From IMG/VR virus record IMGVR_UViG_3300033076_001306, positions 1-34,657 of that record: a DNA stretch of 34,657 nt; one strand, given 5' to 3'. The notes below the pieces were generated by a model. It was not told the DNA's origin. It saw only the letters and a program-made list of their open reading frames with translations, and did not search any database. This stretch comes from a virus (lineage: Duplodnaviria; Caudoviricetes). The position numbers and the translations under genes were made by a program. Of the stretch, positions 1 through 34,657 are shown in pieces. The number at the start of each line of letters is the position of its first letter. The first letter of the stretch is position 1.

Positions 1-66
1 AGCCGTGGGAGCGCAACCCGCACTAGCAGGCTGTTTGGCTTCGGGTGTGTTTGTGTTGGTTTCCAT
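1..66 (-). CDS. 5' part of a cassette-type ORF running off the window (METNTNTPEAKQPASAGCAPTA...)
   Basis: ATG at 66 just after the stop of 71..430; open to window edge; start lies inside the attC-like loop. Confidence 0.4.
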   Translation of the reverse strand, partial: METNTNTPEAKQPASAGCAPTA

Positions 67-107
67 AAGTTTATTCGGGTGCGGGTGCATCCACATTGGC
101 GTTCAGC
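1..107 (+). mobile_element. attC-like site 1 (left end truncated by window)
   Basis: Imperfect inverted repeat GTGGGAGCGCAACCCGCAC ... GTGCGGGTGCATCCAC with bulged bases, ending in GTTCAGC at 101-107. Confidence 0.7.
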
Positions 108-430
108 AGATAATTCACCAACCGCGTCGGGGTGTTGATGATCGGCCCGCCCTTGTGTTGCACGATTCCCCCGGAATGGACGTAGGTCATCACCGTGCCT
201 CGATCATCACCGAGAGCGTGCGCGACTTCGCGGATTTGATCGTCGATCTCCATCCAGAAGTGTTTGTAGATCCGCGCTTCGTGAGGTTGCTTGAAGCCTG
301 GGGCGCATCGGTCCATGAACTTCTCAAATTCGTTTCCCCACTTGACGAGTCTCCCGATGATACGGGCGATGTCCTGCGGCGTTGTCTCTTGGCCGAAGCC
401 TCGGCAGATTGTGTTGTCGGCGTTTTTCAT
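71..430 (-). CDS. hypothetical protein (cassette 1)
   Basis: ORF 71..451 with likely ATG at 430 (MKNADN...); lies between attC-like sites. Confidence 0.65.
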   Translation of the reverse strand: MKNADNTICRGFGQETTPQDIARIIGRLVKWGNEFEKFMDRCAPGFKQPHEARIYKHFWMEIDDQIREVAHALGDDRGTVMTYVHSGGIVQHKGGPIINTPTRLVNYLLNANVDAPAPE

Positions 431-442
431 AATTCGGAAGAT

Positions 443-538
443 GCTGAACAAGTGAGTGGATTTGATCCGGAATGAGCGGGCCAGTTTTGATGCTATGGCT
501 TTTCAACGGCTCCGGGCGCATCACTCCCGGCGTTGTGT
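443..538 (+). mobile_element. attC-like site 2
   Basis: GCTGAAC (443-449) ... GAGTG-G-AT..TCCGGA / TCCGGG..AT-CACTC ... GTTGTGT (532-538); TGCTGAAC is the reverse complement of GTTCAGCA at 101-108. Confidence 0.7.
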
Positions 539-861
539 GGAATTGTAGGAATAGGCATCCACCCTCTGAGATCGCGGTTGTCTTCCGTCTCAAACTCCCA
601 CCAGCAATCATGCACTTCCGTGCTTTCCACGGTTTCCGCACTCGCGTTGTAAACCGCCACATTCCAGGTGCAGCTCATCCGGGACCATGCGGCAGGGACC
701 AGCCACGGCCAGCCGAAGTCAGCGAGGATCATTGTGCCGTCGTGCGGGGCCGTCTCCGCAGCCAATAAAACCACACCCCCTTCCGGTCGCTTGGGAGAGA
801 GACAGCTTTGACAGATGAGTTGTGGCTCATTGTGTCTTTTGAGGCATGAGGGGCAGATCAT
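493..861 (-). CDS. hypothetical protein with N-terminal CxxC..CxxC and Trp-rich domain (cassette 2)
   Basis: 122-aa ORF; MICPSC...CQSC; C-terminal GWMPIP resembles small phage early proteins. Confidence 0.65.
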   Translation of the reverse strand: MICPSCLKRHNEPQLICQSCLSPKRPEGGVVLLAAETAPHDGTMILADFGWPWLVPAAWSRMSCTWNVAVYNASAETVESTEVHDCWWEFETEDNRDLRGWMPIPTIPHNAGSDAPGAVEKP

Positions 862-880
862 AGTTCGCTTCCTTCAGAGG

Positions 881-909
881 TTCCGGGCGGGAGGGCTCCG
901 GCGTTAGGT
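881..909 (+). mobile_element. partial attC-like site (right arm only)
   Basis: TCCGGGCG...CTCCGGCGTTAGGT resembles the right arm of site 2 (TCCGGGCG...CTCCCGGCGTT); no matching left arm found. Confidence 0.45.
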
Positions 910-1194
910 GACTGCTCGCACATACACTTCCCACGAGTTTTTGAGCCGCATTCTTGCAGACTCGAATCCGATGTTGTCTTTGAATGACCACCCTTCACCG
1001 TTCCACGAAAAGAGGTCATACGACTCGTCGCCGCAATCGGTCAGGCGATACATCCCGCCGCCGTGGTTGCACAGATACACCACGTCACCTAACAAGAGCG
1101 GTGCAGCGAATGACTGCCCCGCCTTGCCGTTTCCGAGCGGCGTCGTGGTTTGTGGCCGCGTCTTGTCGTTGTTGCGTTTCTTCCGGGCAGTCAT
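904..1194 (-). CDS. hypothetical protein (cassette 3)
   Basis: 96-aa ORF; ATGA overlap with rusA stop; body flanked by GTTAGGTGAC (903-912) and GTCACCTAAC (1084-1093). Confidence 0.65.
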   Translation of the reverse strand: MTARKKRNNDKTRPQTTTPLGNGKAGQSFAAPLLLGDVVYLCNHGGGMYRLTDCGDESYDLFSWNGEGWSFKDNIGFESARMRLKNSWEVYVRAVT

Positions 1195-1215
1195 CGCTGA
1201 CCTTTCTCGTTCATC
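1087..1215 (+). mobile_element. attC-like site 3
   Basis: ACCTAAC-AAGAGC-GGT(G)CAGCGA(A)TGACTGCCC ... GGGCAGTCA-TCGCTG-ACC-TTTCTC-GTTCATC: paired arms with two extra bases spaced as in attC sites. Confidence 0.8.
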
Positions 1216-1658
1216 CAGATCTCCACTCGCGGATCATTGGCGTCCCATGCCATGCTGGCCGATCCGCTTTGGCGGAGGTGGTGGTCATCGATCCGGAGGG
1301 CGTCGGCGATGCCATCTCGGTAGGCCTTGCAAGAGGCGGCAGCGTTGTCATCGTCGCGGTGGCGGCGATCGGGGAAATAGAACGCCAGGGTGTAGGTGCT
1401 GGGCTTTGGCGGTTCGTCTGGGAAAAGCAGGGCGGAGAGGCGACGGTAGAAATCGGCATTGCGTCCGGCCTTGGTGAGGCCCAGGCGCTTGGCGTCCTTC
1501 AACGTGATCCGGGTGGGTAGGTTTCTGCATCCCAGGGCCGCCAAGGTGGCAAAGAAGGCGGCCTGCCGGTGCTTCCGCGTGATGCCGGCCTTTTTGAGCG
1601 GATGGGTGCGGCTGTTTGGAGCCAAGGCTGGATCGGGAATGGGAAGCACGATGATCAT
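1191..1658 (-). CDS. rusA: RusA-family Holliday junction resolvase
   Basis: Motif FYFPDRRHRDDDNAAASCKAYRDGIADALRIDD and C-terminal PRVEI; start at MIIVLP overlaps the upstream stop (ATGA). Confidence 0.85.
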   Translation of the reverse strand: MIIVLPIPDPALAPNSRTHPLKKAGITRKHRQAAFFATLAALGCRNLPTRITLKDAKRLGLTKAGRNADFYRRLSALLFPDEPPKPSTYTLAFYFPDRRHRDDDNAAASCKAYRDGIADALRIDDHHLRQSGSASMAWDANDPRVEIWMNEKGQR

Positions 1659-2071
1659 GGCATCTTGCCTTTCTGTGGGTTCATGAGTAGGGCAACCACG
1701 GCCGCACCGTCCGGTGTGAGGGTGACCCAGCGCGCCGATCGGGCGCCGGTGCGCTTGCGGTTCTCCAGGGTGAGGAATCCCTGCTTGGCGAGGGATTCGC
1801 ATTGGGGGCCCATGATGCCGTCTAGAGCGTGGTCGATTTCCACTTGCCACGCGCCGGCTGGGTGACGGGCAACAAAGCAGAGAATCGCGTAGGTGGAGAG
1901 GCGGGGCTTTTTCTGAAGGCGAAGGGCTGCCAGGAAATCGGAGAGGAAATCGATCCGTCGCGTGGGAGGTCGCGGAGCGGGTGCAGCAGGTTCCTTGGGC
2001 GCTTCCGCCGGCGTTTGGGAAGCAGGATAGGAACGAGTGAAGCGGCGGTAAGAAACATCAAGAGAGGCCAT
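1655..2071 (-). CDS. winged-helix (MarR-like) DNA-binding protein
   Basis: LSTYAILCFVARHP...ESLAKQGFLT...RSARWVTLTPDG pattern. Confidence 0.6.
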   Translation of the reverse strand: MASLDVSYRRFTRSYPASQTPAEAPKEPAAPAPRPPTRRIDFLSDFLAALRLQKKPRLSTYAILCFVARHPAGAWQVEIDHALDGIMGPQCESLAKQGFLTLENRKRTGARSARWVTLTPDGAAVVALLMNPQKGKMP

Positions 2072-2099
2072 TTGGGGAATGAATGTGGTGTTTGTGGTT

Positions 2100-2315
2100 T
2101 CATGGGTGGAGTTTCTCGCGATCGATCCGGCGGAGGAGGGCGGCCTTGCGGGCCATTCCCCAGCGGTGTTCCGGATCCTTGCGGTCGTGATAGCGGCGGC
2201 GGCCGAGGTCCTTGGCGGCGGCGATGACGGTTTCCGGGGAAAGTCCGCGCACGTTCTTGTCGTGCTCCTCGGCCTCGCGGCGCTGGATTTCGGAGAGGTG
2301 CTCGAGTCCGCTCAT
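2100..2315 (-). CDS. small hypothetical protein (MSGLEHLSEI...)
   Basis: 3' part of ORF 2100..2492; ATG at 2315 overlaps the upstream stop (ATGA). Confidence 0.55.
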   Translation of the reverse strand: MSGLEHLSEIQRREAEEHDKNVRGLSPETVIAAAKDLGRRRYHDRKDPEHRWGMARKAALLRRIDREKLHP

Positions 2316-2569
2316 GACTTCGCTGATGAGAGTTCGAGGGCGTCCATGTAGTCGGCCAGGCGGATGCCGAGGCGGCGATCGAGCAGGGGCACGGTGCGGA
2401 AACGGCGGGCGGCTTGCTTGGCGCTCAGTCCGCAAAGCTGGCCCACGGTGACGGGAGGGAGGACCATCAGGCGCCGGACGTCGCCATTGCAAGCGGCCTT
2501 CACGTCGGCGACGAGGCGCTCCGTGGCGCGGCGGATGATTTCTTCCTTGATGTCGGGATCGAGGTCCAT
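2312..2569 (-). CDS. small HTH protein, possible excisionase
   Basis: 85 aa; PPVTVGQLCGLSAKQAARRF...IRLADY resembles Xis/AlpA-type winged HTH. Confidence 0.5.
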   Translation of the reverse strand: MDLDPDIKEEIIRRATERLVADVKAACNGDVRRLMVLPPVTVGQLCGLSAKQAARRFRTVPLLDRRLGIRLADYMDALELSSAKS

Positions 2570-2578
2570 GGCGATCGA

Positions 2579-2950
2579 TCAGAGGGATTCACGGGTCAAC
2601 CAGGCGTCCTGGGCGGACCACAGGGCACCGGACTGGAAGAGTGGCTTGGCCGTCTCAAGGTCCACGTCGGTCAGGCCGATGACGAACCGGGGGAAGACGT
2701 AGGTGCATTCGATCAGGTAGAAGTAGAGTCCCGGGCGGTCGCCATGGGGCTCGATGTCGTGCACGGCGAAAACCCCGTCCTGATTGAGCAAGCGCCGGCG
2801 GAGATCGAGGCGGGTCTCGCTGTCGGGCGCTGGGCCGCCGGTGATGGGATTGGGCAGGACCAGGGCGGGAGGCACGCCAGGGAGAAGCGGTTGGGCATCG
2901 GCGACGGCGACGGCGTCGAATTCGGTGAATGGGATGGCTGGGAGTTTCAT
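2579..2950 (-). CDS. hypothetical protein
   Basis: 123-aa ORF in early leftward operon with protein-like composition. Confidence 0.6.
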   Translation of the reverse strand: MKLPAIPFTEFDAVAVADAQPLLPGVPPALVLPNPITGGPAPDSETRLDLRRRLLNQDGVFAVHDIEPHGDRPGLYFYLIECTYVFPRFVIGLTDVDLETAKPLFQSGALWSAQDAWLTRESL

Positions 2951-2979
2951 GGGGATGCTGTGTTGGATTGGTGAGAGTG

Positions 2980-3038
2980 AAACCGGCCTCCGTGGTCTGC
3001 CCGTCAGGGGGAGAAACAGGCAACGGCCCGGAGGCCGG
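2980..3038 (-). terminator. hairpin / possible early terminator downstream of cro-like gene
   Basis: 10-bp perfect inverted repeat CCGGCCTCCG (2983-2992) / CGGAGGCCGG (3029-3038), followed on the minus strand by TTTC. Confidence 0.45.
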
Positions 3039-3046
3039 CGGGGGGA

Positions 3047-3235
3047 TCAGGCGGGGGAGAGTTCATTGACCGGGAAGCCTGCCTTTTCGGCGGCGGCGGT
3101 CAGGACCTCGCGGATGACGTCGACCGGGGACTTACCGGTGACGCTGGCGGCCAGAAGGAAGTCCTTGGTGGCCGGTGGGAGCTCGCTCAGGGAAATCGGA
3201 GGGAGCTGGAGCGTGGAGTCAGGTGGCGTTGCCAT
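3047..3235 (-). CDS. Cro-position small regulator (possible ribbon-helix-helix)
   Basis: 62 aa from MATPPD; divergent from repressor; ...TKDFLLAASVTGKSPVDVIREVL. Confidence 0.55.
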   Translation of the reverse strand: MATPPDSTLQLPPISLSELPPATKDFLLAASVTGKSPVDVIREVLTAAAEKAGFPVNELSPA

Positions 3236-3335
3236 GCCGACAAGAAAACAGCAAAAGGCTGTTCGGTCAACAGCAAAAAACGATTCCCGACAGTTTTTTG
3301 CTTTCTTTTTGGAAATGCGGCGGCAGAGTCGCGCC
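3236..3335. promoter_or_regulatory. genetic switch: divergent promoters and operators
   Basis: AT-rich; palindrome AACAGC-N5-GCTGTT (3247-3263); inverted repeat AGCAAAAAAC/GTTTTTTGCT (3272-3302); minus-strand TTGACC-N17-TTTCTT ending 6 nt before the ATG at 3235. Confidence 0.65.
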
Positions 3336-3776
3336 ATGGATACGAAAGAGCGCATCGATGCGCGACTCACCGCACTCGGGAAGGATCGCCAGTGGCTGGC
3401 TGATCAGACTGGCTACTCCTATTTCTCCGTCCGCGATTCGTTGGCCCCGGCAGGTCGGCCGTTGTCAAAGCGGATGGAGCGAGCCTTTTGCGAGGCACTG
3501 GAAGCGCTCGAACAGGTGACGCAGCTTGCTCCTTCGCTGCCGGATCGGGTGACACTGGAAGTCACGTCCGCAGAATATGACGCCTATTCCGAGGCGGCGT
3601 TGGCTCAGAAACAGACGCTCAAGCGCTGGGCGGTCGAAGAGCTGAACAAAGCGGCGGAAGCCTTCAAACGTAGTTCGGCCTATGAAAACCATGAGGAGTG
3701 GATTGCAAAGCAGGAGGTTCTTCGGGTCGCCGAAGAGCCGGAGCCGGGTAAATCCTACCGTTCTGGCCAGGGGTAG
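3336..3776 (+). CDS. phage repressor (XRE/HTH N-terminus)
   Basis: MDTKERIDARLTALGKDRQWLADQTGYSYFSVRDSL is a Cro/CI-type HTH; divergent to the early operon. Confidence 0.75.
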   Translation: MDTKERIDARLTALGKDRQWLADQTGYSYFSVRDSLAPAGRPLSKRMERAFCEALEALEQVTQLAPSLPDRVTLEVTSAEYDAYSEAALAQKQTLKRWAVEELNKAAEAFKRSSAYENHEEWIAKQEVLRVAEEPEPGKSYRSGQG

Positions 3777-3828
3777 TACGCTCCAGGCGGAATTAGATCA
3801 TTGGGTATAGGACAGTAGTTGTCCTAGT

Positions 3829-4290
3829 TTATTGCCTATCACGAAAATCTTTAAGCAATTTATCATGGTCCGAAAGAACTCTGTCCAGTGCGCGATCTTG
3901 ATCAACTTGATGTTGGTTTTCCTCGAGTTCGTCCAACTTTTGAAGAATCTGATGCAGTTGATGTTCTGTCAGTTCATTGGAAATTTGCTCGTGGCTTTTC
4001 GGGATACTGTTTTCCTTGATCAAGGCGCTAGGTTCGATGGCTTCAAGTTTTTTGCTCAGGGAGTTGATAGTAAGCGAATTGCTTCTATCGGATGCGTCTA
4101 GAATTTTGGAAACCTCAAGAAGTTTTTGAACCAATGAATCTTGTTTGGAAAGTTGATCAGAAAGAAAGTTAATCTGCTGAGTCTGAACAGCTATTGTATT
4201 TCGGAATGCCTTATTTTCATGAAGTTGGTATCCGATAATGGCGGCAAAAATCGATACCGCCGTCAATGATCTCATCAAAACGCGCGTCAT
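3829..4290 (-). CDS. membrane-anchored coiled-coil protein (moron; possible superinfection exclusion)
   Basis: AT-rich; N-terminal hydrophobic helix SLTAVSIFAAIIGY then Q/L/E/K heptads; start at 4290 or 4275. Confidence 0.65.
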   Translation of the reverse strand: MTRVLMRSLTAVSIFAAIIGYQLHENKAFRNTIAVQTQQINFLSDQLSKQDSLVQKLLEVSKILDASDRSNSLTINSLSKKLEAIEPSALIKENSIPKSHEQISNELTEHQLHQILQKLDELEENQHQVDQDRALDRVLSDHDKLLKDFRDRQ

Positions 4291-5512
4291 GCCCAAATCC
4301 ACTAAATCAAGCTTTCGGGTGAGTCGAGGAACTTCCTCGCTGACGGTTTACCGGTGGATGCACCCGTCGACCGGTCGGCGCTGCTGGCGCTTCGGCTGGC
4401 TGGATGGGGATCGATGGAGGTACGTCACGCGGAAGACCCAGGCCGAGGCCGAGGTGGCGGCTGGCACGGTTCTTGAGGAGCAGGCGGAAGGTCTGGTGTG
4501 GTCGGCGTTGGCTCCGGCGCGGCGGCGCTTTCTGGAATCCGTGCACCGGCTTTGCCGGGAGGAAGAGGAAGAAACGTTTCTTATGTTCCTGAAGTCCCGG
4601 GAAAAGAGCGGTGAGATCGGGGCGGCGCTCGGTCGGTTTGCCCAGTGGAAGCGTGCCGAGGCGGGTGAGGATACCCCTTGGAACAAGCAGGTGCTTTCGA
4701 TCGCCAAGCGGCTGGGCGATCATTTCACGGGGCGGCTGGTGGTCGATATTCAGTTGTCGGATCTGAAAGAGTGGTGGGATCAGGACTCCGCCAACAAATC
4801 GGCGAAAACCAAGCGGGATCTGCGGGCGGTGCTGGTGGCGATCTGGAACTGGTTCAAGCGGGAGGGGATTGCGGGCAATGATGCGATGACGATTGCCGAG
4901 AGGATTCCCCTGCAGAAGGTTTCCCATGGCGAGCGGCGCGTCTTGTCGTCTGCCGAGGTGCTGGCGATCCTCGAAGAGGTCCGGCCGGAATGGCGCGCGT
5001 GGGTGGTGCTGGGGGCGTTTGCTGGAATCCGGCCGGAGGAGATTTGTCCGATGCCGAACAAAAAGGCGGCCAAGCGTGGACTCATGCGCCAGGAGATCGA
5101 TTGGAATTTCAACGTGATCCGGGTAGCTGGGACTGTGTCCAAGGTGGGAATTCCACGGGTAGTTCCGATGTCGGTAGCCTGTCGGGAGTGGCTGCTCTGG
5201 GCGGGAATCACTCCGGACTCGATCGGGCCGGTGTGTCTGTCGAATCCGGTACGCCGGAAAGAGACGCTCCGGCTCGGTGCCAAGCTCTTTGGGGGCGAGT
5301 GGCCGCAGGATGCGCTCCGGCATTCCTACGGATCGTATCGGAACGCGGTGGTCCGAAATCTCCAGCAGGTCGCCGAGGAAATGGGAACGTCGGTGATCAT
5401 GCTGCACCGGCACTATCACAATCCCCAGCCCGAGGAACTTGGCCAGGAATGGTTTGCCCTGCGTCCCTGTGATCCGACAAGATCCGATGAAACGAATGTT
5501 GTGGGCGAGTAA
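4289..5512 (+). CDS. int: tyrosine recombinase (phage integrase)
   Basis: Motifs GIRPEEI, SKVG, QDALRHSYGSY, MGTS..MLHRHY; adjacent to att core. Confidence 0.9.
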   Translation: MPKSTKSSFRVSRGTSSLTVYRWMHPSTGRRCWRFGWLDGDRWRYVTRKTQAEAEVAAGTVLEEQAEGLVWSALAPARRRFLESVHRLCREEEEETFLMFLKSREKSGEIGAALGRFAQWKRAEAGEDTPWNKQVLSIAKRLGDHFTGRLVVDIQLSDLKEWWDQDSANKSAKTKRDLRAVLVAIWNWFKREGIAGNDAMTIAERIPLQKVSHGERRVLSSAEVLAILEEVRPEWRAWVVLGAFAGIRPEEICPMPNKKAAKRGLMRQEIDWNFNVIRVAGTVSKVGIPRVVPMSVACREWLLWAGITPDSIGPVCLSNPVRRKETLRLGAKLFGGEWPQDALRHSYGSYRNAVVRNLQQVAEEMGTSVIMLHRHYHNPQPEELGQEWFALRPCDPTRSDETNVVGE

Positions 5513-5672
5513 AGCAGAGACATTCCCCTGGCGTGGCCATTGGAAACGCTTGGAAATGTCCCTCGCGATGCGTTCAAAAGGACACTATTGAAATGCCGGA
5601 GACAGGACTCGAACCTGCAACACCCGTCAAGAAAATCACGGATTGGGCGCTTCTGGTCCGACCGTGTTCCGA
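5471..5672. mobile_element. attP: core 5594-5619 matching a tRNA 3' end, with flanking arm-type repeats
   Basis: Minus strand TGCAGGTTCGAGTCCTGTCTCCGGCA = T-arm plus acceptor 3' strand (tRNA-Leu-like); paired GNTCCGA repeats at 5471/5481 and 5655/5666. Confidence 0.8.
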
Positions 5673-6274
5673 TCAATCGAGGGTTGTGGGAGGTGGAAAT
5701 CGACCTCTCCGCAGAAGTCAGCGGCGAGGGATTTGAAGCGGGGGAGTTCGGCTGGGATCTTGGAAAATGCCGAGTCGTCGGAGAGGAGGCGGTTGTTGGG
5801 AACCGCGGCGAACCACCCGGCGGCAACCTGAAGGACGTGGAGTTGCTTGTGCTGCTCGAAACAGTCGGCCAAGGCGTTTCCGGAGAAATCGACGGTGAAG
5901 AGATAGCGGGCTTCGAGGCGGGCCGGGAACTTGGGCGTGTGGTGGTTGAGAAGCCAGGCTCGGGAGTTCTTGAGGAGGGCGAAGGAATGGACGGCGAAAT
6001 GCTCGCTGAACGTGTCCCAGGGCTGGGTGAGATCGGCCGGCGGGCGCTGGCATTCCTTCCAACAAAGGGCCTGGATCGGGAGGCAGAACATGGCGCCACC
6101 GTGGGTCTCGTCCTCGAAGCGGACCTGGAATTGCAGGGAGTGACCTTCCTGGCAACGGATGCCGAGGATGTGGGCCCGGATGAATTCCCCCTCGCCGGAT
6201 TTGAAGTTCTGAGTGAATTCCCGGCGGACCAGGCAGGAAATGAGGACAGGGAGATCGGCAAGGATGTCGGGCAT
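5636..6274 (-). CDS. conserved phage hypothetical protein
   Basis: 212 aa; motifs GAMFCLPIQAL, QPWDTFS, YLFTVDF, HKQLHVL..GWFAAVPNNRL recalled from an uncharacterised aquatic-phage family. Confidence 0.7.
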   Translation of the reverse strand: MPDILADLPVLISCLVRREFTQNFKSGEGEFIRAHILGIRCQEGHSLQFQVRFEDETHGGAMFCLPIQALCWKECQRPPADLTQPWDTFSEHFAVHSFALLKNSRAWLLNHHTPKFPARLEARYLFTVDFSGNALADCFEQHKQLHVLQVAAGWFAAVPNNRLLSDDSAFSKIPAELPRFKSLAADFCGEVDFHLPQPSIDRNTVGPEAPNP

Positions 6275-6275
6275 G

Positions 6276-6890
6276 TCAGGTGAGGGCGGAAAGGTCGTCG
6301 AGCTTGAGGGGCTGTTCGGTGGTGCTGGGGAGCGCGGGGCGCGTGGTGATCAGGACCATGCCGTGGCGGCCGTAGGGGGCATGGAATTGGACGCTGTGAG
6401 GCTGGCCGGCTGGAATGGTCCATGTCTCGCCGGGGAGGTAGATGGTGCCGGTCTCGAGGTCGGTCATGGATCCGGCGATGACTTGGACGGATTCAGACCC
6501 GCGGTGGCGGTGTTGACGGATTTGTGCGATCTGTGCGACACGGAGGAAATAGGTGGTGGCGTCCGGGCGGTATTCGTCGCCCATGATTTCGACACCGGGT
6601 AGGACGGTGAGCCATTCATCGCGGATGACTGGAACGTGGAGGGACGCGTGGCGATCGAGGAACTCGATGTCGATGACTCTGGTGCGTTTGGATCCGGCGC
6701 GACGGGCGGAGTCCTCCATCTGGATGCGGAGGAGGTTGCAAAACTGATCGGAGATCTCCACGCGCTCGGCTTTCCAGCGGCGTTCCAATCCTTTGATAAG
6801 GGCGCGGACGATCAGGGTGGCGGTGCCGCTGGAGAAAATGGTGACGGACCAGGAGATCCATTCGCTGGAAGTCATGGCCACCCAGGTCAT
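6276..6890 (-). CDS. N-terminal TM helix + cupin-domain protein
   Basis: Hydrophobic WISWSVTIFSSGTATLIVRALI; cupin motifs QHRHRGSESVQVIAG and PGETWTIPAGQPHSV; ATGA-coupled to amidase. Confidence 0.7.
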   Translation of the reverse strand: MTWVAMTSSEWISWSVTIFSSGTATLIVRALIKGLERRWKAERVEISDQFCNLLRIQMEDSARRAGSKRTRVIDIEFLDRHASLHVPVIRDEWLTVLPGVEIMGDEYRPDATTYFLRVAQIAQIRQHRHRGSESVQVIAGSMTDLETGTIYLPGETWTIPAGQPHSVQFHAPYGRHGMVLITTRPALPSTTEQPLKLDDLSALT

Positions 6891-7450
6891 TTGATGCCGA
6901 GAAAGGATTTGATGCCGGCGGCGTAGGCCTCGGCGAGACGATTCCGTCCGGTTTCCTTGGTGTAGAGGAGCCATTCGTCGGTATTGGAGCCGAAGAACGG
7001 CTCGCAAATGACGGCAGGGCAAGGCGTGCGGCGGAGAAATTCGAAACCACGGCCGCCAGGGGCGATGGGTTGGAGGCCACGGCACACGGCGCCAGGAAAG
7101 CGGTTCCGATGCGCGGTGAGGATGGCGTCGGCCAGGTCTCTGCCGCGGTGGCTGTCCTCATGGTGGAGATACTCAAAGCCCTGCGCCTTGGGGGAATCGG
7201 CCGCGTTGAAATGAAGCTCGAGGGCAAGGATGGCGCCCTTTGCTTTGAGATAGGCGGCGAGCCATTTCTGGGCGGCGGTGTAGCCATTTCCCTCGTAATG
7301 GGAAATGACTTCGACCGGCTGGCCGATGTCGGCGAGGAGAGCGGCGACCCGATTTCCGTGGGCGGTGTTGAAGGTGTGCTCGGTGACGTTTCCAACGGAA
7401 ACGGCTCCGGAGTCACCGCTGCGGCTGTGACCGATGCAAATGGCGATCAT
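6887..7450 (-). CDS. endolysin, N-acetylmuramoyl-L-alanine amidase (Amidase_3)
   Basis: Zn/catalytic motifs IGHS, TEH, LELHFNA, ICEPFF. Confidence 0.9.
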   Translation of the reverse strand: MIAICIGHSRSGDSGAVSVGNVTEHTFNTAHGNRVAALLADIGQPVEVISHYEGNGYTAAQKWLAAYLKAKGAILALELHFNAADSPKAQGFEYLHHEDSHRGRDLADAILTAHRNRFPGAVCRGLQPIAPGGRGFEFLRRTPCPAVICEPFFGSNTDEWLLYTKETGRNRLAEAYAAGIKSFLGIK

Positions 7451-7530
7451 GGGCGGCAAAATGGGTCATTGTCATCGTCATCCGGCGGACAGGCAATCCA
7501 TTCCCATATCCACTGGATGAAGGCTTTCAT
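7447..7530 (-). CDS. 27-aa micro-ORF MKAFIQWIWEWIACPPDDDDNDPFCRP
   Basis: Read manually; ATGA overlaps on both sides fill the gap exactly. Confidence 0.5.
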   Translation of the reverse strand: MKAFIQWIWEWIACPPDDDDNDPFCRP

Positions 7531-7703
7531 TTGGTGGCGTGGATGGCTGGGACTCCGGTGAAGGAAATGCCGGCCTTAGCGTCACCATTCCGGTAGAAGA
7601 CGGAGGTGGTGATGGGAGTGCCGGGCTGGAAGGCGCTGCAGGAGTTGAGCAGGTAAGGCACGATGATGCAGATGAGCAGGAGCAGGATCTGGAGGGGTTT
7701 CAT
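7527..7703 (-). CDS. 58-aa lipoprotein (spanin-like candidate)
   Basis: Read manually: MKPLQILLLLICIIVPYLLNS-C lipobox; ATGA-coupled to holin. Confidence 0.7.
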   Translation of the reverse strand: MKPLQILLLLICIIVPYLLNSCSAFQPGTPITTSVFYRNGDAKAGISFTGVPAIHATK

Positions 7704-7921
7704 TTTTCAGGGGTGTCGAGGGCTGTGAGAAAACTTTGGAGGAGGTGGTGGATGACGGCGGCGGCGGAGGGGATGGTGACCAGGAACGCGGCGACTCTTG
7801 GCGGGAAGATGGGAAGGATCCCGGTGAGATCGAGTCCTCCGAGGGTGGCGAGCATGGCCATGACTGCCTTGAGGATCTGAAACCAACGGGCGCGGCAAGT
7901 AAGTGCGTGGAGACGGCTCAT
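7700..7921 (-). CDS. putative holin
   Basis: 73 aa with two hydrophobic segments, upstream of lipoprotein and amidase. Confidence 0.6.
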   Translation of the reverse strand: MSRLHALTCRARWFQILKAVMAMLATLGGLDLTGILPIFPPRVAAFLVTIPSAAAVIHHLLQSFLTALDTPEK

Positions 7922-7958
7922 GGCATCGAAAGGATTGAAGTCTTGGCGGGGCGAGAGA

Positions 7959-9278
7959 TCATGATCCAATGGCTGGTGGGTCGTAGCTGGAAACGACTTC
8001 GCCACCCCATGAGGTGTATCGGTAGGTGCCTCCACCCAGGACGCTGATCGTCATCGCGAGCGTGGTCGCATCGGCAGGAACGTCCATGACTGGCGAGACG
8101 TAAACGCCGGCAGATGGGATTTCGACCGCGTAGGAGGCCCCAGCATCAACACCGGAACGGACCACGCCGACAGTCAGACCGCCGGTGCCATTGACCGAGG
8201 CGAAGGCGTCAACTTGGTAGGCGCAATAGCCGGGCGAAGTCGCCCAATCGGCCTTCCGAACGAATTCCATTTCAAGCCAGAAGCGGACCTTGTTCCCGGC
8301 CCATCCAGCGGGCAGCGCGATGGTGGTCGTGGCCGTGTTGAGCTGCGACGGATCGGTGCGGGCGTTCGGCGAGTGGACGAGCTGCTGCCAAGTCTTGCCA
8401 CTGCTCGCGACTTTCGTCTGCGCGTTGCGGCCGGACGAGAACACGGAGTAGCCGGTGGCCAGCGTGGTGCCACCGGTCATGGTGGGGTTCACCCCCTTGA
8501 GCGCGGCAATGCGCGTTGAGGTCAACGGTTCCGGGCCGAGATTGTAGGTTGTATCAAGCCAGGTGGCGAGCGCGGCACCGAGGACGGAGGCTCCGTAGGT
8601 GTTGAGGTGGGTCCCGTCACCCTGCATGATTCCGGGCAATGGCTCGCCGGTGCTCGGGTTCTGGAGGACGGTGTTTGGGTCGAAGTAAGGCAGGCCCGCG
8701 GCGTTGCACCCGGCGATGATCGCGGCGTTGGCCGATTGCTGTCTGGACCAGTAGCCCGCGCCGCCGGAGGCCGTTGAGGCGCGAGGACCGATCAGCATGA
8801 CGATCGGAACAATTCCAGCGGAACGGAGCGGCGTGATGATCGCGTTGAGACTGGTCCACACGGTTGAGCCGGACGATCCGTTGCCAACGTCGTTGTTGCC
8901 GCAGTAGAGGATCGCGGCGTCTGGAGCGGCGGCCAGCACCTCAGGGACGTGCGTGGCGAGGATCTGAGAGTTGGTGTAGCCGTAGGTGGCGAACTCGTAG
9001 GTGTTTGCGGTCGGGCAGCGCACGGCCATGAGGCGCTGCTTGAGTGCCGCGCATGCCCAAGTGCTAAATCCATGGCCGGTAAAATAGCGGTTGGTGCCTG
9101 CCAGTGTCGTCGGCGAAAATCCCTGCTCTACACTCGATGAGCCGACGAAGGCAACGGAGCGGATGGGTGAAGAAACATCGGCCGCGCTGAAAATTCCGCC
9201 CACGCCGAGAATGCCGCGGCGGGGTTTGATGATCCCGCCACCGCTGAAAATTCCGCCTTCACCGATGATTCCGATCAT
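7959..9278 (-). CDS. SGNH/GDSL hydrolase-domain protein (tail-associated esterase candidate)
   Basis: Blocks FVGSSS, YGYT, YCGNND, GDGTH; C-terminal beta-rich domain; start MIGIIG overlaps the upstream TAA. Confidence 0.8.
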   Translation of the reverse strand: MIGIIGEGGIFSGGGIIKPRRGILGVGGIFSAADVSSPIRSVAFVGSSSVEQGFSPTTLAGTNRYFTGHGFSTWACAALKQRLMAVRCPTANTYEFATYGYTNSQILATHVPEVLAAAPDAAILYCGNNDVGNGSSGSTVWTSLNAIITPLRSAGIVPIVMLIGPRASTASGGAGYWSRQQSANAAIIAGCNAAGLPYFDPNTVLQNPSTGEPLPGIMQGDGTHLNTYGASVLGAALATWLDTTYNLGPEPLTSTRIAALKGVNPTMTGGTTLATGYSVFSSGRNAQTKVASSGKTWQQLVHSPNARTDPSQLNTATTTIALPAGWAGNKVRFWLEMEFVRKADWATSPGYCAYQVDAFASVNGTGGLTVGVVRSGVDAGASYAVEIPSAGVYVSPVMDVPADATTLAMTISVLGGGTYRYTSWGGEVVSSYDPPAIGS

Positions 9279-9571
9279 TATTTGACGGGGACGAAGGTGA
9301 CGTAAACAGGATTTCCGGAGGTGATGGAGGCGCAGTTGATGCGGATGGAACTGCTTGGCGCGATCAAGCGGCATTCCGTGGTGCCATCCGCAAATGGCAC
9401 TTCGCCGTTGTTGATCGACCGATATGCGTTCTGACCTTGGTCCAGGTAGGAAAGGAAGAGCACAAACGCATCGTCCGAGCTGAACGATGCGAGATATTCC
9501 TGGCCCGGGATAGTCGCGACATCATAGTCACCGGTGGACGTGATCGGATTGTTTCCAGCAAGTACAGCCAT
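9278..9571 (-). CDS. small beta-rich virion/tail protein
   Basis: 97-aa ORF coupled (TAATG) to the SGNH gene and downstream of a late motif. Confidence 0.65.
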   Translation of the reverse strand: MAVLAGNNPITSTGDYDVATIPGQEYLASFSSDDAFVLFLSYLDQGQNAYRSINNGEVPFADGTTECRLIAPSSSIRINCASITSGNPVYVTFVPVK

Positions 9572-9577
9572 GCCATC

Positions 9578-9621
9578 AGCGTGGCATGGGGAAATGGCAT
9601 GCGGAATTGAACAAGTGGCGA
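9578..9621 (-). promoter_or_regulatory. late promoter motif copy 1
   Basis: TTGAACAAGTGGCGA at 9607-9621 (+); minus-strand CACGCT 23 nt away and 6 nt before ATG. Confidence 0.65.
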
Positions 9622-9631
9622 GAAACGGCCG

Positions 9632-12600
9632 TCAGTTGGCGGCGTTTTTCAGGAGGTTGTAGAGGTCCCGGACAAGGTGGGAAATCGAGGTGGAAGCGGC
9701 CATGGAGTCGCTGCCGGGGGACAGGAAGGTGAGGATCAACTCGGCGTCTTTCATCAGGTTGTCGACGTCTCCCTTGGCCAAGTGGTCGTCCATGCGGTCG
9801 TAGCGCTGGGCAAGCTGGCGGCCGGCGGAGAGGAGCGATCCATCCGTCTGCCATTGATCGAACGCGGCATTGATCGAGGACTCGATCTCCTTGCCAAGGA
9901 TCGGGATGCCTTGGAGCGGTCCGGTGAGGGTCTGGAGGGCCAGCTTGCGCGGGTCCCAGTTGCGTTCATCGAAAAACTCGTCGTCGCCATCGTCGCGCAT
10001 GTCGCGGAGGGCGGCGCGGATGACTGCGGCGAGGGCTCCGCCGACTCCCCAGGTGATGGCCACGGCCTTGAGCTTTTCAGCGGTGGGTTTCTCGGCGAGG
10101 GCGTAGGCGGTGATGGCGAACTTCTGGCGGGCTTCCGAAGCGAAGGCCCACATCAGGCGCGCGGCGGGGCTGGTGGCGGTGAGTTCGTAGAGCGATCGAG
10201 CTCCGGGGCGGACGGGCTGGGCCACGCGATCGGTGCCACGCTCTGCGGCTTCGTGCGCGTAGTCCTCGGCCGCCTTGCCGGTGAGGCCTGACTTGGTGGC
10301 CTGGGCAAGCTGGTAGTCGTAGATGATCGCGTAGGTGCCGGCGGTGAACAGGGCGTCGGCCCCGTTGATCGTTTCGCCCATCTGGCGGACCAGGAACTTC
10401 AGGCGTGAGGGCTTGGAGGATGCCAGGCCTTCGAGCGACTGCCGGACCATGGGCGGCATTTCTTTGAGGCGGCGCTGGATGTAGTCCGACTGGTAGGCGG
10501 CTTTCCAGTTGGCTTGGCCGGTGGTGAGTTTGGCGAAGCGCTTCACGAACGAGGCGATCGGCATTTCGTAGGCGGCGGCGCCAAGCTGGAGGGATTGGAT
10601 GGCGAGGACGGAAACGCGACCGACGAGCGCGGCCTGGGAGGCACGGCCGAGGGCACGGGAGAACCAGCCATTGATCGCCAGGTGGGCGGCGGCATCGCGG
10701 ACTCCTCCCTGCGCGAAGTAGTCGATCCAGGCGCGGAGGATGTTCTTGGCCTCCTTGCCGGCGGCGGCCTCGATGCTGTTTCCGACTTCGCGGTTGTTGA
10801 GGAGGTTCATGGCCTCCGTGGCGAAGGGAGTGTACGCCATCCAGTGTTCCATCTGCTTGGTGTGCGCGATGAACGTCTGGAGGGCATCGGTGAAGCGGGG
10901 TTCGGCCACGGCGGTCTGCGAGCGCGTGCGAAGGCTGCCGGGCGTGAGGGATGCACCGGTCATGGTTGAGCCGGTCACCGGGTCCATCATCTGGCCAGCC
11001 GCGGCGGCCACGGGTGCCACGGTGATCGGGGAATAGAACTTGTGGCGCGGGAGGTTCACTCCGTAGAGCGACTGGAACACGGCGTTGAGGCGGTCATACT
11101 CCTGAGCGTATTCCTCCATGAGGTGGAGACGGACGGCCTTGGCGGTGCTGGAGAGCTGGGCCTCGATCGCGTCGATGTCCTGCTGTCGCCAGTGCCAATC
11201 TCCGTTCGGGGTGTTGGTCTCCTCGGAAAAGTGTCCCTCCATGTGGCGCTTTCCGTCCTCCTGCATCCACATGAGGGTGGCGGAAATGGCTTCCAGTTGG
11301 GAGAAGGTCTGGGTGCGGCCCTTGAAGTCCTTCACGGTGATGGCTCCGGGTTGGGCAAGGTCCCATCGAAGTTGTTCGCCTTTGAATTTCCCCTGGGCAA
11401 GGTCGGCGAAAAGCTCGTCGAGCGCGTCCATTTTCGCGTGGATGGCGTCGTGCTTGGCGCTGGCGGCGCGGCGTTCCCAGTCGGCCAGCATTTTCCCGAC
11501 CGGTGAATCCTGCCCGAAAGTCTTCTGGAGGACCTGCTCGAAGGAATAGAGGGAGAGGAGCGTCTGCTTGGCGCGGCCGATCTTGGTCCCGCTGTCCTTG
11601 ATTTCCCGGGTGAGGCGTTCCATGCGCTCGCCGGCCTTGCCGGTGTCGGCACGGAGGGAGTCGCGCGACTTGGCGCGGTCCTCGCGCTTGGCGGAAAGCT
11701 GGCGCTGGAAGGCGGCGTAGCCATTGGAGTAGATCCGGGTGGCTTCGAGGAGGGCGGCTTCGCGTCGGGCGGCGTCTGCCTTCCCCCAGTTCCCGGCGAG
11801 GGCGATCAGTCCGGCCTGCTGGAGGAGATGGGCTTGCTGCTCCGGGGTGGTGTCAACGTGGTTGGCCAGGTTGTCGAGGCGTTCCACCTCGGCCTCCACC
11901 TCCTGGGCGGTGAAGGTCATGGAATCCTCCACGGCGCGGAAGAGGTCGTGGATGTCGGCGCCGACTTTCCCGCGGGGCTTTTCACCGGCTTCCTTTTTCA
12001 GCGGGCGGGCCTGGTCGAGGAGCTTGCGGAACTCGGCGTCATACTGCCGGCGCATCCATCCCTCCAGCTCGGTGTCGGCCTTGGCCAGTTTCTCCTTGAG
12101 GAATGCCAGGCGGGTTTCCTCGCTGCCGAGGGAGGCGAGGGCGGTGTAGCCTCCGATGCGGCCGCGAACGTCGGCCGGGATGGCGGTGAGGATGGCGTCG
12201 AGACCGGCCAGGGCGCGGAGGATTTCCTGCTTGGGGGAATAGGCGGTGGCCTGCGTCTCGGTCTGGGAGGCGAGCCAGGCGTTGGTTTCCTCCCGGGCGA
12301 TCGTGCGGGCGGCTTTGATGTCGGCCTCGGCCTTGGCCATGGCTTCCTTCATGGTGGCGACGGAAGCCTGCTCCTGTTTGAGCTTTTCCCAGAGCGCATC
12401 CGGGGTCGGTTCGGAAATCAGGTTGGCGCTGTAGGCTTCCTGAGCTGCCTCAGATGGAAGGAGCTTCCCGCCGAAAACAGTGGGGGACACGCCATCGACT
12501 GCGTCATAGCCTCCGTAGGATGTTTCCCGGAATAGGTCCGGGTGTTGTTTCATGGCGGCGGCCTTTGACATGAGGCGGCCGTGCAGGTGGTCGACGGTGC

Positions 12601-15600
12601 CGTCGCGCTTGGTCACCGCCAGGAGTTCGTGAAGCGGGCGGGATTTGAGGGTGGTGAGATCGTTGGTCGAGAGGATTCCGTAGTGGCGGGCGTAGGCATC
12701 GCGCTCGAGCTCGTCGGCACGCTGGGCCTCGCGCATGGCGGCTTCCTTCTGGAGGGATTTCCGGAGGCGCTTGGATCCGGCGAGGAGTTCCACGCGCTCG
12801 GCGGCCAGGCGGAGCTCGTTGAAGTTCTTGGAAATCTTCGCCATCGCCTGCGCGCGGCGGATGGGGTCCTTCACGCGGGCAAGGGCATCACCCATCAAAG
12901 CGGCATTGCGCTCGCTGGGGGCGAGGGAGTAGGCGAAACGGTCGTCGGCTGGGTTGAAGCGACGGGAAAGCGGGATGACATTTCCGGCTTGATCGCGGGT
13001 GATTGCGGCGGCGGATTTGATCTGGGAGGGGTCAAAGATTGCCATTTCTTCCACGATGCCGTCGTCGTTCATGTCTAGGAAAAGGGCATCGATCGGCTGC
13101 GATGGGTTTGGAGCGGTGACTTTGTTTCCTGCTTTGGTGAGGGGATTGTCGGCGCGGAGGTAAGCGGAGTATTGGTGATTTCCGTATTCCTTGTAATCGA
13201 TCTGGGAGGTGGCGAAAAATGTGCCGGCGCGGAAGTTCATGTATCCAGGCTGAATGCCTGCGGCTTTTCGTTCCCTCCACTGCTTCAGGAGGGTTTTGAC
13301 GTCTTCGAGGCTTTTGTCGCCATTGAGAATATCCCGTGCAAATGGAAGGAACGATTCAATGTTGGAGGCCGGGGAGTTGTGAAACACTGGTCCGATTGTG
13401 TAGCCTGCGGCCTTGGCTGCTTCATCGACCATGGCCTGCGCGGTCTCCATGTCGCCAGCCTTCACGGCGGCGAGGTAGTCGGCATCTTGCTGGGGGGAGA
13501 TTGAGAAAGCGGTTTCAAGGTCGACGGGCTTTCCGTTCTCCTCGGTGATCTGGATCTTGGACTCGTCGAAAATGACGTAGTTGTAGGAGCCGGTGCCGCT
13601 GTCGCGGCTGTTGCGATCAAGATAGCGGATGCCGGGGATGCCAATTTTCCAAAGTTCATAGGAAGCCGATTTGGCGGCTGAGTCTGAGATTCCCCACGGG
13701 CGTAATCCAAAGCGAAAATAGAGCCAGGCACCCGACGCTTGTTGGAGTTTTTCAACACTGTATCCTGAATCTGAAATGAATTTTTCAGAAAGGAATGGTG
13801 TAATGGCTTGGCGGATCTTTTCCGGCTGTTCCGAAAGCGGTTTGTCCCAGTCCAGCAGGTCCTCGTTGTTCACGTCGAGGGTGACGGTGTAGAGGTTGCC
13901 CAGCCAAGGTTTGAGATCCTTGAGGGTAGCCTCGAAAGATTGGTCAGGAAATGCGGATTGAAAGAGAGGGCGGGCTTGGTCTTCTGTCCGATGGCGCAGA
14001 AGCGTAGCCAGTCCATTGAGTGGCCCGTCTGGAATGTCTTGGCGGTTGCTGGATCGATAGGTGTTGGCGACGTCTTCCTGTTTGGCAAAGTAGAGCCCCC
14101 ATCCATAGGCCTGTTGGCCTTCCCCGGTGCCGATTTTGTCGAGGCTGAAGCGGTCCACCTTGTGCGGGGTTCCGTGGAAAGCCTTGATTGAGAACGAAAC
14201 CCCGGTGTCGGTGGCTGGAGTCTTTTCTCCGAAGTATCCAAATTCTGCCAGGTCATCCATGGCCCAGCGAACGTCCGAGGCTTTGGCCTGCGATTGCCAT
14301 ACCTTAAATTTCTCGGGATCTTGGGAATCGGCATGGGTGCGGGCGTATTCCTTGGAAAGGGAAACCCAGTCACCGGGATTCATTTCGGGAGCTGGTCCAG
14401 CTCGGAAGATGGTGAGGATGCCGTCTGGATTTCCTCGAACTTTCCGGAGTTGGGCCATGGTTTCGCGGATGATTTTTGCATCCATTCCGGAGTACCATTC
14501 CGGATGGTCGTAAACATCGGCTGGCATCAGGTCGTTTTCGGCCAGGTCAAAAGCCCGTGGTCCATCCTCAGAAGGGCGATGGGAAATGCCATAGTCTGGC
14601 GCGATCGAGAACGCGGCCGGACCGATCAGGGTCTTGCCGTCGGTGGTGTCGAAGGACCTTGTTGCCGGCGTCGGGAAAATGGTCGTGCGGCCGATCGAAA
14701 ACGGATCGCCTGCGCCGATGGCGTCCACGTTTTCCCCGGAGTAGTCGGTGCCGAGGAGCTCGGCGGTTTGCTTGGCGACTTCCTGGTTGTGCTGGTCCTG
14801 CTCGGTGGTGCCGAGGAGCTTGGCGAGGTAGGAATCGAGGGTGGAGGCGTCGAACTTGCCTTCACGCTCGGCCTTCTTCAGGGCGAGGGCACGGGAGAGG
14901 GAGAGGCCGAAGTGGGCACGGATGGCGTCCATGAAAGCCTTGAAGGTGTTGGCGGTCTTCTGTCCGACAATGCGGCCGATGGCGGTGAGGTTCCGGGTGA
15001 CGATGCCGGAAGGGGCGAGCTTGGTTTTCGAGCTGCTGCCGGTGCGACTGCGGAGGATCTCCATTTCGCCGACGTGGGAAATGGCCTCGTCGAGCATGGT
15101 GGCGGTGATCTGGTCGTCGGTGATTCCCTCCGGGAGAAAGCGGAGTTTTTCCGTGCGGCCGTTGGCGTCCATCTTGGTGGCCTTGCCTGCCAGGATAGTG
15201 TCTAGGGCGCGGAGGATGGCGATGTCGTCGGCACGGGTGAGACGGCCGGCGGCATGGGCTTCCCTGCGGAATCCGTGGAAGGCTTCGTGGAAAACGTCGG
15301 TCACGGTGGATCCGCGATAAAGGTCATTGATGGTACGGCGGAGGTTTCCAGCGATCTCGGTGGAGGATTTCCCGAGGATGGAATAGGCCATTTCCCCGGT
15401 GCCTCCGGCCATGCGTTCCTTGAGTGCAACCTGCTCGGCGTAGCGGGTGGCCTGCGCGGGGTCCTCAGCGGCCGCGATGGTTTCCGTCATGCCGGTCATC
15501 AGGGACAGGCGGGTGACTGTCTCATTGCTTCCCTGGTCGAGCTTCGAGACGGCATCGGCGGACTCCATCATGCTGGCCATGTAGGCCACGCGATCGGCGT

Positions 15601-17563
15601 CCAGGTCGTCCATGGTGGCGCTGTGGGTCTTGGCAAGGCGGAAGGCCTCGCTGGAGGTCGGGGCGGTGCCCACAAGCTCGCCGGTCTCGCCATCGAGGAC
15701 GGACCAACCGGAGGCGCTGCGCTGGAGCGTGGGGAGGACTCCGGAGCGCATGGCCTCCTGCTGCAGGGCGGAATCCTGCGCGAGGGCCTCCACGGCAGCC
15801 TTGGCGCTGTCGCTGCGGGGATCGAGCCGGGTGAAAGCGGATTCGATGGCGGCGATGCCGGAGGCGAGGCCTTTGGTGGCGCCCTCGCGGATCTTGGCGA
15901 GGTCGTCCGGGGAAACTCCGGCGGCGAGGATCTCGTTGTCGGTGGCCTGGGCGAAGGCCTTCACGCGGGCATCGGCTGAGATTCCGCCGGCGGCGCCGAA
16001 CATGGCCAGCGGCAGCATGGTGACGAACATCTCCGCGTTGTCGGCCCAGTAGCCATCCAGGACTCCGCCCGTGCCGGACCACTGGACGTCCGGGATGTCG
16101 GAGTCGAGCGCGTGGGCGATGTCCTGCACGGCGGAGGGGACCAGGTCCTGAGACTTTTCGAGGACGGCTTCCTCCGCGGCGCCGACCACGGCGCGGGCTC
16201 CGAAGCGGGCGGCTCTGTTGGCGATCTTGTCGGACAGGGAAGTGAGGGCTTTCTCGAAGAGCGGGAGCTTGCCGGCGAAGGTCTCGATCTGGAGGCGTTC
16301 CATGAGGACCTGCGGAAGCGCGGCGACGGTGGAAAGCGTGGTCGCCTGTTGGGCGGCCTGCTCGTAGGGCATGCCCTGGTCCTGCAGCTTCTGGCGGAGT
16401 TCCTGATAAATCGACTCCTGACTGGAAAAGTAGAAGGCGGACATTCCGACGCCAGGGATGGCAGCCGCGGCGGAGGTCACGGCGGCACCGGGCGCGGCAT
16501 AGAGGCCTTTTTCCGCGATCTGTCGCCATGATTCATCCGGGGCGAGATACTTCATGGGATCGTAGTCGGCCTGTTGGATCCGCTGCACGTCGGCGCTGAA
16601 GTCGATCATTTCGCGGTCGACCTTGGCATTGGCGATGAATGGAGTCTGTTCCGGGTTTCCGGCGACGGTGGTGTAGTCGGAAAACATCCGGAGGCCATCG
16701 AGGGCGGATTGGCCAAAGCCCTTGATGTCGCGGCCGGATTGCTTGCTGAGATTGGCAAAAAAGGCGGGTTGTTCTTCCGCTGGGAGCGTGCCGGCAAGAA
16801 GTCTGAGCGCGGCCATGAAGCGGGGGCGCGCTTCGGTGGGGGTCTCGAAGTAGGCATTTCGAGCGGCGGTGGTGACGTCTCCTTTGCTCTGAAAGGCGCG
16901 CCAGATGGAATTGAGAGGAGCTTGGAACTCCCGGCGGGCCTCCGTGGCGGCGCGGCGGGTCTGGGTCCATGCCTCGTAGTAGTCGGCCTCCCGGGCTGGA
17001 TCGTAGCCAGGGGCGCGGGCGGCGGATTCTTTCCAAGTGGCAAATGTGGCTTTTCTGGAACCGCCCTCGAAAAAGTCCGTTGATTCAATCAGGTCCGATG
17101 TGGCGGCCTCGGTGATCAGCTTCGAGGTGATTTCCCGGGTGGACTTCCGGCGGGTGGCATCGGCCACGATCTCGGCGTGGAATGCTTCGTCATTCTCACG
17201 GCCTCGGCCTTCGAATAGCTGGTCGGCAAGCTGGGCGCGGAGGAGCTTGCGGGAAAGATCGTCGGGCGGGAGCGGTGCACCGTTGCTGTGGAGGGTGAGG
17301 AAGGCGTCGGTGGTGGCGATCCGGTAGGCGTCCTGCGGGGTGCGGGCAAAGGAAAGGTCCTTGTCCTTGAAGAAGGTCTCGGGCTCGAGCGCGGCCTTGT
17401 CGAGAGTCGCCTGGGATTTCTGGAACCAGTCAAGCTGGTCCTTGTCCTGCTGGCGCTGCTGCACGTCCCAGGGGTTTTCCCCAAAGGCCTGCGCCATGTC
17501 CGGCGGCGCGGATGACTGTGGGATGCCGGTGGTGAGATCGAGCGGAGCGGCGAGGGAATCCAT
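9632..17563 (-). CDS. large polyvalent internal virion (ejected) protein with HExxH motif and three ADP-ribosyltransferase-like modules
   Basis: 2643 aa following internal virion genes; VFHEAFHG; FHGT..GTGEG..YGWGLYFA; IFRAG..GDWVSLS..EFGY; VFHNS..GTFFA..IFDPSQIKS. Confidence 0.8.
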   Translation of the reverse strand: MDSLAAPLDLTTGIPQSSAPPDMAQAFGENPWDVQQRQQDKDQLDWFQKSQATLDKAALEPETFFKDKDLSFARTPQDAYRIATTDAFLTLHSNGAPLPPDDLSRKLLRAQLADQLFEGRGRENDEAFHAEIVADATRRKSTREITSKLITEAATSDLIESTDFFEGGSRKATFATWKESAARAPGYDPAREADYYEAWTQTRRAATEARREFQAPLNSIWRAFQSKGDVTTAARNAYFETPTEARPRFMAALRLLAGTLPAEEQPAFFANLSKQSGRDIKGFGQSALDGLRMFSDYTTVAGNPEQTPFIANAKVDREMIDFSADVQRIQQADYDPMKYLAPDESWRQIAEKGLYAAPGAAVTSAAAAIPGVGMSAFYFSSQESIYQELRQKLQDQGMPYEQAAQQATTLSTVAALPQVLMERLQIETFAGKLPLFEKALTSLSDKIANRAARFGARAVVGAAEEAVLEKSQDLVPSAVQDIAHALDSDIPDVQWSGTGGVLDGYWADNAEMFVTMLPLAMFGAAGGISADARVKAFAQATDNEILAAGVSPDDLAKIREGATKGLASGIAAIESAFTRLDPRSDSAKAAVEALAQDSALQQEAMRSGVLPTLQRSASGWSVLDGETGELVGTAPTSSEAFRLAKTHSATMDDLDADRVAYMASMMESADAVSKLDQGSNETVTRLSLMTGMTETIAAAEDPAQATRYAEQVALKERMAGGTGEMAYSILGKSSTEIAGNLRRTINDLYRGSTVTDVFHEAFHGFRREAHAAGRLTRADDIAILRALDTILAGKATKMDANGRTEKLRFLPEGITDDQITATMLDEAISHVGEMEILRSRTGSSSKTKLAPSGIVTRNLTAIGRIVGQKTANTFKAFMDAIRAHFGLSLSRALALKKAEREGKFDASTLDSYLAKLLGTTEQDQHNQEVAKQTAELLGTDYSGENVDAIGAGDPFSIGRTTIFPTPATRSFDTTDGKTLIGPAAFSIAPDYGISHRPSEDGPRAFDLAENDLMPADVYDHPEWYSGMDAKIIRETMAQLRKVRGNPDGILTIFRAGPAPEMNPGDWVSLSKEYARTHADSQDPEKFKVWQSQAKASDVRWAMDDLAEFGYFGEKTPATDTGVSFSIKAFHGTPHKVDRFSLDKIGTGEGQQAYGWGLYFAKQEDVANTYRSSNRQDIPDGPLNGLATLLRHRTEDQARPLFQSAFPDQSFEATLKDLKPWLGNLYTVTLDVNNEDLLDWDKPLSEQPEKIRQAITPFLSEKFISDSGYSVEKLQQASGAWLYFRFGLRPWGISDSAAKSASYELWKIGIPGIRYLDRNSRDSGTGSYNYVIFDESKIQITEENGKPVDLETAFSISPQQDADYLAAVKAGDMETAQAMVDEAAKAAGYTIGPVFHNSPASNIESFLPFARDILNGDKSLEDVKTLLKQWRERKAAGIQPGYMNFRAGTFFATSQIDYKEYGNHQYSAYLRADNPLTKAGNKVTAPNPSQPIDALFLDMNDDGIVEEMAIFDPSQIKSAAAITRDQAGNVIPLSRRFNPADDRFAYSLAPSERNAALMGDALARVKDPIRRAQAMAKISKNFNELRLAAERVELLAGSKRLRKSLQKEAAMREAQRADELERDAYARHYGILSTNDLTTLKSRPLHELLAVTKRDGTVDHLHGRLMSKAAAMKQHPDLFRETSYGGYDAVDGVSPTVFGGKLLPSEAAQEAYSANLISEPTPDALWEKLKQEQASVATMKEAMAKAEADIKAARTIAREETNAWLASQTETQATAYSPKQEILRALAGLDAILTAIPADVRGRIGGYTALASLGSEETRLAFLKEKLAKADTELEGWMRRQYDAEFRKLLDQARPLKKEAGEKPRGKVGADIHDLFRAVEDSMTFTAQEVEAEVERLDNLANHVDTTPEQQAHLLQQAGLIALAGNWGKADAARREAALLEATRIYSNGYAAFQRQLSAKREDRAKSRDSLRADTGKAGERMERLTREIKDSGTKIGRAKQTLLSLYSFEQVLQKTFGQDSPVGKMLADWERRAASAKHDAIHAKMDALDELFADLAQGKFKGEQLRWDLAQPGAITVKDFKGRTQTFSQLEAISATLMWMQEDGKRHMEGHFSEETNTPNGDWHWRQQDIDAIEAQLSSTAKAVRLHLMEEYAQEYDRLNAVFQSLYGVNLPRHKFYSPITVAPVAAAAGQMMDPVTGSTMTGASLTPGSLRTRSQTAVAEPRFTDALQTFIAHTKQMEHWMAYTPFATEAMNLLNNREVGNSIEAAAGKEAKNILRAWIDYFAQGGVRDAAAHLAINGWFSRALGRASQAALVGRVSVLAIQSLQLGAAAYEMPIASFVKRFAKLTTGQANWKAAYQSDYIQRRLKEMPPMVRQSLEGLASSKPSRLKFLVRQMGETINGADALFTAGTYAIIYDYQLAQATKSGLTGKAAEDYAHEAAERGTDRVAQPVRPGARSLYELTATSPAARLMWAFASEARQKFAITAYALAEKPTAEKLKAVAITWGVGGALAAVIRAALRDMRDDGDDEFFDERNWDPRKLALQTLTGPLQGIPILGKEIESSINAAFDQWQTDGSLLSAGRQLAQRYDRMDDHLAKGDVDNLMKDAELILTFLSPGSDSMAASTSISHLVRDLYNLLKNAAN

Positions 17564-17572
17564 GCAGGGGGG

Positions 17573-17617
17573 AGGATTCCATGGGGATCATGGTCCTGTC
17601 GCTTGAACAGGAGGCGA
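17573..17617 (-). promoter_or_regulatory. late promoter motif copy 2
   Basis: TTGAACAGGAGGCGA at 17603-17617; AATCCT 24 nt away and 9 nt before ATG. Confidence 0.65.
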
Positions 17618-17622
17618 GAAAA

Positions 17623-17981
17623 TGGTGGACCTGGCGGGGGTCGAACCCGCGTCCTTCACTGATGTCCTGACAAATTTCAAACATGCTTATGGTGTGCCGT
17701 TGCGGTGGCTCTTGCCGTAGGGCGATCCGTTTTGGGATCACCTCCACCACTCACTGATGGGCGGCAGTGAGACCGTTTTGCCCGGTTTGTTTCCCCATCG
17801 GGAGCGGGCGCTCAATGGGGCGTGGATGCTCAGGCAGGAAGGGCGAGATCGCCGAATTCGGTGCCGGAGCGGGCATTGTTGGTGCCGTTTGTTGTCGTGA
17901 TCGGCTTTTAAAGGGGCCAACCGATCAACCCCTGCATGCTATTTGTCGGGATTCCAATGGAGTCGAAACCATTGCAGGCCC
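17623..17981 (-). ncRNA. ssrA: tmRNA
   Basis: 5' GGGCCTG pairs with 3' CAGGTCC-ACCA with G3.U; T-arm GCGGG-TTCGACC-CCCGC; helix 2 pairings GCATGC/GCATGT and GACAAAT/ATTTGTC; pk1 AGGGG..GATCGG..CCCCT..CCGATC; tag frame 17830-17886. Confidence 0.93.
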
Positions 17982-17987
17982 AGAAAG

Positions 17988-18064
17988 TGGTTGCGGGAGT
18001 CGGACTCGAACCGACGACCTCCGCGTTATGAGCGCGGCTATCTACCAACTGATGCTATCCCGCG
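17988..18064 (-). tRNA. tRNA-Met(CAT), initiator-like
   Basis: 77 nt cloverleaf; C1.A72 mismatch, anticodon loop CTCATAA, TTCGAGT T-loop, encoded CCA. Confidence 0.9.
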
Positions 18065-18069
18065 ACGGG

Positions 18070-18113
18070 AACCTGAACCGTCAACCGCTGGTTGTCAGTT
18101 GAACGGATGGCGA
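18070..18113 (-). promoter_or_regulatory. late promoter motif copy 3 (upstream of tRNA-tmRNA)
   Basis: TTGAACGGATGGCGA at 18099-18113; CAGGTT 23 nt away and 5 nt before the tRNA 5' end. Confidence 0.6.
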
Positions 18114-20111
18114 TTATTTCCCGGCCATCCAACCGGTGACGCGGGTATGGTTAAGGGGGCTGGGACCATCTGGGGAATAGACGTCAAAGCGGCCGGTGAG
18201 GTTACGGCCTTGGTAGCTGGCGGCGGTGCGGTCCATCCATCGACCGGTGTGGGTCTCCCCGTTGGCGAGTTTCAAGGTGATCAGGTCGCCAGGCTTGAAA
18301 CCGGATTCCCGAAGCTGGGCCTTCTTGTCGGGCGACACGGCGAAGTCCCCTGCGCGGAGTTTGTTCGGCGTGTCTTTTCCGGCTTTGATTTGCGCGGCCT
18401 CGTCGGCGGAAACCCAGGCACCGATTCCCGCGGCGCTGTTGCTGTCCGGGGTGGAGTCGGTCTTGTAGCCGTAGGAGGTGATGCGGTCGCCAGCGTCGGC
18501 GGAGTGGGTGGGATGTGGGTCAAACATGCCGGAGCGGAGTTGTGCGCGGGTTTCGGCACCGGCAATTTCAAAAACTTTGTCGTCGATCTCGGAGGCGGAG
18601 GCGGTGGGATTGGTCTTGAGGAACTCGGCGAGCTGGGTCTTGGCGCGGCCGAATTTCATCTGTGCGTCAATCTTGGCGATCGAGGCGGAGCGGATGGCCT
18701 CCGGCGACTGGTATTTCACGGCAGTCTGCTCGTTGAGGATGGCCTCGGCGGCGGCTTGGGTGAAGGGATCGGCCGTGATGTTCTGACGCTGGGACCAGGT
18801 AGGAGCGAGGGCCCGGAAAGCGGCGAGGCGCTGGGTATCTTTGAGGTCCCTGTCGGTGACGGTCTTGATTTGCTCCGGAGTGAGTCCCAGGCTGGCGAGC
18901 TTGTTGGAATCAGTGAGGAATCCGTCATTGATCACTCGGGCGACGGGCATTTCGGCGGTGCCGTCGTCGGTCTTTCCAAAGCGACCGGCCTTGAACGCGG
19001 CATCGAGCGCGGCGTGGGCGCTGTCGGCGTGGGTCTTGATCTCGGTCTGCTTCCCTTCCCGGACGTCCTTGATGCGGCGGTCGAGCTCGTCGCGCACGGC
19101 ACCGGGGGGAAGCGTGCGGGCGAGGCTGTCGATCTTCACGAAATCCGTGTCGAAGGAATCCGACGTCGGGGTGTAGGTGGCGAGGAGGGCGGAAACTTTC
19201 CCGACCGTCTGGGCCTGATACTCGGGAGTGGCGCGGGCGGCCTTGTCGGCCTGGGAAAGCTGCTGGGCCAGGGCGGTCTTCAGTTCCTCACGGGCGGCGG
19301 GGCGGAGTTCCGGGGTTAAGCGGTCAATCTGCTCCGGGGTGGTGATGTTTCCGGACACGATCGCGTCCTGGATTTTTCCGGTGACGTCGTAGGTGACGCT
19401 GCGGAGCTGCTGCTTGGCGTGGGATTGAAGATTGGACCATGAGCCCATGTCGTATCCCGGGGCGGGCTTGTCGGCCGGGTTTGCCTCGAGCCAGGCGTTG
19501 GGATCGTGGGCGATCTCGGCGAGGGCTTCGTTGTGGCTGACGGTTTTCTCGAAACCCTGCTCGAGGAGCGCGCGTTTCTCAGGAAGCACGATGCCGGCGG
19601 CCTGGGCACGGTTCAGGGCGTCCTGGAATCCTGCATGGTCGCCGGCCTGCATGGCGGATTCCATTTCGTTGTTGAGGGCCAGGGAGGCGCGTTGAACCGT
19701 GAGGCGCGCGGCGTCCTGCGCGGAGTTGATCCGGGCGTTGGTGGCGAACTCGTCGTAGTGGATGGCCAGGCGTTTCTTGGTGTCCTCGCTGAAATCCTGC
19801 TGGTCGATCGCGCCCTTGTAGGTGGAAAGCCAGTCCTGTGTCTGCTTCACGCGCTCGGCCGGATCCTGGATCTTGTCGAGGCCGAGGCTGAAATTGGCGT
19901 AGTCCTCCTTCAACTTGTTCCGGAACGAGGATTCCTTTTCAGCCTGGTCGACCTTGTCGATGGTCTCGGCGTGGGCGGCAAAGGCTTCCCCGGCGCCACT
20001 GATCGCCTGGGCGAGGTTTCCCAGGGCGCGGCTTTGCGGGAGATTGCCGGACATTTCCGGCATGCGGGCGGCGACTGGCTGAAGGTCGGGGGTGTCGGGG
20101 AGGCGGATCAT
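18114..20111 (-). CDS. internal virion protein with C-terminal 3D/DPBB-like peptidoglycan-lytic domain
   Basis: Start MIRLPD (ATGA overlap); helical body; C-terminal ITSYGY..AVSPD..KPGD..MDRT..RFDVY. Confidence 0.7.
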   Translation of the reverse strand: MIRLPDTPDLQPVAARMPEMSGNLPQSRALGNLAQAISGAGEAFAAHAETIDKVDQAEKESSFRNKLKEDYANFSLGLDKIQDPAERVKQTQDWLSTYKGAIDQQDFSEDTKKRLAIHYDEFATNARINSAQDAARLTVQRASLALNNEMESAMQAGDHAGFQDALNRAQAAGIVLPEKRALLEQGFEKTVSHNEALAEIAHDPNAWLEANPADKPAPGYDMGSWSNLQSHAKQQLRSVTYDVTGKIQDAIVSGNITTPEQIDRLTPELRPAAREELKTALAQQLSQADKAARATPEYQAQTVGKVSALLATYTPTSDSFDTDFVKIDSLARTLPPGAVRDELDRRIKDVREGKQTEIKTHADSAHAALDAAFKAGRFGKTDDGTAEMPVARVINDGFLTDSNKLASLGLTPEQIKTVTDRDLKDTQRLAAFRALAPTWSQRQNITADPFTQAAAEAILNEQTAVKYQSPEAIRSASIAKIDAQMKFGRAKTQLAEFLKTNPTASASEIDDKVFEIAGAETRAQLRSGMFDPHPTHSADAGDRITSYGYKTDSTPDSNSAAGIGAWVSADEAAQIKAGKDTPNKLRAGDFAVSPDKKAQLRESGFKPGDLITLKLANGETHTGRWMDRTAASYQGRNLTGRFDVYSPDGPSPLNHTRVTGWMAGK

Positions 20112-20575
20112 GAGCGTTTGGTGCGGACGTAGCCGGTGTAGGCGGAGGTGGCGGCGGAGAGGCCAGTGGCGACGCTGTTGATGTTGGCGGCCTGCTGGCC
20201 TTGGTCGGCTTCCCAGAGTCCCATTTGGCCTTGAGCACGGAGGGATGCGGCCTGCATGTTGGCGGCGCGGGCGGCGTCCTGGATGCCGAGGTTGAGGTTG
20301 GCGGAGGATTCGCCGAGGATGGCGAGCGGTGTCCCCTCGGTGTTGATCAGGCCATTCCCGGCCATCTGGTTCCGGATCTCGGCAAGCTGTCGGCGGTTTC
20401 GGATGCGCTCGCGCTTGAGCTGCTCCGCGTTCTGGAGTTCCACATTCTTCGCCTCCTGATTGGCGACGATGTTGTTGTACTGCGCGGCCTTGGTCTGGGC
20501 CTTGGCCTGCTGCTGTTGGCCGTAGATGGTGGCAGCGGTGGAAACGACGGTAACGCCTACGACGATCCAGGACAT
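20108..20575 (-). CDS. internal virion protein (T7 gp14-like position)
   Basis: Hydrophobic N-terminus then A/Q-rich helix, typical of ejected pilot proteins; follows tail genes. Confidence 0.7.
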   Translation of the reverse strand: MSWIVVGVTVVSTAATIYGQQQQAKAQTKAAQYNNIVANQEAKNVELQNAEQLKRERIRNRRQLAEIRNQMAGNGLINTEGTPLAILGESSANLNLGIQDAARAANMQAASLRAQGQMGLWEADQGQQAANINSVATGLSAATSAYTGYVRTKRS

Positions 20576-20577
20576 GA

Positions 20578-21018
20578 TCAGGTGGGGGATGGGAGTGAAT
20601 CACGCCATCCGGGAATAAGTTCCGGGGCGAGGGGGTTGTGGTGGCGGACGATGGTCTGGCCGATCTTTTCCACGTCCGTCTCAGTGGTGACGTGGAAGGT
20701 GGTCCAGATGGTATCCTCCAGCGCATGAAGGGCCCGGCGGGTGCCTGGCTGGGTGATGCCGGTATGCGGCGCGGAAAGGGTGACGCTGGTGCCGTGGGAG
20801 TCGGTCACTTCGATGACTCCCTTGGAAATGACGAAGGGATGCTCGGTGAGGTGCTCCATGCTGGTGAGAAGCGTCCCTGCAGGAATCAGGATCTCCCGGA
20901 TGTAGAGGCCGGGGGTGAAGCGGTGAGTGACTTCCAAGTGCACGCGCGGGGCTCCGCTGGCGAGCATGGCGGCCTCCAGTTCGTCGATCGTCGGGTGTTG
21001 TGGATCGAGGAGGTTCAT
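20578..21018 (-). CDS. cupin-fold phage protein
   Basis: HRFTPGLYIREILIPAGT...EHLTEH...GTRRALHALEDTIWTTFH; ATGA-coupled to the tail gene. Confidence 0.75.
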   Translation of the reverse strand: MNLLDPQHPTIDELEAAMLASGAPRVHLEVTHRFTPGLYIREILIPAGTLLTSMEHLTEHPFVISKGVIEVTDSHGTSVTLSAPHTGITQPGTRRALHALEDTIWTTFHVTTETDVEKIGQTIVRHHNPLAPELIPGWRDSLPSPT

Positions 21019-23519
21019 TTTTCGTGAAGGCTCCAGCGGAGGACGATGGCACGCGCAAGGAAGGGGTAGGGCTCGGCGTGGGTAAGGGTGAACGTGAGAT
21101 CGTTGACGTGGGCCTGTGGGAGGACGGTTTCGAGGATGCCGGTGCCCCACTTGGCGATCTTGTTCGTGTCGTAGACGAGGGGTTGATCCAGCCCTGCGTA
21201 GGTCACCGTGCCGCCATTGGACGAATAGGCGTTGATCACGATTTCGTTGGCGCGCTTTTTCCGGAAGTGCGTCGGGCCGTTGTCGGCATTCACGTCGAGC
21301 GGGAGCGTGGTGAGGGTGGCCGTGATGGGGAGGCCTGCGTGGCAGACGTCGTAGGGAGACGCGGCGGCAACGGAGGTGGTGAGGAGGCCGGTGGAGGCGT
21401 TGCAAGTGGCGGTCCCGGCAACGAGGCCTCGGCAAATCGTGACGGTGGTGCCGCGGTGGATGGCGGGGAGGGCGAGGGTAGAGAAAACGCCCACGCTGCC
21501 GCAATCGACTCCATGATAGGAGAGGGTGACGCCTTCGCCTTCCTGGTAGGCCTGCTGGCGGCTGGCAAACTTTTCGAGGATGTAGGAGCTTCCGCGCTTC
21601 ACCACGAAGAACACGGAATCGTCATTGGCCTGGTTTCGAACTACGGCGACGGACTTGAACTCTCCATTGCTGGTGGTGTGGCGCGACCACGCGGCAATCT
21701 GCTCGTCGCGGTTGTAGTTGAAGGCAAGCATGGTCCCATCGGCGCGGACGGCCCAGAGGTAGGGCTCCCGGTTTTGCTGCCAGGCAAGCTGGGTGATTCC
21801 TCCGGTGGTGATATGCTCGGCAAGGCGGGAAAGATCGGCGGCGTCATAGCTCTCGTTTTGGAGCTGGTAAGCCATTTCGCGGAGGCGTCGGCCTTGGCGT
21901 TCCACAAAGAAAATCGAATCGTGATGGACCAAGGCGGGAAGCGTGGTCGATCCAAAGCGGGTGTATTCCCGGGCGAGGAGGTTGGAAGGGGAAAGCGGCG
22001 AGTCGCTGGTTTCCGATCCGAATACCCATTCGCCTCCACCGGTGCCGATGAAAAGACGGCGCTGGCTGGCGATCCAGCGGATGGGGTCCATGCGGGTGCC
22101 GGCGAGCGTCACGAAAATGGCGCTGTCGGCATCGGTGCCGGTCTTGAAGTTGATCAGGTCGTCGGTTTTCGAGGTCCAGACGCTGGCCGGTTTCAAGGTG
22201 GTGCCTCCGAAGACGAGGCGGCGTTCGTGAATGCCCACGGCGGCCGGATAGCCTTGGTAGGCGGAAAAGGCTCCCTCGGTCCAATACTCCGTGGTGCAGG
22301 CCTCCACGGGCGTCACGCTGGTGGCGGTCACGCTGGTGCTGGAGGTAAAGGCGGTGATCTTGACCAGGCCGGAGATGAAAGGTTCCGAAGAGGAAAGAAC
22401 ACCCTTGGGACTGGAAGATCCGGCGGCGCTGTAGGACCATTTCACGCGCATCATGACGCGGACGTCCTCCACGCCTTCGTCGGCGACGTTGCGGTTTTTC
22501 TCTCCCTTGTATTGGCGGAAGTCGGTCCAGGTGACTCCGTGGTCGAGGCTGCGCTGGAGAATGAAAGTGCCCTCCCAAGTTCCAAACGTGTTGAATGCCC
22601 AAGCGCCTTCGATCGGGATCGCATTGGACCATTTCCCATCGTTGCCACTGGTGGCGGCGATTTCGGTTTCGAAGAGACTGGCGGGGCGCTTCTTGGAAAT
22701 TTTGAAGATGGCTCCGACGTGGGAGGAGGAAAAGAGGGCGGAAGAGGAGGTGAGGGTTACGGATTGGCCGATCGTGCTGCTGCTGTCGTCGGCGTATTTC
22801 CAGACGGTCGCCCAAAAGGTGCCGGTGTTCGGTTTGTTGTTGGCGGTGTTGGCGGTGTGGCCAACGGTGCACTCGAAGCTCCCGACGCCTGCCACTTTGA
22901 CGATGTCGCCGACTGCGTAAACGGTGCCGTTGGTCCAGGTGGAGCCGATCGAATTGGTGAATGCGGTGGTGAGGGTGAGGCTTGAGTTGGCGTTCTCGTC
23001 GAGGAGGGGCGGATAACTGAAGGGGATCTCGGCGAGGGAAAAGGTGGCGGTGGCCAGGGTGAGGGAAATCTGCTGCGGGACAATGTCCGGGCCAGTGATG
23101 AACATCACGTTGTTGACCTGCGCCATCTGGAGCAGGAACGGATCGGCCGTGGCCAGGGAAAGCGTTTGCGTGAGGGTTCCGTCCGACTGGTAGACTTTGA
23201 TCTGGGTCGTCGAGAAAGCCAGGATGTAGGCGCGGCCATCGCCTTCGTCCGGGATTTCTCCGGTGAAGGGTGGCAGCGTGGGCACTCCGTAGGCCTGGCC
23301 TCCGGATACGTAGAAAGTCTGGAGGCGACACGCGTCGGAAAGCGTGGCGAGGTAGAGGGTGCCGGGCCGTTTCCGGAATCCACCGAAAGGCATGGGGAGG
23401 AAATTCTCCATCACGGCCACGCCGGTGGCATGCTTGGTGAAATCGGTGCGATAGTTCAGGTAGGGAGAAAGCTCTCCCCCATTGAACGAAAGAAACGATT
23501 GGTGAATGGGTCCGGCCAT
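21015..23519 (-). CDS. tail tubular/nozzle protein B (T7 gp12-like)
   Basis: N-terminal SFNGGELSP..RTD, GGFRKRPG, GYPAAVGIHERRLVFGG, QIAAWSRH. Confidence 0.85.
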   Translation of the reverse strand: MAGPIHQSFLSFNGGELSPYLNYRTDFTKHATGVAVMENFLPMPFGGFRKRPGTLYLATLSDACRLQTFYVSGGQAYGVPTLPPFTGEIPDEGDGRAYILAFSTTQIKVYQSDGTLTQTLSLATADPFLLQMAQVNNVMFITGPDIVPQQISLTLATATFSLAEIPFSYPPLLDENANSSLTLTTAFTNSIGSTWTNGTVYAVGDIVKVAGVGSFECTVGHTANTANNKPNTGTFWATVWKYADDSSSTIGQSVTLTSSSALFSSSHVGAIFKISKKRPASLFETEIAATSGNDGKWSNAIPIEGAWAFNTFGTWEGTFILQRSLDHGVTWTDFRQYKGEKNRNVADEGVEDVRVMMRVKWSYSAAGSSSPKGVLSSSEPFISGLVKITAFTSSTSVTATSVTPVEACTTEYWTEGAFSAYQGYPAAVGIHERRLVFGGTTLKPASVWTSKTDDLINFKTGTDADSAIFVTLAGTRMDPIRWIASQRRLFIGTGGGEWVFGSETSDSPLSPSNLLAREYTRFGSTTLPALVHHDSIFFVERQGRRLREMAYQLQNESYDAADLSRLAEHITTGGITQLAWQQNREPYLWAVRADGTMLAFNYNRDEQIAAWSRHTTSNGEFKSVAVVRNQANDDSVFFVVKRGSSYILEKFASRQQAYQEGEGVTLSYHGVDCGSVGVFSTLALPAIHRGTTVTICRGLVAGTATCNASTGLLTTSVAAASPYDVCHAGLPITATLTTLPLDVNADNGPTHFRKKRANEIVINAYSSNGGTVTYAGLDQPLVYDTNKIAKWGTGILETVLPQAHVNDLTFTLTHAEPYPFLARAIVLRWSLHEK

Positions 23520-23522
23520 GGA

Positions 23523-24191
23523 TCAGACTGGAGGCTGGGGGGAATAGGAAACTCCGGAGCGGGATCCAAAGCGGGACCGGACAAGATTGCTCTGGGAGAT
23601 CAGGGATTGAGGTCCAAAGTTTTCACCGGAGGCGACTTCGCGGGCGTCGGCATTGGTGGCCGCGACGAGTGCAAGGTTGTTGAACTTGGTGAGAACGTCG
23701 TTCTCCATGCTCATGTCTTCCGTGATTCGTCGCGCAATTTTGGATGCGAGCTTGAAGACCAGGGCTTCAATAAACAGGGAATCGTAGTCGGTGATGGCAG
23801 CCGAGTTGCACACGTAAACGATGTTGATGTGCTCGGTGGCAGCATCCACGCCGGTCACCAGTAGCTTTCGGCCTTCCAGGGCAAATTTCCGGACGGGATT
23901 GCTGGGATCCTCGCCAACGATCCGAATCAGTCGGACATGATCGGAGGGCAAGGTCCAGGCGCTGGTCCATTCGGTGGTGGGCGCGGTGGTGGAGGTCAGT
24001 TCCGCGCGCTTGGTGGCAAAGTTCCACTGGTAGGACCGCAAGAGGCTGTCCCGGGTGATCGTGTAGAACTGCCGGCATGCTTTTCCCTCCTCGGTGGTAT
24101 CGGTTTCGATGTCGGTAAGCTGGCGAGCTCCGATTTCGGACAGGGCCAGATTGGCGATGTCGGTGGTGGTGGAAATGGTGGGGAGGGACAT
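23523..24191 (-). CDS. tail tubular/adaptor protein A (T7 gp11-like)
   Basis: DIANLALSEIG...RDSLLRSYQWNFA...LPSD...YDSLFIEALVFKLA. Confidence 0.85.
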   Translation of the reverse strand: MSLPTISTTTDIANLALSEIGARQLTDIETDTTEEGKACRQFYTITRDSLLRSYQWNFATKRAELTSTTAPTTEWTSAWTLPSDHVRLIRIVGEDPSNPVRKFALEGRKLLVTGVDAATEHINIVYVCNSAAITDYDSLFIEALVFKLASKIARRITEDMSMENDVLTKFNNLALVAATNADAREVASGENFGPQSLISQSNLVRSRFGSRSGVSYSPQPPV

Positions 24192-24199
24192 GAGTCAGG

Positions 24200-24250
24200 A
24201 AAAAGAAAACCGCCCGCGCTTTCGGCTCCGAAGAACCTGGGCGCGGGCGG
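24200..24250 (-). terminator. intrinsic terminator after capsid/decoration genes
   Basis: CCGCCCGCGC/GCGCGGGCGG stem with internal cUUCGg hairpin, followed by TTTTCTTTTT. Confidence 0.8.
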
Positions 24251-24283
24251 CACACCCATTCGTCAAACGCGCAAGGAAACGCT

Positions 24284-24757
24284 TCAGGCTTTCACCCGGT
24301 AGGCGATCGTAAAGATCACCTTCACCGCGGCGGTCAGCGATGCGGCGGAGGCCACGGTGCAGACAATCCGCTGGTTGGCGGTTGTGGCGATGCGGTAAGG
24401 CGTCGCGACGGCGGCCGGGATATTGGTGTTGGTGAACGGAACCGCCCCGCCGGCACTCAGCACAATGCCGGATGCGTAGCGGTCATCGTCGGCGGCGTCG
24501 CCGACTTTGAGGGTGAGGGTGGTTCCGGGGTCGGCGCTGGTGGTGCAGTAGGACAACTGCGGGACAACGACGGCACCAAGCGGAAGATCAACGAGCTGGA
24601 TCGTGTCGTTGGCGGCCTCGGTCCCCGCCAGCGTGTAGCTGATGGTGGACATGAGAACCACGCCGGTCACGTCGTCGCCGTCGACCAGGCCAGTGCTCAG
24701 GCGACCGGAGTCGACTGCGAGCTGCTTGGTGATGATGGAGGAATTGAAGTCAGCCAT
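24284..24757 (-). CDS. capsid decoration/cement protein
   Basis: 157-aa beta-rich protein directly after the capsid gene (DTIQLVDLPLGAVV..TLKVGD..DRY). Confidence 0.7.
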   Translation of the reverse strand: MADFNSSIITKQLAVDSGRLSTGLVDGDDVTGVVLMSTISYTLAGTEAANDTIQLVDLPLGAVVVPQLSYCTTSADPGTTLTLKVGDAADDDRYASGIVLSAGGAVPFTNTNIPAAVATPYRIATTANQRIVCTVASAASLTAAVKVIFTIAYRVKA

Positions 24758-24796
24758 GATGGTGGAATTCTAGGAGTTGATGGTGATGGAGGTGGA

Positions 24797-25744
24797 TCAG
24801 GCGACAACGATGCCGGAGATCTGGACAACCTTCTCCTCTTCCAGGCGGACCGCATTCAGGGAGTACTGAGTGAGGAACTGGATGGCGTTGGAGAGGTCCG
24901 GACGGCGGTCGACGGTGGTGGTCATGTCTTCCCAGACTCCGAACTGGATGGCGTCCTGCACCCACACGAAAGCCGTGTGGACGGTGCTGGAGGTGATCAG
25001 TCCGTCGCGGTTGGAGATGGTCCAGTTGATGCCGAGGAACGTTTTGATGCGGCCCTTGTCGTCCAACGTCATGGGCATGAAGTCGGTGCTGAAAAGGCGG
25101 GATCCCGAGGTGGAGCTGGCTTCGTGGCGGAGCGCGGCTTCCATCTTGGAAGTCATCACGCCTTGAAGCATGACGCCGGAGCGCATCATGTCTTCGTTCC
25201 ATGCCTCGTTGTTGCCGAGGATTTCAAGAGAGCGAATCACCTTGGCGACCGAGAGGCCGGAGTCGGTGGCGGAACCGGTGAGAACCCAGTCCTTGGCAAC
25301 CTTCTGGGTGCTGGGGAGTGCGTTGGCATCGGTGCCTTCCGCGCCGGAGTAGGCGGTTCCCTTGAGGGCGTTGATGATGCGGTCGTCGACGTCCTTGCCA
25401 TAGGCGCGGGCGTGGGCGAGCACATGCTTTCCGCGCGGGGCGATCGTCGGCATGAGGCCGCGTTCATCCCAGCGGGATTCAAAGGTGGGAACCTGGAACT
25501 GACGCGGGCGGAGCCAGCGCTTGGCAGTCGGCAGGTCAACGGCGACCACTTTCTTGTAGCGGTCTCCGGTCACGTCTTCGGAAGAGACGTCGCCGACTTG
25601 GTTGTAGGTCTTGGCTTCACCGGTGCAGCCGGTTTCGACTACGACTTTGGAACGAAGGCGTTCGTTCTGCTGGCCGACGAGGTTGCGCCAGTTCGTGTCG
25701 AACTGGGTCGTGAAATGTTGTGGGATAATGAGGTCTGCGGACAT
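24797..25744 (-). CDS. major capsid protein
   Basis: HFTTQFDTNWRNLVGQQNERLR, KDVDDRIINAL, FLGINW, GVWEDMTTTVDRRPDLS, AVRLEEEKVVQI. Confidence 0.9.
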   Translation of the reverse strand: MSADLIIPQHFTTQFDTNWRNLVGQQNERLRSKVVVETGCTGEAKTYNQVGDVSSEDVTGDRYKKVVAVDLPTAKRWLRPRQFQVPTFESRWDERGLMPTIAPRGKHVLAHARAYGKDVDDRIINALKGTAYSGAEGTDANALPSTQKVAKDWVLTGSATDSGLSVAKVIRSLEILGNNEAWNEDMMRSGVMLQGVMTSKMEAALRHEASSTSGSRLFSTDFMPMTLDDKGRIKTFLGINWTISNRDGLITSSTVHTAFVWVQDAIQFGVWEDMTTTVDRRPDLSNAIQFLTQYSLNAVRLEEEKVVQISGIVVA

Positions 25745-25884
25745 GGCAGGAATAGAGAGTTCGGAGTTGATGAGGTTCCGGCTCGATAGTCCTCGGGAGA
25801 GGGTCGTTGCCTGCGGGAACGTCCCGGTGGCGGCGATCTCCGGCGGGTCCGCGATGGGATAGTCCGTCTTTCGACTGCATGCGC

Positions 25885-25928
25885 ATGATCAGGGAAATCG
25901 CGAAACCTGTCGCTTGAACAGGTGGCAA
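25885..25928 (-). promoter_or_regulatory. late promoter motif copy 4 (capsid)
   Basis: TTGAACAGGTGGCAA at 25914-25928; GATCAT 23 nt away. Confidence 0.65.
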
Positions 25929-25964
25929 AAAGAAAACCCCTGGGACAATGTATGTCCCAGGGGT
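25927..25964 (-). terminator. intrinsic terminator after scaffold gene
   Basis: 12-bp stem ACCCCTGGGACA/TGTCCCAGGGGT plus TTTCTTTTT. Confidence 0.85.
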
Positions 25965-25999
25965 CCCCCTGTTTGCTGGTCCAGCCAGACCGGCAAAGT

Positions 26000-26911
26000 T
26001 TACGCGGATTGCTTGAGGAGATCGGCGACCATGTTCATGGCCTGAATGTCTCCGTTCTGGTATTTCTCTCCCCAGACCGGATCCTTTCCGCTCATGATTT
26101 CGTCAGCCTTCTGGCGCGGGCTGCGGAGATCACCGAATCCGGCCGGCGTGCGGACGTGGTCCTCGGCCGTGAGATTGGAAACGTGGAGCATGAGCTTGGC
26201 GAACGCCGGGATGTTGGCCAGTTGCTCGATGGCGGCATTGTCGGCCGTGATTCCTGCACCTTCCGCCAGCTTGCTCATGAGGTGGCGGACGATGCTGGTG
26301 TTCTTCTCGAAGTTGCCACGCCATTCCGCGATCAGTTCATTCTTGGCTTCTGCCAGGCGGTTGGCCTGGGCATCGCGTTGGGCCTGCGCGTGTGCGGCCT
26401 CGATCTCGATCTGGGCGGCGACAAGGGCCTGCATGGCCGGCGCGGGCACGTGATGCTTGTGCGCGATTTCGGCGAGCTTCTTGCCTGCTTCCGGGTCCCA
26501 GGTGACACCCTCGGGGAGGGTTTCCGGTGGGGCGATGCCGTAGGCGTCCGGGGTTTCCGGCACGTTGGCGAGCTGGCGGAAACGAGCAACATCTTCCGGC
26601 GAGGAGGTTTCCGTGGGATAGGACGGGCCAGCGCCACGGAAATGGATCAGGGACTTGGCCAGGCCTTTGATGTCCTTGAAGGTGGCGAGCTGGGCCGCGT
26701 GGGGCGCAAACTCGTCTCCAAGTGCCAGGTGCCAATCCTTTTCCAGCGTGCCGTCTGGCTTCAGGTAGGTGGGCGTGGAAGGCGCGGCCGGTGGTGGCGT
26801 GGTGGCCGGCGGCGCGGTGCTGTCGATCACGGCGGGCGTGGTCGCTGGCGGTGGCGTGGTGGCCGGTGGTGCTCCGGTATCGGGTGGATCGATGGTGGCT
26901 GTGTCGGACAT
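26000..26911 (-). CDS. capsid assembly/scaffolding protein
   Basis: P/T/A-rich N-terminus, FKDIKGLAKS, PETPDAY, ELIAEW; located before the capsid gene. Confidence 0.8.
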   Translation of the reverse strand: MSDTATIDPPDTGAPPATTPPPATTPAVIDSTAPPATTPPPAAPSTPTYLKPDGTLEKDWHLALGDEFAPHAAQLATFKDIKGLAKSLIHFRGAGPSYPTETSSPEDVARFRQLANVPETPDAYGIAPPETLPEGVTWDPEAGKKLAEIAHKHHVPAPAMQALVAAQIEIEAAHAQAQRDAQANRLAEAKNELIAEWRGNFEKNTSIVRHLMSKLAEGAGITADNAAIEQLANIPAFAKLMLHVSNLTAEDHVRTPAGFGDLRSPRQKADEIMSGKDPVWGEKYQNGDIQAMNMVADLLKQSA

Positions 26912-26938
26912 GGGAAACAGGGATTGAGGGTGTGGGGA

Positions 26939-27427
26939 TTAGTTCTGGCAGGCGGCCAGGCGATCGAGGAACGGCTGGAATTCCGGTCCGAGGTTTTTCT
27001 GGCGGATGCTGTTGAAGCGGTTCCGGTAGGTGGTGCGGAAATCCTGGTCGCTCATGTGTTCCGCTGCCCAGAGATACCAGGGCTCGCAGTCGGTGCCGTG
27101 GATGTCGTCGGTGGGTGGAGGCGGTGGCATGTCAACGGACGGCCTCCGGAGATTTTCCTCGGCCATCTTCCGGAGTAGCGAGATCGTCGAGGAGCTCTTG
27201 GAAGACGGCGCGGCGTCCGTCACGGATGGCGGCGGCAAAGGGGTCGAGTCGTTTGCTGCCGGGGGCACGTACGAAGGCGGGGTAGTCGTATCCGCATCGG
27301 GATCGGATGGCGGCGAGAACGCGCTTTCCGTGTTCGCTTCCGAAGGTGGCGCGAAGGTCGGCGAGGTACTCGGCTCGTTCTCGAAGGATTTCGGCGTCAC
27401 GATCGGATTTTTCTTTGGTCGGGCCAT
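26939..27427 (-). CDS. hypothetical protein (start either MARPKK at 27427 or MPPPPP at 27130)
   Basis: Open frame; C-terminal WYLWAAEHMSDQDFRTTY domain; long form overlaps 27132..27437. Confidence 0.55.
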   Translation of the reverse strand: MARPKKNPIVTPKSFENEPSTSPTFAPPSEANTESAFSPPSDPDADTTTPPSYVPPAANDSTPLPPPSVTDAAPSSKSSSTISLLRKMAEENLRRPSVDMPPPPPTDDIHGTDCEPWYLWAAEHMSDQDFRTTYRNRFNSIRQKNLGPEFQPFLDRLAACQN

Positions 27428-27437
27428 GGTGGTTCAC
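27132..27437 (-). CDS. Bbp19-like post-portal protein
   Basis: TFGSEHGKRVLAAI..D..AAIRDGRRAV motif typical of small genes after podovirus portals; GTG start. Confidence 0.7.
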   Translation of the reverse strand: MNHHGPTKEKSDRDAEILRERAEYLADLRATFGSEHGKRVLAAIRSRCGYDYPAFVRAPGSKRLDPFAAAIRDGRRAVFQELLDDLATPEDGRGKSPEAVR

Positions 27438-27460
27438 TTTTCAGGGGTTGGGGGAGAATG

Positions 27461-29101
27461 TTAGGCGGTGGGAATCATTCCGCCGAGTTGCTGTAGGGCT
27501 TCCGGTCCGCCGAGGTCCTTGACGGTGGCGGCGGCTTGTTGTGCGGCCTGGGCCTGCTGGGCTTGTGCGCGGGCATCCCGCATTTGCTGGATGGCTTCCG
27601 GTGGGCGAACGAATTGCTCTGGCAGTCCCTTGGCGCGCATGAGGTAGGGCACGATCACGTCCCAGTCCATGGCGTCGAGAATGCTGGGATCGCTGGCGGC
27701 GAGGGGAAGCGTGGTGGCGAGGATGTCGTTGAGATTGGCGAGGTGGCTCTGCTCGAGGGCGAGGGCCATGGCGCTGACAAATTCCACGTGCGGATCCGCG
27801 ATGTATCCACCGAGGTCATCGAACTGGATGACGTTTTGCGGCGGTTTCGGGAATGCGCCCTGGCGGAGCAGAATCGCAAACGAACGGCGGAGCGTGGGGA
27901 TCAGGAATTCCCGGCAAAGCTGCGAGAAGATCGGGTGGAAGAGTTCACGGCTTTCCCCAAGAATGGCGCGCACCTGCTCGGCGGTGGCATCGCTGCGGAG
28001 TTGGCTGACGGCATTGAAGAGCGGGACGAAGAAAGCCTCCTCGATGGCGCGGCGCTTCTTGTCGGCGCGGGCTTCTCCCAGGTCGATTCGGGAGTTGGTA
28101 AGCCATTCTTCCGGCGGGGCGGATCCGGAAATGGGGTCGTAGCAGGTGAGGCCCATCGCGCGGAAATCGATGTCGCCTTTGATGTTGCTGCCGTATCGGA
28201 CACGGGGGAAGAGGGCGAGCTCGGTTCCGGTGTCGAGCATCTGCTCGAGGACGTTGGCCTGATTGGCCTCCGGCAGGGCGGCATACGCGGGACTCCAGCC
28301 ATAGGGGGAATCTCCCCAGGTGGCCCATCGGGAACAAGCGATCGGCATTTCATCAAAACCCGATTCGTGAAGGATGTGGGCGTCGTCCTTGAGGATGTGG
28401 AACGAGGCAAATGGCTTGTTCTTGGCGTCCTGGGCGCGCGGGTCGCGATCTTCCCGAGGGAAAACCATGTGCACGATCTTGAGCTTTTGCTGGGCCGTCT
28501 TCGGGTCCTTCAGTTTCTCATTGATGGAGGGAGGCAAGCGGTCCGGAAAAGCCTCCTGGATCTGAACGGGGGTCCATTCGTAGGTCCGGGAAATGGTGGT
28601 GATTTCCCCCATGGAGTTTTCCTCCACTGAGTAGGTGCCAACCGGGAAGGCGCGGAAATGGAGGCCTTGGCGATCGAGGGATTCCGTGATCTCGGTGGTG
28701 GCGATTCCAAAGGCTCCCCGGTCGAGGTAGTGCTCCTGCGCTTTCGAGTAGAAATTCGACGAGGCGAGTTTGGAGGCGAGAATTTCGGAACAGACCTGAT
28801 ACCAGGAAACGGCGGACGCGTTTTGTGCCAGGTTGGGCGGCGGCCGGAGGACCATCCACCGCGCGCCCATTGGCGTGATGCGGGATGCCTGGCCATTGGC
28901 GAGGATGTTGTTGGCCCGCATGGCGGTCCCGTCGAAGCTCTCGGCGAGCTTGGAACGGTCCGGCGTGTCGGACTTCACGTTGATCATTCCCCGGCGTGGG
29001 TGGATCACGTCGGCAAGCTCCTGCCACAGTGGATCCCACTGTTGACGCCCCTGATCGAGGAGCGCGGCTTTCTGCAGCAGCTTTTCGGCCAGTGATTCCA
29101 T
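27461..29101 (-). CDS. portal (head-tail connector)
   Basis: WDPLWQELAD..P, FDGTA, SNFY, GFDEMP..RW..SPYGWSP, ATAEQV. Confidence 0.92.
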   Translation of the reverse strand: MESLAEKLLQKAALLDQGRQQWDPLWQELADVIHPRRGMINVKSDTPDRSKLAESFDGTAMRANNILANGQASRITPMGARWMVLRPPPNLAQNASAVSWYQVCSEILASKLASSNFYSKAQEHYLDRGAFGIATTEITESLDRQGLHFRAFPVGTYSVEENSMGEITTISRTYEWTPVQIQEAFPDRLPPSINEKLKDPKTAQQKLKIVHMVFPREDRDPRAQDAKNKPFASFHILKDDAHILHESGFDEMPIACSRWATWGDSPYGWSPAYAALPEANQANVLEQMLDTGTELALFPRVRYGSNIKGDIDFRAMGLTCYDPISGSAPPEEWLTNSRIDLGEARADKKRRAIEEAFFVPLFNAVSQLRSDATAEQVRAILGESRELFHPIFSQLCREFLIPTLRRSFAILLRQGAFPKPPQNVIQFDDLGGYIADPHVEFVSAMALALEQSHLANLNDILATTLPLAASDPSILDAMDWDVIVPYLMRAKGLPEQFVRPPEAIQQMRDARAQAQQAQAAQQAAATVKDLGGPEALQQLGGMIPTA

Positions 29102-29289
29102 TAGCCGAGGGTGTTCTGGGTCCCTGCCGGAGTGCTTCCCATGGGCGCTGCCAGGAGCGTCTTGGAGAAGTCATAGCGTTTCCGCTCGCGCTTCTTGGCA
29201 TCGATCGCGGCCTGGGCCTGGTCGGCACCGGTGGCAGACACGGGTGGCGGGGGTGGAGGCGGTGGCGGGGGTGCTTTGGAAGATCCCAT
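29101..29289 (-). CDS. small Pro-rich pre-portal virion protein
   Basis: MGSSKAPPPPPP...KTLL...TLG, coupled to portal (TAATG). Confidence 0.7.
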   Translation of the reverse strand: MGSSKAPPPPPPPPPPVSATGADQAQAAIDAKKRERKRYDFSKTLLAAPMGSTPAGTQNTLG

Positions 29290-29296
29290 TTCCGCC

Positions 29297-29341
29297 AATG
29301 TAGGGCGGCGCTATGGGTGCAGTCGCTTGAACAGGTGGCGA
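29297..29341 (-). promoter_or_regulatory. late promoter motif copy 5
   Basis: TTGAACAGGTGGCGA at 29327-29341 inside the upstream gene; TACATT 24 nt away and 7 nt before ATG. Confidence 0.7.
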
Positions 29342-29667
29342 AGTTCCACGCGGTGGAGGCGGTTGTTTCGGCGCTGGAATGTGAGGGTCCCGACGCAATG
29401 CTCGGCGGCATCGTTCAAGAGTGCGCCAAGCGGTCCGGCCGCTGCCCAGACGTGGAATTCCGCATCGGCACCGGCGCATGGGAACGGGATCAAGGCCGGG
29501 TGTTCGTGGTCCGGCGCGCGGCTTGGCACCCATCGACCCATGAAAAACACGGCATGCGAGGCATAGACCACGCCATGCTGGAGGTGGAAATCCAGTGCGG
29601 CAGTCCATGGAATGTGGGGAGGCCCGTCCCGATGATAGGCTTTGAAGGCACGGAGGTAGGGGGTCAT
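29311..29667 (-). CDS. hypothetical protein downstream of terL
   Basis: MTPYLRA... start overlaps the terL stop (ATGA). Confidence 0.65.
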   Translation of the reverse strand: MTPYLRAFKAYHRDGPPHIPWTAALDFHLQHGVVYASHAVFFMGRWVPSRAPDHEHPALIPFPCAGADAEFHVWAAAGPLGALLNDAAEHCVGTLTFQRRNNRLHRVELRHLFKRLHP

Positions 29668-31238
29668 CGTCTTGCGCGGGGGTGTCCGACTGCGCGGGGT
29701 TTTTCTGTTATGGTTCCACCGTCGAGGAGGCCCAGGTGGCGGGCTTCTCCGAAGGTGCGGAAGGCATCGGCGGAGTGTGAGAAGAGATCGTGTTTCGGCA
29801 TTTCCCGGAGGGTGGTGCCGGCGGGGTTGAGGTGCTTCGAGTAGCCTTCCAGGCAGGCGATGCCGGAGGGCATTTCCTCCCCGTTCTTTTCCCGGGCCGT
29901 GTCGCAATGGGTCTTGTGGAACCAACAATGCGGGAGGACGTCGCGGGTGTGGCCGATCCCGATCCACACGTCCGGCGTGCGGGGCACGATGACGCAGTTG
30001 GTGAGGCCGCATTCCTGGAGGGTCTGGAGGAAGCTCTTGCCGTCGTTGGGCGAGCGCTTGGCAGCATCGTGCGGGAGGAAGTTCTTGGTGATCGGCCGGC
30101 GATACTTGGCTTCCCAGGTGCGGATCTGGTCGACGTGGGCACCGGCGGACACTCCCTCGGTCTCGAACCAGTCGAGGACCAGGAAAAAGCGGCCGACCTG
30201 CTGGATGAGCCATTTGGCGCACTGGTCGCTCATGCCAAGGTCCCAGAAGGTGTAGAGCGGTTCGGCGAGTTCCTGGCCGAAGTCGCAGATTCGACCGGCG
30301 GCGCGGAGGTCCGCCATTTCGGTGCCGTAGATGGCGCCTTCCGCGATGGCCTCGAAGGCTTCGCCGGGGGTGGAGGGGAATTCTTTTTTCATGCCGTGGC
30401 CTTGTTCGGCTTGCTTGCGGTCGTACCAGAAAAGCTGGGGTAGGGTAAGGCGGACGCCGATCTCGCGGTGGAGCTTGTCCCCGTAGGCGAGGATTTCCGG
30501 GCGGATGGGTTGGTTGGTGTGGTCGAGCTGATAGCGGGGATCGTCATACCAGGGGAAGAAGTGGAAGCGGGAATCGATCTTCGACAGGGTGGCCGGATCC
30601 TGACGCATGGCGGCGGTCATGAGGCGGTAGTTGATTCCTACCTTTCCTCCTTCGTGGGTCGTCTCGATGTTCCGGATGTTTCCCGGGGTCATGGAGTTGA
30701 AGGCTCCGTTGACGATTTCCGTGGCCTTTTTTGGGGCCCAGATGGCGGTCTTTCCAAGCTCGGAAACGAGGAGGCGCTGGGGTGTGGATCCGCGGAGGGA
30801 AGTGGAGCATTTGGCGACGGAACCATTGGAGAAGGTGATCTGTTCAGTGTTGATCGAGGCCTGCACGGCCTGTTTGATGATCTTGCCGAGTCGCCAGGTG
30901 TCCGGGTGGATTTCCGGATCATCGAGCCGATCGTAGCACAGGCCCATCATGGCGAGCTTTGATTTCGCATCGTCGAGGGTGTAGTCGATGATGCCCGCGG
31001 TGAGGCCGGACTTGGAGAAAATCAGGTCGTCGGTGTAGAGGGGTCCGGCAATGAAGGTGGAGAATCCCAGTTTCCGCGCCTTGAGGACGTGGTTGCAATA
31101 CCAATAATTGTCGTAGAACCGGCGCTGGGCGAGGTTCGGCCTGAACTTCGTGAGGTTTCCATCGGCATCCCGGATCGTGTAGAGGTTGGAAATCCTCCAT
31201 TCACGGGATGCAAGCGGGGTCTGACGAAGGTCGAGCAT
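29664..31238 (-). CDS. terL: terminase large subunit
   Basis: LKARKLGFST (Walker A), LLVSELG, ETT, FFPWY, WDLGMSD, LPHDA, HD..SHSADAFR. Confidence 0.93.
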   Translation of the reverse strand: MLDLRQTPLASREWRISNLYTIRDADGNLTKFRPNLAQRRFYDNYWYCNHVLKARKLGFSTFIAGPLYTDDLIFSKSGLTAGIIDYTLDDAKSKLAMMGLCYDRLDDPEIHPDTWRLGKIIKQAVQASINTEQITFSNGSVAKCSTSLRGSTPQRLLVSELGKTAIWAPKKATEIVNGAFNSMTPGNIRNIETTHEGGKVGINYRLMTAAMRQDPATLSKIDSRFHFFPWYDDPRYQLDHTNQPIRPEILAYGDKLHREIGVRLTLPQLFWYDRKQAEQGHGMKKEFPSTPGEAFEAIAEGAIYGTEMADLRAAGRICDFGQELAEPLYTFWDLGMSDQCAKWLIQQVGRFFLVLDWFETEGVSAGAHVDQIRTWEAKYRRPITKNFLPHDAAKRSPNDGKSFLQTLQECGLTNCVIVPRTPDVWIGIGHTRDVLPHCWFHKTHCDTAREKNGEEMPSGIACLEGYSKHLNPAGTTLREMPKHDLFSHSADAFRTFGEARHLGLLDGGTITEKPRAVGHPRARR

Positions 31239-31268
31239 TCCTTGTTATGGCAACTGGAGTTTCAGGAA

Positions 31269-31664
31269 TTAGATGTTCGGTGGACCCTTGCGGGCGGCTT
31301 TCCGGTCGCGTTTCCGCTGGGCCGCCGCCATCCGCTCCAGGTCGGCGTCTGTCTTCGGTCGCTTGGGGTCATGGCGTATCGACGCGGATGACGGGCCACC
31401 ACCGGGCAAGCCGAAGGTTCCGGCCATCGCCATTGCTCCGGCGATGAATGCCAGCGCGGGCAGTCGCGAGCGGCGGACGAGGGGCGGCTCGGGTGCTTCG
31501 TATTCGACGTGCGCCGTGTTGATCGTGATGCCGCGCTCGGGCGGCTCGACGACCACGACGGGGCTTGCGGGCCGGTTGGCCATTGCTGCGACGACGGAGG
31601 CCGTCATCGTGGTCCTTCCATGGTCCACGTGGCCGATCATTCCGATATTGAGGTGAGGCTTCAT
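31269..31664 (-). CDS. EF-Tu N-terminal mimic protein (cassette-borne)
   Basis: [22 protein letters not shown]...[14 protein letters not shown] matches the EF-Tu P-loop and effector region; rest unrelated (hydrophobic segment, basic tail). Confidence 0.8.
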
Positions 31665-31680
31665 AGGTAGGTTCAAAGAC

Positions 31681-31767
31681 ACCGAACAAGGGCGGGGAGG
31701 CGATGCCGGTCAGCCGTTATCGGGTAGCGAGCCCTCGGGCGGCAACGCCTCCCGACCAGCGCTCACT
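31681..31767 (+). mobile_element. attC-like site 4 (solo cassette 31276-31761)
   Basis: ACCGAAC-AAGGG-CGG(G)GAGG-CG-ATGCCG...CGGCAA-CG-CCTCCCG-ACCAGC-GCT; CACCGAAC (31680-31687) complements GTTCGGTG (31275-31282). Confidence 0.7.
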
Positions 31768-32269
31768 GCAGCGGTGCCCGCGGCAGAGAATCGGCACTGC
31801 CGAGGCTGCGAATGGCGTCAACAAGTTGCTGGGCGGTGGTGTTTTCGGGAGAAGATGCGTCGAGTTCATTGTCGAGCTGGATGGCTTTCAGCGGGTCGAG
31901 CTTTTCGATCCGCATGGAGGAGGAGGTTTCGGATTCGTTGGTGGAGTGGGATTTGATCAGGTCGCCATTGGGGTCGTCCTGATTGGTGGGATCGAGCTTG
32001 GCGAGGGGCACGCGTACCACGCGGGCGAGGAAACGGCGCTTTTCCTGGATCGTGAGAAGGGACTCGTCGGCCGCTTTTTTCTGGAGGGCAAGGATGTAGG
32101 CCTCCACCTCGGGGTTTTTCCGGAGGCGCTTGGCGTTCTGGAGGGCGCTGGTGCGCTTGCATTGGAATCCTGCGGCCATGTAGGCGTCGACGAGCGTCGA
32201 GCCCTTGAGGAGCACGTCGGCGAAACGCTGGTGGCGTGGATCGCGCGGGATGGGGATCTCGTCAGACAT
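31763..32269 (-). CDS. terS: terminase small subunit
   Basis: RHQRFAD..AYMAAGF..AKRLRKNPEVEAYI..LTIQEKRRFLA..KLDPLKAIQL. Confidence 0.85.
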   Translation of the reverse strand: MSDEIPIPRDPRHQRFADVLLKGSTLVDAYMAAGFQCKRTSALQNAKRLRKNPEVEAYILALQKKAADESLLTIQEKRRFLARVVRVPLAKLDPTNQDDPNGDLIKSHSTNESETSSSMRIEKLDPLKAIQLDNELDASSPENTTAQQLVDAIRSLGSADSLPRAPLQ

Positions 32270-32651
32270 GGCTGGCAAGGCGGTTGAGGATGCGCTGGAT
32301 CTTGGCGGTGCCGGCGTCGTTCAGATGGATGGCGACGAGCTGGCCGGTGTAATAGGTCTCGAACCAGGGATTGCGGATGATCTGATTCCGAATGGCGTGA
32401 TAGGAGAGGGCGATGCGGGTGGAAAGCAGGACGATTGAAATGGGTTCCGTAGCGGTGCGCAGGGCGCTCATGATCGACCAGGTGGTGAATGCCACGTTTT
32501 CGGCGACCAGTGCGGCCTGGAGCGCTTCGGTCATGGCGGCGAGGGAAAGCTCCCGGAGGCGGTTCTTGTCGCGCTCCGGAGCTTTCTTGACGGCGGCCTC
32601 CCGAATGGCTTCGACCGCTTTCTCGGGGAAAAGTTCAAGTTGGCGACTCAT
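32262..32651 (-). CDS. putative winged-helix protein, candidate late activator
   Basis: Start MSRQLELF; TWSIMSALR..PISIVLLSTRIALSYHAIRNQI..IHLNDAG resembles wHTH; last gene before terS. Confidence 0.5.
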   Translation of the reverse strand: MSRQLELFPEKAVEAIREAAVKKAPERDKNRLRELSLAAMTEALQAALVAENVAFTTWSIMSALRTATEPISIVLLSTRIALSYHAIRNQIIRNPWFETYYTGQLVAIHLNDAGTAKIQRILNRLASHV

Positions 32652-32949
32652 GGGTGGCGAGGGGGTAGAGGTGCTCGAGGATCTGGCGGTGGAGGGATTG
32701 GAAATGGGCATCATTGGCCAGTCTGTAGGTGACCTGGTGGAGCATGTAGTGAACGGAGGAGGGTTCGGTCTTGGCCAGGCGGAGCGCGATGTCGACATTG
32801 GACCAATGGGGATTTTCCTGACGGAGAATCCACGCGACGAGCCAACGCGCCCAGGTGATGCGACGGGTTTTCACCGGACTGAGAATTTCCTCCCGGGTGA
32901 CGTCGGTCACGGCGGTGACGGCTTCAAAGATTTGGGCGGTGGTGATCAT
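32635..32949 (-). CDS. DnaA C-terminal-domain (HTH) protein
   Basis: IFEAVTAVTDVTREEILS..RRITWARWLVAWILR..VDIALRL..SSVHY. Confidence 0.75.
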   Translation of the reverse strand: MITTAQIFEAVTAVTDVTREEILSPVKTRRITWARWLVAWILRQENPHWSNVDIALRLAKTEPSSVHYMLHQVTYRLANDAHFQSLHRQILEHLYPLATHESPT

Positions 32950-33671
32950 GTGGAGGCGAAGAGATCAATGATTTCCGTGCGATCAATGAGGCGGCCGATG
33001 ATGGGGGCGGCGTTGTGCTTTGAGAGAGAGACGGCCATTTCTTCCGGGTGGCAGTTGGCGGACCACAGGATGGGGAGCTGGTGGTTTTTCCGGTGGTCGA
33101 GGAGGCTGAAGAAATGCCGTTCCATGGATGGGCCCCAGGTGTTTTTTCCGATGTCATCGATGATGAGGACGCTGGAATGGAGACAGGCGGCAAGGTGTTC
33201 CGCCGCCAATGTGGCGCGGACGGAGTCCCTGGCTGATCGATCCTCCGCGTAGGTTTGGAAACGCACGGCATCCGTCCAGAAAACCCTGAATCCCTGACGG
33301 ATGAGTTTGTTGGCCTTGAGGGCGAGGACGCGGGTCTTGCAGCGGCCGGATGGGCCGATGAGGCCCAGCCATTGGTTCTGGGTGACAGACCATCCGGAAA
33401 CCGCTGCCCACAGGTTGGTATTGAACTCGGGGTGGTGGATGGAGGTCTGACGAAGATCTGGCGGAATGATGGCGCGGATGGCGGAAATGAATTCCTCCTC
33501 GCGGCGCTCCGCGGCTTCCTCGGCATCCTGGCGTTTCTGGATGTCCTCGCATTCTGCGCAGAAACGTCCAATGAGGCGCCCGAAGTCGCGCCCTCCGATC
33601 TGGATGGGCTCGTAGGCCGTGGGCGTGCCACAGCGGGAACAGGGCTTCATAGCAGTGGCGGCGGTGCTCAT
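32946..33671 (-). CDS. DnaC/IstB-like helicase loader ATPase
   Basis: CxxC..CxxC, GPSGRCKT, VLIIDDIG, LLDHR..WSAN, IIGRL. Confidence 0.85.
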   Translation of the reverse strand: MSTAATAMKPCSRCGTPTAYEPIQIGGRDFGRLIGRFCAECEDIQKRQDAEEAAERREEEFISAIRAIIPPDLRQTSIHHPEFNTNLWAAVSGWSVTQNQWLGLIGPSGRCKTRVLALKANKLIRQGFRVFWTDAVRFQTYAEDRSARDSVRATLAAEHLAACLHSSVLIIDDIGKNTWGPSMERHFFSLLDHRKNHQLPILWSANCHPEEMAVSLSKHNAAPIIGRLIDRTEIIDLFAST

Positions 33672-34510
33672 GAGTGGGTGGAGTTGAGGATCTTGACGGT
33701 GGAGGCCTTCCGGCCGCCGAGGTCGAGCGGGGCCGGTTGCTCGCCATTCCGATCTCCGGCGCGGAGCCAGGTCTGCGGATCGTCCTGCCAGCGTTTTTCC
33801 CGGAAGAAACGGTAGGCCCCGAGGACGAACTTGTTGTTGTGCGCGGAGGGGAGCTGGGCGATCACGGCGGCGATCGCGCGGGTGCCGGCGAGCATGGCCT
33901 CCGGATCTGCTCCGGCCTCAAGCTGGGCGAGGACCTCGAGGAGGCAGCGCTCGGAATCCTCGCGGCGAGGGTAGGCGGCGACGATCGAGTGAGCGTGACG
34001 GGAATGATCCGGCTGGTCCTGCTCTTCTTCTTCTGAAGAAATACCCTTACCCTTACCCTTACCCTTACCCTTACCCCTTTGATGCCCTTGGGAGGGCTTG
34101 GTGATTTCACTGATTTCAGAGGCGAGTTTTTGGAGCTCCGGATTGGCTTCGAAGAAAGCCCTTCGAAGGGCTTCGCTCATTCCCAACGCATGTTTGACCG
34201 CGCCGATGACGATCTTGTTGTGGGTTGAAACTGCGCCGTTCTTTGAGCATTGGTGGCGGACGTAGTTCCGGATGAAGATGGTGCCGTCCTCCAGGGTGTG
34301 AATGGAATTTGTGAAGCCCTTGCAAGCCCTTCCAAGGGCTTCGAAGGGGATGCCTGTTTCAAACTCGAACCAGCGTTTCTCCGGACGGCAGAATCCGCAG
34401 AGATCCAGCCGGGAGTTGGTCATGAGCCAGAGAATGGCGAGCTTTTCCTCGGGAGAAAGTGCTCCGACGCGATCATCGGACCAGAAGATGGATTTGACTT
34501 GGGAGTGCAT
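33668..34510 (-). CDS. phage replication initiator (O-like)
   Basis: FWSDDRV..KLAILWLMTN N-terminus, GK repeat linker, AYPRR..FFREKRWQD C-terminus; upstream of loader; internal iterons. Confidence 0.75.
   Translation of the reverse strand: MHSQVKSIFWSDDRVGALSPEEKLAILWLMTNSRLDLCGFCRPEKRWFEFETGIPFEALGRACKGFTNSIHTLEDGTIFIRNYVRHQCSKNGAVSTHNKIVIGAVKHALGMSEALRRAFFEANPELQKLASEISEITKPSQGHQRGKGKGKGKGKGISSEEEEQDQPDHSRHAHSIVAAYPRREDSERCLLEVLAQLEAGADPEAMLAGTRAIAAVIAQLPSAHNNKFVLGAYRFFREKRWQDDPQTWLRAGDRNGEQPAPLDLGGRKASTVKILNSTHS
34042..34350. repeat. putative replication origin: AAGCCCTT iterons and TACCCT tandem repeat
   Basis: About 6 TACCCT copies at 34042-34076; AAGCCCTTCGAAGGGCTT palindrome at 34156-34173; 10-bp-spaced AAGCCCTT/AAGGGCTT at 34314-34350; variants at 34082-34099. 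Confidence 0.65.
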
Positions 34511-34531
34511 GGGTGTGTTGGGAAATGGGGG

Positions 34532-34657
34532 TTAGTCCTCGCGGATGATGGTGACGGACTCGGAAAGGTCTTCGACTACCAGCGGCTTGCAGCCTGCGGC
34601 GCGCATGCTGTTGTTGATCGTCTCGCGAAGGGGATTGGTGCGTGGGCGGTCGACCAC
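34532..34657 (-). CDS. 3' end of hypothetical protein (truncated by window)
   Basis: Open frame ...TNPLRETINNSMRAAGCKPLVVEDLSESVTIIRED-stop. Confidence 0.4.
   Translation of the reverse strand: MVDRPRTNPLRETINNSMRAAGCKPLVVEDLSESVTIIRED

What the first reader, a model, noticed from the sequence alone, without database searches (positions are those of the whole stretch)
1..1215. Phage-borne array of integron-type attC cassettes in inverted orientation, joined to the 3' end of rusA
Seen: three attC-like hairpins (1-107, 443-538, 1087-1215) plus a half site (881-909), with AAC...GTT ends and extra unpaired bases on one arm. Cassette ends are self-complementary, as expected for cassettes that circularise: GTTCAGCA (101) with TGCTGAAC (442), and GTTAGGTGAC (903) with GTCACCTAAC (1084). 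All ORFs run antisense to the canonical attC orientation, so the phage early operon would transcribe them. Established: attC sites are recombined as folded single strands by IntI integrases. Inference: the phage acquires or shuffles accessory genes using a host IntI in trans, since no IntI is visible here.
Basis: partly seen in the sequence, partly recalled or inferred. Interest (0 to 1): 0.9.

Follow-up and report, generated by a model that had tools for sequence, protein, structure and literature searches.

The report
Backwards integron cassettes in a phage
A temperate phage carries small genes separated by integron-type DNA hairpins but read in the opposite direction to bacterial cassettes; relatives change neighbours exactly at the hairpins' crossover point, so the phage likely swaps accessory genes with an integron integrase that it does not encode.

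Summary
Observation largely confirmed. A covariance model built only from other phages' sites finds all three attC sites (1-107, 443-538, 1087-1215) and a fourth at 31681-31767. The 881-909 element is a right half only, and site 2 is decayed. The units are mobile. A viral contig shares cassette 2 starting exactly at G^TT 532. Nineteen near-identical cassette-1 proteins diverge right after the crossover codon. One wastewater run holds cassette 1 alone, with a 431-base end-to-start junction (circle or tandem copy). Genes run antisense to the sites, and the sites donate stop codons and overlapping ATGA starts in frame with the crossover (45 of 74 viral junctions, rusA included). No IntI lies in this 97%-complete genome. 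Chromosomal integrons of Akkermansiaceae-type Verrucomicrobia, the likely hosts, carry the same site family in normal orientation, and 68 of 151 genomes searched have IntI. Two related phages carry their own divergent IntI, so the enzyme source is not settled. No attI was found here, and no recombination was tested. The scan found this arrangement before on other DNA (23 notes). The closest paper is on phage CALINs (PMC9892861). New variant of a known kind.

The parts
1..107 (+). attC site 1 (top strand +), cut by the contig start just after its AAC; crossover G^TT at 101; holds the stop of gene 1 and the start (ATG 66, minus strand) of a further cassette gene that runs off the contig
   Evidence: a contig of run X2 matches 4-104, supplies the missing AAC before it and diverges after 104
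102..532 (+). cassette 1, 431 bases, ends complementary 8 of 8
   Evidence: run X10 covers only about 99-528 and has a 528-to-98 joint going back 431
71..430 (-). gene of cassette 1, 119 aa, mostly helical, no known family; Asn110 is the crossover AAC and the tail comes from site 1
443..538 (+). attC site 2, decayed arms; AAC 447, crossover G^TT 532; holds the stop of gene 2
   Evidence: run X1 holds 446-534 alone
493..861 (-). gene of cassette 2, 122 aa, DUF551-like phage protein by language-model features; N-terminal 29 residues foreign to the family
   Evidence: L056 is 89% identical over 531-776
771..779 (+). broken R'' box of cassette 2 (complement of 532-540 with AAC replaced); likely a deletion scar that fused two cassettes
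881..909 (+). half site: right arm and G^TT 903 only
904..1194 (-). gene of cassette 3, 96 aa, unknown function; starts inside site 3, first 35 codons encoded by the site and conserved in 2 of 3 relatives
1087..1215 (+). attC site 3, intact; AAC 1091, two extra bases on the AAC arm, crossover G^TT 1209; supplies the rusA stop overlapping the gene-3 start (ATGA)
1191..1658 (-). RusA-like resolvase gene; the last six codons come from site 3 and differ from relatives, which mostly end ...EITLxP
31276..31761 (+). second, single-cassette locus between the small and large terminase genes; ends pair (31275-31283 with 31679-31687); gene 31269-31682 on the minus strand starts with an EF-Tu-like motif
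31681..31767 (+). attC site 4 with good arms but GCT in place of GTT; abuts the terS stop codon
4238..5512 (+). phage integrase for lysogeny; not an IntI
   Evidence: phrog_1 E 7e-13; no NCBIfam IntI hit

Best explanation
The stretch is an array of integron-type gene cassettes in a temperate phage, with each gene on the strand opposite to the bacterial norm, and it was likely built by an IntI-family integrase supplied in trans, most likely the chromosomal IntI of a Verrucomicrobia (Akkermansiaceae-like) host. Shown: attC-family sites, cassette borders at G^TT, exchange of neighbours at that point among relatives, antisense genes, and no IntI in the contig. Inferred mechanism: the bottom strand folds, IntI cuts at G^TT, a cassette (its gene plus the attC at the gene's 5' end) leaves as a circle and inserts at another G^TT. 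The first insertion here hit the last codons of rusA, probably as a secondary (attG-like) site. Because the genes are reversed, each attC heads its own gene. Read on the coding strand, the crossover AAC is an in-frame Asn codon of whatever gene lies upstream; the site then gives that gene a short tail and a stop, often overlapping the next ATG. Any cassette can therefore follow any other and stay translated in the phage's early operon without an integron promoter. This copy is partly eroded: site 3 and cassette 3 look intact, site 2 is weakened, and cassette 2 has lost its own site.
For: Model hits on all three sites. Arm covariation in the family: 95% of cells paired, 9 of 9 pairs with two-sided changes, slid controls 28-48% (alignment fitted to the model). 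Cassette ends match 4 of 4 bases in 100 of 120 viral cassettes, against 19 of 166 for the two ends of one site and 5.9% at random. L056 homology begins at 531 and ends at 776 with other neighbours on both sides. 19 cassette-1 proteins, 82-96% identical to the window's, are near-invariant to residue 110 (Asn in 17 of 19) and then all differ; cassette-2 relatives behave the same way. Run X10 holds cassette 1 alone and a 528-to-98 joint of exactly 431 bases, which also fixes the strand: the crossover is at the + strand GTT. Orientation: host arrays 27 top, 1 bottom, 2 unclear once prophage L306 is set aside; viral arrays 62 bottom, 18 top (9 from one record, L291), 25 unclear. Frame register: AAC read as Asn in 101 of 116 incoming viral ORFs, stop inside the site in 110 of 116, ATGA overlap in 45 of 74. 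Host side: 8 of 9 genome hits of a two-arm pattern are named Verrucomicrobia; L263 is a full integron with IntI at 338 bits over a 265 cut-off; 68 of 151 family genomes have IntI over the cut-off. A prophage in G305 with similar gene order (terL 44% identical) has an inverted array and no IntI, while its host has two elsewhere. IntI-like matches in only 2 of 31 viral records with such sites, 0 of 8 near-complete ones. Phage attC sites are recombined by IntI1 in E. coli (PMC9892861, results read).
Against: No recombination was tested. No attI was found in the window: candidates at 31275 and 34531 rank 36 and 489 of 788 GTT positions under a host-attI matrix. Sites 1 and 2 fold no better than shuffles. 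Viral sites lack the bottom-strand energy bias of host sites (68 of 139 against 38 of 48). No cassette protein was shared between host and phage arrays in an all-against-all comparison, and none of the three cassettes was found in 401 family genomes, so a shared pool is not shown. Two arrays have their own divergent IntI (L284, 180 bits; G305 contig 10, 238 bits). About 3% of this genome is missing, exactly at the far end of the array. The X10 joint rests on one contig of one run laid at 80% likeness, and circle and tandem copy cannot be told apart. The host is inferred, not shown. The model was built from sites picked by my own scorer, which favours extra bases on the AAC arm, so that count (137 of 139) is partly circular.
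Confidence: 0.72

Rival explanations
1. Same sites and chemistry, but the enzyme is a phage-borne, divergent IntI: encoded by a co-resident prophage or co-infecting phage, or lying in the roughly 1 kb missing from this contig. Phage cassettes would then be a pool of their own, largely apart from the host integron.
For: L284 has a 360-aa IntI-like gene that keeps the IntI insertion, directly after an inverted array and in the same direction as the cassette genes. A terminase-bearing prophage in G305 has another (329 aa). No cassettes are shared between host and phage sets. The contig breaks inside the array.
Against: 29 of 31 viral records, and all 8 near-complete ones, have no match. The two phage enzymes are long, separate branches without support as a clade (FastTree, 29 rows, support about 0.6). 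One phage array ends in a 13-base stretch identical to two host attI sites (L014 against L330 and L335). An IntI gene plus the rest of the array would barely fit in the missing 3%.
Confidence: 0.18
2. A relic: the cassettes were captured once as a block, or by homologous or illegitimate recombination between similar hairpins, and are no longer moved by an integrase in this phage.
For: Site 2 is decayed, cassette 2 lost its site through a non-canonical join (GTT not kept), and site 4 has GCT. PMC9892861 suggests off-target homologous or illegitimate recombination for phage CALINs (discussion read).
Against: Breakpoints fall on the single G^TT base in many independent relatives, not anywhere in the arms. 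Cassette-end complementarity is as strong in phages as in hosts. The genes are phage-type and antisense, unlike host cassettes. Relatives with similar rusA have no site at its end (0 of 12).
Confidence: 0.07
3. The hairpins are RNA regulatory elements (terminators or translation switches) or targets of an unrelated Xer-type phage recombinase, and only resemble attC.
For: They sit at gene starts and stops on the coding strand and could fold in mRNA. An earlier scan note (e1-5771397) tied similar arrays to a Xer-type enzyme.
Against: The same model finds the sites next to true IntI genes in host chromosomes. The search that detects Xer-like proteins in all 14 control genomes found matches in only 2 of 31 viral records, and the stronger of the two scores best as IntI. 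No Rfam family matches. An RNA role does not explain the exchange of neighbours at G^TT; a secondary effect on expression is not excluded.
Confidence: 0.03

Closest known systems
CALINs (clusters of attC sites lacking an integrase) in phage genomes, Qi et al. 2023, PMC9892861
   Same: Several attC sites with small genes in a phage without intI; their sites were recombined by IntI1; methyltransferase cargo, as in relatives here.
   Different: In the parts read (results, discussion, figure legends, a supplement search) they treat them as captured bacterial-type arrays and do not describe genes antisense to the sites. The one TJE1 site that I located (1020-1071) has its gene on the top strand. 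Here genes are antisense, start inside the site and are frame-registered to the crossover.
Sedentary chromosomal integrons of Akkermansiaceae-type Verrucomicrobia (e.g. L263)
   Same: Same attC family by model, same spacer lengths, extra bases on the same arm, same cassette-end complementarity.
   Different: They have intI and attI, genes on the top strand with attC after the gene, longer sites (median 116 against 90) and a bottom-strand folding bias; no shared cassette proteins found.
attG insertion of cassettes outside integrons, Loot et al., bioRxiv 10.1101/2022.09.11.507474
   Same: IntI can insert cassettes at genomic GTT sites unlike attI or attC (passages read); this fits the junction inside the rusA end.
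   Different: Shown for IntI1 in E. coli chromosomes, not for arrays that grow in a phage operon.
Translational coupling in class 1 integrons (ORF-11 of attI1; short ORFs in attC), review PMC8876359
   Same: Recombination sites provide stop codons and reinitiation across the crossover (passages read).
   Different: There it concerns top-strand genes and mostly the first cassette; here the bottom strand of each attC gives tail, stop and start to full genes.

Membership tests
attC site | R'' (AAC) and R' (GTT) boxes flanking an imperfect inverted repeat with a 5-7 base unpaired spacer | tested here: met
   Site 3 fully, spacers 6/6; site 1 with the AAC off the contig; site 2 weak arms; 881-909 not met
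attC site | Extrahelical bases on the arm opposite the bottom-strand AAC (PMC5027507, passage read) | tested here: met
   Sites 1, 3 and 4 have extra bases on the top-strand AAC arm; 45 of 48 host and 137 of 139 viral sites likewise, partly by selection
attC site | Structure conserved by covariation rather than sequence | tested here: met
   9 of 9 pairs with two-sided changes, score 0.90 against 0.06-0.13 when slid; alignment fitted to the model
attC site | Crossover at G^TT of R', cassette ends complementary | tested here: met
attC site | Bottom strand folds more stably than top strand | tested here: inconclusive
   Site 3: -26.6 against -24.7 kcal/mol, site 1 the reverse; viral family 68 of 139, host 38 of 48
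attC site | Hit by the IntegronFinder or HattCI models | not testable with these tools
   Those models are not available; Rfam has no match; own model R1 used instead
attC site | Recombined by IntI as a folded single strand | not testable with these tools
   Needs a recombination assay
Complete integron | intI gene next to the array | tested here: not met
   No TIGR02249 match at E up to 1 in the 97%-complete record; the far end of the array is off the contig
Complete integron | attI site | tested here: inconclusive
   None recognised in the window; the expected place is beyond position 1
Canonical gene cassette | Gene on the top strand, followed by its attC | tested here: not met
   All genes on the bottom strand, headed by their attC
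CALIN | Two or more nearby attC sites without an integron integrase | tested here: met
   Three sites in 1.2 kb, no IntI

The most novel reading that the evidence does not exclude
Phages of integron-rich bacteria keep a mirror-image cassette system. Their genes are built into attC sites on the opposite strand, with the crossover triplet fixed as an in-frame codon and the site supplying stop and overlapping start, so that integrase-driven swaps keep an operon translated. Most phages borrow the host's stress-induced IntI; a few carry a divergent IntI of their own. This would be a site-specific route to phage genome mosaicism and a possible window on how cassettes are made.
Probability: 0.6. Interest if true: 0.85.

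Novelty: new variant of a known kind. Interest (0 to 1): 0.74.

Why it matters
Phage mosaicism is usually put down to homologous or illegitimate recombination (own knowledge). Here the breakpoints fall on one base and the reading frame is registered to it, which points to a programmed gene-swapping system run on a host enzyme. Host integrons have been reported as stores of anti-phage genes (two preprints, seen as search listings), while relatives of this phage carry methyltransferases and a Lar-like protein in their cassettes, so both sides may use the same recombinase. Because the genes are reversed, such a cassette would be silent from the integron promoter if it entered the host array, which would keep the pools apart (inference). 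It is directly testable with the standard attC assay.

Tried and rejected
Rfam: nothing. Repeat finder: no repeat family, as expected for sites conserved in structure. A one-arm 15-base pattern in viral contigs gave mostly chance hits; only a few of 120 loci held sites. Viral-contig searches with the replication initiator and with cassette proteins 1 and 3 found no locus. No match in cultured phage records. None of the three cassettes in 401 host-family genomes (incomplete genomes). Function of cassette protein 1: no Pfam, PHROG or NCBIfam family, no Atlas hit, model pLDDT 80 but no structural match at E 0.001 in PDB or viral structures; only 8 clusters at E 1e-10 among 1.84 billion proteins. 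Protein 3: no family. attI in the window: rejected for 34531 and unsupported for 31275. A hidden left arm for the half site: not found. Promoter scan: no leftward promoter. The partial ORF at the right contig end has no PHROG match in the right frame; it was scanned in wrong frames, and those rows mean nothing. Runs X1-X6 hold only fragments of related phages, and none bridges 1215-1260, so no empty rusA site at strain level was seen. No excision joint in run X17, the probable source. A monophyletic phage IntI clade: not supported. Literature: 7 searches showed no paper on inverted phage cassette arrays; subscription papers and preprint supplements were not visible.

Full report
Context. The window is a whole viral record, 34,657 bases, 97% complete by CheckV. 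It encodes an integrase, an endolysin, portal, capsid, terminases, a replication initiator and a DnaC-like loader, so it is a temperate tailed phage. The leftward early genes run to a RusA-like gene (phrog_34, E 4e-8) and into the finding. The contig breaks inside the array; by gene order it would continue at the right end with the replication genes (inference, supported by relatives L178 and L336).

The observation. I built a covariance model from 31 sites found in other viral and metagenome contigs, with no window sequence. Site 3 is intact: fold z -2.5, arm score 15 against at most 9.5 in shuffles, two extra bases on the AAC arm. Site 1 is cut by the contig start. Site 2 is decayed. The element at 881-909 is a right half without a left arm. 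The end pairings hold: 8 of 8 bases for cassette 1 and 10 of 10 for cassette 3. Cassette 2 keeps six pairing bases but has CCC where AAC should be; relatives have the intact box there, so a deletion probably fused the head of one cassette to the body of another.

The units move, and they break at G^TT. Viral contig L056 is 89% identical to window 531-776, from the crossover of site 2 to the R'' position, and has other genes on both sides. Nineteen cassette-1 proteins, 82-96% identical to the window's, are near-invariant up to residue 110, which is the crossover AAC (Asn in 17 of 19); all 19 tails differ, two of them only late (19 of the 22 members of two clusters aligned: one fragment, one long read-through and the representative P0013 left out). 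Cassette-2 relatives show the same pattern. In run X10 the contigs cover only about 99-528 of 1-1700, and one contig of depth 6.3 joins 528 back to 98, a step of 431 bases, which is 532 minus 101. That is the junction of an excised circle or of a tandem copy. It shows that site 2 travels with gene 1 and that the + strand GTT is the crossover. It is one contig in one of the 8 runs laid. Other runs hold site 1, site 2 or the arms of site 3 with different neighbours. Over the family, cassette ends match 4 of 4 bases in 100 of 120 viral and 26 of 31 host cassettes, against 19 of 166 within one viral site and 5.9% at random (duplicate array L276 dropped).

Orientation and reading frame. By a crude longest-ORF rule, host cassettes were 27 top, 4 bottom, 2 unclear, and 3 of the 4 bottom ones belong to a prophage (L306, within L336). 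Viral cassettes were 62 bottom, 18 top (9 from the 166-kb record L291) and 25 unclear. On the bottom strand, 116 of 146 viral sites have a long incoming ORF; 101 of these read the crossover AAC as Asn, 110 stop inside the site, and 45 of 74 junctions with both a stop and a start have an ATGA overlap. Only 8 of 41 host sites have an incoming ORF (L291, L276, L306 and three short MAG contigs left out). The window follows this grammar. RusA ends MNEKGQR with the Asn on the crossover and its TGA overlapping the ATG of gene 3, whereas most relatives end EITLxP. Genes 1 and 2 also cross on Asn. Gene 3 stops on the TAA that overlaps the AAC. The first 35 codons of gene 3 are the attC itself and are conserved in relatives. 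None of 12 further rusA relatives searched has a site at the rusA end; two have inverted sites elsewhere.

Who recombines them. The record has no match to the integron integrase model at E up to 1; its integrase is of the ordinary phage type. A two-arm pattern hit 9 genomes, 8 of them named Verrucomicrobia, mostly Akkermansiaceae. One, L263, is a complete integron with IntI (338 bits, cut-off 265), attI and normal gene orientation. In that family 68 of 151 genomes have IntI over the cut-off, and the model finds the same sites beside 9 of the 24 intI loci searched, plus L293, which is L263 itself. Genome G305 shows the proposed situation in nature: a prophage with similar gene order and an inverted array without intI, and two chromosomal intI genes elsewhere. 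Of 31 viral records with such sites, 2 have an IntI-like match and none of the 8 near-complete ones does. Against an exclusive host model: L284 and a second prophage of G305 carry divergent IntI-like genes (180 and 238 bits, under the cut-off) directly after inverted arrays. They form long separate branches. No cassette protein is shared between the host and phage sets, and viral sites lack the host's bottom-strand folding bias. Some phage arrays end in host-like attI sequences, others do not, and none was recognised in the window.

Cargo. Gene 2 is DUF551-like by language-model features (score 0.91, clusters 88-96% viral; a lead, not an alignment). Genes 1 and 3 have no known family. Cassettes of relatives include DNA methyltransferases, a PAPS-reductase-like protein and Lar-like proteins, all common phage early accessory genes.

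Mechanism, steps marked. Shown: sites, borders, exchange at G^TT, antisense genes, frame register, no IntI in the contig, IntI in the likely host family. From established work: IntI recombines the folded bottom strand at the AAC of R', and the extra bases set the strand (PMC5027507, passages read); it can also insert at genomic attG sites (10.1101/2022.09.11.507474, passages read). Inferred: host identity; IntI supplied in trans, plausibly during prophage induction, since both respond to SOS (PMC9892861, section 3.1 read); first insertion into the rusA end at a secondary site; expression from the phage early operon through coupled translation; current activity limited to the intact sites.

Comparison with print. 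PMC9892861 (parts 2-4 of 7 read, supplement searched for two terms) reports 17 phage CALINs and shows IntI1 recombination for 5 of 6 sites. In the parts read it does not describe genes antisense to the sites, and the TJE1 site that I located has its gene on the top strand. PMC5027507 states that cassettes facing the promoter have not been seen in integrons. PMC8876359 (passages) describes coupling through attI1 ORF-11 and short attC ORFs. PMC5737381 (passages) describes the unrelated DUF1874 motif. 10.1101/030866 (passages) defines CALINs. Seven searches showed no description of inverted phage arrays; subscription journals and preprint supplements were out of reach. Earlier notes of this scan report the same arrangement in at least 23 other genomes; they are not independent evidence.

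Verdict. A real array of integron-type cassettes in reverse orientation. It works like an integron array without its own integrase; it meets the CALIN definition and fails the canonical cassette orientation. New variant of a known kind, interest 0.74; confidence in IntI-family recombination in trans with the host as the main source 0.72.

Noticed in passing
window 31269-31767: A second, single cassette between terS and terL: paired ends, an attC with GCT instead of GTT at the terS stop, and a 137-aa gene whose start matches the EF-Tu GTP-binding domain (PF00009, E 1e-8, residues 8-63). Relatives L001 and L182 have sites in the same region.
   Followed up: partly
window 34531-34657: The partial ORF at the right contig end stops on a TAA overlapping an AAC, as cassette genes do; it may be the far end of the array across the gap, but the flank is not attI-like and the peptide has no family.
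   Followed up: partly
L284 2823-3872 and L343 8469-9458 (G305 contig 10): Phage-borne divergent IntI-like genes below the family cut-off, in the same direction as the inverted cassette genes: complete backwards integrons.
   Followed up: partly
L343 9836-10219 and 10790-11173: Two ORFs with the same first 50 residues in one inverted array, likely a duplicated cassette.
   Followed up: no
L336 9707-12127 (G305 contig 3): Prophage with an inverted array that includes an acyl carrier protein gene between two sites.
   Followed up: partly
L001 5740-5770 and L002: RusA here also has an extra tail after an in-frame Asn codon and an ATGA overlap with the next gene; possibly the remnant of a half site.
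   Followed up: no
window 656-679 in run X17: Contig depth drops from 10.1 to 5.5 inside gene 2, hinting at a second variant of the array in the probable source sample.
   Followed up: no
L291 2172-10576: A 166-kb viral record with a long array mostly in normal orientation, an exception among viral records; possibly host DNA or a captured host array.
   Followed up: no
window 34040-34080: Short tandem repeat of a six-base unit (about five copies) inside the replication initiator gene.
   Followed up: no
window 7959-9374 and 5636-6274: A GDSL lipase-like gene and a gene of a PHROG family labelled ferredoxin near the lysis and integration genes.
   Followed up: no

Follow-up and report, generated by a model that had tools for sequence, protein, structure and literature searches.

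Two independently mobile translation accessories, an initiator-type tRNA-tmRNA pair and an EF-Tu-piece mini-protein, in a small uncultured phage

Why does a small uncultured phage carry a tmRNA, an initiator-type tRNA and a piece of EF-Tu, and do these three parts form a unit? The window, i.e. the whole stretch of DNA analysed here, is a single virus record of 34,657 nt from a podovirus-like phage (it encodes a portal, a major head protein, tail tubular proteins and a polyvalent protein of 2643 aa), whose host is likely a member of the Verrucomicrobia. The first-pass annotation had described three translation-related elements in the late region, no other tRNAs in the window, and a joint action as a kit against abortive infection. 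The three elements are real: according to ARAGORN and Rfam the window has just two RNA genes, a tmRNA and a tRNA(CAU), both on the minus strand and, as had been claimed, with no further tRNA, while Pfam and solved EF-Tu chains identify an ORF with an EF-Tu piece. These are, however, two independently mobile translation accessories and not one unit. The features concerned are:

17603..17617, minus strand: second copy of the putative late-promoter motif, upstream of the polyvalent virion protein gene, right border of the RNA insert
17623..17981, minus strand: one-piece tmRNA (ARAGORN and Rfam RF00023, 114.9 bits, cut-off 47)
17988..18064, minus strand: initiator-type tRNA-Met(CAT) (ARAGORN and Rfam, 49.6 bits, cut-off 29)
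18099..18113, minus strand: motif TCGCCNNNNGTTCAA, putatively a late promoter of the phage; it lies 49 nt upstream of the tRNA and forms the left border of the RNA insert
29664..31238, minus strand: probable terminase large subunit (TerL), assigned from position, downstream flank of the ORF, 76% to the relative G003
31269..31664, minus strand: ORF of a 131-aa mini-protein (ATG at 31664, stop at 31269; Pfam GTP_EFTU), between TerS and TerL
31763..32278, minus strand: terminase small subunit (TerS; PHROG 51, Pfam Terminase_2), upstream flank of the ORF

The tRNA and the tmRNA make up a 496-bp stretch behind their own copy of the putative late-promoter motif, and are regarded as an insert because the relatives have a single motif copy at this site, whereas the window has two, one on either side of the RNAs. 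From this phage motif the pair would be transcribed late. In runs X2 and X3 the relatives retain the tRNA, with 176-178 other bases where the tmRNA stands. The mini-protein ORF is a separate insert, 13.2 kb from the RNA pair and with the whole head-tail block in between. Specifically, in the complete relative G003 TerS abuts TerL with no ORF between them (the window TerL itself has only PHROG matches of unknown function and matched no named family). In runs X2, X3, X5 and X6 TerS and TerL are covered and the C-terminal half of the ORF is not; the ORF may be absent there, no contig bridging the site. The motif has no copy upstream of the ORF, and ORF homologs in other phages lie in opposite-strand accessory arrays, so that the ORF is not a conserved late gene; the assignment to the late region is therefore backed for the RNA pair only, by the motif in front of the tRNA. 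No sigma-70 promoter was found at the RNA site or at the ORF site. Contigs of run X1, which may be the source sample, span both sites, with 0 differences in the pieces listed.

The tmRNA covers the full model (1-374) in cmscan and has a G3·U70 acceptor stem, a T-arm and an encoded CCA end; the helix 2/pk1 pairing is kept and both pk1 stems are visible in the window sequence. In the tmRNA tree it falls in a phage-specific clade of seven carriers (phage/host split 97/85), with 85% identity to the tmRNA of the G021 prophage. A large AT-rich phage, L045, shares a 5′ 20-mer match but was excluded from the seven because of its AA-ending tag and long branch. Across the seven phage tmRNAs, 43 of 74 predicted pairs are compensatory and 473 of 516 cells are paired; judged from sequence, this compensatory pairing shows that the phage tmRNAs are under selection for structure. 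An att remnant or a host copy, considered as alternatives, were ruled out, as the tmRNA is full-length, has 45-53% identity to 30 host tmRNAs and is internal to the virion block. Used as a DNA query at an E-value of 1e-25, it matched none of 401 genomes.

An Ala-Ala ClpXP degron is the typical, although not universal, ending of a tmRNA tag. It is present in 30/30 host tags and absent from 6/7 phage tags, including the 18-aa tag of the window (GTNNARSGTEFGDLALPA), which ends in Leu-Pro-Ala; the tags of the phage clade are also long (16-23 aa versus 9-11 aa), and their frames, read at position 95-96, are open. There is no SmpB gene in the window, and host SmpB together with the phage tmRNA would free ribosomes stalled on cut mRNA, with the long tag lacking a terminal Ala-Ala acting as a weak ClpXP degron. 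The changes in the tmRNA and in the accompanying tRNA fall at sites that ClpXP and host nucleases read.

The anticodon CAU and the pairs G2:C71, C3:G70 and A11:U24 are among the determinants of bacterial initiator tRNAs, and elongator tRNAs have a paired 1:72 position. The window tRNA(CAU) has C1·A72, G2:C71, C3:G70, A11:U24 and A73. The mismatch C1·A72 recurs in all five phage copies and does not fit a lysidine tRNA-Ile2 reading of the CAU anticodon. The tRNA departs at C30:G40 from the initiator hallmark of three G-C pairs (29-41, 30-40 and 31-39): its anticodon stem reads G29-C41, C30-G40, G31-C39, a natural 'M1'-type swap, and its D-arm is irregular, in that it has an extra base and that 10·25 is mismatched. 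All five host initiator tRNAs examined have A29-U41, G30-C40 and G31-C39, and each of the five phage tRNAs differs from them at 30-40 or 31-39 (C30:G40 in three). C1-A72 is a determinant of initiator tRNA-fMet, C30:G40 lowers initiation about 20-fold in Escherichia coli, and tRNAs of the M1 type initiate weakly and with less discrimination (PMC11497404). Because of this loss of initiation and the irregular D-arm, the phage tRNA may be a weak helper. It would be formylatable via C1·A72, the change at the base of the anticodon stem would adjoin the cut site of initiator-tRNA nucleases such as VapC, and initiation efficiency would be the price of a likely nuclease resistance.

The mini-protein matches positions 1-66 of 188 of Pfam GTP_EFTU (E 1.4e-8) and, among solved EF-Tu chains, residues 9-73 at best (E 3.1e-13). 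Its residues 1-58 hold the EF-Tu beta1 strand, P-loop, helix A and a piece of switch I, and are followed by an undescribed phage module, i.e. a hydrophobic/Gly-rich linker and then a basic helix. The P-loop, GHVDHGRT, has Arg in place of Lys; RGITI of switch I is present, 28 instead of 35 residues from the P-loop owing to a 7-residue internal shortening. As the EF-Tu match stops at residue ~73, G3, G4 and domains II and III are lacking, and the mini-protein would be unable to fold as a GTPase; AlphaFold2 gives helices only, with no predicted fold (pTM 0.25). Contamination by host tuf or a pseudogene was ruled out by about 20 full-length homologs with the common phage C-terminus, a phage-like GC3 (0.79) and synonymous bias. 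Over the 23 codons of the P-loop block, the window and locus L053 have 6 identical, 10 synonymous and 7 changed codons, and a 13-residue EF-Tu block is identical (13/13) to three real tuf genes at 8-11 synonymous codon differences. As far as such codon comparisons reach, this synonymous-biased conservation shows protein-level selection on the EF-Tu piece. Twelve viral loci match only residues 2-57; the four of them that were translated are real EF-Tu starts and were used as tuf comparators only.

This EF-Tu-peptide family comprises 33 stored sequences and two loci, and no description of it was found in a literature search. The carrier module also occurs alone or with another N-domain, and it may itself hold the function, since 35 stored proteins carry it with no detected EF-Tu P-loop piece. 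There is no support for a likeness between the basic helix and the tails of SmpB or ArfB: 0 Pfam families matched at E 1, a PDB search gave nothing below E 0.7, and the best ESM Atlas hit (score 0.80) is unnamed.

Does the mini-protein act as a decoy? The RGITI segment, with the Lit cleavage site G59-I60, survives in only 9 of the 33 members (it is intact in the window copy, in 6/8 close members and in 3/25 of the others), whereas 30 of 33 retain the beta1 strand, which is normally buried; a simple substrate decoy for Lit therefore fits poorly. Lit acts only when Gol is bound to domains II/III of EF-Tu (PMC3014915), the same domains to which Avs7 binds (10.64898/2026.01.04.697583); the mini-protein has neither of them. 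Being a promiscuous Arg protease (10.1101/2024.10.24.620036), the type IV Thoeris caspase would be titrated poorly by a single decoy. The disordered phage carrier would rather present EF-Tu beta1, P-loop and helix A (plus the intact RGITI in the window subfamily), likely as a competitive decoy for a host factor recognising this part of EF-Tu.

Co-occurrence across related phages had been named as a check of the proposed kit. Close relatives lack all three parts (one of these is complete) or keep the tRNA alone. Among the seven tmRNA carriers, an fMet-type tRNA altered at the base of the anticodon stem accompanies the tmRNA in five and the EF-Tu piece is found in two, being absent from three informative carriers (two complete ones and the G021 prophage). 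All three parts do meet again in an unrelated, att-bounded prophage of 61 kb, G011, which resembles the window in neither capsid, portal nor TerL and holds its ORF homolog in an opposite-strand accessory array. In GTDB, G011 is the only genome found with the EF-Tu-piece gene; the tmRNA motif was found in 1/401 genomes in each of two samples, always G011, and the carrier module in 1/401, again G011, so both traits are rare in Verrucomicrobia genomes. Five records with the carrier module and no EF-Tu piece have no tmRNA (0/5). As possession of all three parts was the reason for choosing the window, G011 is the one independent joint case, and the association is suggestive. Joint recurrence of the parts was thus borne out by G011, but their presence together in 2/7 carriers and their separate gain and loss run against regular co-occurrence. 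Uninformative for co-occurrence were G007 (20% complete), G772 (whose contig runs only 2.2 kb upstream of the tRNA) and G004, a large phage that is 8% complete and has 15 tRNAs and a degenerate EF-Tu piece. In the INPHARED phage collection there were tRNA matches only, with the carrier module unmatched, and scanning GTDB for the capsid yielded no related prophage.

Counter-defence is likely the role of both accessories, and the three parts may act against abortive infection; PADLOC matched 0/8 window proteins. The explanation we favour, at somewhat less than an even chance, is that two separately acquired accessory modules likely keep phage translation going under host attack on the translation machinery. 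The RNA insert and the ORF are both absent from close relatives and both conserved under selection across unrelated phages; that they occur together would be due to a common selection pressure in hosts whose defences target translation, and not to physical linkage. The obligate three-part late kit is not supported, two separate inserts being found instead, and a coordinated late kit against abortive infection hitting mRNA, initiator tRNA and EF-Tu is rather unlikely: both traits are rare, all three parts occur in two unrelated phages and the window copy keeps the exact Lit site, but only 2/7 carriers have all three, the insertions lie 13 kb apart, the ORF lacks the motif, its G011 counterpart sits in an opposite-strand array, and the X2 and X3 relatives have the tRNA with other bases instead of the tmRNA. 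It is unlikely, too, that the parts serve capacity or quality control apart from defence, with the RNA pair boosting initiation and the recycling of ribosomes while virions are made, and the EF-Tu piece as exchangeable cargo on a carrier of unrelated role. The RNAs do stand directly ahead of the polyvalent gene of 7.9 kb and, in other phages, near terminases, the Wildcat tmRNA is very abundant late (PMC7474061) and the carrier is found alone or with another N-domain; yet degron loss parallel to a weakened initiator stem is unexpected in a booster, as is protein-level selection on mere cargo.

Sabotage appears improbable; here a weak initiator, a tmRNA that competes for SmpB but does not lead to degradation, and an EF-Tu fragment that titrates a partner of EF-Tu would together readjust or inhibit translation in the host, or keep superinfecting phages out of lysogens. 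Two carriers are prophages, the M1-type tRNA is weak and less discriminating as an initiator (PMC11497404), and a DS6A-type tmRNA fragment inhibits host tmRNA according to the portions available of PMC4131195 and PMC11915505; however, the phage tmRNAs keep their full length, a conserved structure and an open tag frame, and a translation poison expressed late would harm the phage itself. That neutral hitchhikers met by chance in a common phage gene pool is hardly credible, given the selection on each part (compensatory RNA pairs, synonymous-biased protein conservation), even though presence is patchy and the DnaC and rep genes that the G021 prophage and the window have in common, at 46-54%, indicate free gene flow. 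A bolder form of the favoured two-module explanation, itself doubtful, is a modular translation shield in Verrucomicrobia phages, combining a nuclease-resistant initiator tRNA, a tmRNA for rescue without destruction, its tag escaping ClpXP, and a hitherto undescribed class of EF-Tu-peptide decoys to lure an unknown sensor or effector of the host that recognises the normally buried beta1/P-loop. If true, it would imply an undiscovered EF-Tu-guarding defence system. The EF-Tu-peptide family also offers a bait for finding host factors that police EF-Tu.

Phage tmRNAs have long been catalogued (402 of 18,146 phage genomes; PMC9004378), and the portions of the literature available to our search held no tested biological role for them. 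The one-piece tmRNAs of the mycobacteriophages Bxz1 and Wildcat and of Bacillus phage G (PMC4131195, PMC9004378, PMC7474061) are likewise full genes, with no SmpB in the window and likely late expression here; the present one differs in its 35-kb podovirus-like genome, its clade apart from host tmRNAs, the long tags mostly without Ala-Ala and its fMet-type tRNA partner. A phage tmRNA clade that keeps structure and loses the degron makes a testable claim, namely that rescue is uncoupled from proteolysis. In the PARIS and retron cases, phage tRNAs reportedly evade host tRNA nucleases. Such evading tRNAs, in the part of PMC10264068 available, are likewise altered relative to host tRNAs near the junction of the anticodon stem-loop; here the tRNA is initiator-type, its C30:G40 swap equals the laboratory M1 variant (PMC11497404), and evasion is putative. 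A natural M1-type initiator tRNA allows a direct test of nuclease evasion at an initiation cost. Regarding EF-Tu, the mini-protein has the P-loop and the RGITI segment cut by Lit (PMC3014915) and by the type IV Thoeris caspase (10.1101/2024.10.24.620036), in only ~58 residues fused to an unknown phage module; Doc is also among the EF-Tu-targeting or EF-Tu-using systems (PMC7180214). Huge phages, too, carry EF-Tu homology alongside a tmRNA (10.1101/572362), but as whole factors in genomes above 200 kb, whereas here a peptide on a carrier is found in phages of 35-61 kb.

All annotated virion and replication genes of the window, a single virus record of 34,657 nt, lie on its minus strand. The first-pass annotation had reported three translation-related elements and no other tRNAs, and both statements hold: a tRNA and a tmRNA are the only RNA genes given by ARAGORN and Rfam, and the third element is an open reading frame (ORF) with a match to EF-Tu.

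Features of the window, all on the minus strand
31269-31664: EF-Tu-like ORF (match to EF-Tu residues 9-73, E 3.1e-13)
29341, 25928, 18113, 17617, 9621: copies of TCGCCNNNNGTTCAA, ahead of virion gene blocks or the tRNA
24797-25744: major head protein
17988-18064: tRNA(CAT), followed by the tmRNA
17623-17981: tmRNA
9632-17563: polyvalent virion protein, 2643 aa, matching ART-PolyVal (PF18760) and ParB-like
7959-9374: GDSL lipase/esterase-domain protein, after the polyvalent gene
Within the window: head-tail connector (PF12236); tail tubular proteins; by annotation, replication initiator, DnaC-like loader, TerS and probable TerL

The close relative G001 has nothing that matches the middle of the polyvalent protein (about aa 963-1542), and G003, another close relative, has only short matches to it; this part is therefore read as a swapped cassette. 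The GDSL-domain protein is likely a tail-associated capsule esterase. Contigs of sequencing run X1, possibly the window's source sample, show 0 differences from the window in the listed pieces at both RNA and ORF sites. We infer a verrucomicrobial host, because the ORF's sole occurrence in GTDB is in a Verrucomicrobiae MAG (G011) and because a related MAG, G021, has a prophage with a similar tmRNA (85% identical) and similar replication proteins (46-54% identical).

The RNA site and the ORF site are both insertions. The close relatives G001, G002 and G003 (50%, 59% and 100% complete, the last with terminal repeats), whose tail protein is 80-81% identical to the window's, have neither ORF homolog nor tmRNA (0/3), and no tRNA occurs in their fetched stretches, which span G001 and G003 entirely. 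TerL directly follows TerS in G003, without an intervening ORF; the RNA site contains a single copy of the intergenic motif TCGCCNNNNGTTCAA in G001 and G003 and two in the window, 496 bp apart, with the RNAs in between. The motif occurs 6 times in the window at up to 1 mismatch (0.91 expected), a figure that is partly circular because the motif was picked by eye. Its conservation in relatives is the better evidence: five copies precede virion genes or the tRNA on the coding strand, and the corresponding places keep the motif in G001 and G003; it was not found in other phage lineages checked. TCGCCNNNNGTTCAA is thus a putative late promoter, and the proposed late-region placement survives for the RNA pair behind it, but not for the ORF, which has no copy upstream and whose G011 counterpart lies outside the late block. 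Single contigs from X2 and X3, two further runs, show related phages that keep a tRNA variant at this site, with 178 (X2) or 176 (X3) other bases replacing the tmRNA, and therefore even the RNA pair can split. Their tRNA, which is without the extra D-arm base, stands directly ahead of the replacement, which might be a truncated tmRNA or another kind of small RNA. Hairpins are predicted directly upstream of both EF-Tu-piece genes (window 31665-31765; G011 locus L053 9900-10000), and the family's C-termini diverge right after a common Pro-Asn; these are possibly borders of cassette-type recombination.

A GTDB scan for the EF-Tu-piece gene gave 38 pattern matches, of which one, in G011, was confirmed, and a profile of the C-terminal module was positive in 1/401 class genomes, again G011. 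The prophage around this locus, ~61 kb between copies of a 24-bp tRNA-Leu repeat, shows no similarity to the window in capsid, portal or TerL. There, tRNA(CAU) and a tmRNA of the window's clade flank the terminase, one on each side, and the EF-Tu-piece gene sits in an opposite-strand accessory array adjoining att. The tmRNA motif likewise matched a single genome of 401 in both of two overlapping samples, namely the centre genome G011; the pattern was built using G011, and the carrier G021 was outside both samples. In favour of an association, the tmRNA is missing from five records (48-100% complete) that have the module without the piece. Against it, the complete tmRNA carriers G006 and G771 lack the EF-Tu piece, as does the prophage of G021; the carriers G007 and G772 are known as fragments. 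All three parts thus occur in 2/7 tmRNA carriers, with one independent joint case. In G011 (L053, L074), no tmRNA other than that of the prophage exceeds the cut-off, and the search for a host-type initiator tRNA pattern was negative, probably because the MAG is incomplete.

The first-pass annotation had read the three parts as a coordinated kit. The co-occurrence that this predicts gains a second case in an unrelated prophage but fails in the three other carriers that are informative, and such a kit is unlikely. A plain capacity boost is only slightly less doubtful, sabotage or exclusion is improbable, and neutrality would be very surprising. We tentatively favour, at somewhat under even chances, two separately mobile modules, the tRNA-tmRNA insert and the EF-Tu-piece ORF, each of which would likely help phage translation to survive host attack, and which shared selection may bring together repeatedly.

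The window tRNA has a formylation-type acceptor stem (C1·A72, G2:C71, C3:G70), A11:U24 and an irregular D-arm. Its anticodon stem (G29-C41, C30-G40, G31-C39) is that of the M1 variant of initiator tRNA, which in E. coli lowers initiation ~20-fold and loses CUG discrimination (PMC11497404). An initiator-type tRNA accompanies the tmRNA in 5/7 carriers, both others being complete genomes; all five have C1·A72. Host initiator tRNAs have A29-U41, G30-C40 and G31-C39 (5/5), and pair 30-40 or 31-39 differs from these in every phage tRNA, with C30:G40 in three. Such anticodon-stem G-C pairs are reportedly, by Walling and Butler in 2018, required by fMet-specific VapCs. VapC toxins cleave either within the anticodon or 3' of it before the stem (PMC7180214), and nuclease evasion has been proposed for phage tRNAs in general (PMC10264068).

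Two IMG/VR pattern scans, together with a 41-genome search, added six clade members to the window's tmRNA, from phages whose portal and terminase are of other types. The 7 phage tmRNAs and 30 host tmRNAs fall on opposite sides of a branch with support 97/85, with that of L045, a large AT-rich phage, kept ungrouped. In the RNAalifold structure of the seven, predicted from the same alignment and with no shuffle control, 43/74 pairs are compensatory and 473/516 cells paired. Phage tags, three of them read by script for want of an ARAGORN call, have 16-23 aa and end in LPA (3), LVA (2), LAN (1) or LAA (1); host tags have 9-11 aa and end in AA (30/30). In E. coli, the element that matters most to ClpXP is terminal Ala-Ala (PMC7652416, PMC10862746), and the phage tags may be weak degrons in Verrucomicrobia.

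The ORF has ~20 homologs across nearly its full length, and more from a profile search. The C-terminal module occurs in 69/270 stored proteins. An EF-Tu piece was detected in 34 of these, a count that includes the window twice, and not in the other 35, where the module is alone, truncated or joined to another domain; it has no match in Pfam or PDB and no confident one in ESM Atlas. AlphaFold2 gives the ORF product no compact fold (pTM 0.25, mean pLDDT 63.9). Codon comparisons show protein-level selection. Of the 33 proteins that have the piece, 30 retain the beta1 motif, 23 the P-loop motif and nine RGITI, the Lit-site motif in switch I (6/8 close members, 3/25 others). Rather than a GTPase, the product is thus an EF-Tu peptide borne by a carrier that can be swapped. 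Lit cleaves EF-Tu at Gly59-Ile60 but requires Gol on domains II/III (PMC3014915), the domains that Avs7 also binds (10.64898/2026.01.04.697583). The caspase of type IV Thoeris has a promiscuous activity (10.1101/2024.10.24.620036), and Doc acts by modifying domain III (PMC7180214). None of the four matches the family-wide conservation well, which makes another partner likely.

Phage tmRNAs and evasion tRNAs are already known (PMC4131195, PMC9004378, PMC7474061, 10.1101/572362, PMC11915505). The candidate EF-Tu-peptide protein and the apparently degron-less tags may be new: full-text searches, largely of open-access papers, on phage EF-Tu mimics or fragments and on phage tmRNA gave no description of either. 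The tmRNA database file of PMC11915505 may nevertheless include these tmRNA sequences already.

The same carrier is also joined to a second, undescribed N-terminal domain of ~90 aa (L014 1222-1926; P0022-P0028, P0134, P0143, P0153), which in P0143 stands together with the EF-Tu piece. In G004 (L013 10001-10375; L042 232-6748), a fragment of a large phage with lower GC, this carrier bears a degenerate EF-Tu piece, accompanied by a 15-tRNA array.

What the first reader, a model, noticed from the sequence alone, without database searches (positions are those of the whole stretch)
31275..31767. The EF-Tu mimic is a solo attC cassette inserted between terS and terL
Seen: GTTCGGTG (31275) and CACCGAAC (31680) bracket the gene, followed by an attC-like hairpin with canonical 5/6-nt spacers that ends at the terS stop. 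Its final GTT reads GCT, which may lock the cassette in place. Removing 31276-31761 leaves a ~38-nt terS-terL gap. Inference: integron-type insertion at a non-attI site delivered a putative counter-defence gene into the late operon.
Basis: partly seen in the sequence, partly recalled or inferred. Interest (0 to 1): 0.85.

Follow-up and report, generated by a model that had tools for sequence, protein, structure and literature searches.

The report
Swappable phage cassette with EF-Tu fragment
Between its two DNA-packaging genes this phage carries a one-gene, integron-style cassette written backwards, at a spot where related phages hold other cassettes; it was likely placed there by an integron integrase at a likely docking (attI-like) site, and its small protein, which begins with a piece of the translation factor EF-Tu, may serve as bait for host defences, which is untested.

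Summary
The cassette is real, but 'solo', 'non-attI' and 'locked' are not supported. 31681-31767 has canonical attC anatomy. It scores 23.7 bits on a model of host and phage attCs, but only 8.3 bits on a host-only model. Both breakpoints hold in relatives. Homologs diverge at the left G|TT. Near-identical phage contigs carry a different attC end at the same right G|CT (one study, low depth). The left flank looks like an attI simple site (AAY-N5/6-GTT), as in 9 of 11 phage array starts against 34 of 788 background. One relative has cassette-attI-IntI directly before terL. The gene runs antisense to the attC and takes its stop codon from the flank. The window holds a second inverted array at 1-1215. 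No exact empty site was found in 39 relatives. The protein is a basic C-terminal module; an EF-Tu N-terminal fragment is attached in 13 of 73 family clusters. A counter-defence role is untested.

The parts
31239..31275 (+). attI-like left flank (AAT-5 nt-G|TT at 31267-31277). It also supplies the cassette ORF's last codon and stop on the - strand
   Evidence: no hairpin; same flank with another cassette in L045, related ones in L046, L053, L061; AAY-N5/6-GTT in 9 of 11 phage array starts vs 34 of 788 background; attI function inferred
31276..31761 (+). 486-bp gene cassette from G|TT to G|CT
   Evidence: own core/inverse-core pair 9/9; left junction shared with L009 and with homolog C-termini; right junction shared with contigs in runs X2, X3, X6
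31269..31664 (-). 131-aa ORF antisense to the attC: EF-Tu-derived residues 2-57 (G1 P-loop region and switch-I piece, middle replaced by a Pro/Val linker), a hydrophobic Ala/Gly stretch, and a basic helix DPxRx[11 protein letters not shown]
   Evidence: PF00009 E 1.3e-8; TIGR00485 positions 10-73 of 394 only; alignment; AlphaFold2 model confident mainly in the C-terminal helix, mean pLDDT 63, pTM 0.26
31681..31767 (+). attC site (R'' AAC, 5-nt spacer, L'', L', 6-nt spacer, R' G|CT)
   Evidence: model R2 23.7 bits, E 1e-4; model R1 8.3 bits, a miss; the same site with G|TT on an unrelated 3.2-kb contig in run X6, 7 substitutions and a 1-nt shift over 78 nt
31763..32269 (-). terminase small subunit; its stop codon forms the right-hand recombination core
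   Evidence: PF03592 and phrog_51; same register in L065, whose last attC ends G|TT at the terS stop
29664..31238 (-). terminase large subunit (inferred)
   Evidence: no named Pfam or NCBIfam family; lies between terS and portal and carries Walker-type motifs read from the sequence; 63% identical to a Luteolibacter sp. LG18 protein
1..1215 (+). second array of attC cassettes with antisense ORFs in the presumed early region, cut by the contig start
   Evidence: R2 hits 1087-1215 (32.9 bits), 443-538 (23.1), 1-100 (11.6, cut); R'' boxes match GTT cores at 101 and 903

Best explanation
This is a 486-bp attC-bounded gene cassette with its gene antisense to the attC, sitting at a terS-terL site that holds different cassettes in related phages; it was likely inserted by an integron integrase acting in trans at a likely attI-type docking site, and its protein is a small basic-helix protein whose attached EF-Tu fragment possibly acts as bait. 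Shown: the attC anatomy, both junctions recurring in relatives, the antisense gene, the second array. Inferred step 1: the 37 nt next to terL are the core of an attI, probably left from a phage integron of the L067 type (cassettes-attI-intI-terL) that lost intI. Inferred step 2: an IntI of the Verrucomicrobia host, or of another phage, inserts and exchanges cassettes here; the terS stop region gives the fixed right-hand core, so any last attC ends in G|CT. Inferred step 3: because cassette genes are written on the bottom strand, they are transcribed with terS-terL, read through the AAC crossover as Asn and take a stop from whatever follows, so swaps keep the frame. Inferred step 4 (weakest, about 0.3): the conserved hydrophobic-plus-basic C-terminal module is the working core or scaffold, and the EF-Tu P-loop/switch-I peptide is an unfolded bait for a host factor that recognises EF-Tu domain I. 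It cannot be a GTPase.
For: Right junction: contigs in runs X2 and X3 match the terS 3' end (1 difference in 86 nt, 6 in 168 nt) and then carry another attC 3' arm up to the same G|CT; that arm subtype ends attCs in L016 and at window 88-103. Run X6 has this same attC ending at the G and going on with TT in another context. Left junction: L009 has the same 3' gene end and G|TTCGGTG followed by an attC; 18 of 24 homologs end in an Asn at this point, with 17 different tails. attI likeness. Phage IntI: L067 TIGR02249 282 bits (cut-off 265) directly before terL; L048 201 bits (truncated) and L009 247 bits are under the cut-off. Hosts: 86 of 201 genomes of the family of G001 (a Verrucomicrobiae genome) have IntI over the cut-off. 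Geometry: the longest ORF is on the bottom strand in 28 of 32 phage cassettes and on the top strand in 35 of 43 chromosomal ones. The full EF-Tu-fragment gene sits in a 7-attC inverted array in L034. Over 23 codons its L034 copy differs from a host-family tuf by 10 synonymous and 2 non-synonymous codons, which fits protein-level constraint.
Against: The host-only model misses the hairpin, and the second model contains phage attCs found by the first, so it leans towards phage sites. No exact empty site in 39 terL relatives; the 21 with short gaps (-7 to 21 nt) have other junction sequences. X2 and X3 are two samples of one study, with contigs of 151 and 205 nt at depth under 5. The window has no IntI, and loss of intI is not shown. 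In the integrated state the minimum-energy bottom-strand fold is not the canonical one. For the bait idea: RGITI is in 8 of 22 homologs and varies (R, Q, I, L) among very close ones; the P-loop Lys is replaced here; 60 of 73 family clusters show no EF-Tu match; the type IV Thoeris caspase is a promiscuous Arg protease and Avs7 binds EF-Tu domains II-III, which are absent here.
Confidence: 0.75

Rival explanations
1. One-off insertion of a cassette at a secondary (attG-type, GNT) site that happened to lie at the terS stop, giving a SALIN; the attI likeness is chance.
For: Only one attC at this locus; no IntI in the window; IntI inserts cassettes outside att sites and SALINs are common (10.1101/2022.09.11.507474); AAY-N5/6-GTT is short and occurs at 34 of 788 GTT sites.
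Against: The same flank carries another cassette in L045 and similar flanks start arrays in other relatives. A different attC end sits at the same G|CT in near-identical phage. L065 has an array ending at the terS stop in the same register. The attG consensus in that preprint is GWT, not GCT.
Confidence: 0.15
2. The block arrived by homologous recombination between related phages that already carried cassettes here, and the sites are now inert relics.
For: The complete close relative G407 (terL 76%) has neither attC nor IntI; the window's attC is divergent and its integrated fold is weaker; phage mosaicism needs no integrase.
Against: The junction in X2/X3 changes at the crossover base (2 extra bases match) while terS stays 96-99% identical, which homologous exchange in the flanks does not predict for a new partner cassette. 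The core/inverse-core pair is still perfect. This rival and the best explanation are not exclusive for how this one genome got its copy.
Confidence: 0.1
3. Cargo rival: the EF-Tu piece has no defence role. It is an accessory or decaying leader on a nucleic-acid- or ribosome-binding basic helix, which is the functional part.
For: The invariant columns are all in the C-terminal module; at least one other N-terminal domain and many short leaders replace the EF-Tu piece; the window's copy has 6 non-synonymous codon changes of 23 against tuf.
Against: GxxxxGK[TS] is kept in 13 of 22 homologs that are otherwise 44-92% identical, and L034 vs tuf shows 10 synonymous to 2 non-synonymous changes.
Confidence: 0.45

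Closest known systems
Phage-borne CALINs and integrons (Qi et al. 2023, PMC9892861)
   Same: attC-bounded cassettes in phage genomes without an integrase; phage attCs shown to recombine with IntI1; cargo proposed to include counter-defence methyltransferases.
   Different: In the main text (parts 1-4 of 7 read) I saw no report of ORFs systematically antisense to attC, reading through the crossover, or of a site at the terS-terL junction. Supplements were not seen and may show orientation.
SALINs and attG secondary-site insertion (10.1101/2022.09.11.507474)
   Same: A single attC with its gene and no integrase nearby.
   Different: The left flank is attI-like and reused by other cassettes; the core is GCT rather than GWT; the genome has a second array.
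Sedentary chromosomal integrons of Verrucomicrobia (for example G001, L126; L161-L172)
   Same: attC box architecture and spacers, attI simple-site pattern, IntI family (TIGR02249).
   Different: Cassette ORFs are on the top strand in 35 of 43 host cassettes and on the bottom strand in 28 of 32 phage ones. This gene family was found in 1 of 401 family genomes, and there in an inverted array near a terminase gene, not in the IntI-linked array.
EF-Tu (TIGR00485, PF00009) and defences that act on it: Lit protease, type IV Thoeris caspase, Avs7
   Same: Residues 2-57 match EF-Tu 10-73, including the Arg equivalent to R59 cut by the Thoeris caspase and the RGITI motif cut by Lit (site recalled, from no call).
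   Different: About 15% of EF-Tu; no G3-G5 motifs, no domains II-III; fused to an unrelated basic module. No paper on such a phage fragment in my searches.

Membership tests
attC site | R''(RYYYAAC)-5 nt-L''...L'-5/6 nt-R' with paired L boxes and an extra base in L'' | tested here: met
   L boxes 7/7, spacers 5 and 6, extra G as in 101 of 135 reference sites
attC site | R' core GTT | tested here: not met
   GCT in the integrated state; GTT would be restored in the excised circle from the cassette's own 5' end, and is present in the X6 copy
attC site | Scores on an attC covariance model | tested here: inconclusive
   miss on host-only R1 (8.3 bits); full-length 23.7 bits on R2; IntegronFinder's own model was not available
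attC site | Bottom strand folds into the recombinogenic hairpin | tested here: inconclusive
   predicted probability 0.04 integrated, 0.20 as circle; reference median 0.12; the integrated minimum-energy fold differs
attC site | Recombined by IntI | not testable with these tools
   needs an attC x attI assay
Integron gene cassette | Unit bounded by G|TT crossovers, found with other neighbours | tested here: met
Integron gene cassette | ORF on the attC top strand, ending at or before R'' | tested here: not met
   ORF on the bottom strand, stop outside the cassette. A 127-aa top-strand ORF has no Pfam match and was not searched further
attI site | Simple site: L box, 5-6 nt, G|TT, no hairpin, heading an array | tested here: met
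attI site | Adjacent to intI and preferred by IntI | tested here: not met
   no intI in this 97%-complete contig; adjacency holds in L067 and L009; preference untested
SALIN (single attC, no other att site, no integrase) | No other att site nearby | tested here: inconclusive
   no other attC at this locus, but an attI-like flank; other attCs at 1-1215, possibly close across the contig gap
EF-Tu / translational GTPase | Complete G domain (G1-G5) and domains II-III | tested here: not met
   only model positions 10-73 of 394, 52 bits vs cut-off 522; no globular fold predicted
Anti-defence decoy | Protects phage from a named defence | not testable with these tools
   no assay; motif conservation is mixed

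The most novel reading that the evidence does not exclude
Verrucomicrobia phages run their own inverted integron system, with a live attI-type slot wired into the packaging operon at the terS stop, and one of the cassettes they trade displays the EF-Tu P-loop/switch-I peptide on a small scaffold to draw off an EF-Tu-directed abortive-infection effector late in infection.
Probability: 0.2. Interest if true: 0.85.

Novelty: new variant of a known kind. Interest (0 to 1): 0.58.

Why it matters
It gives a minimal, testable case of a phage using integron recombination for its own genes: one cassette, one attI-like flank, one fixed core at a gene's stop codon, and a natural alternative occupant. The antisense, frame-preserving layout would keep phage cassettes silent in host integrons and host cassettes silent in the phage (inference). 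The cargo defines an apparently undescribed family of small phage proteins, some carrying a conserved EF-Tu fragment; EF-Tu is a known target or cofactor of several defences, so the family is a direct candidate for screens. The inverted-array idea itself has come up repeatedly in this scan, so the new parts are the site and the cargo.

Tried and rejected
Exact empty site: none among 39 terL relatives; no read joint across the cassette in 4 runs, where cover was thin. A 17-nt flank pattern in viral contigs gave 69 matches, 1 with terL nearby (L230, the same contig as L045); the rest were treated as chance. A 24-nt attC pattern found 0 viral contigs. The hairpin as DNA query in 301 host-family genomes gave 6 weak partial matches, none scored as attC by my scan. 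The full protein as query in viral contigs returned 12 loci, all full-length tuf genes. First terL scan gave only 31-37% relatives. Lit family PF10463: 0 of 201 genomes, but the controls did not ring either, so this shows nothing. terS search in the records of L067, L048, L045, L046, L059: nothing rang, records incomplete, so terS-array-intI-terL order is not shown for L067. ESM Atlas: best feature score 0.79, no structure match over TM 0.41, no lead. PF00589 missed the window's own prophage-type integrase, which PHROGs found; it has no TIGR02249 match. No RNA holder listed. Reading the cassette as canonical on the - strand was rejected: spacers and the extra base fit only the + strand, and no hairpin follows the ORF. 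No complex prediction or fold search was run: the model is low-confidence and a pass with EF-Tu partners would reflect solved structures. Two loci from the genome scan (L035, L036) and L032 were weak matches and not used.

Full report
Setting. The window is one 34,657-base virus record, linear, 97% complete by CheckV. It encodes terS, portal, capsid and tail genes and a prophage-type integrase at 4238-5512 (phrog_1; no NCBIfam match, so not IntI). The putative terL has no named family but is 63% identical to a Luteolibacter sp. LG18 protein, and 49 of 301 genomes in the family of a Verrucomicrobiae genome (G001) carry a relative. The host is therefore probably a Verrucomicrobium (inference).

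The observation. All coordinates check: G|TTCGGTG at 31275, CACCGAAC at 31680, spacers of 5 and 6 nt, L boxes pairing 7/7 with one extra G, and G|CT at 31761-63 touching the terS stop. Removing 31276-31761 leaves 38 nt. The exact core partner has a background of 3 in 253, this site included. A covariance model from 32 attCs next to chromosomal IntI genes gave only a partial 8.3-bit hit, which counts against the site. A second model from 142 chromosomal and phage matches, none from this window, gave a full-length 23.7-bit hit, E about 1e-4 on a short calibration. The site is divergent but has attC anatomy.

Orientation. Spacers and the extra base place the attC top strand on +, while the ORF is on -. 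The ORF reads the crossover AAC as Asn, then takes Ile and TAA from the flank. This is the rule in these phages: the longest ORF between consecutive attCs is on the bottom strand in 28 of 32 phage intervals (6 loci) and on the top strand in 35 of 43 chromosomal intervals (4 loci) (a crude longest-ORF test). The window has a second such array at 1-1215, so the cassette is alone only at its locus.

Left breakpoint. Of 24 homologs, 18 end in an Asn at the matching place and then have 17 different tails. L009 has the same gene end and the same G|TTCGGTG, followed by an attC. The window's flank has no hairpin. It reads AAT-5 nt-G|TT. L045 (terL 68%) has the same TTCAGGAATTAG flank with another cassette, and L046 a similar one. 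At array starts located by the first cassette's core partner, 9 of 11 fit AAY-N5/6-GTT, against 34 of 788 GTT sites in the window; of the 16 loci, four were left out because the partner site was or looked like another attC end and one because no partner was found. By my reading, 8 of 10 attI candidates beside chromosomal IntI genes fit too; 20 of the 30 IntI loci had no attC in view. L067 has cassette-attI-IntI (TIGR02249 282 bits, over cut-off) directly before terL; L048 has a truncated IntI-like gene there (201 bits); L009 has array-attI-IntI-like (247 bits) elsewhere. The left end is thus best read as an attI-like site, not a random target. Loss of intI from this lineage is inferred, not shown; terS was not found in the incomplete L067 and L048 records.

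Right breakpoint. Contigs in runs X2 and X3 match the terS 3' end (1 of 86 and 6 of 168 letters differ) and leave the window at 31759, carrying another attC 3' arm that ends at the same G|CT. That arm subtype ends attCs in L016 and at window 88-103. Both runs are from one study, and the contigs are short and under depth 5. In run X6 an unrelated 3.2-kb contig holds this same attC (31684-31761, 7 substitutions, one 1-nt shift), ending at the G and going on with TT. In L065 an array ends G|TT at the terS stop in the same register. Of 39 terL relatives, 21 have gaps of -7 to 21 nt, 9 have longer gaps (4 of them, 3 distinct phages, with attCs), and 9 lack terS in view. None shows the 38-nt empty site. 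The complete 76% relative G407 has no attC and no IntI.

Is GCT a lock? With IntI1, wild-type attC x attI1-GCT recombines normally, attC-GCT x attI1 drops about 6-fold and GCT x GCT 30-fold (PMC2811028, section 14 and passages read; their mutants had complementary changes, so they are not identical to this site). On the bottom strand the GCT makes a G-T pair. The predicted chance of the canonical fold is 0.04 in place and 0.19-0.20 with GTT or as a circle; 41 of 135 reference sites are lower. GCT is better read as the phage-side core that every last cassette inherits. It may slow excision; it is not shown to block it.

The cargo. Residues 2-57 match EF-Tu positions 10-73 only. There are about 21 full-length homologs. 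A search with the C-terminal 74 residues found 73 clusters, 13 with an EF-Tu match by a profile I built from 18 tuf fragments; three hits look like low-complexity chance matches and were kept in the count. Invariant residues all lie in the C-terminal module. GxxxxGK[TS] is kept in 13 of 22 and RGITI in 8 of 22. Over 23 codons, L034 vs tuf shows 10 synonymous and 2 non-synonymous changes, the window vs tuf 7 and 6: selection in the family, some drift here. AlphaFold2 gives no globular fold; only the basic helix is confident. The family was found in 1 of 401 host-family genomes, in an inverted 7-attC array near a terminase gene (L034), not in that genome's IntI-linked array. 'EF-Tu mimic' is therefore a fair label for the fragment but not a shown function. 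Type IV Thoeris caspase cuts EF-Tu after R45 and R59 but is promiscuous (10.1101/2024.10.24.620036, passages); Avs7 binds domains II-III (10.64898/2026.01.04.697583, passages). Lit's cut in RGITI is recalled, from no call. I put the bait model at about 0.3 and a role carried by the basic helix alone at about 0.45.

Novelty. Phage attC clusters and IntI activity on them are in print (PMC9892861, parts 1-4 of 7 read; supplements not seen and may show orientation). SALINs and attG insertion are in print (10.1101/2022.09.11.507474, passages). Searches for inverted phage arrays found nothing on point (listings only), nor for phage EF-Tu fragments (listings only); the library lacks most subscription papers. 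Within this scan 11 earlier findings describe inverted arrays on other DNA; none matched this sequence or a terS-terL site. Verdict: a new variant of a known kind, interest 0.58.

Noticed in passing
window 1-1215: Second inverted attC array, cut by the contig start. The last attC's R' is formed by the 3' coding end of the RusA-like gene, much as the terS stop forms it at the main site. The cassette from 532 to about 903 ends in what looks like a truncated attC lacking its R'' box.
   Followed up: partly
window 4238-5512 (+): 424-aa prophage-type tyrosine integrase (phrog_1, E 7e-13) missed by PF00589 and NCBIfam; with the divergent gene at about 3336-3776 it suggests a temperate phage.
   Followed up: partly
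L067:430-1413 and L048:3-821: IntI or IntI-like genes directly abutting terL on the same strand; L067 has a GAAC-N4-GTTC palindrome between attI and the intI start, possibly a LexA-type box (recalled motif, untested).
   Followed up: partly
L020:2432-3223: terS followed after about 16 nt by an inverted attC and a gene with the same C-terminal module but no EF-Tu part.
   Followed up: partly
P0021, P0022, P0024, P0026, P0027, P0253, P0283, P0303; L009:1267-1926: A second N-terminal domain (starting EPLHVYDWLD) fused to the same C-terminal module; P0283 carries a decayed EF-Tu piece, this domain and the module together, so the leaders are shuffled.
   Followed up: no
window 9632-17563 (-): 2643-aa polyvalent protein with an ART-PolyVal domain (E 1.8e-9).
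   Followed up: no
L126 (G001:C1:105000-120800): Chromosomal integron with at least 30 near-identical attCs; the same genome holds a separate inverted array at a probable prophage edge (L034).
   Followed up: partly
L245-L256: Twelve IMG/VR contigs with full-length tuf genes, two of them 370-500 kb; phage-encoded or host DNA was not checked.
   Followed up: no
L065:330-1119 upstream of terL (coordinates): A cytosine-methyltransferase-like cassette gene in a terS-terL array, judged from its motifs only.
   Followed up: no
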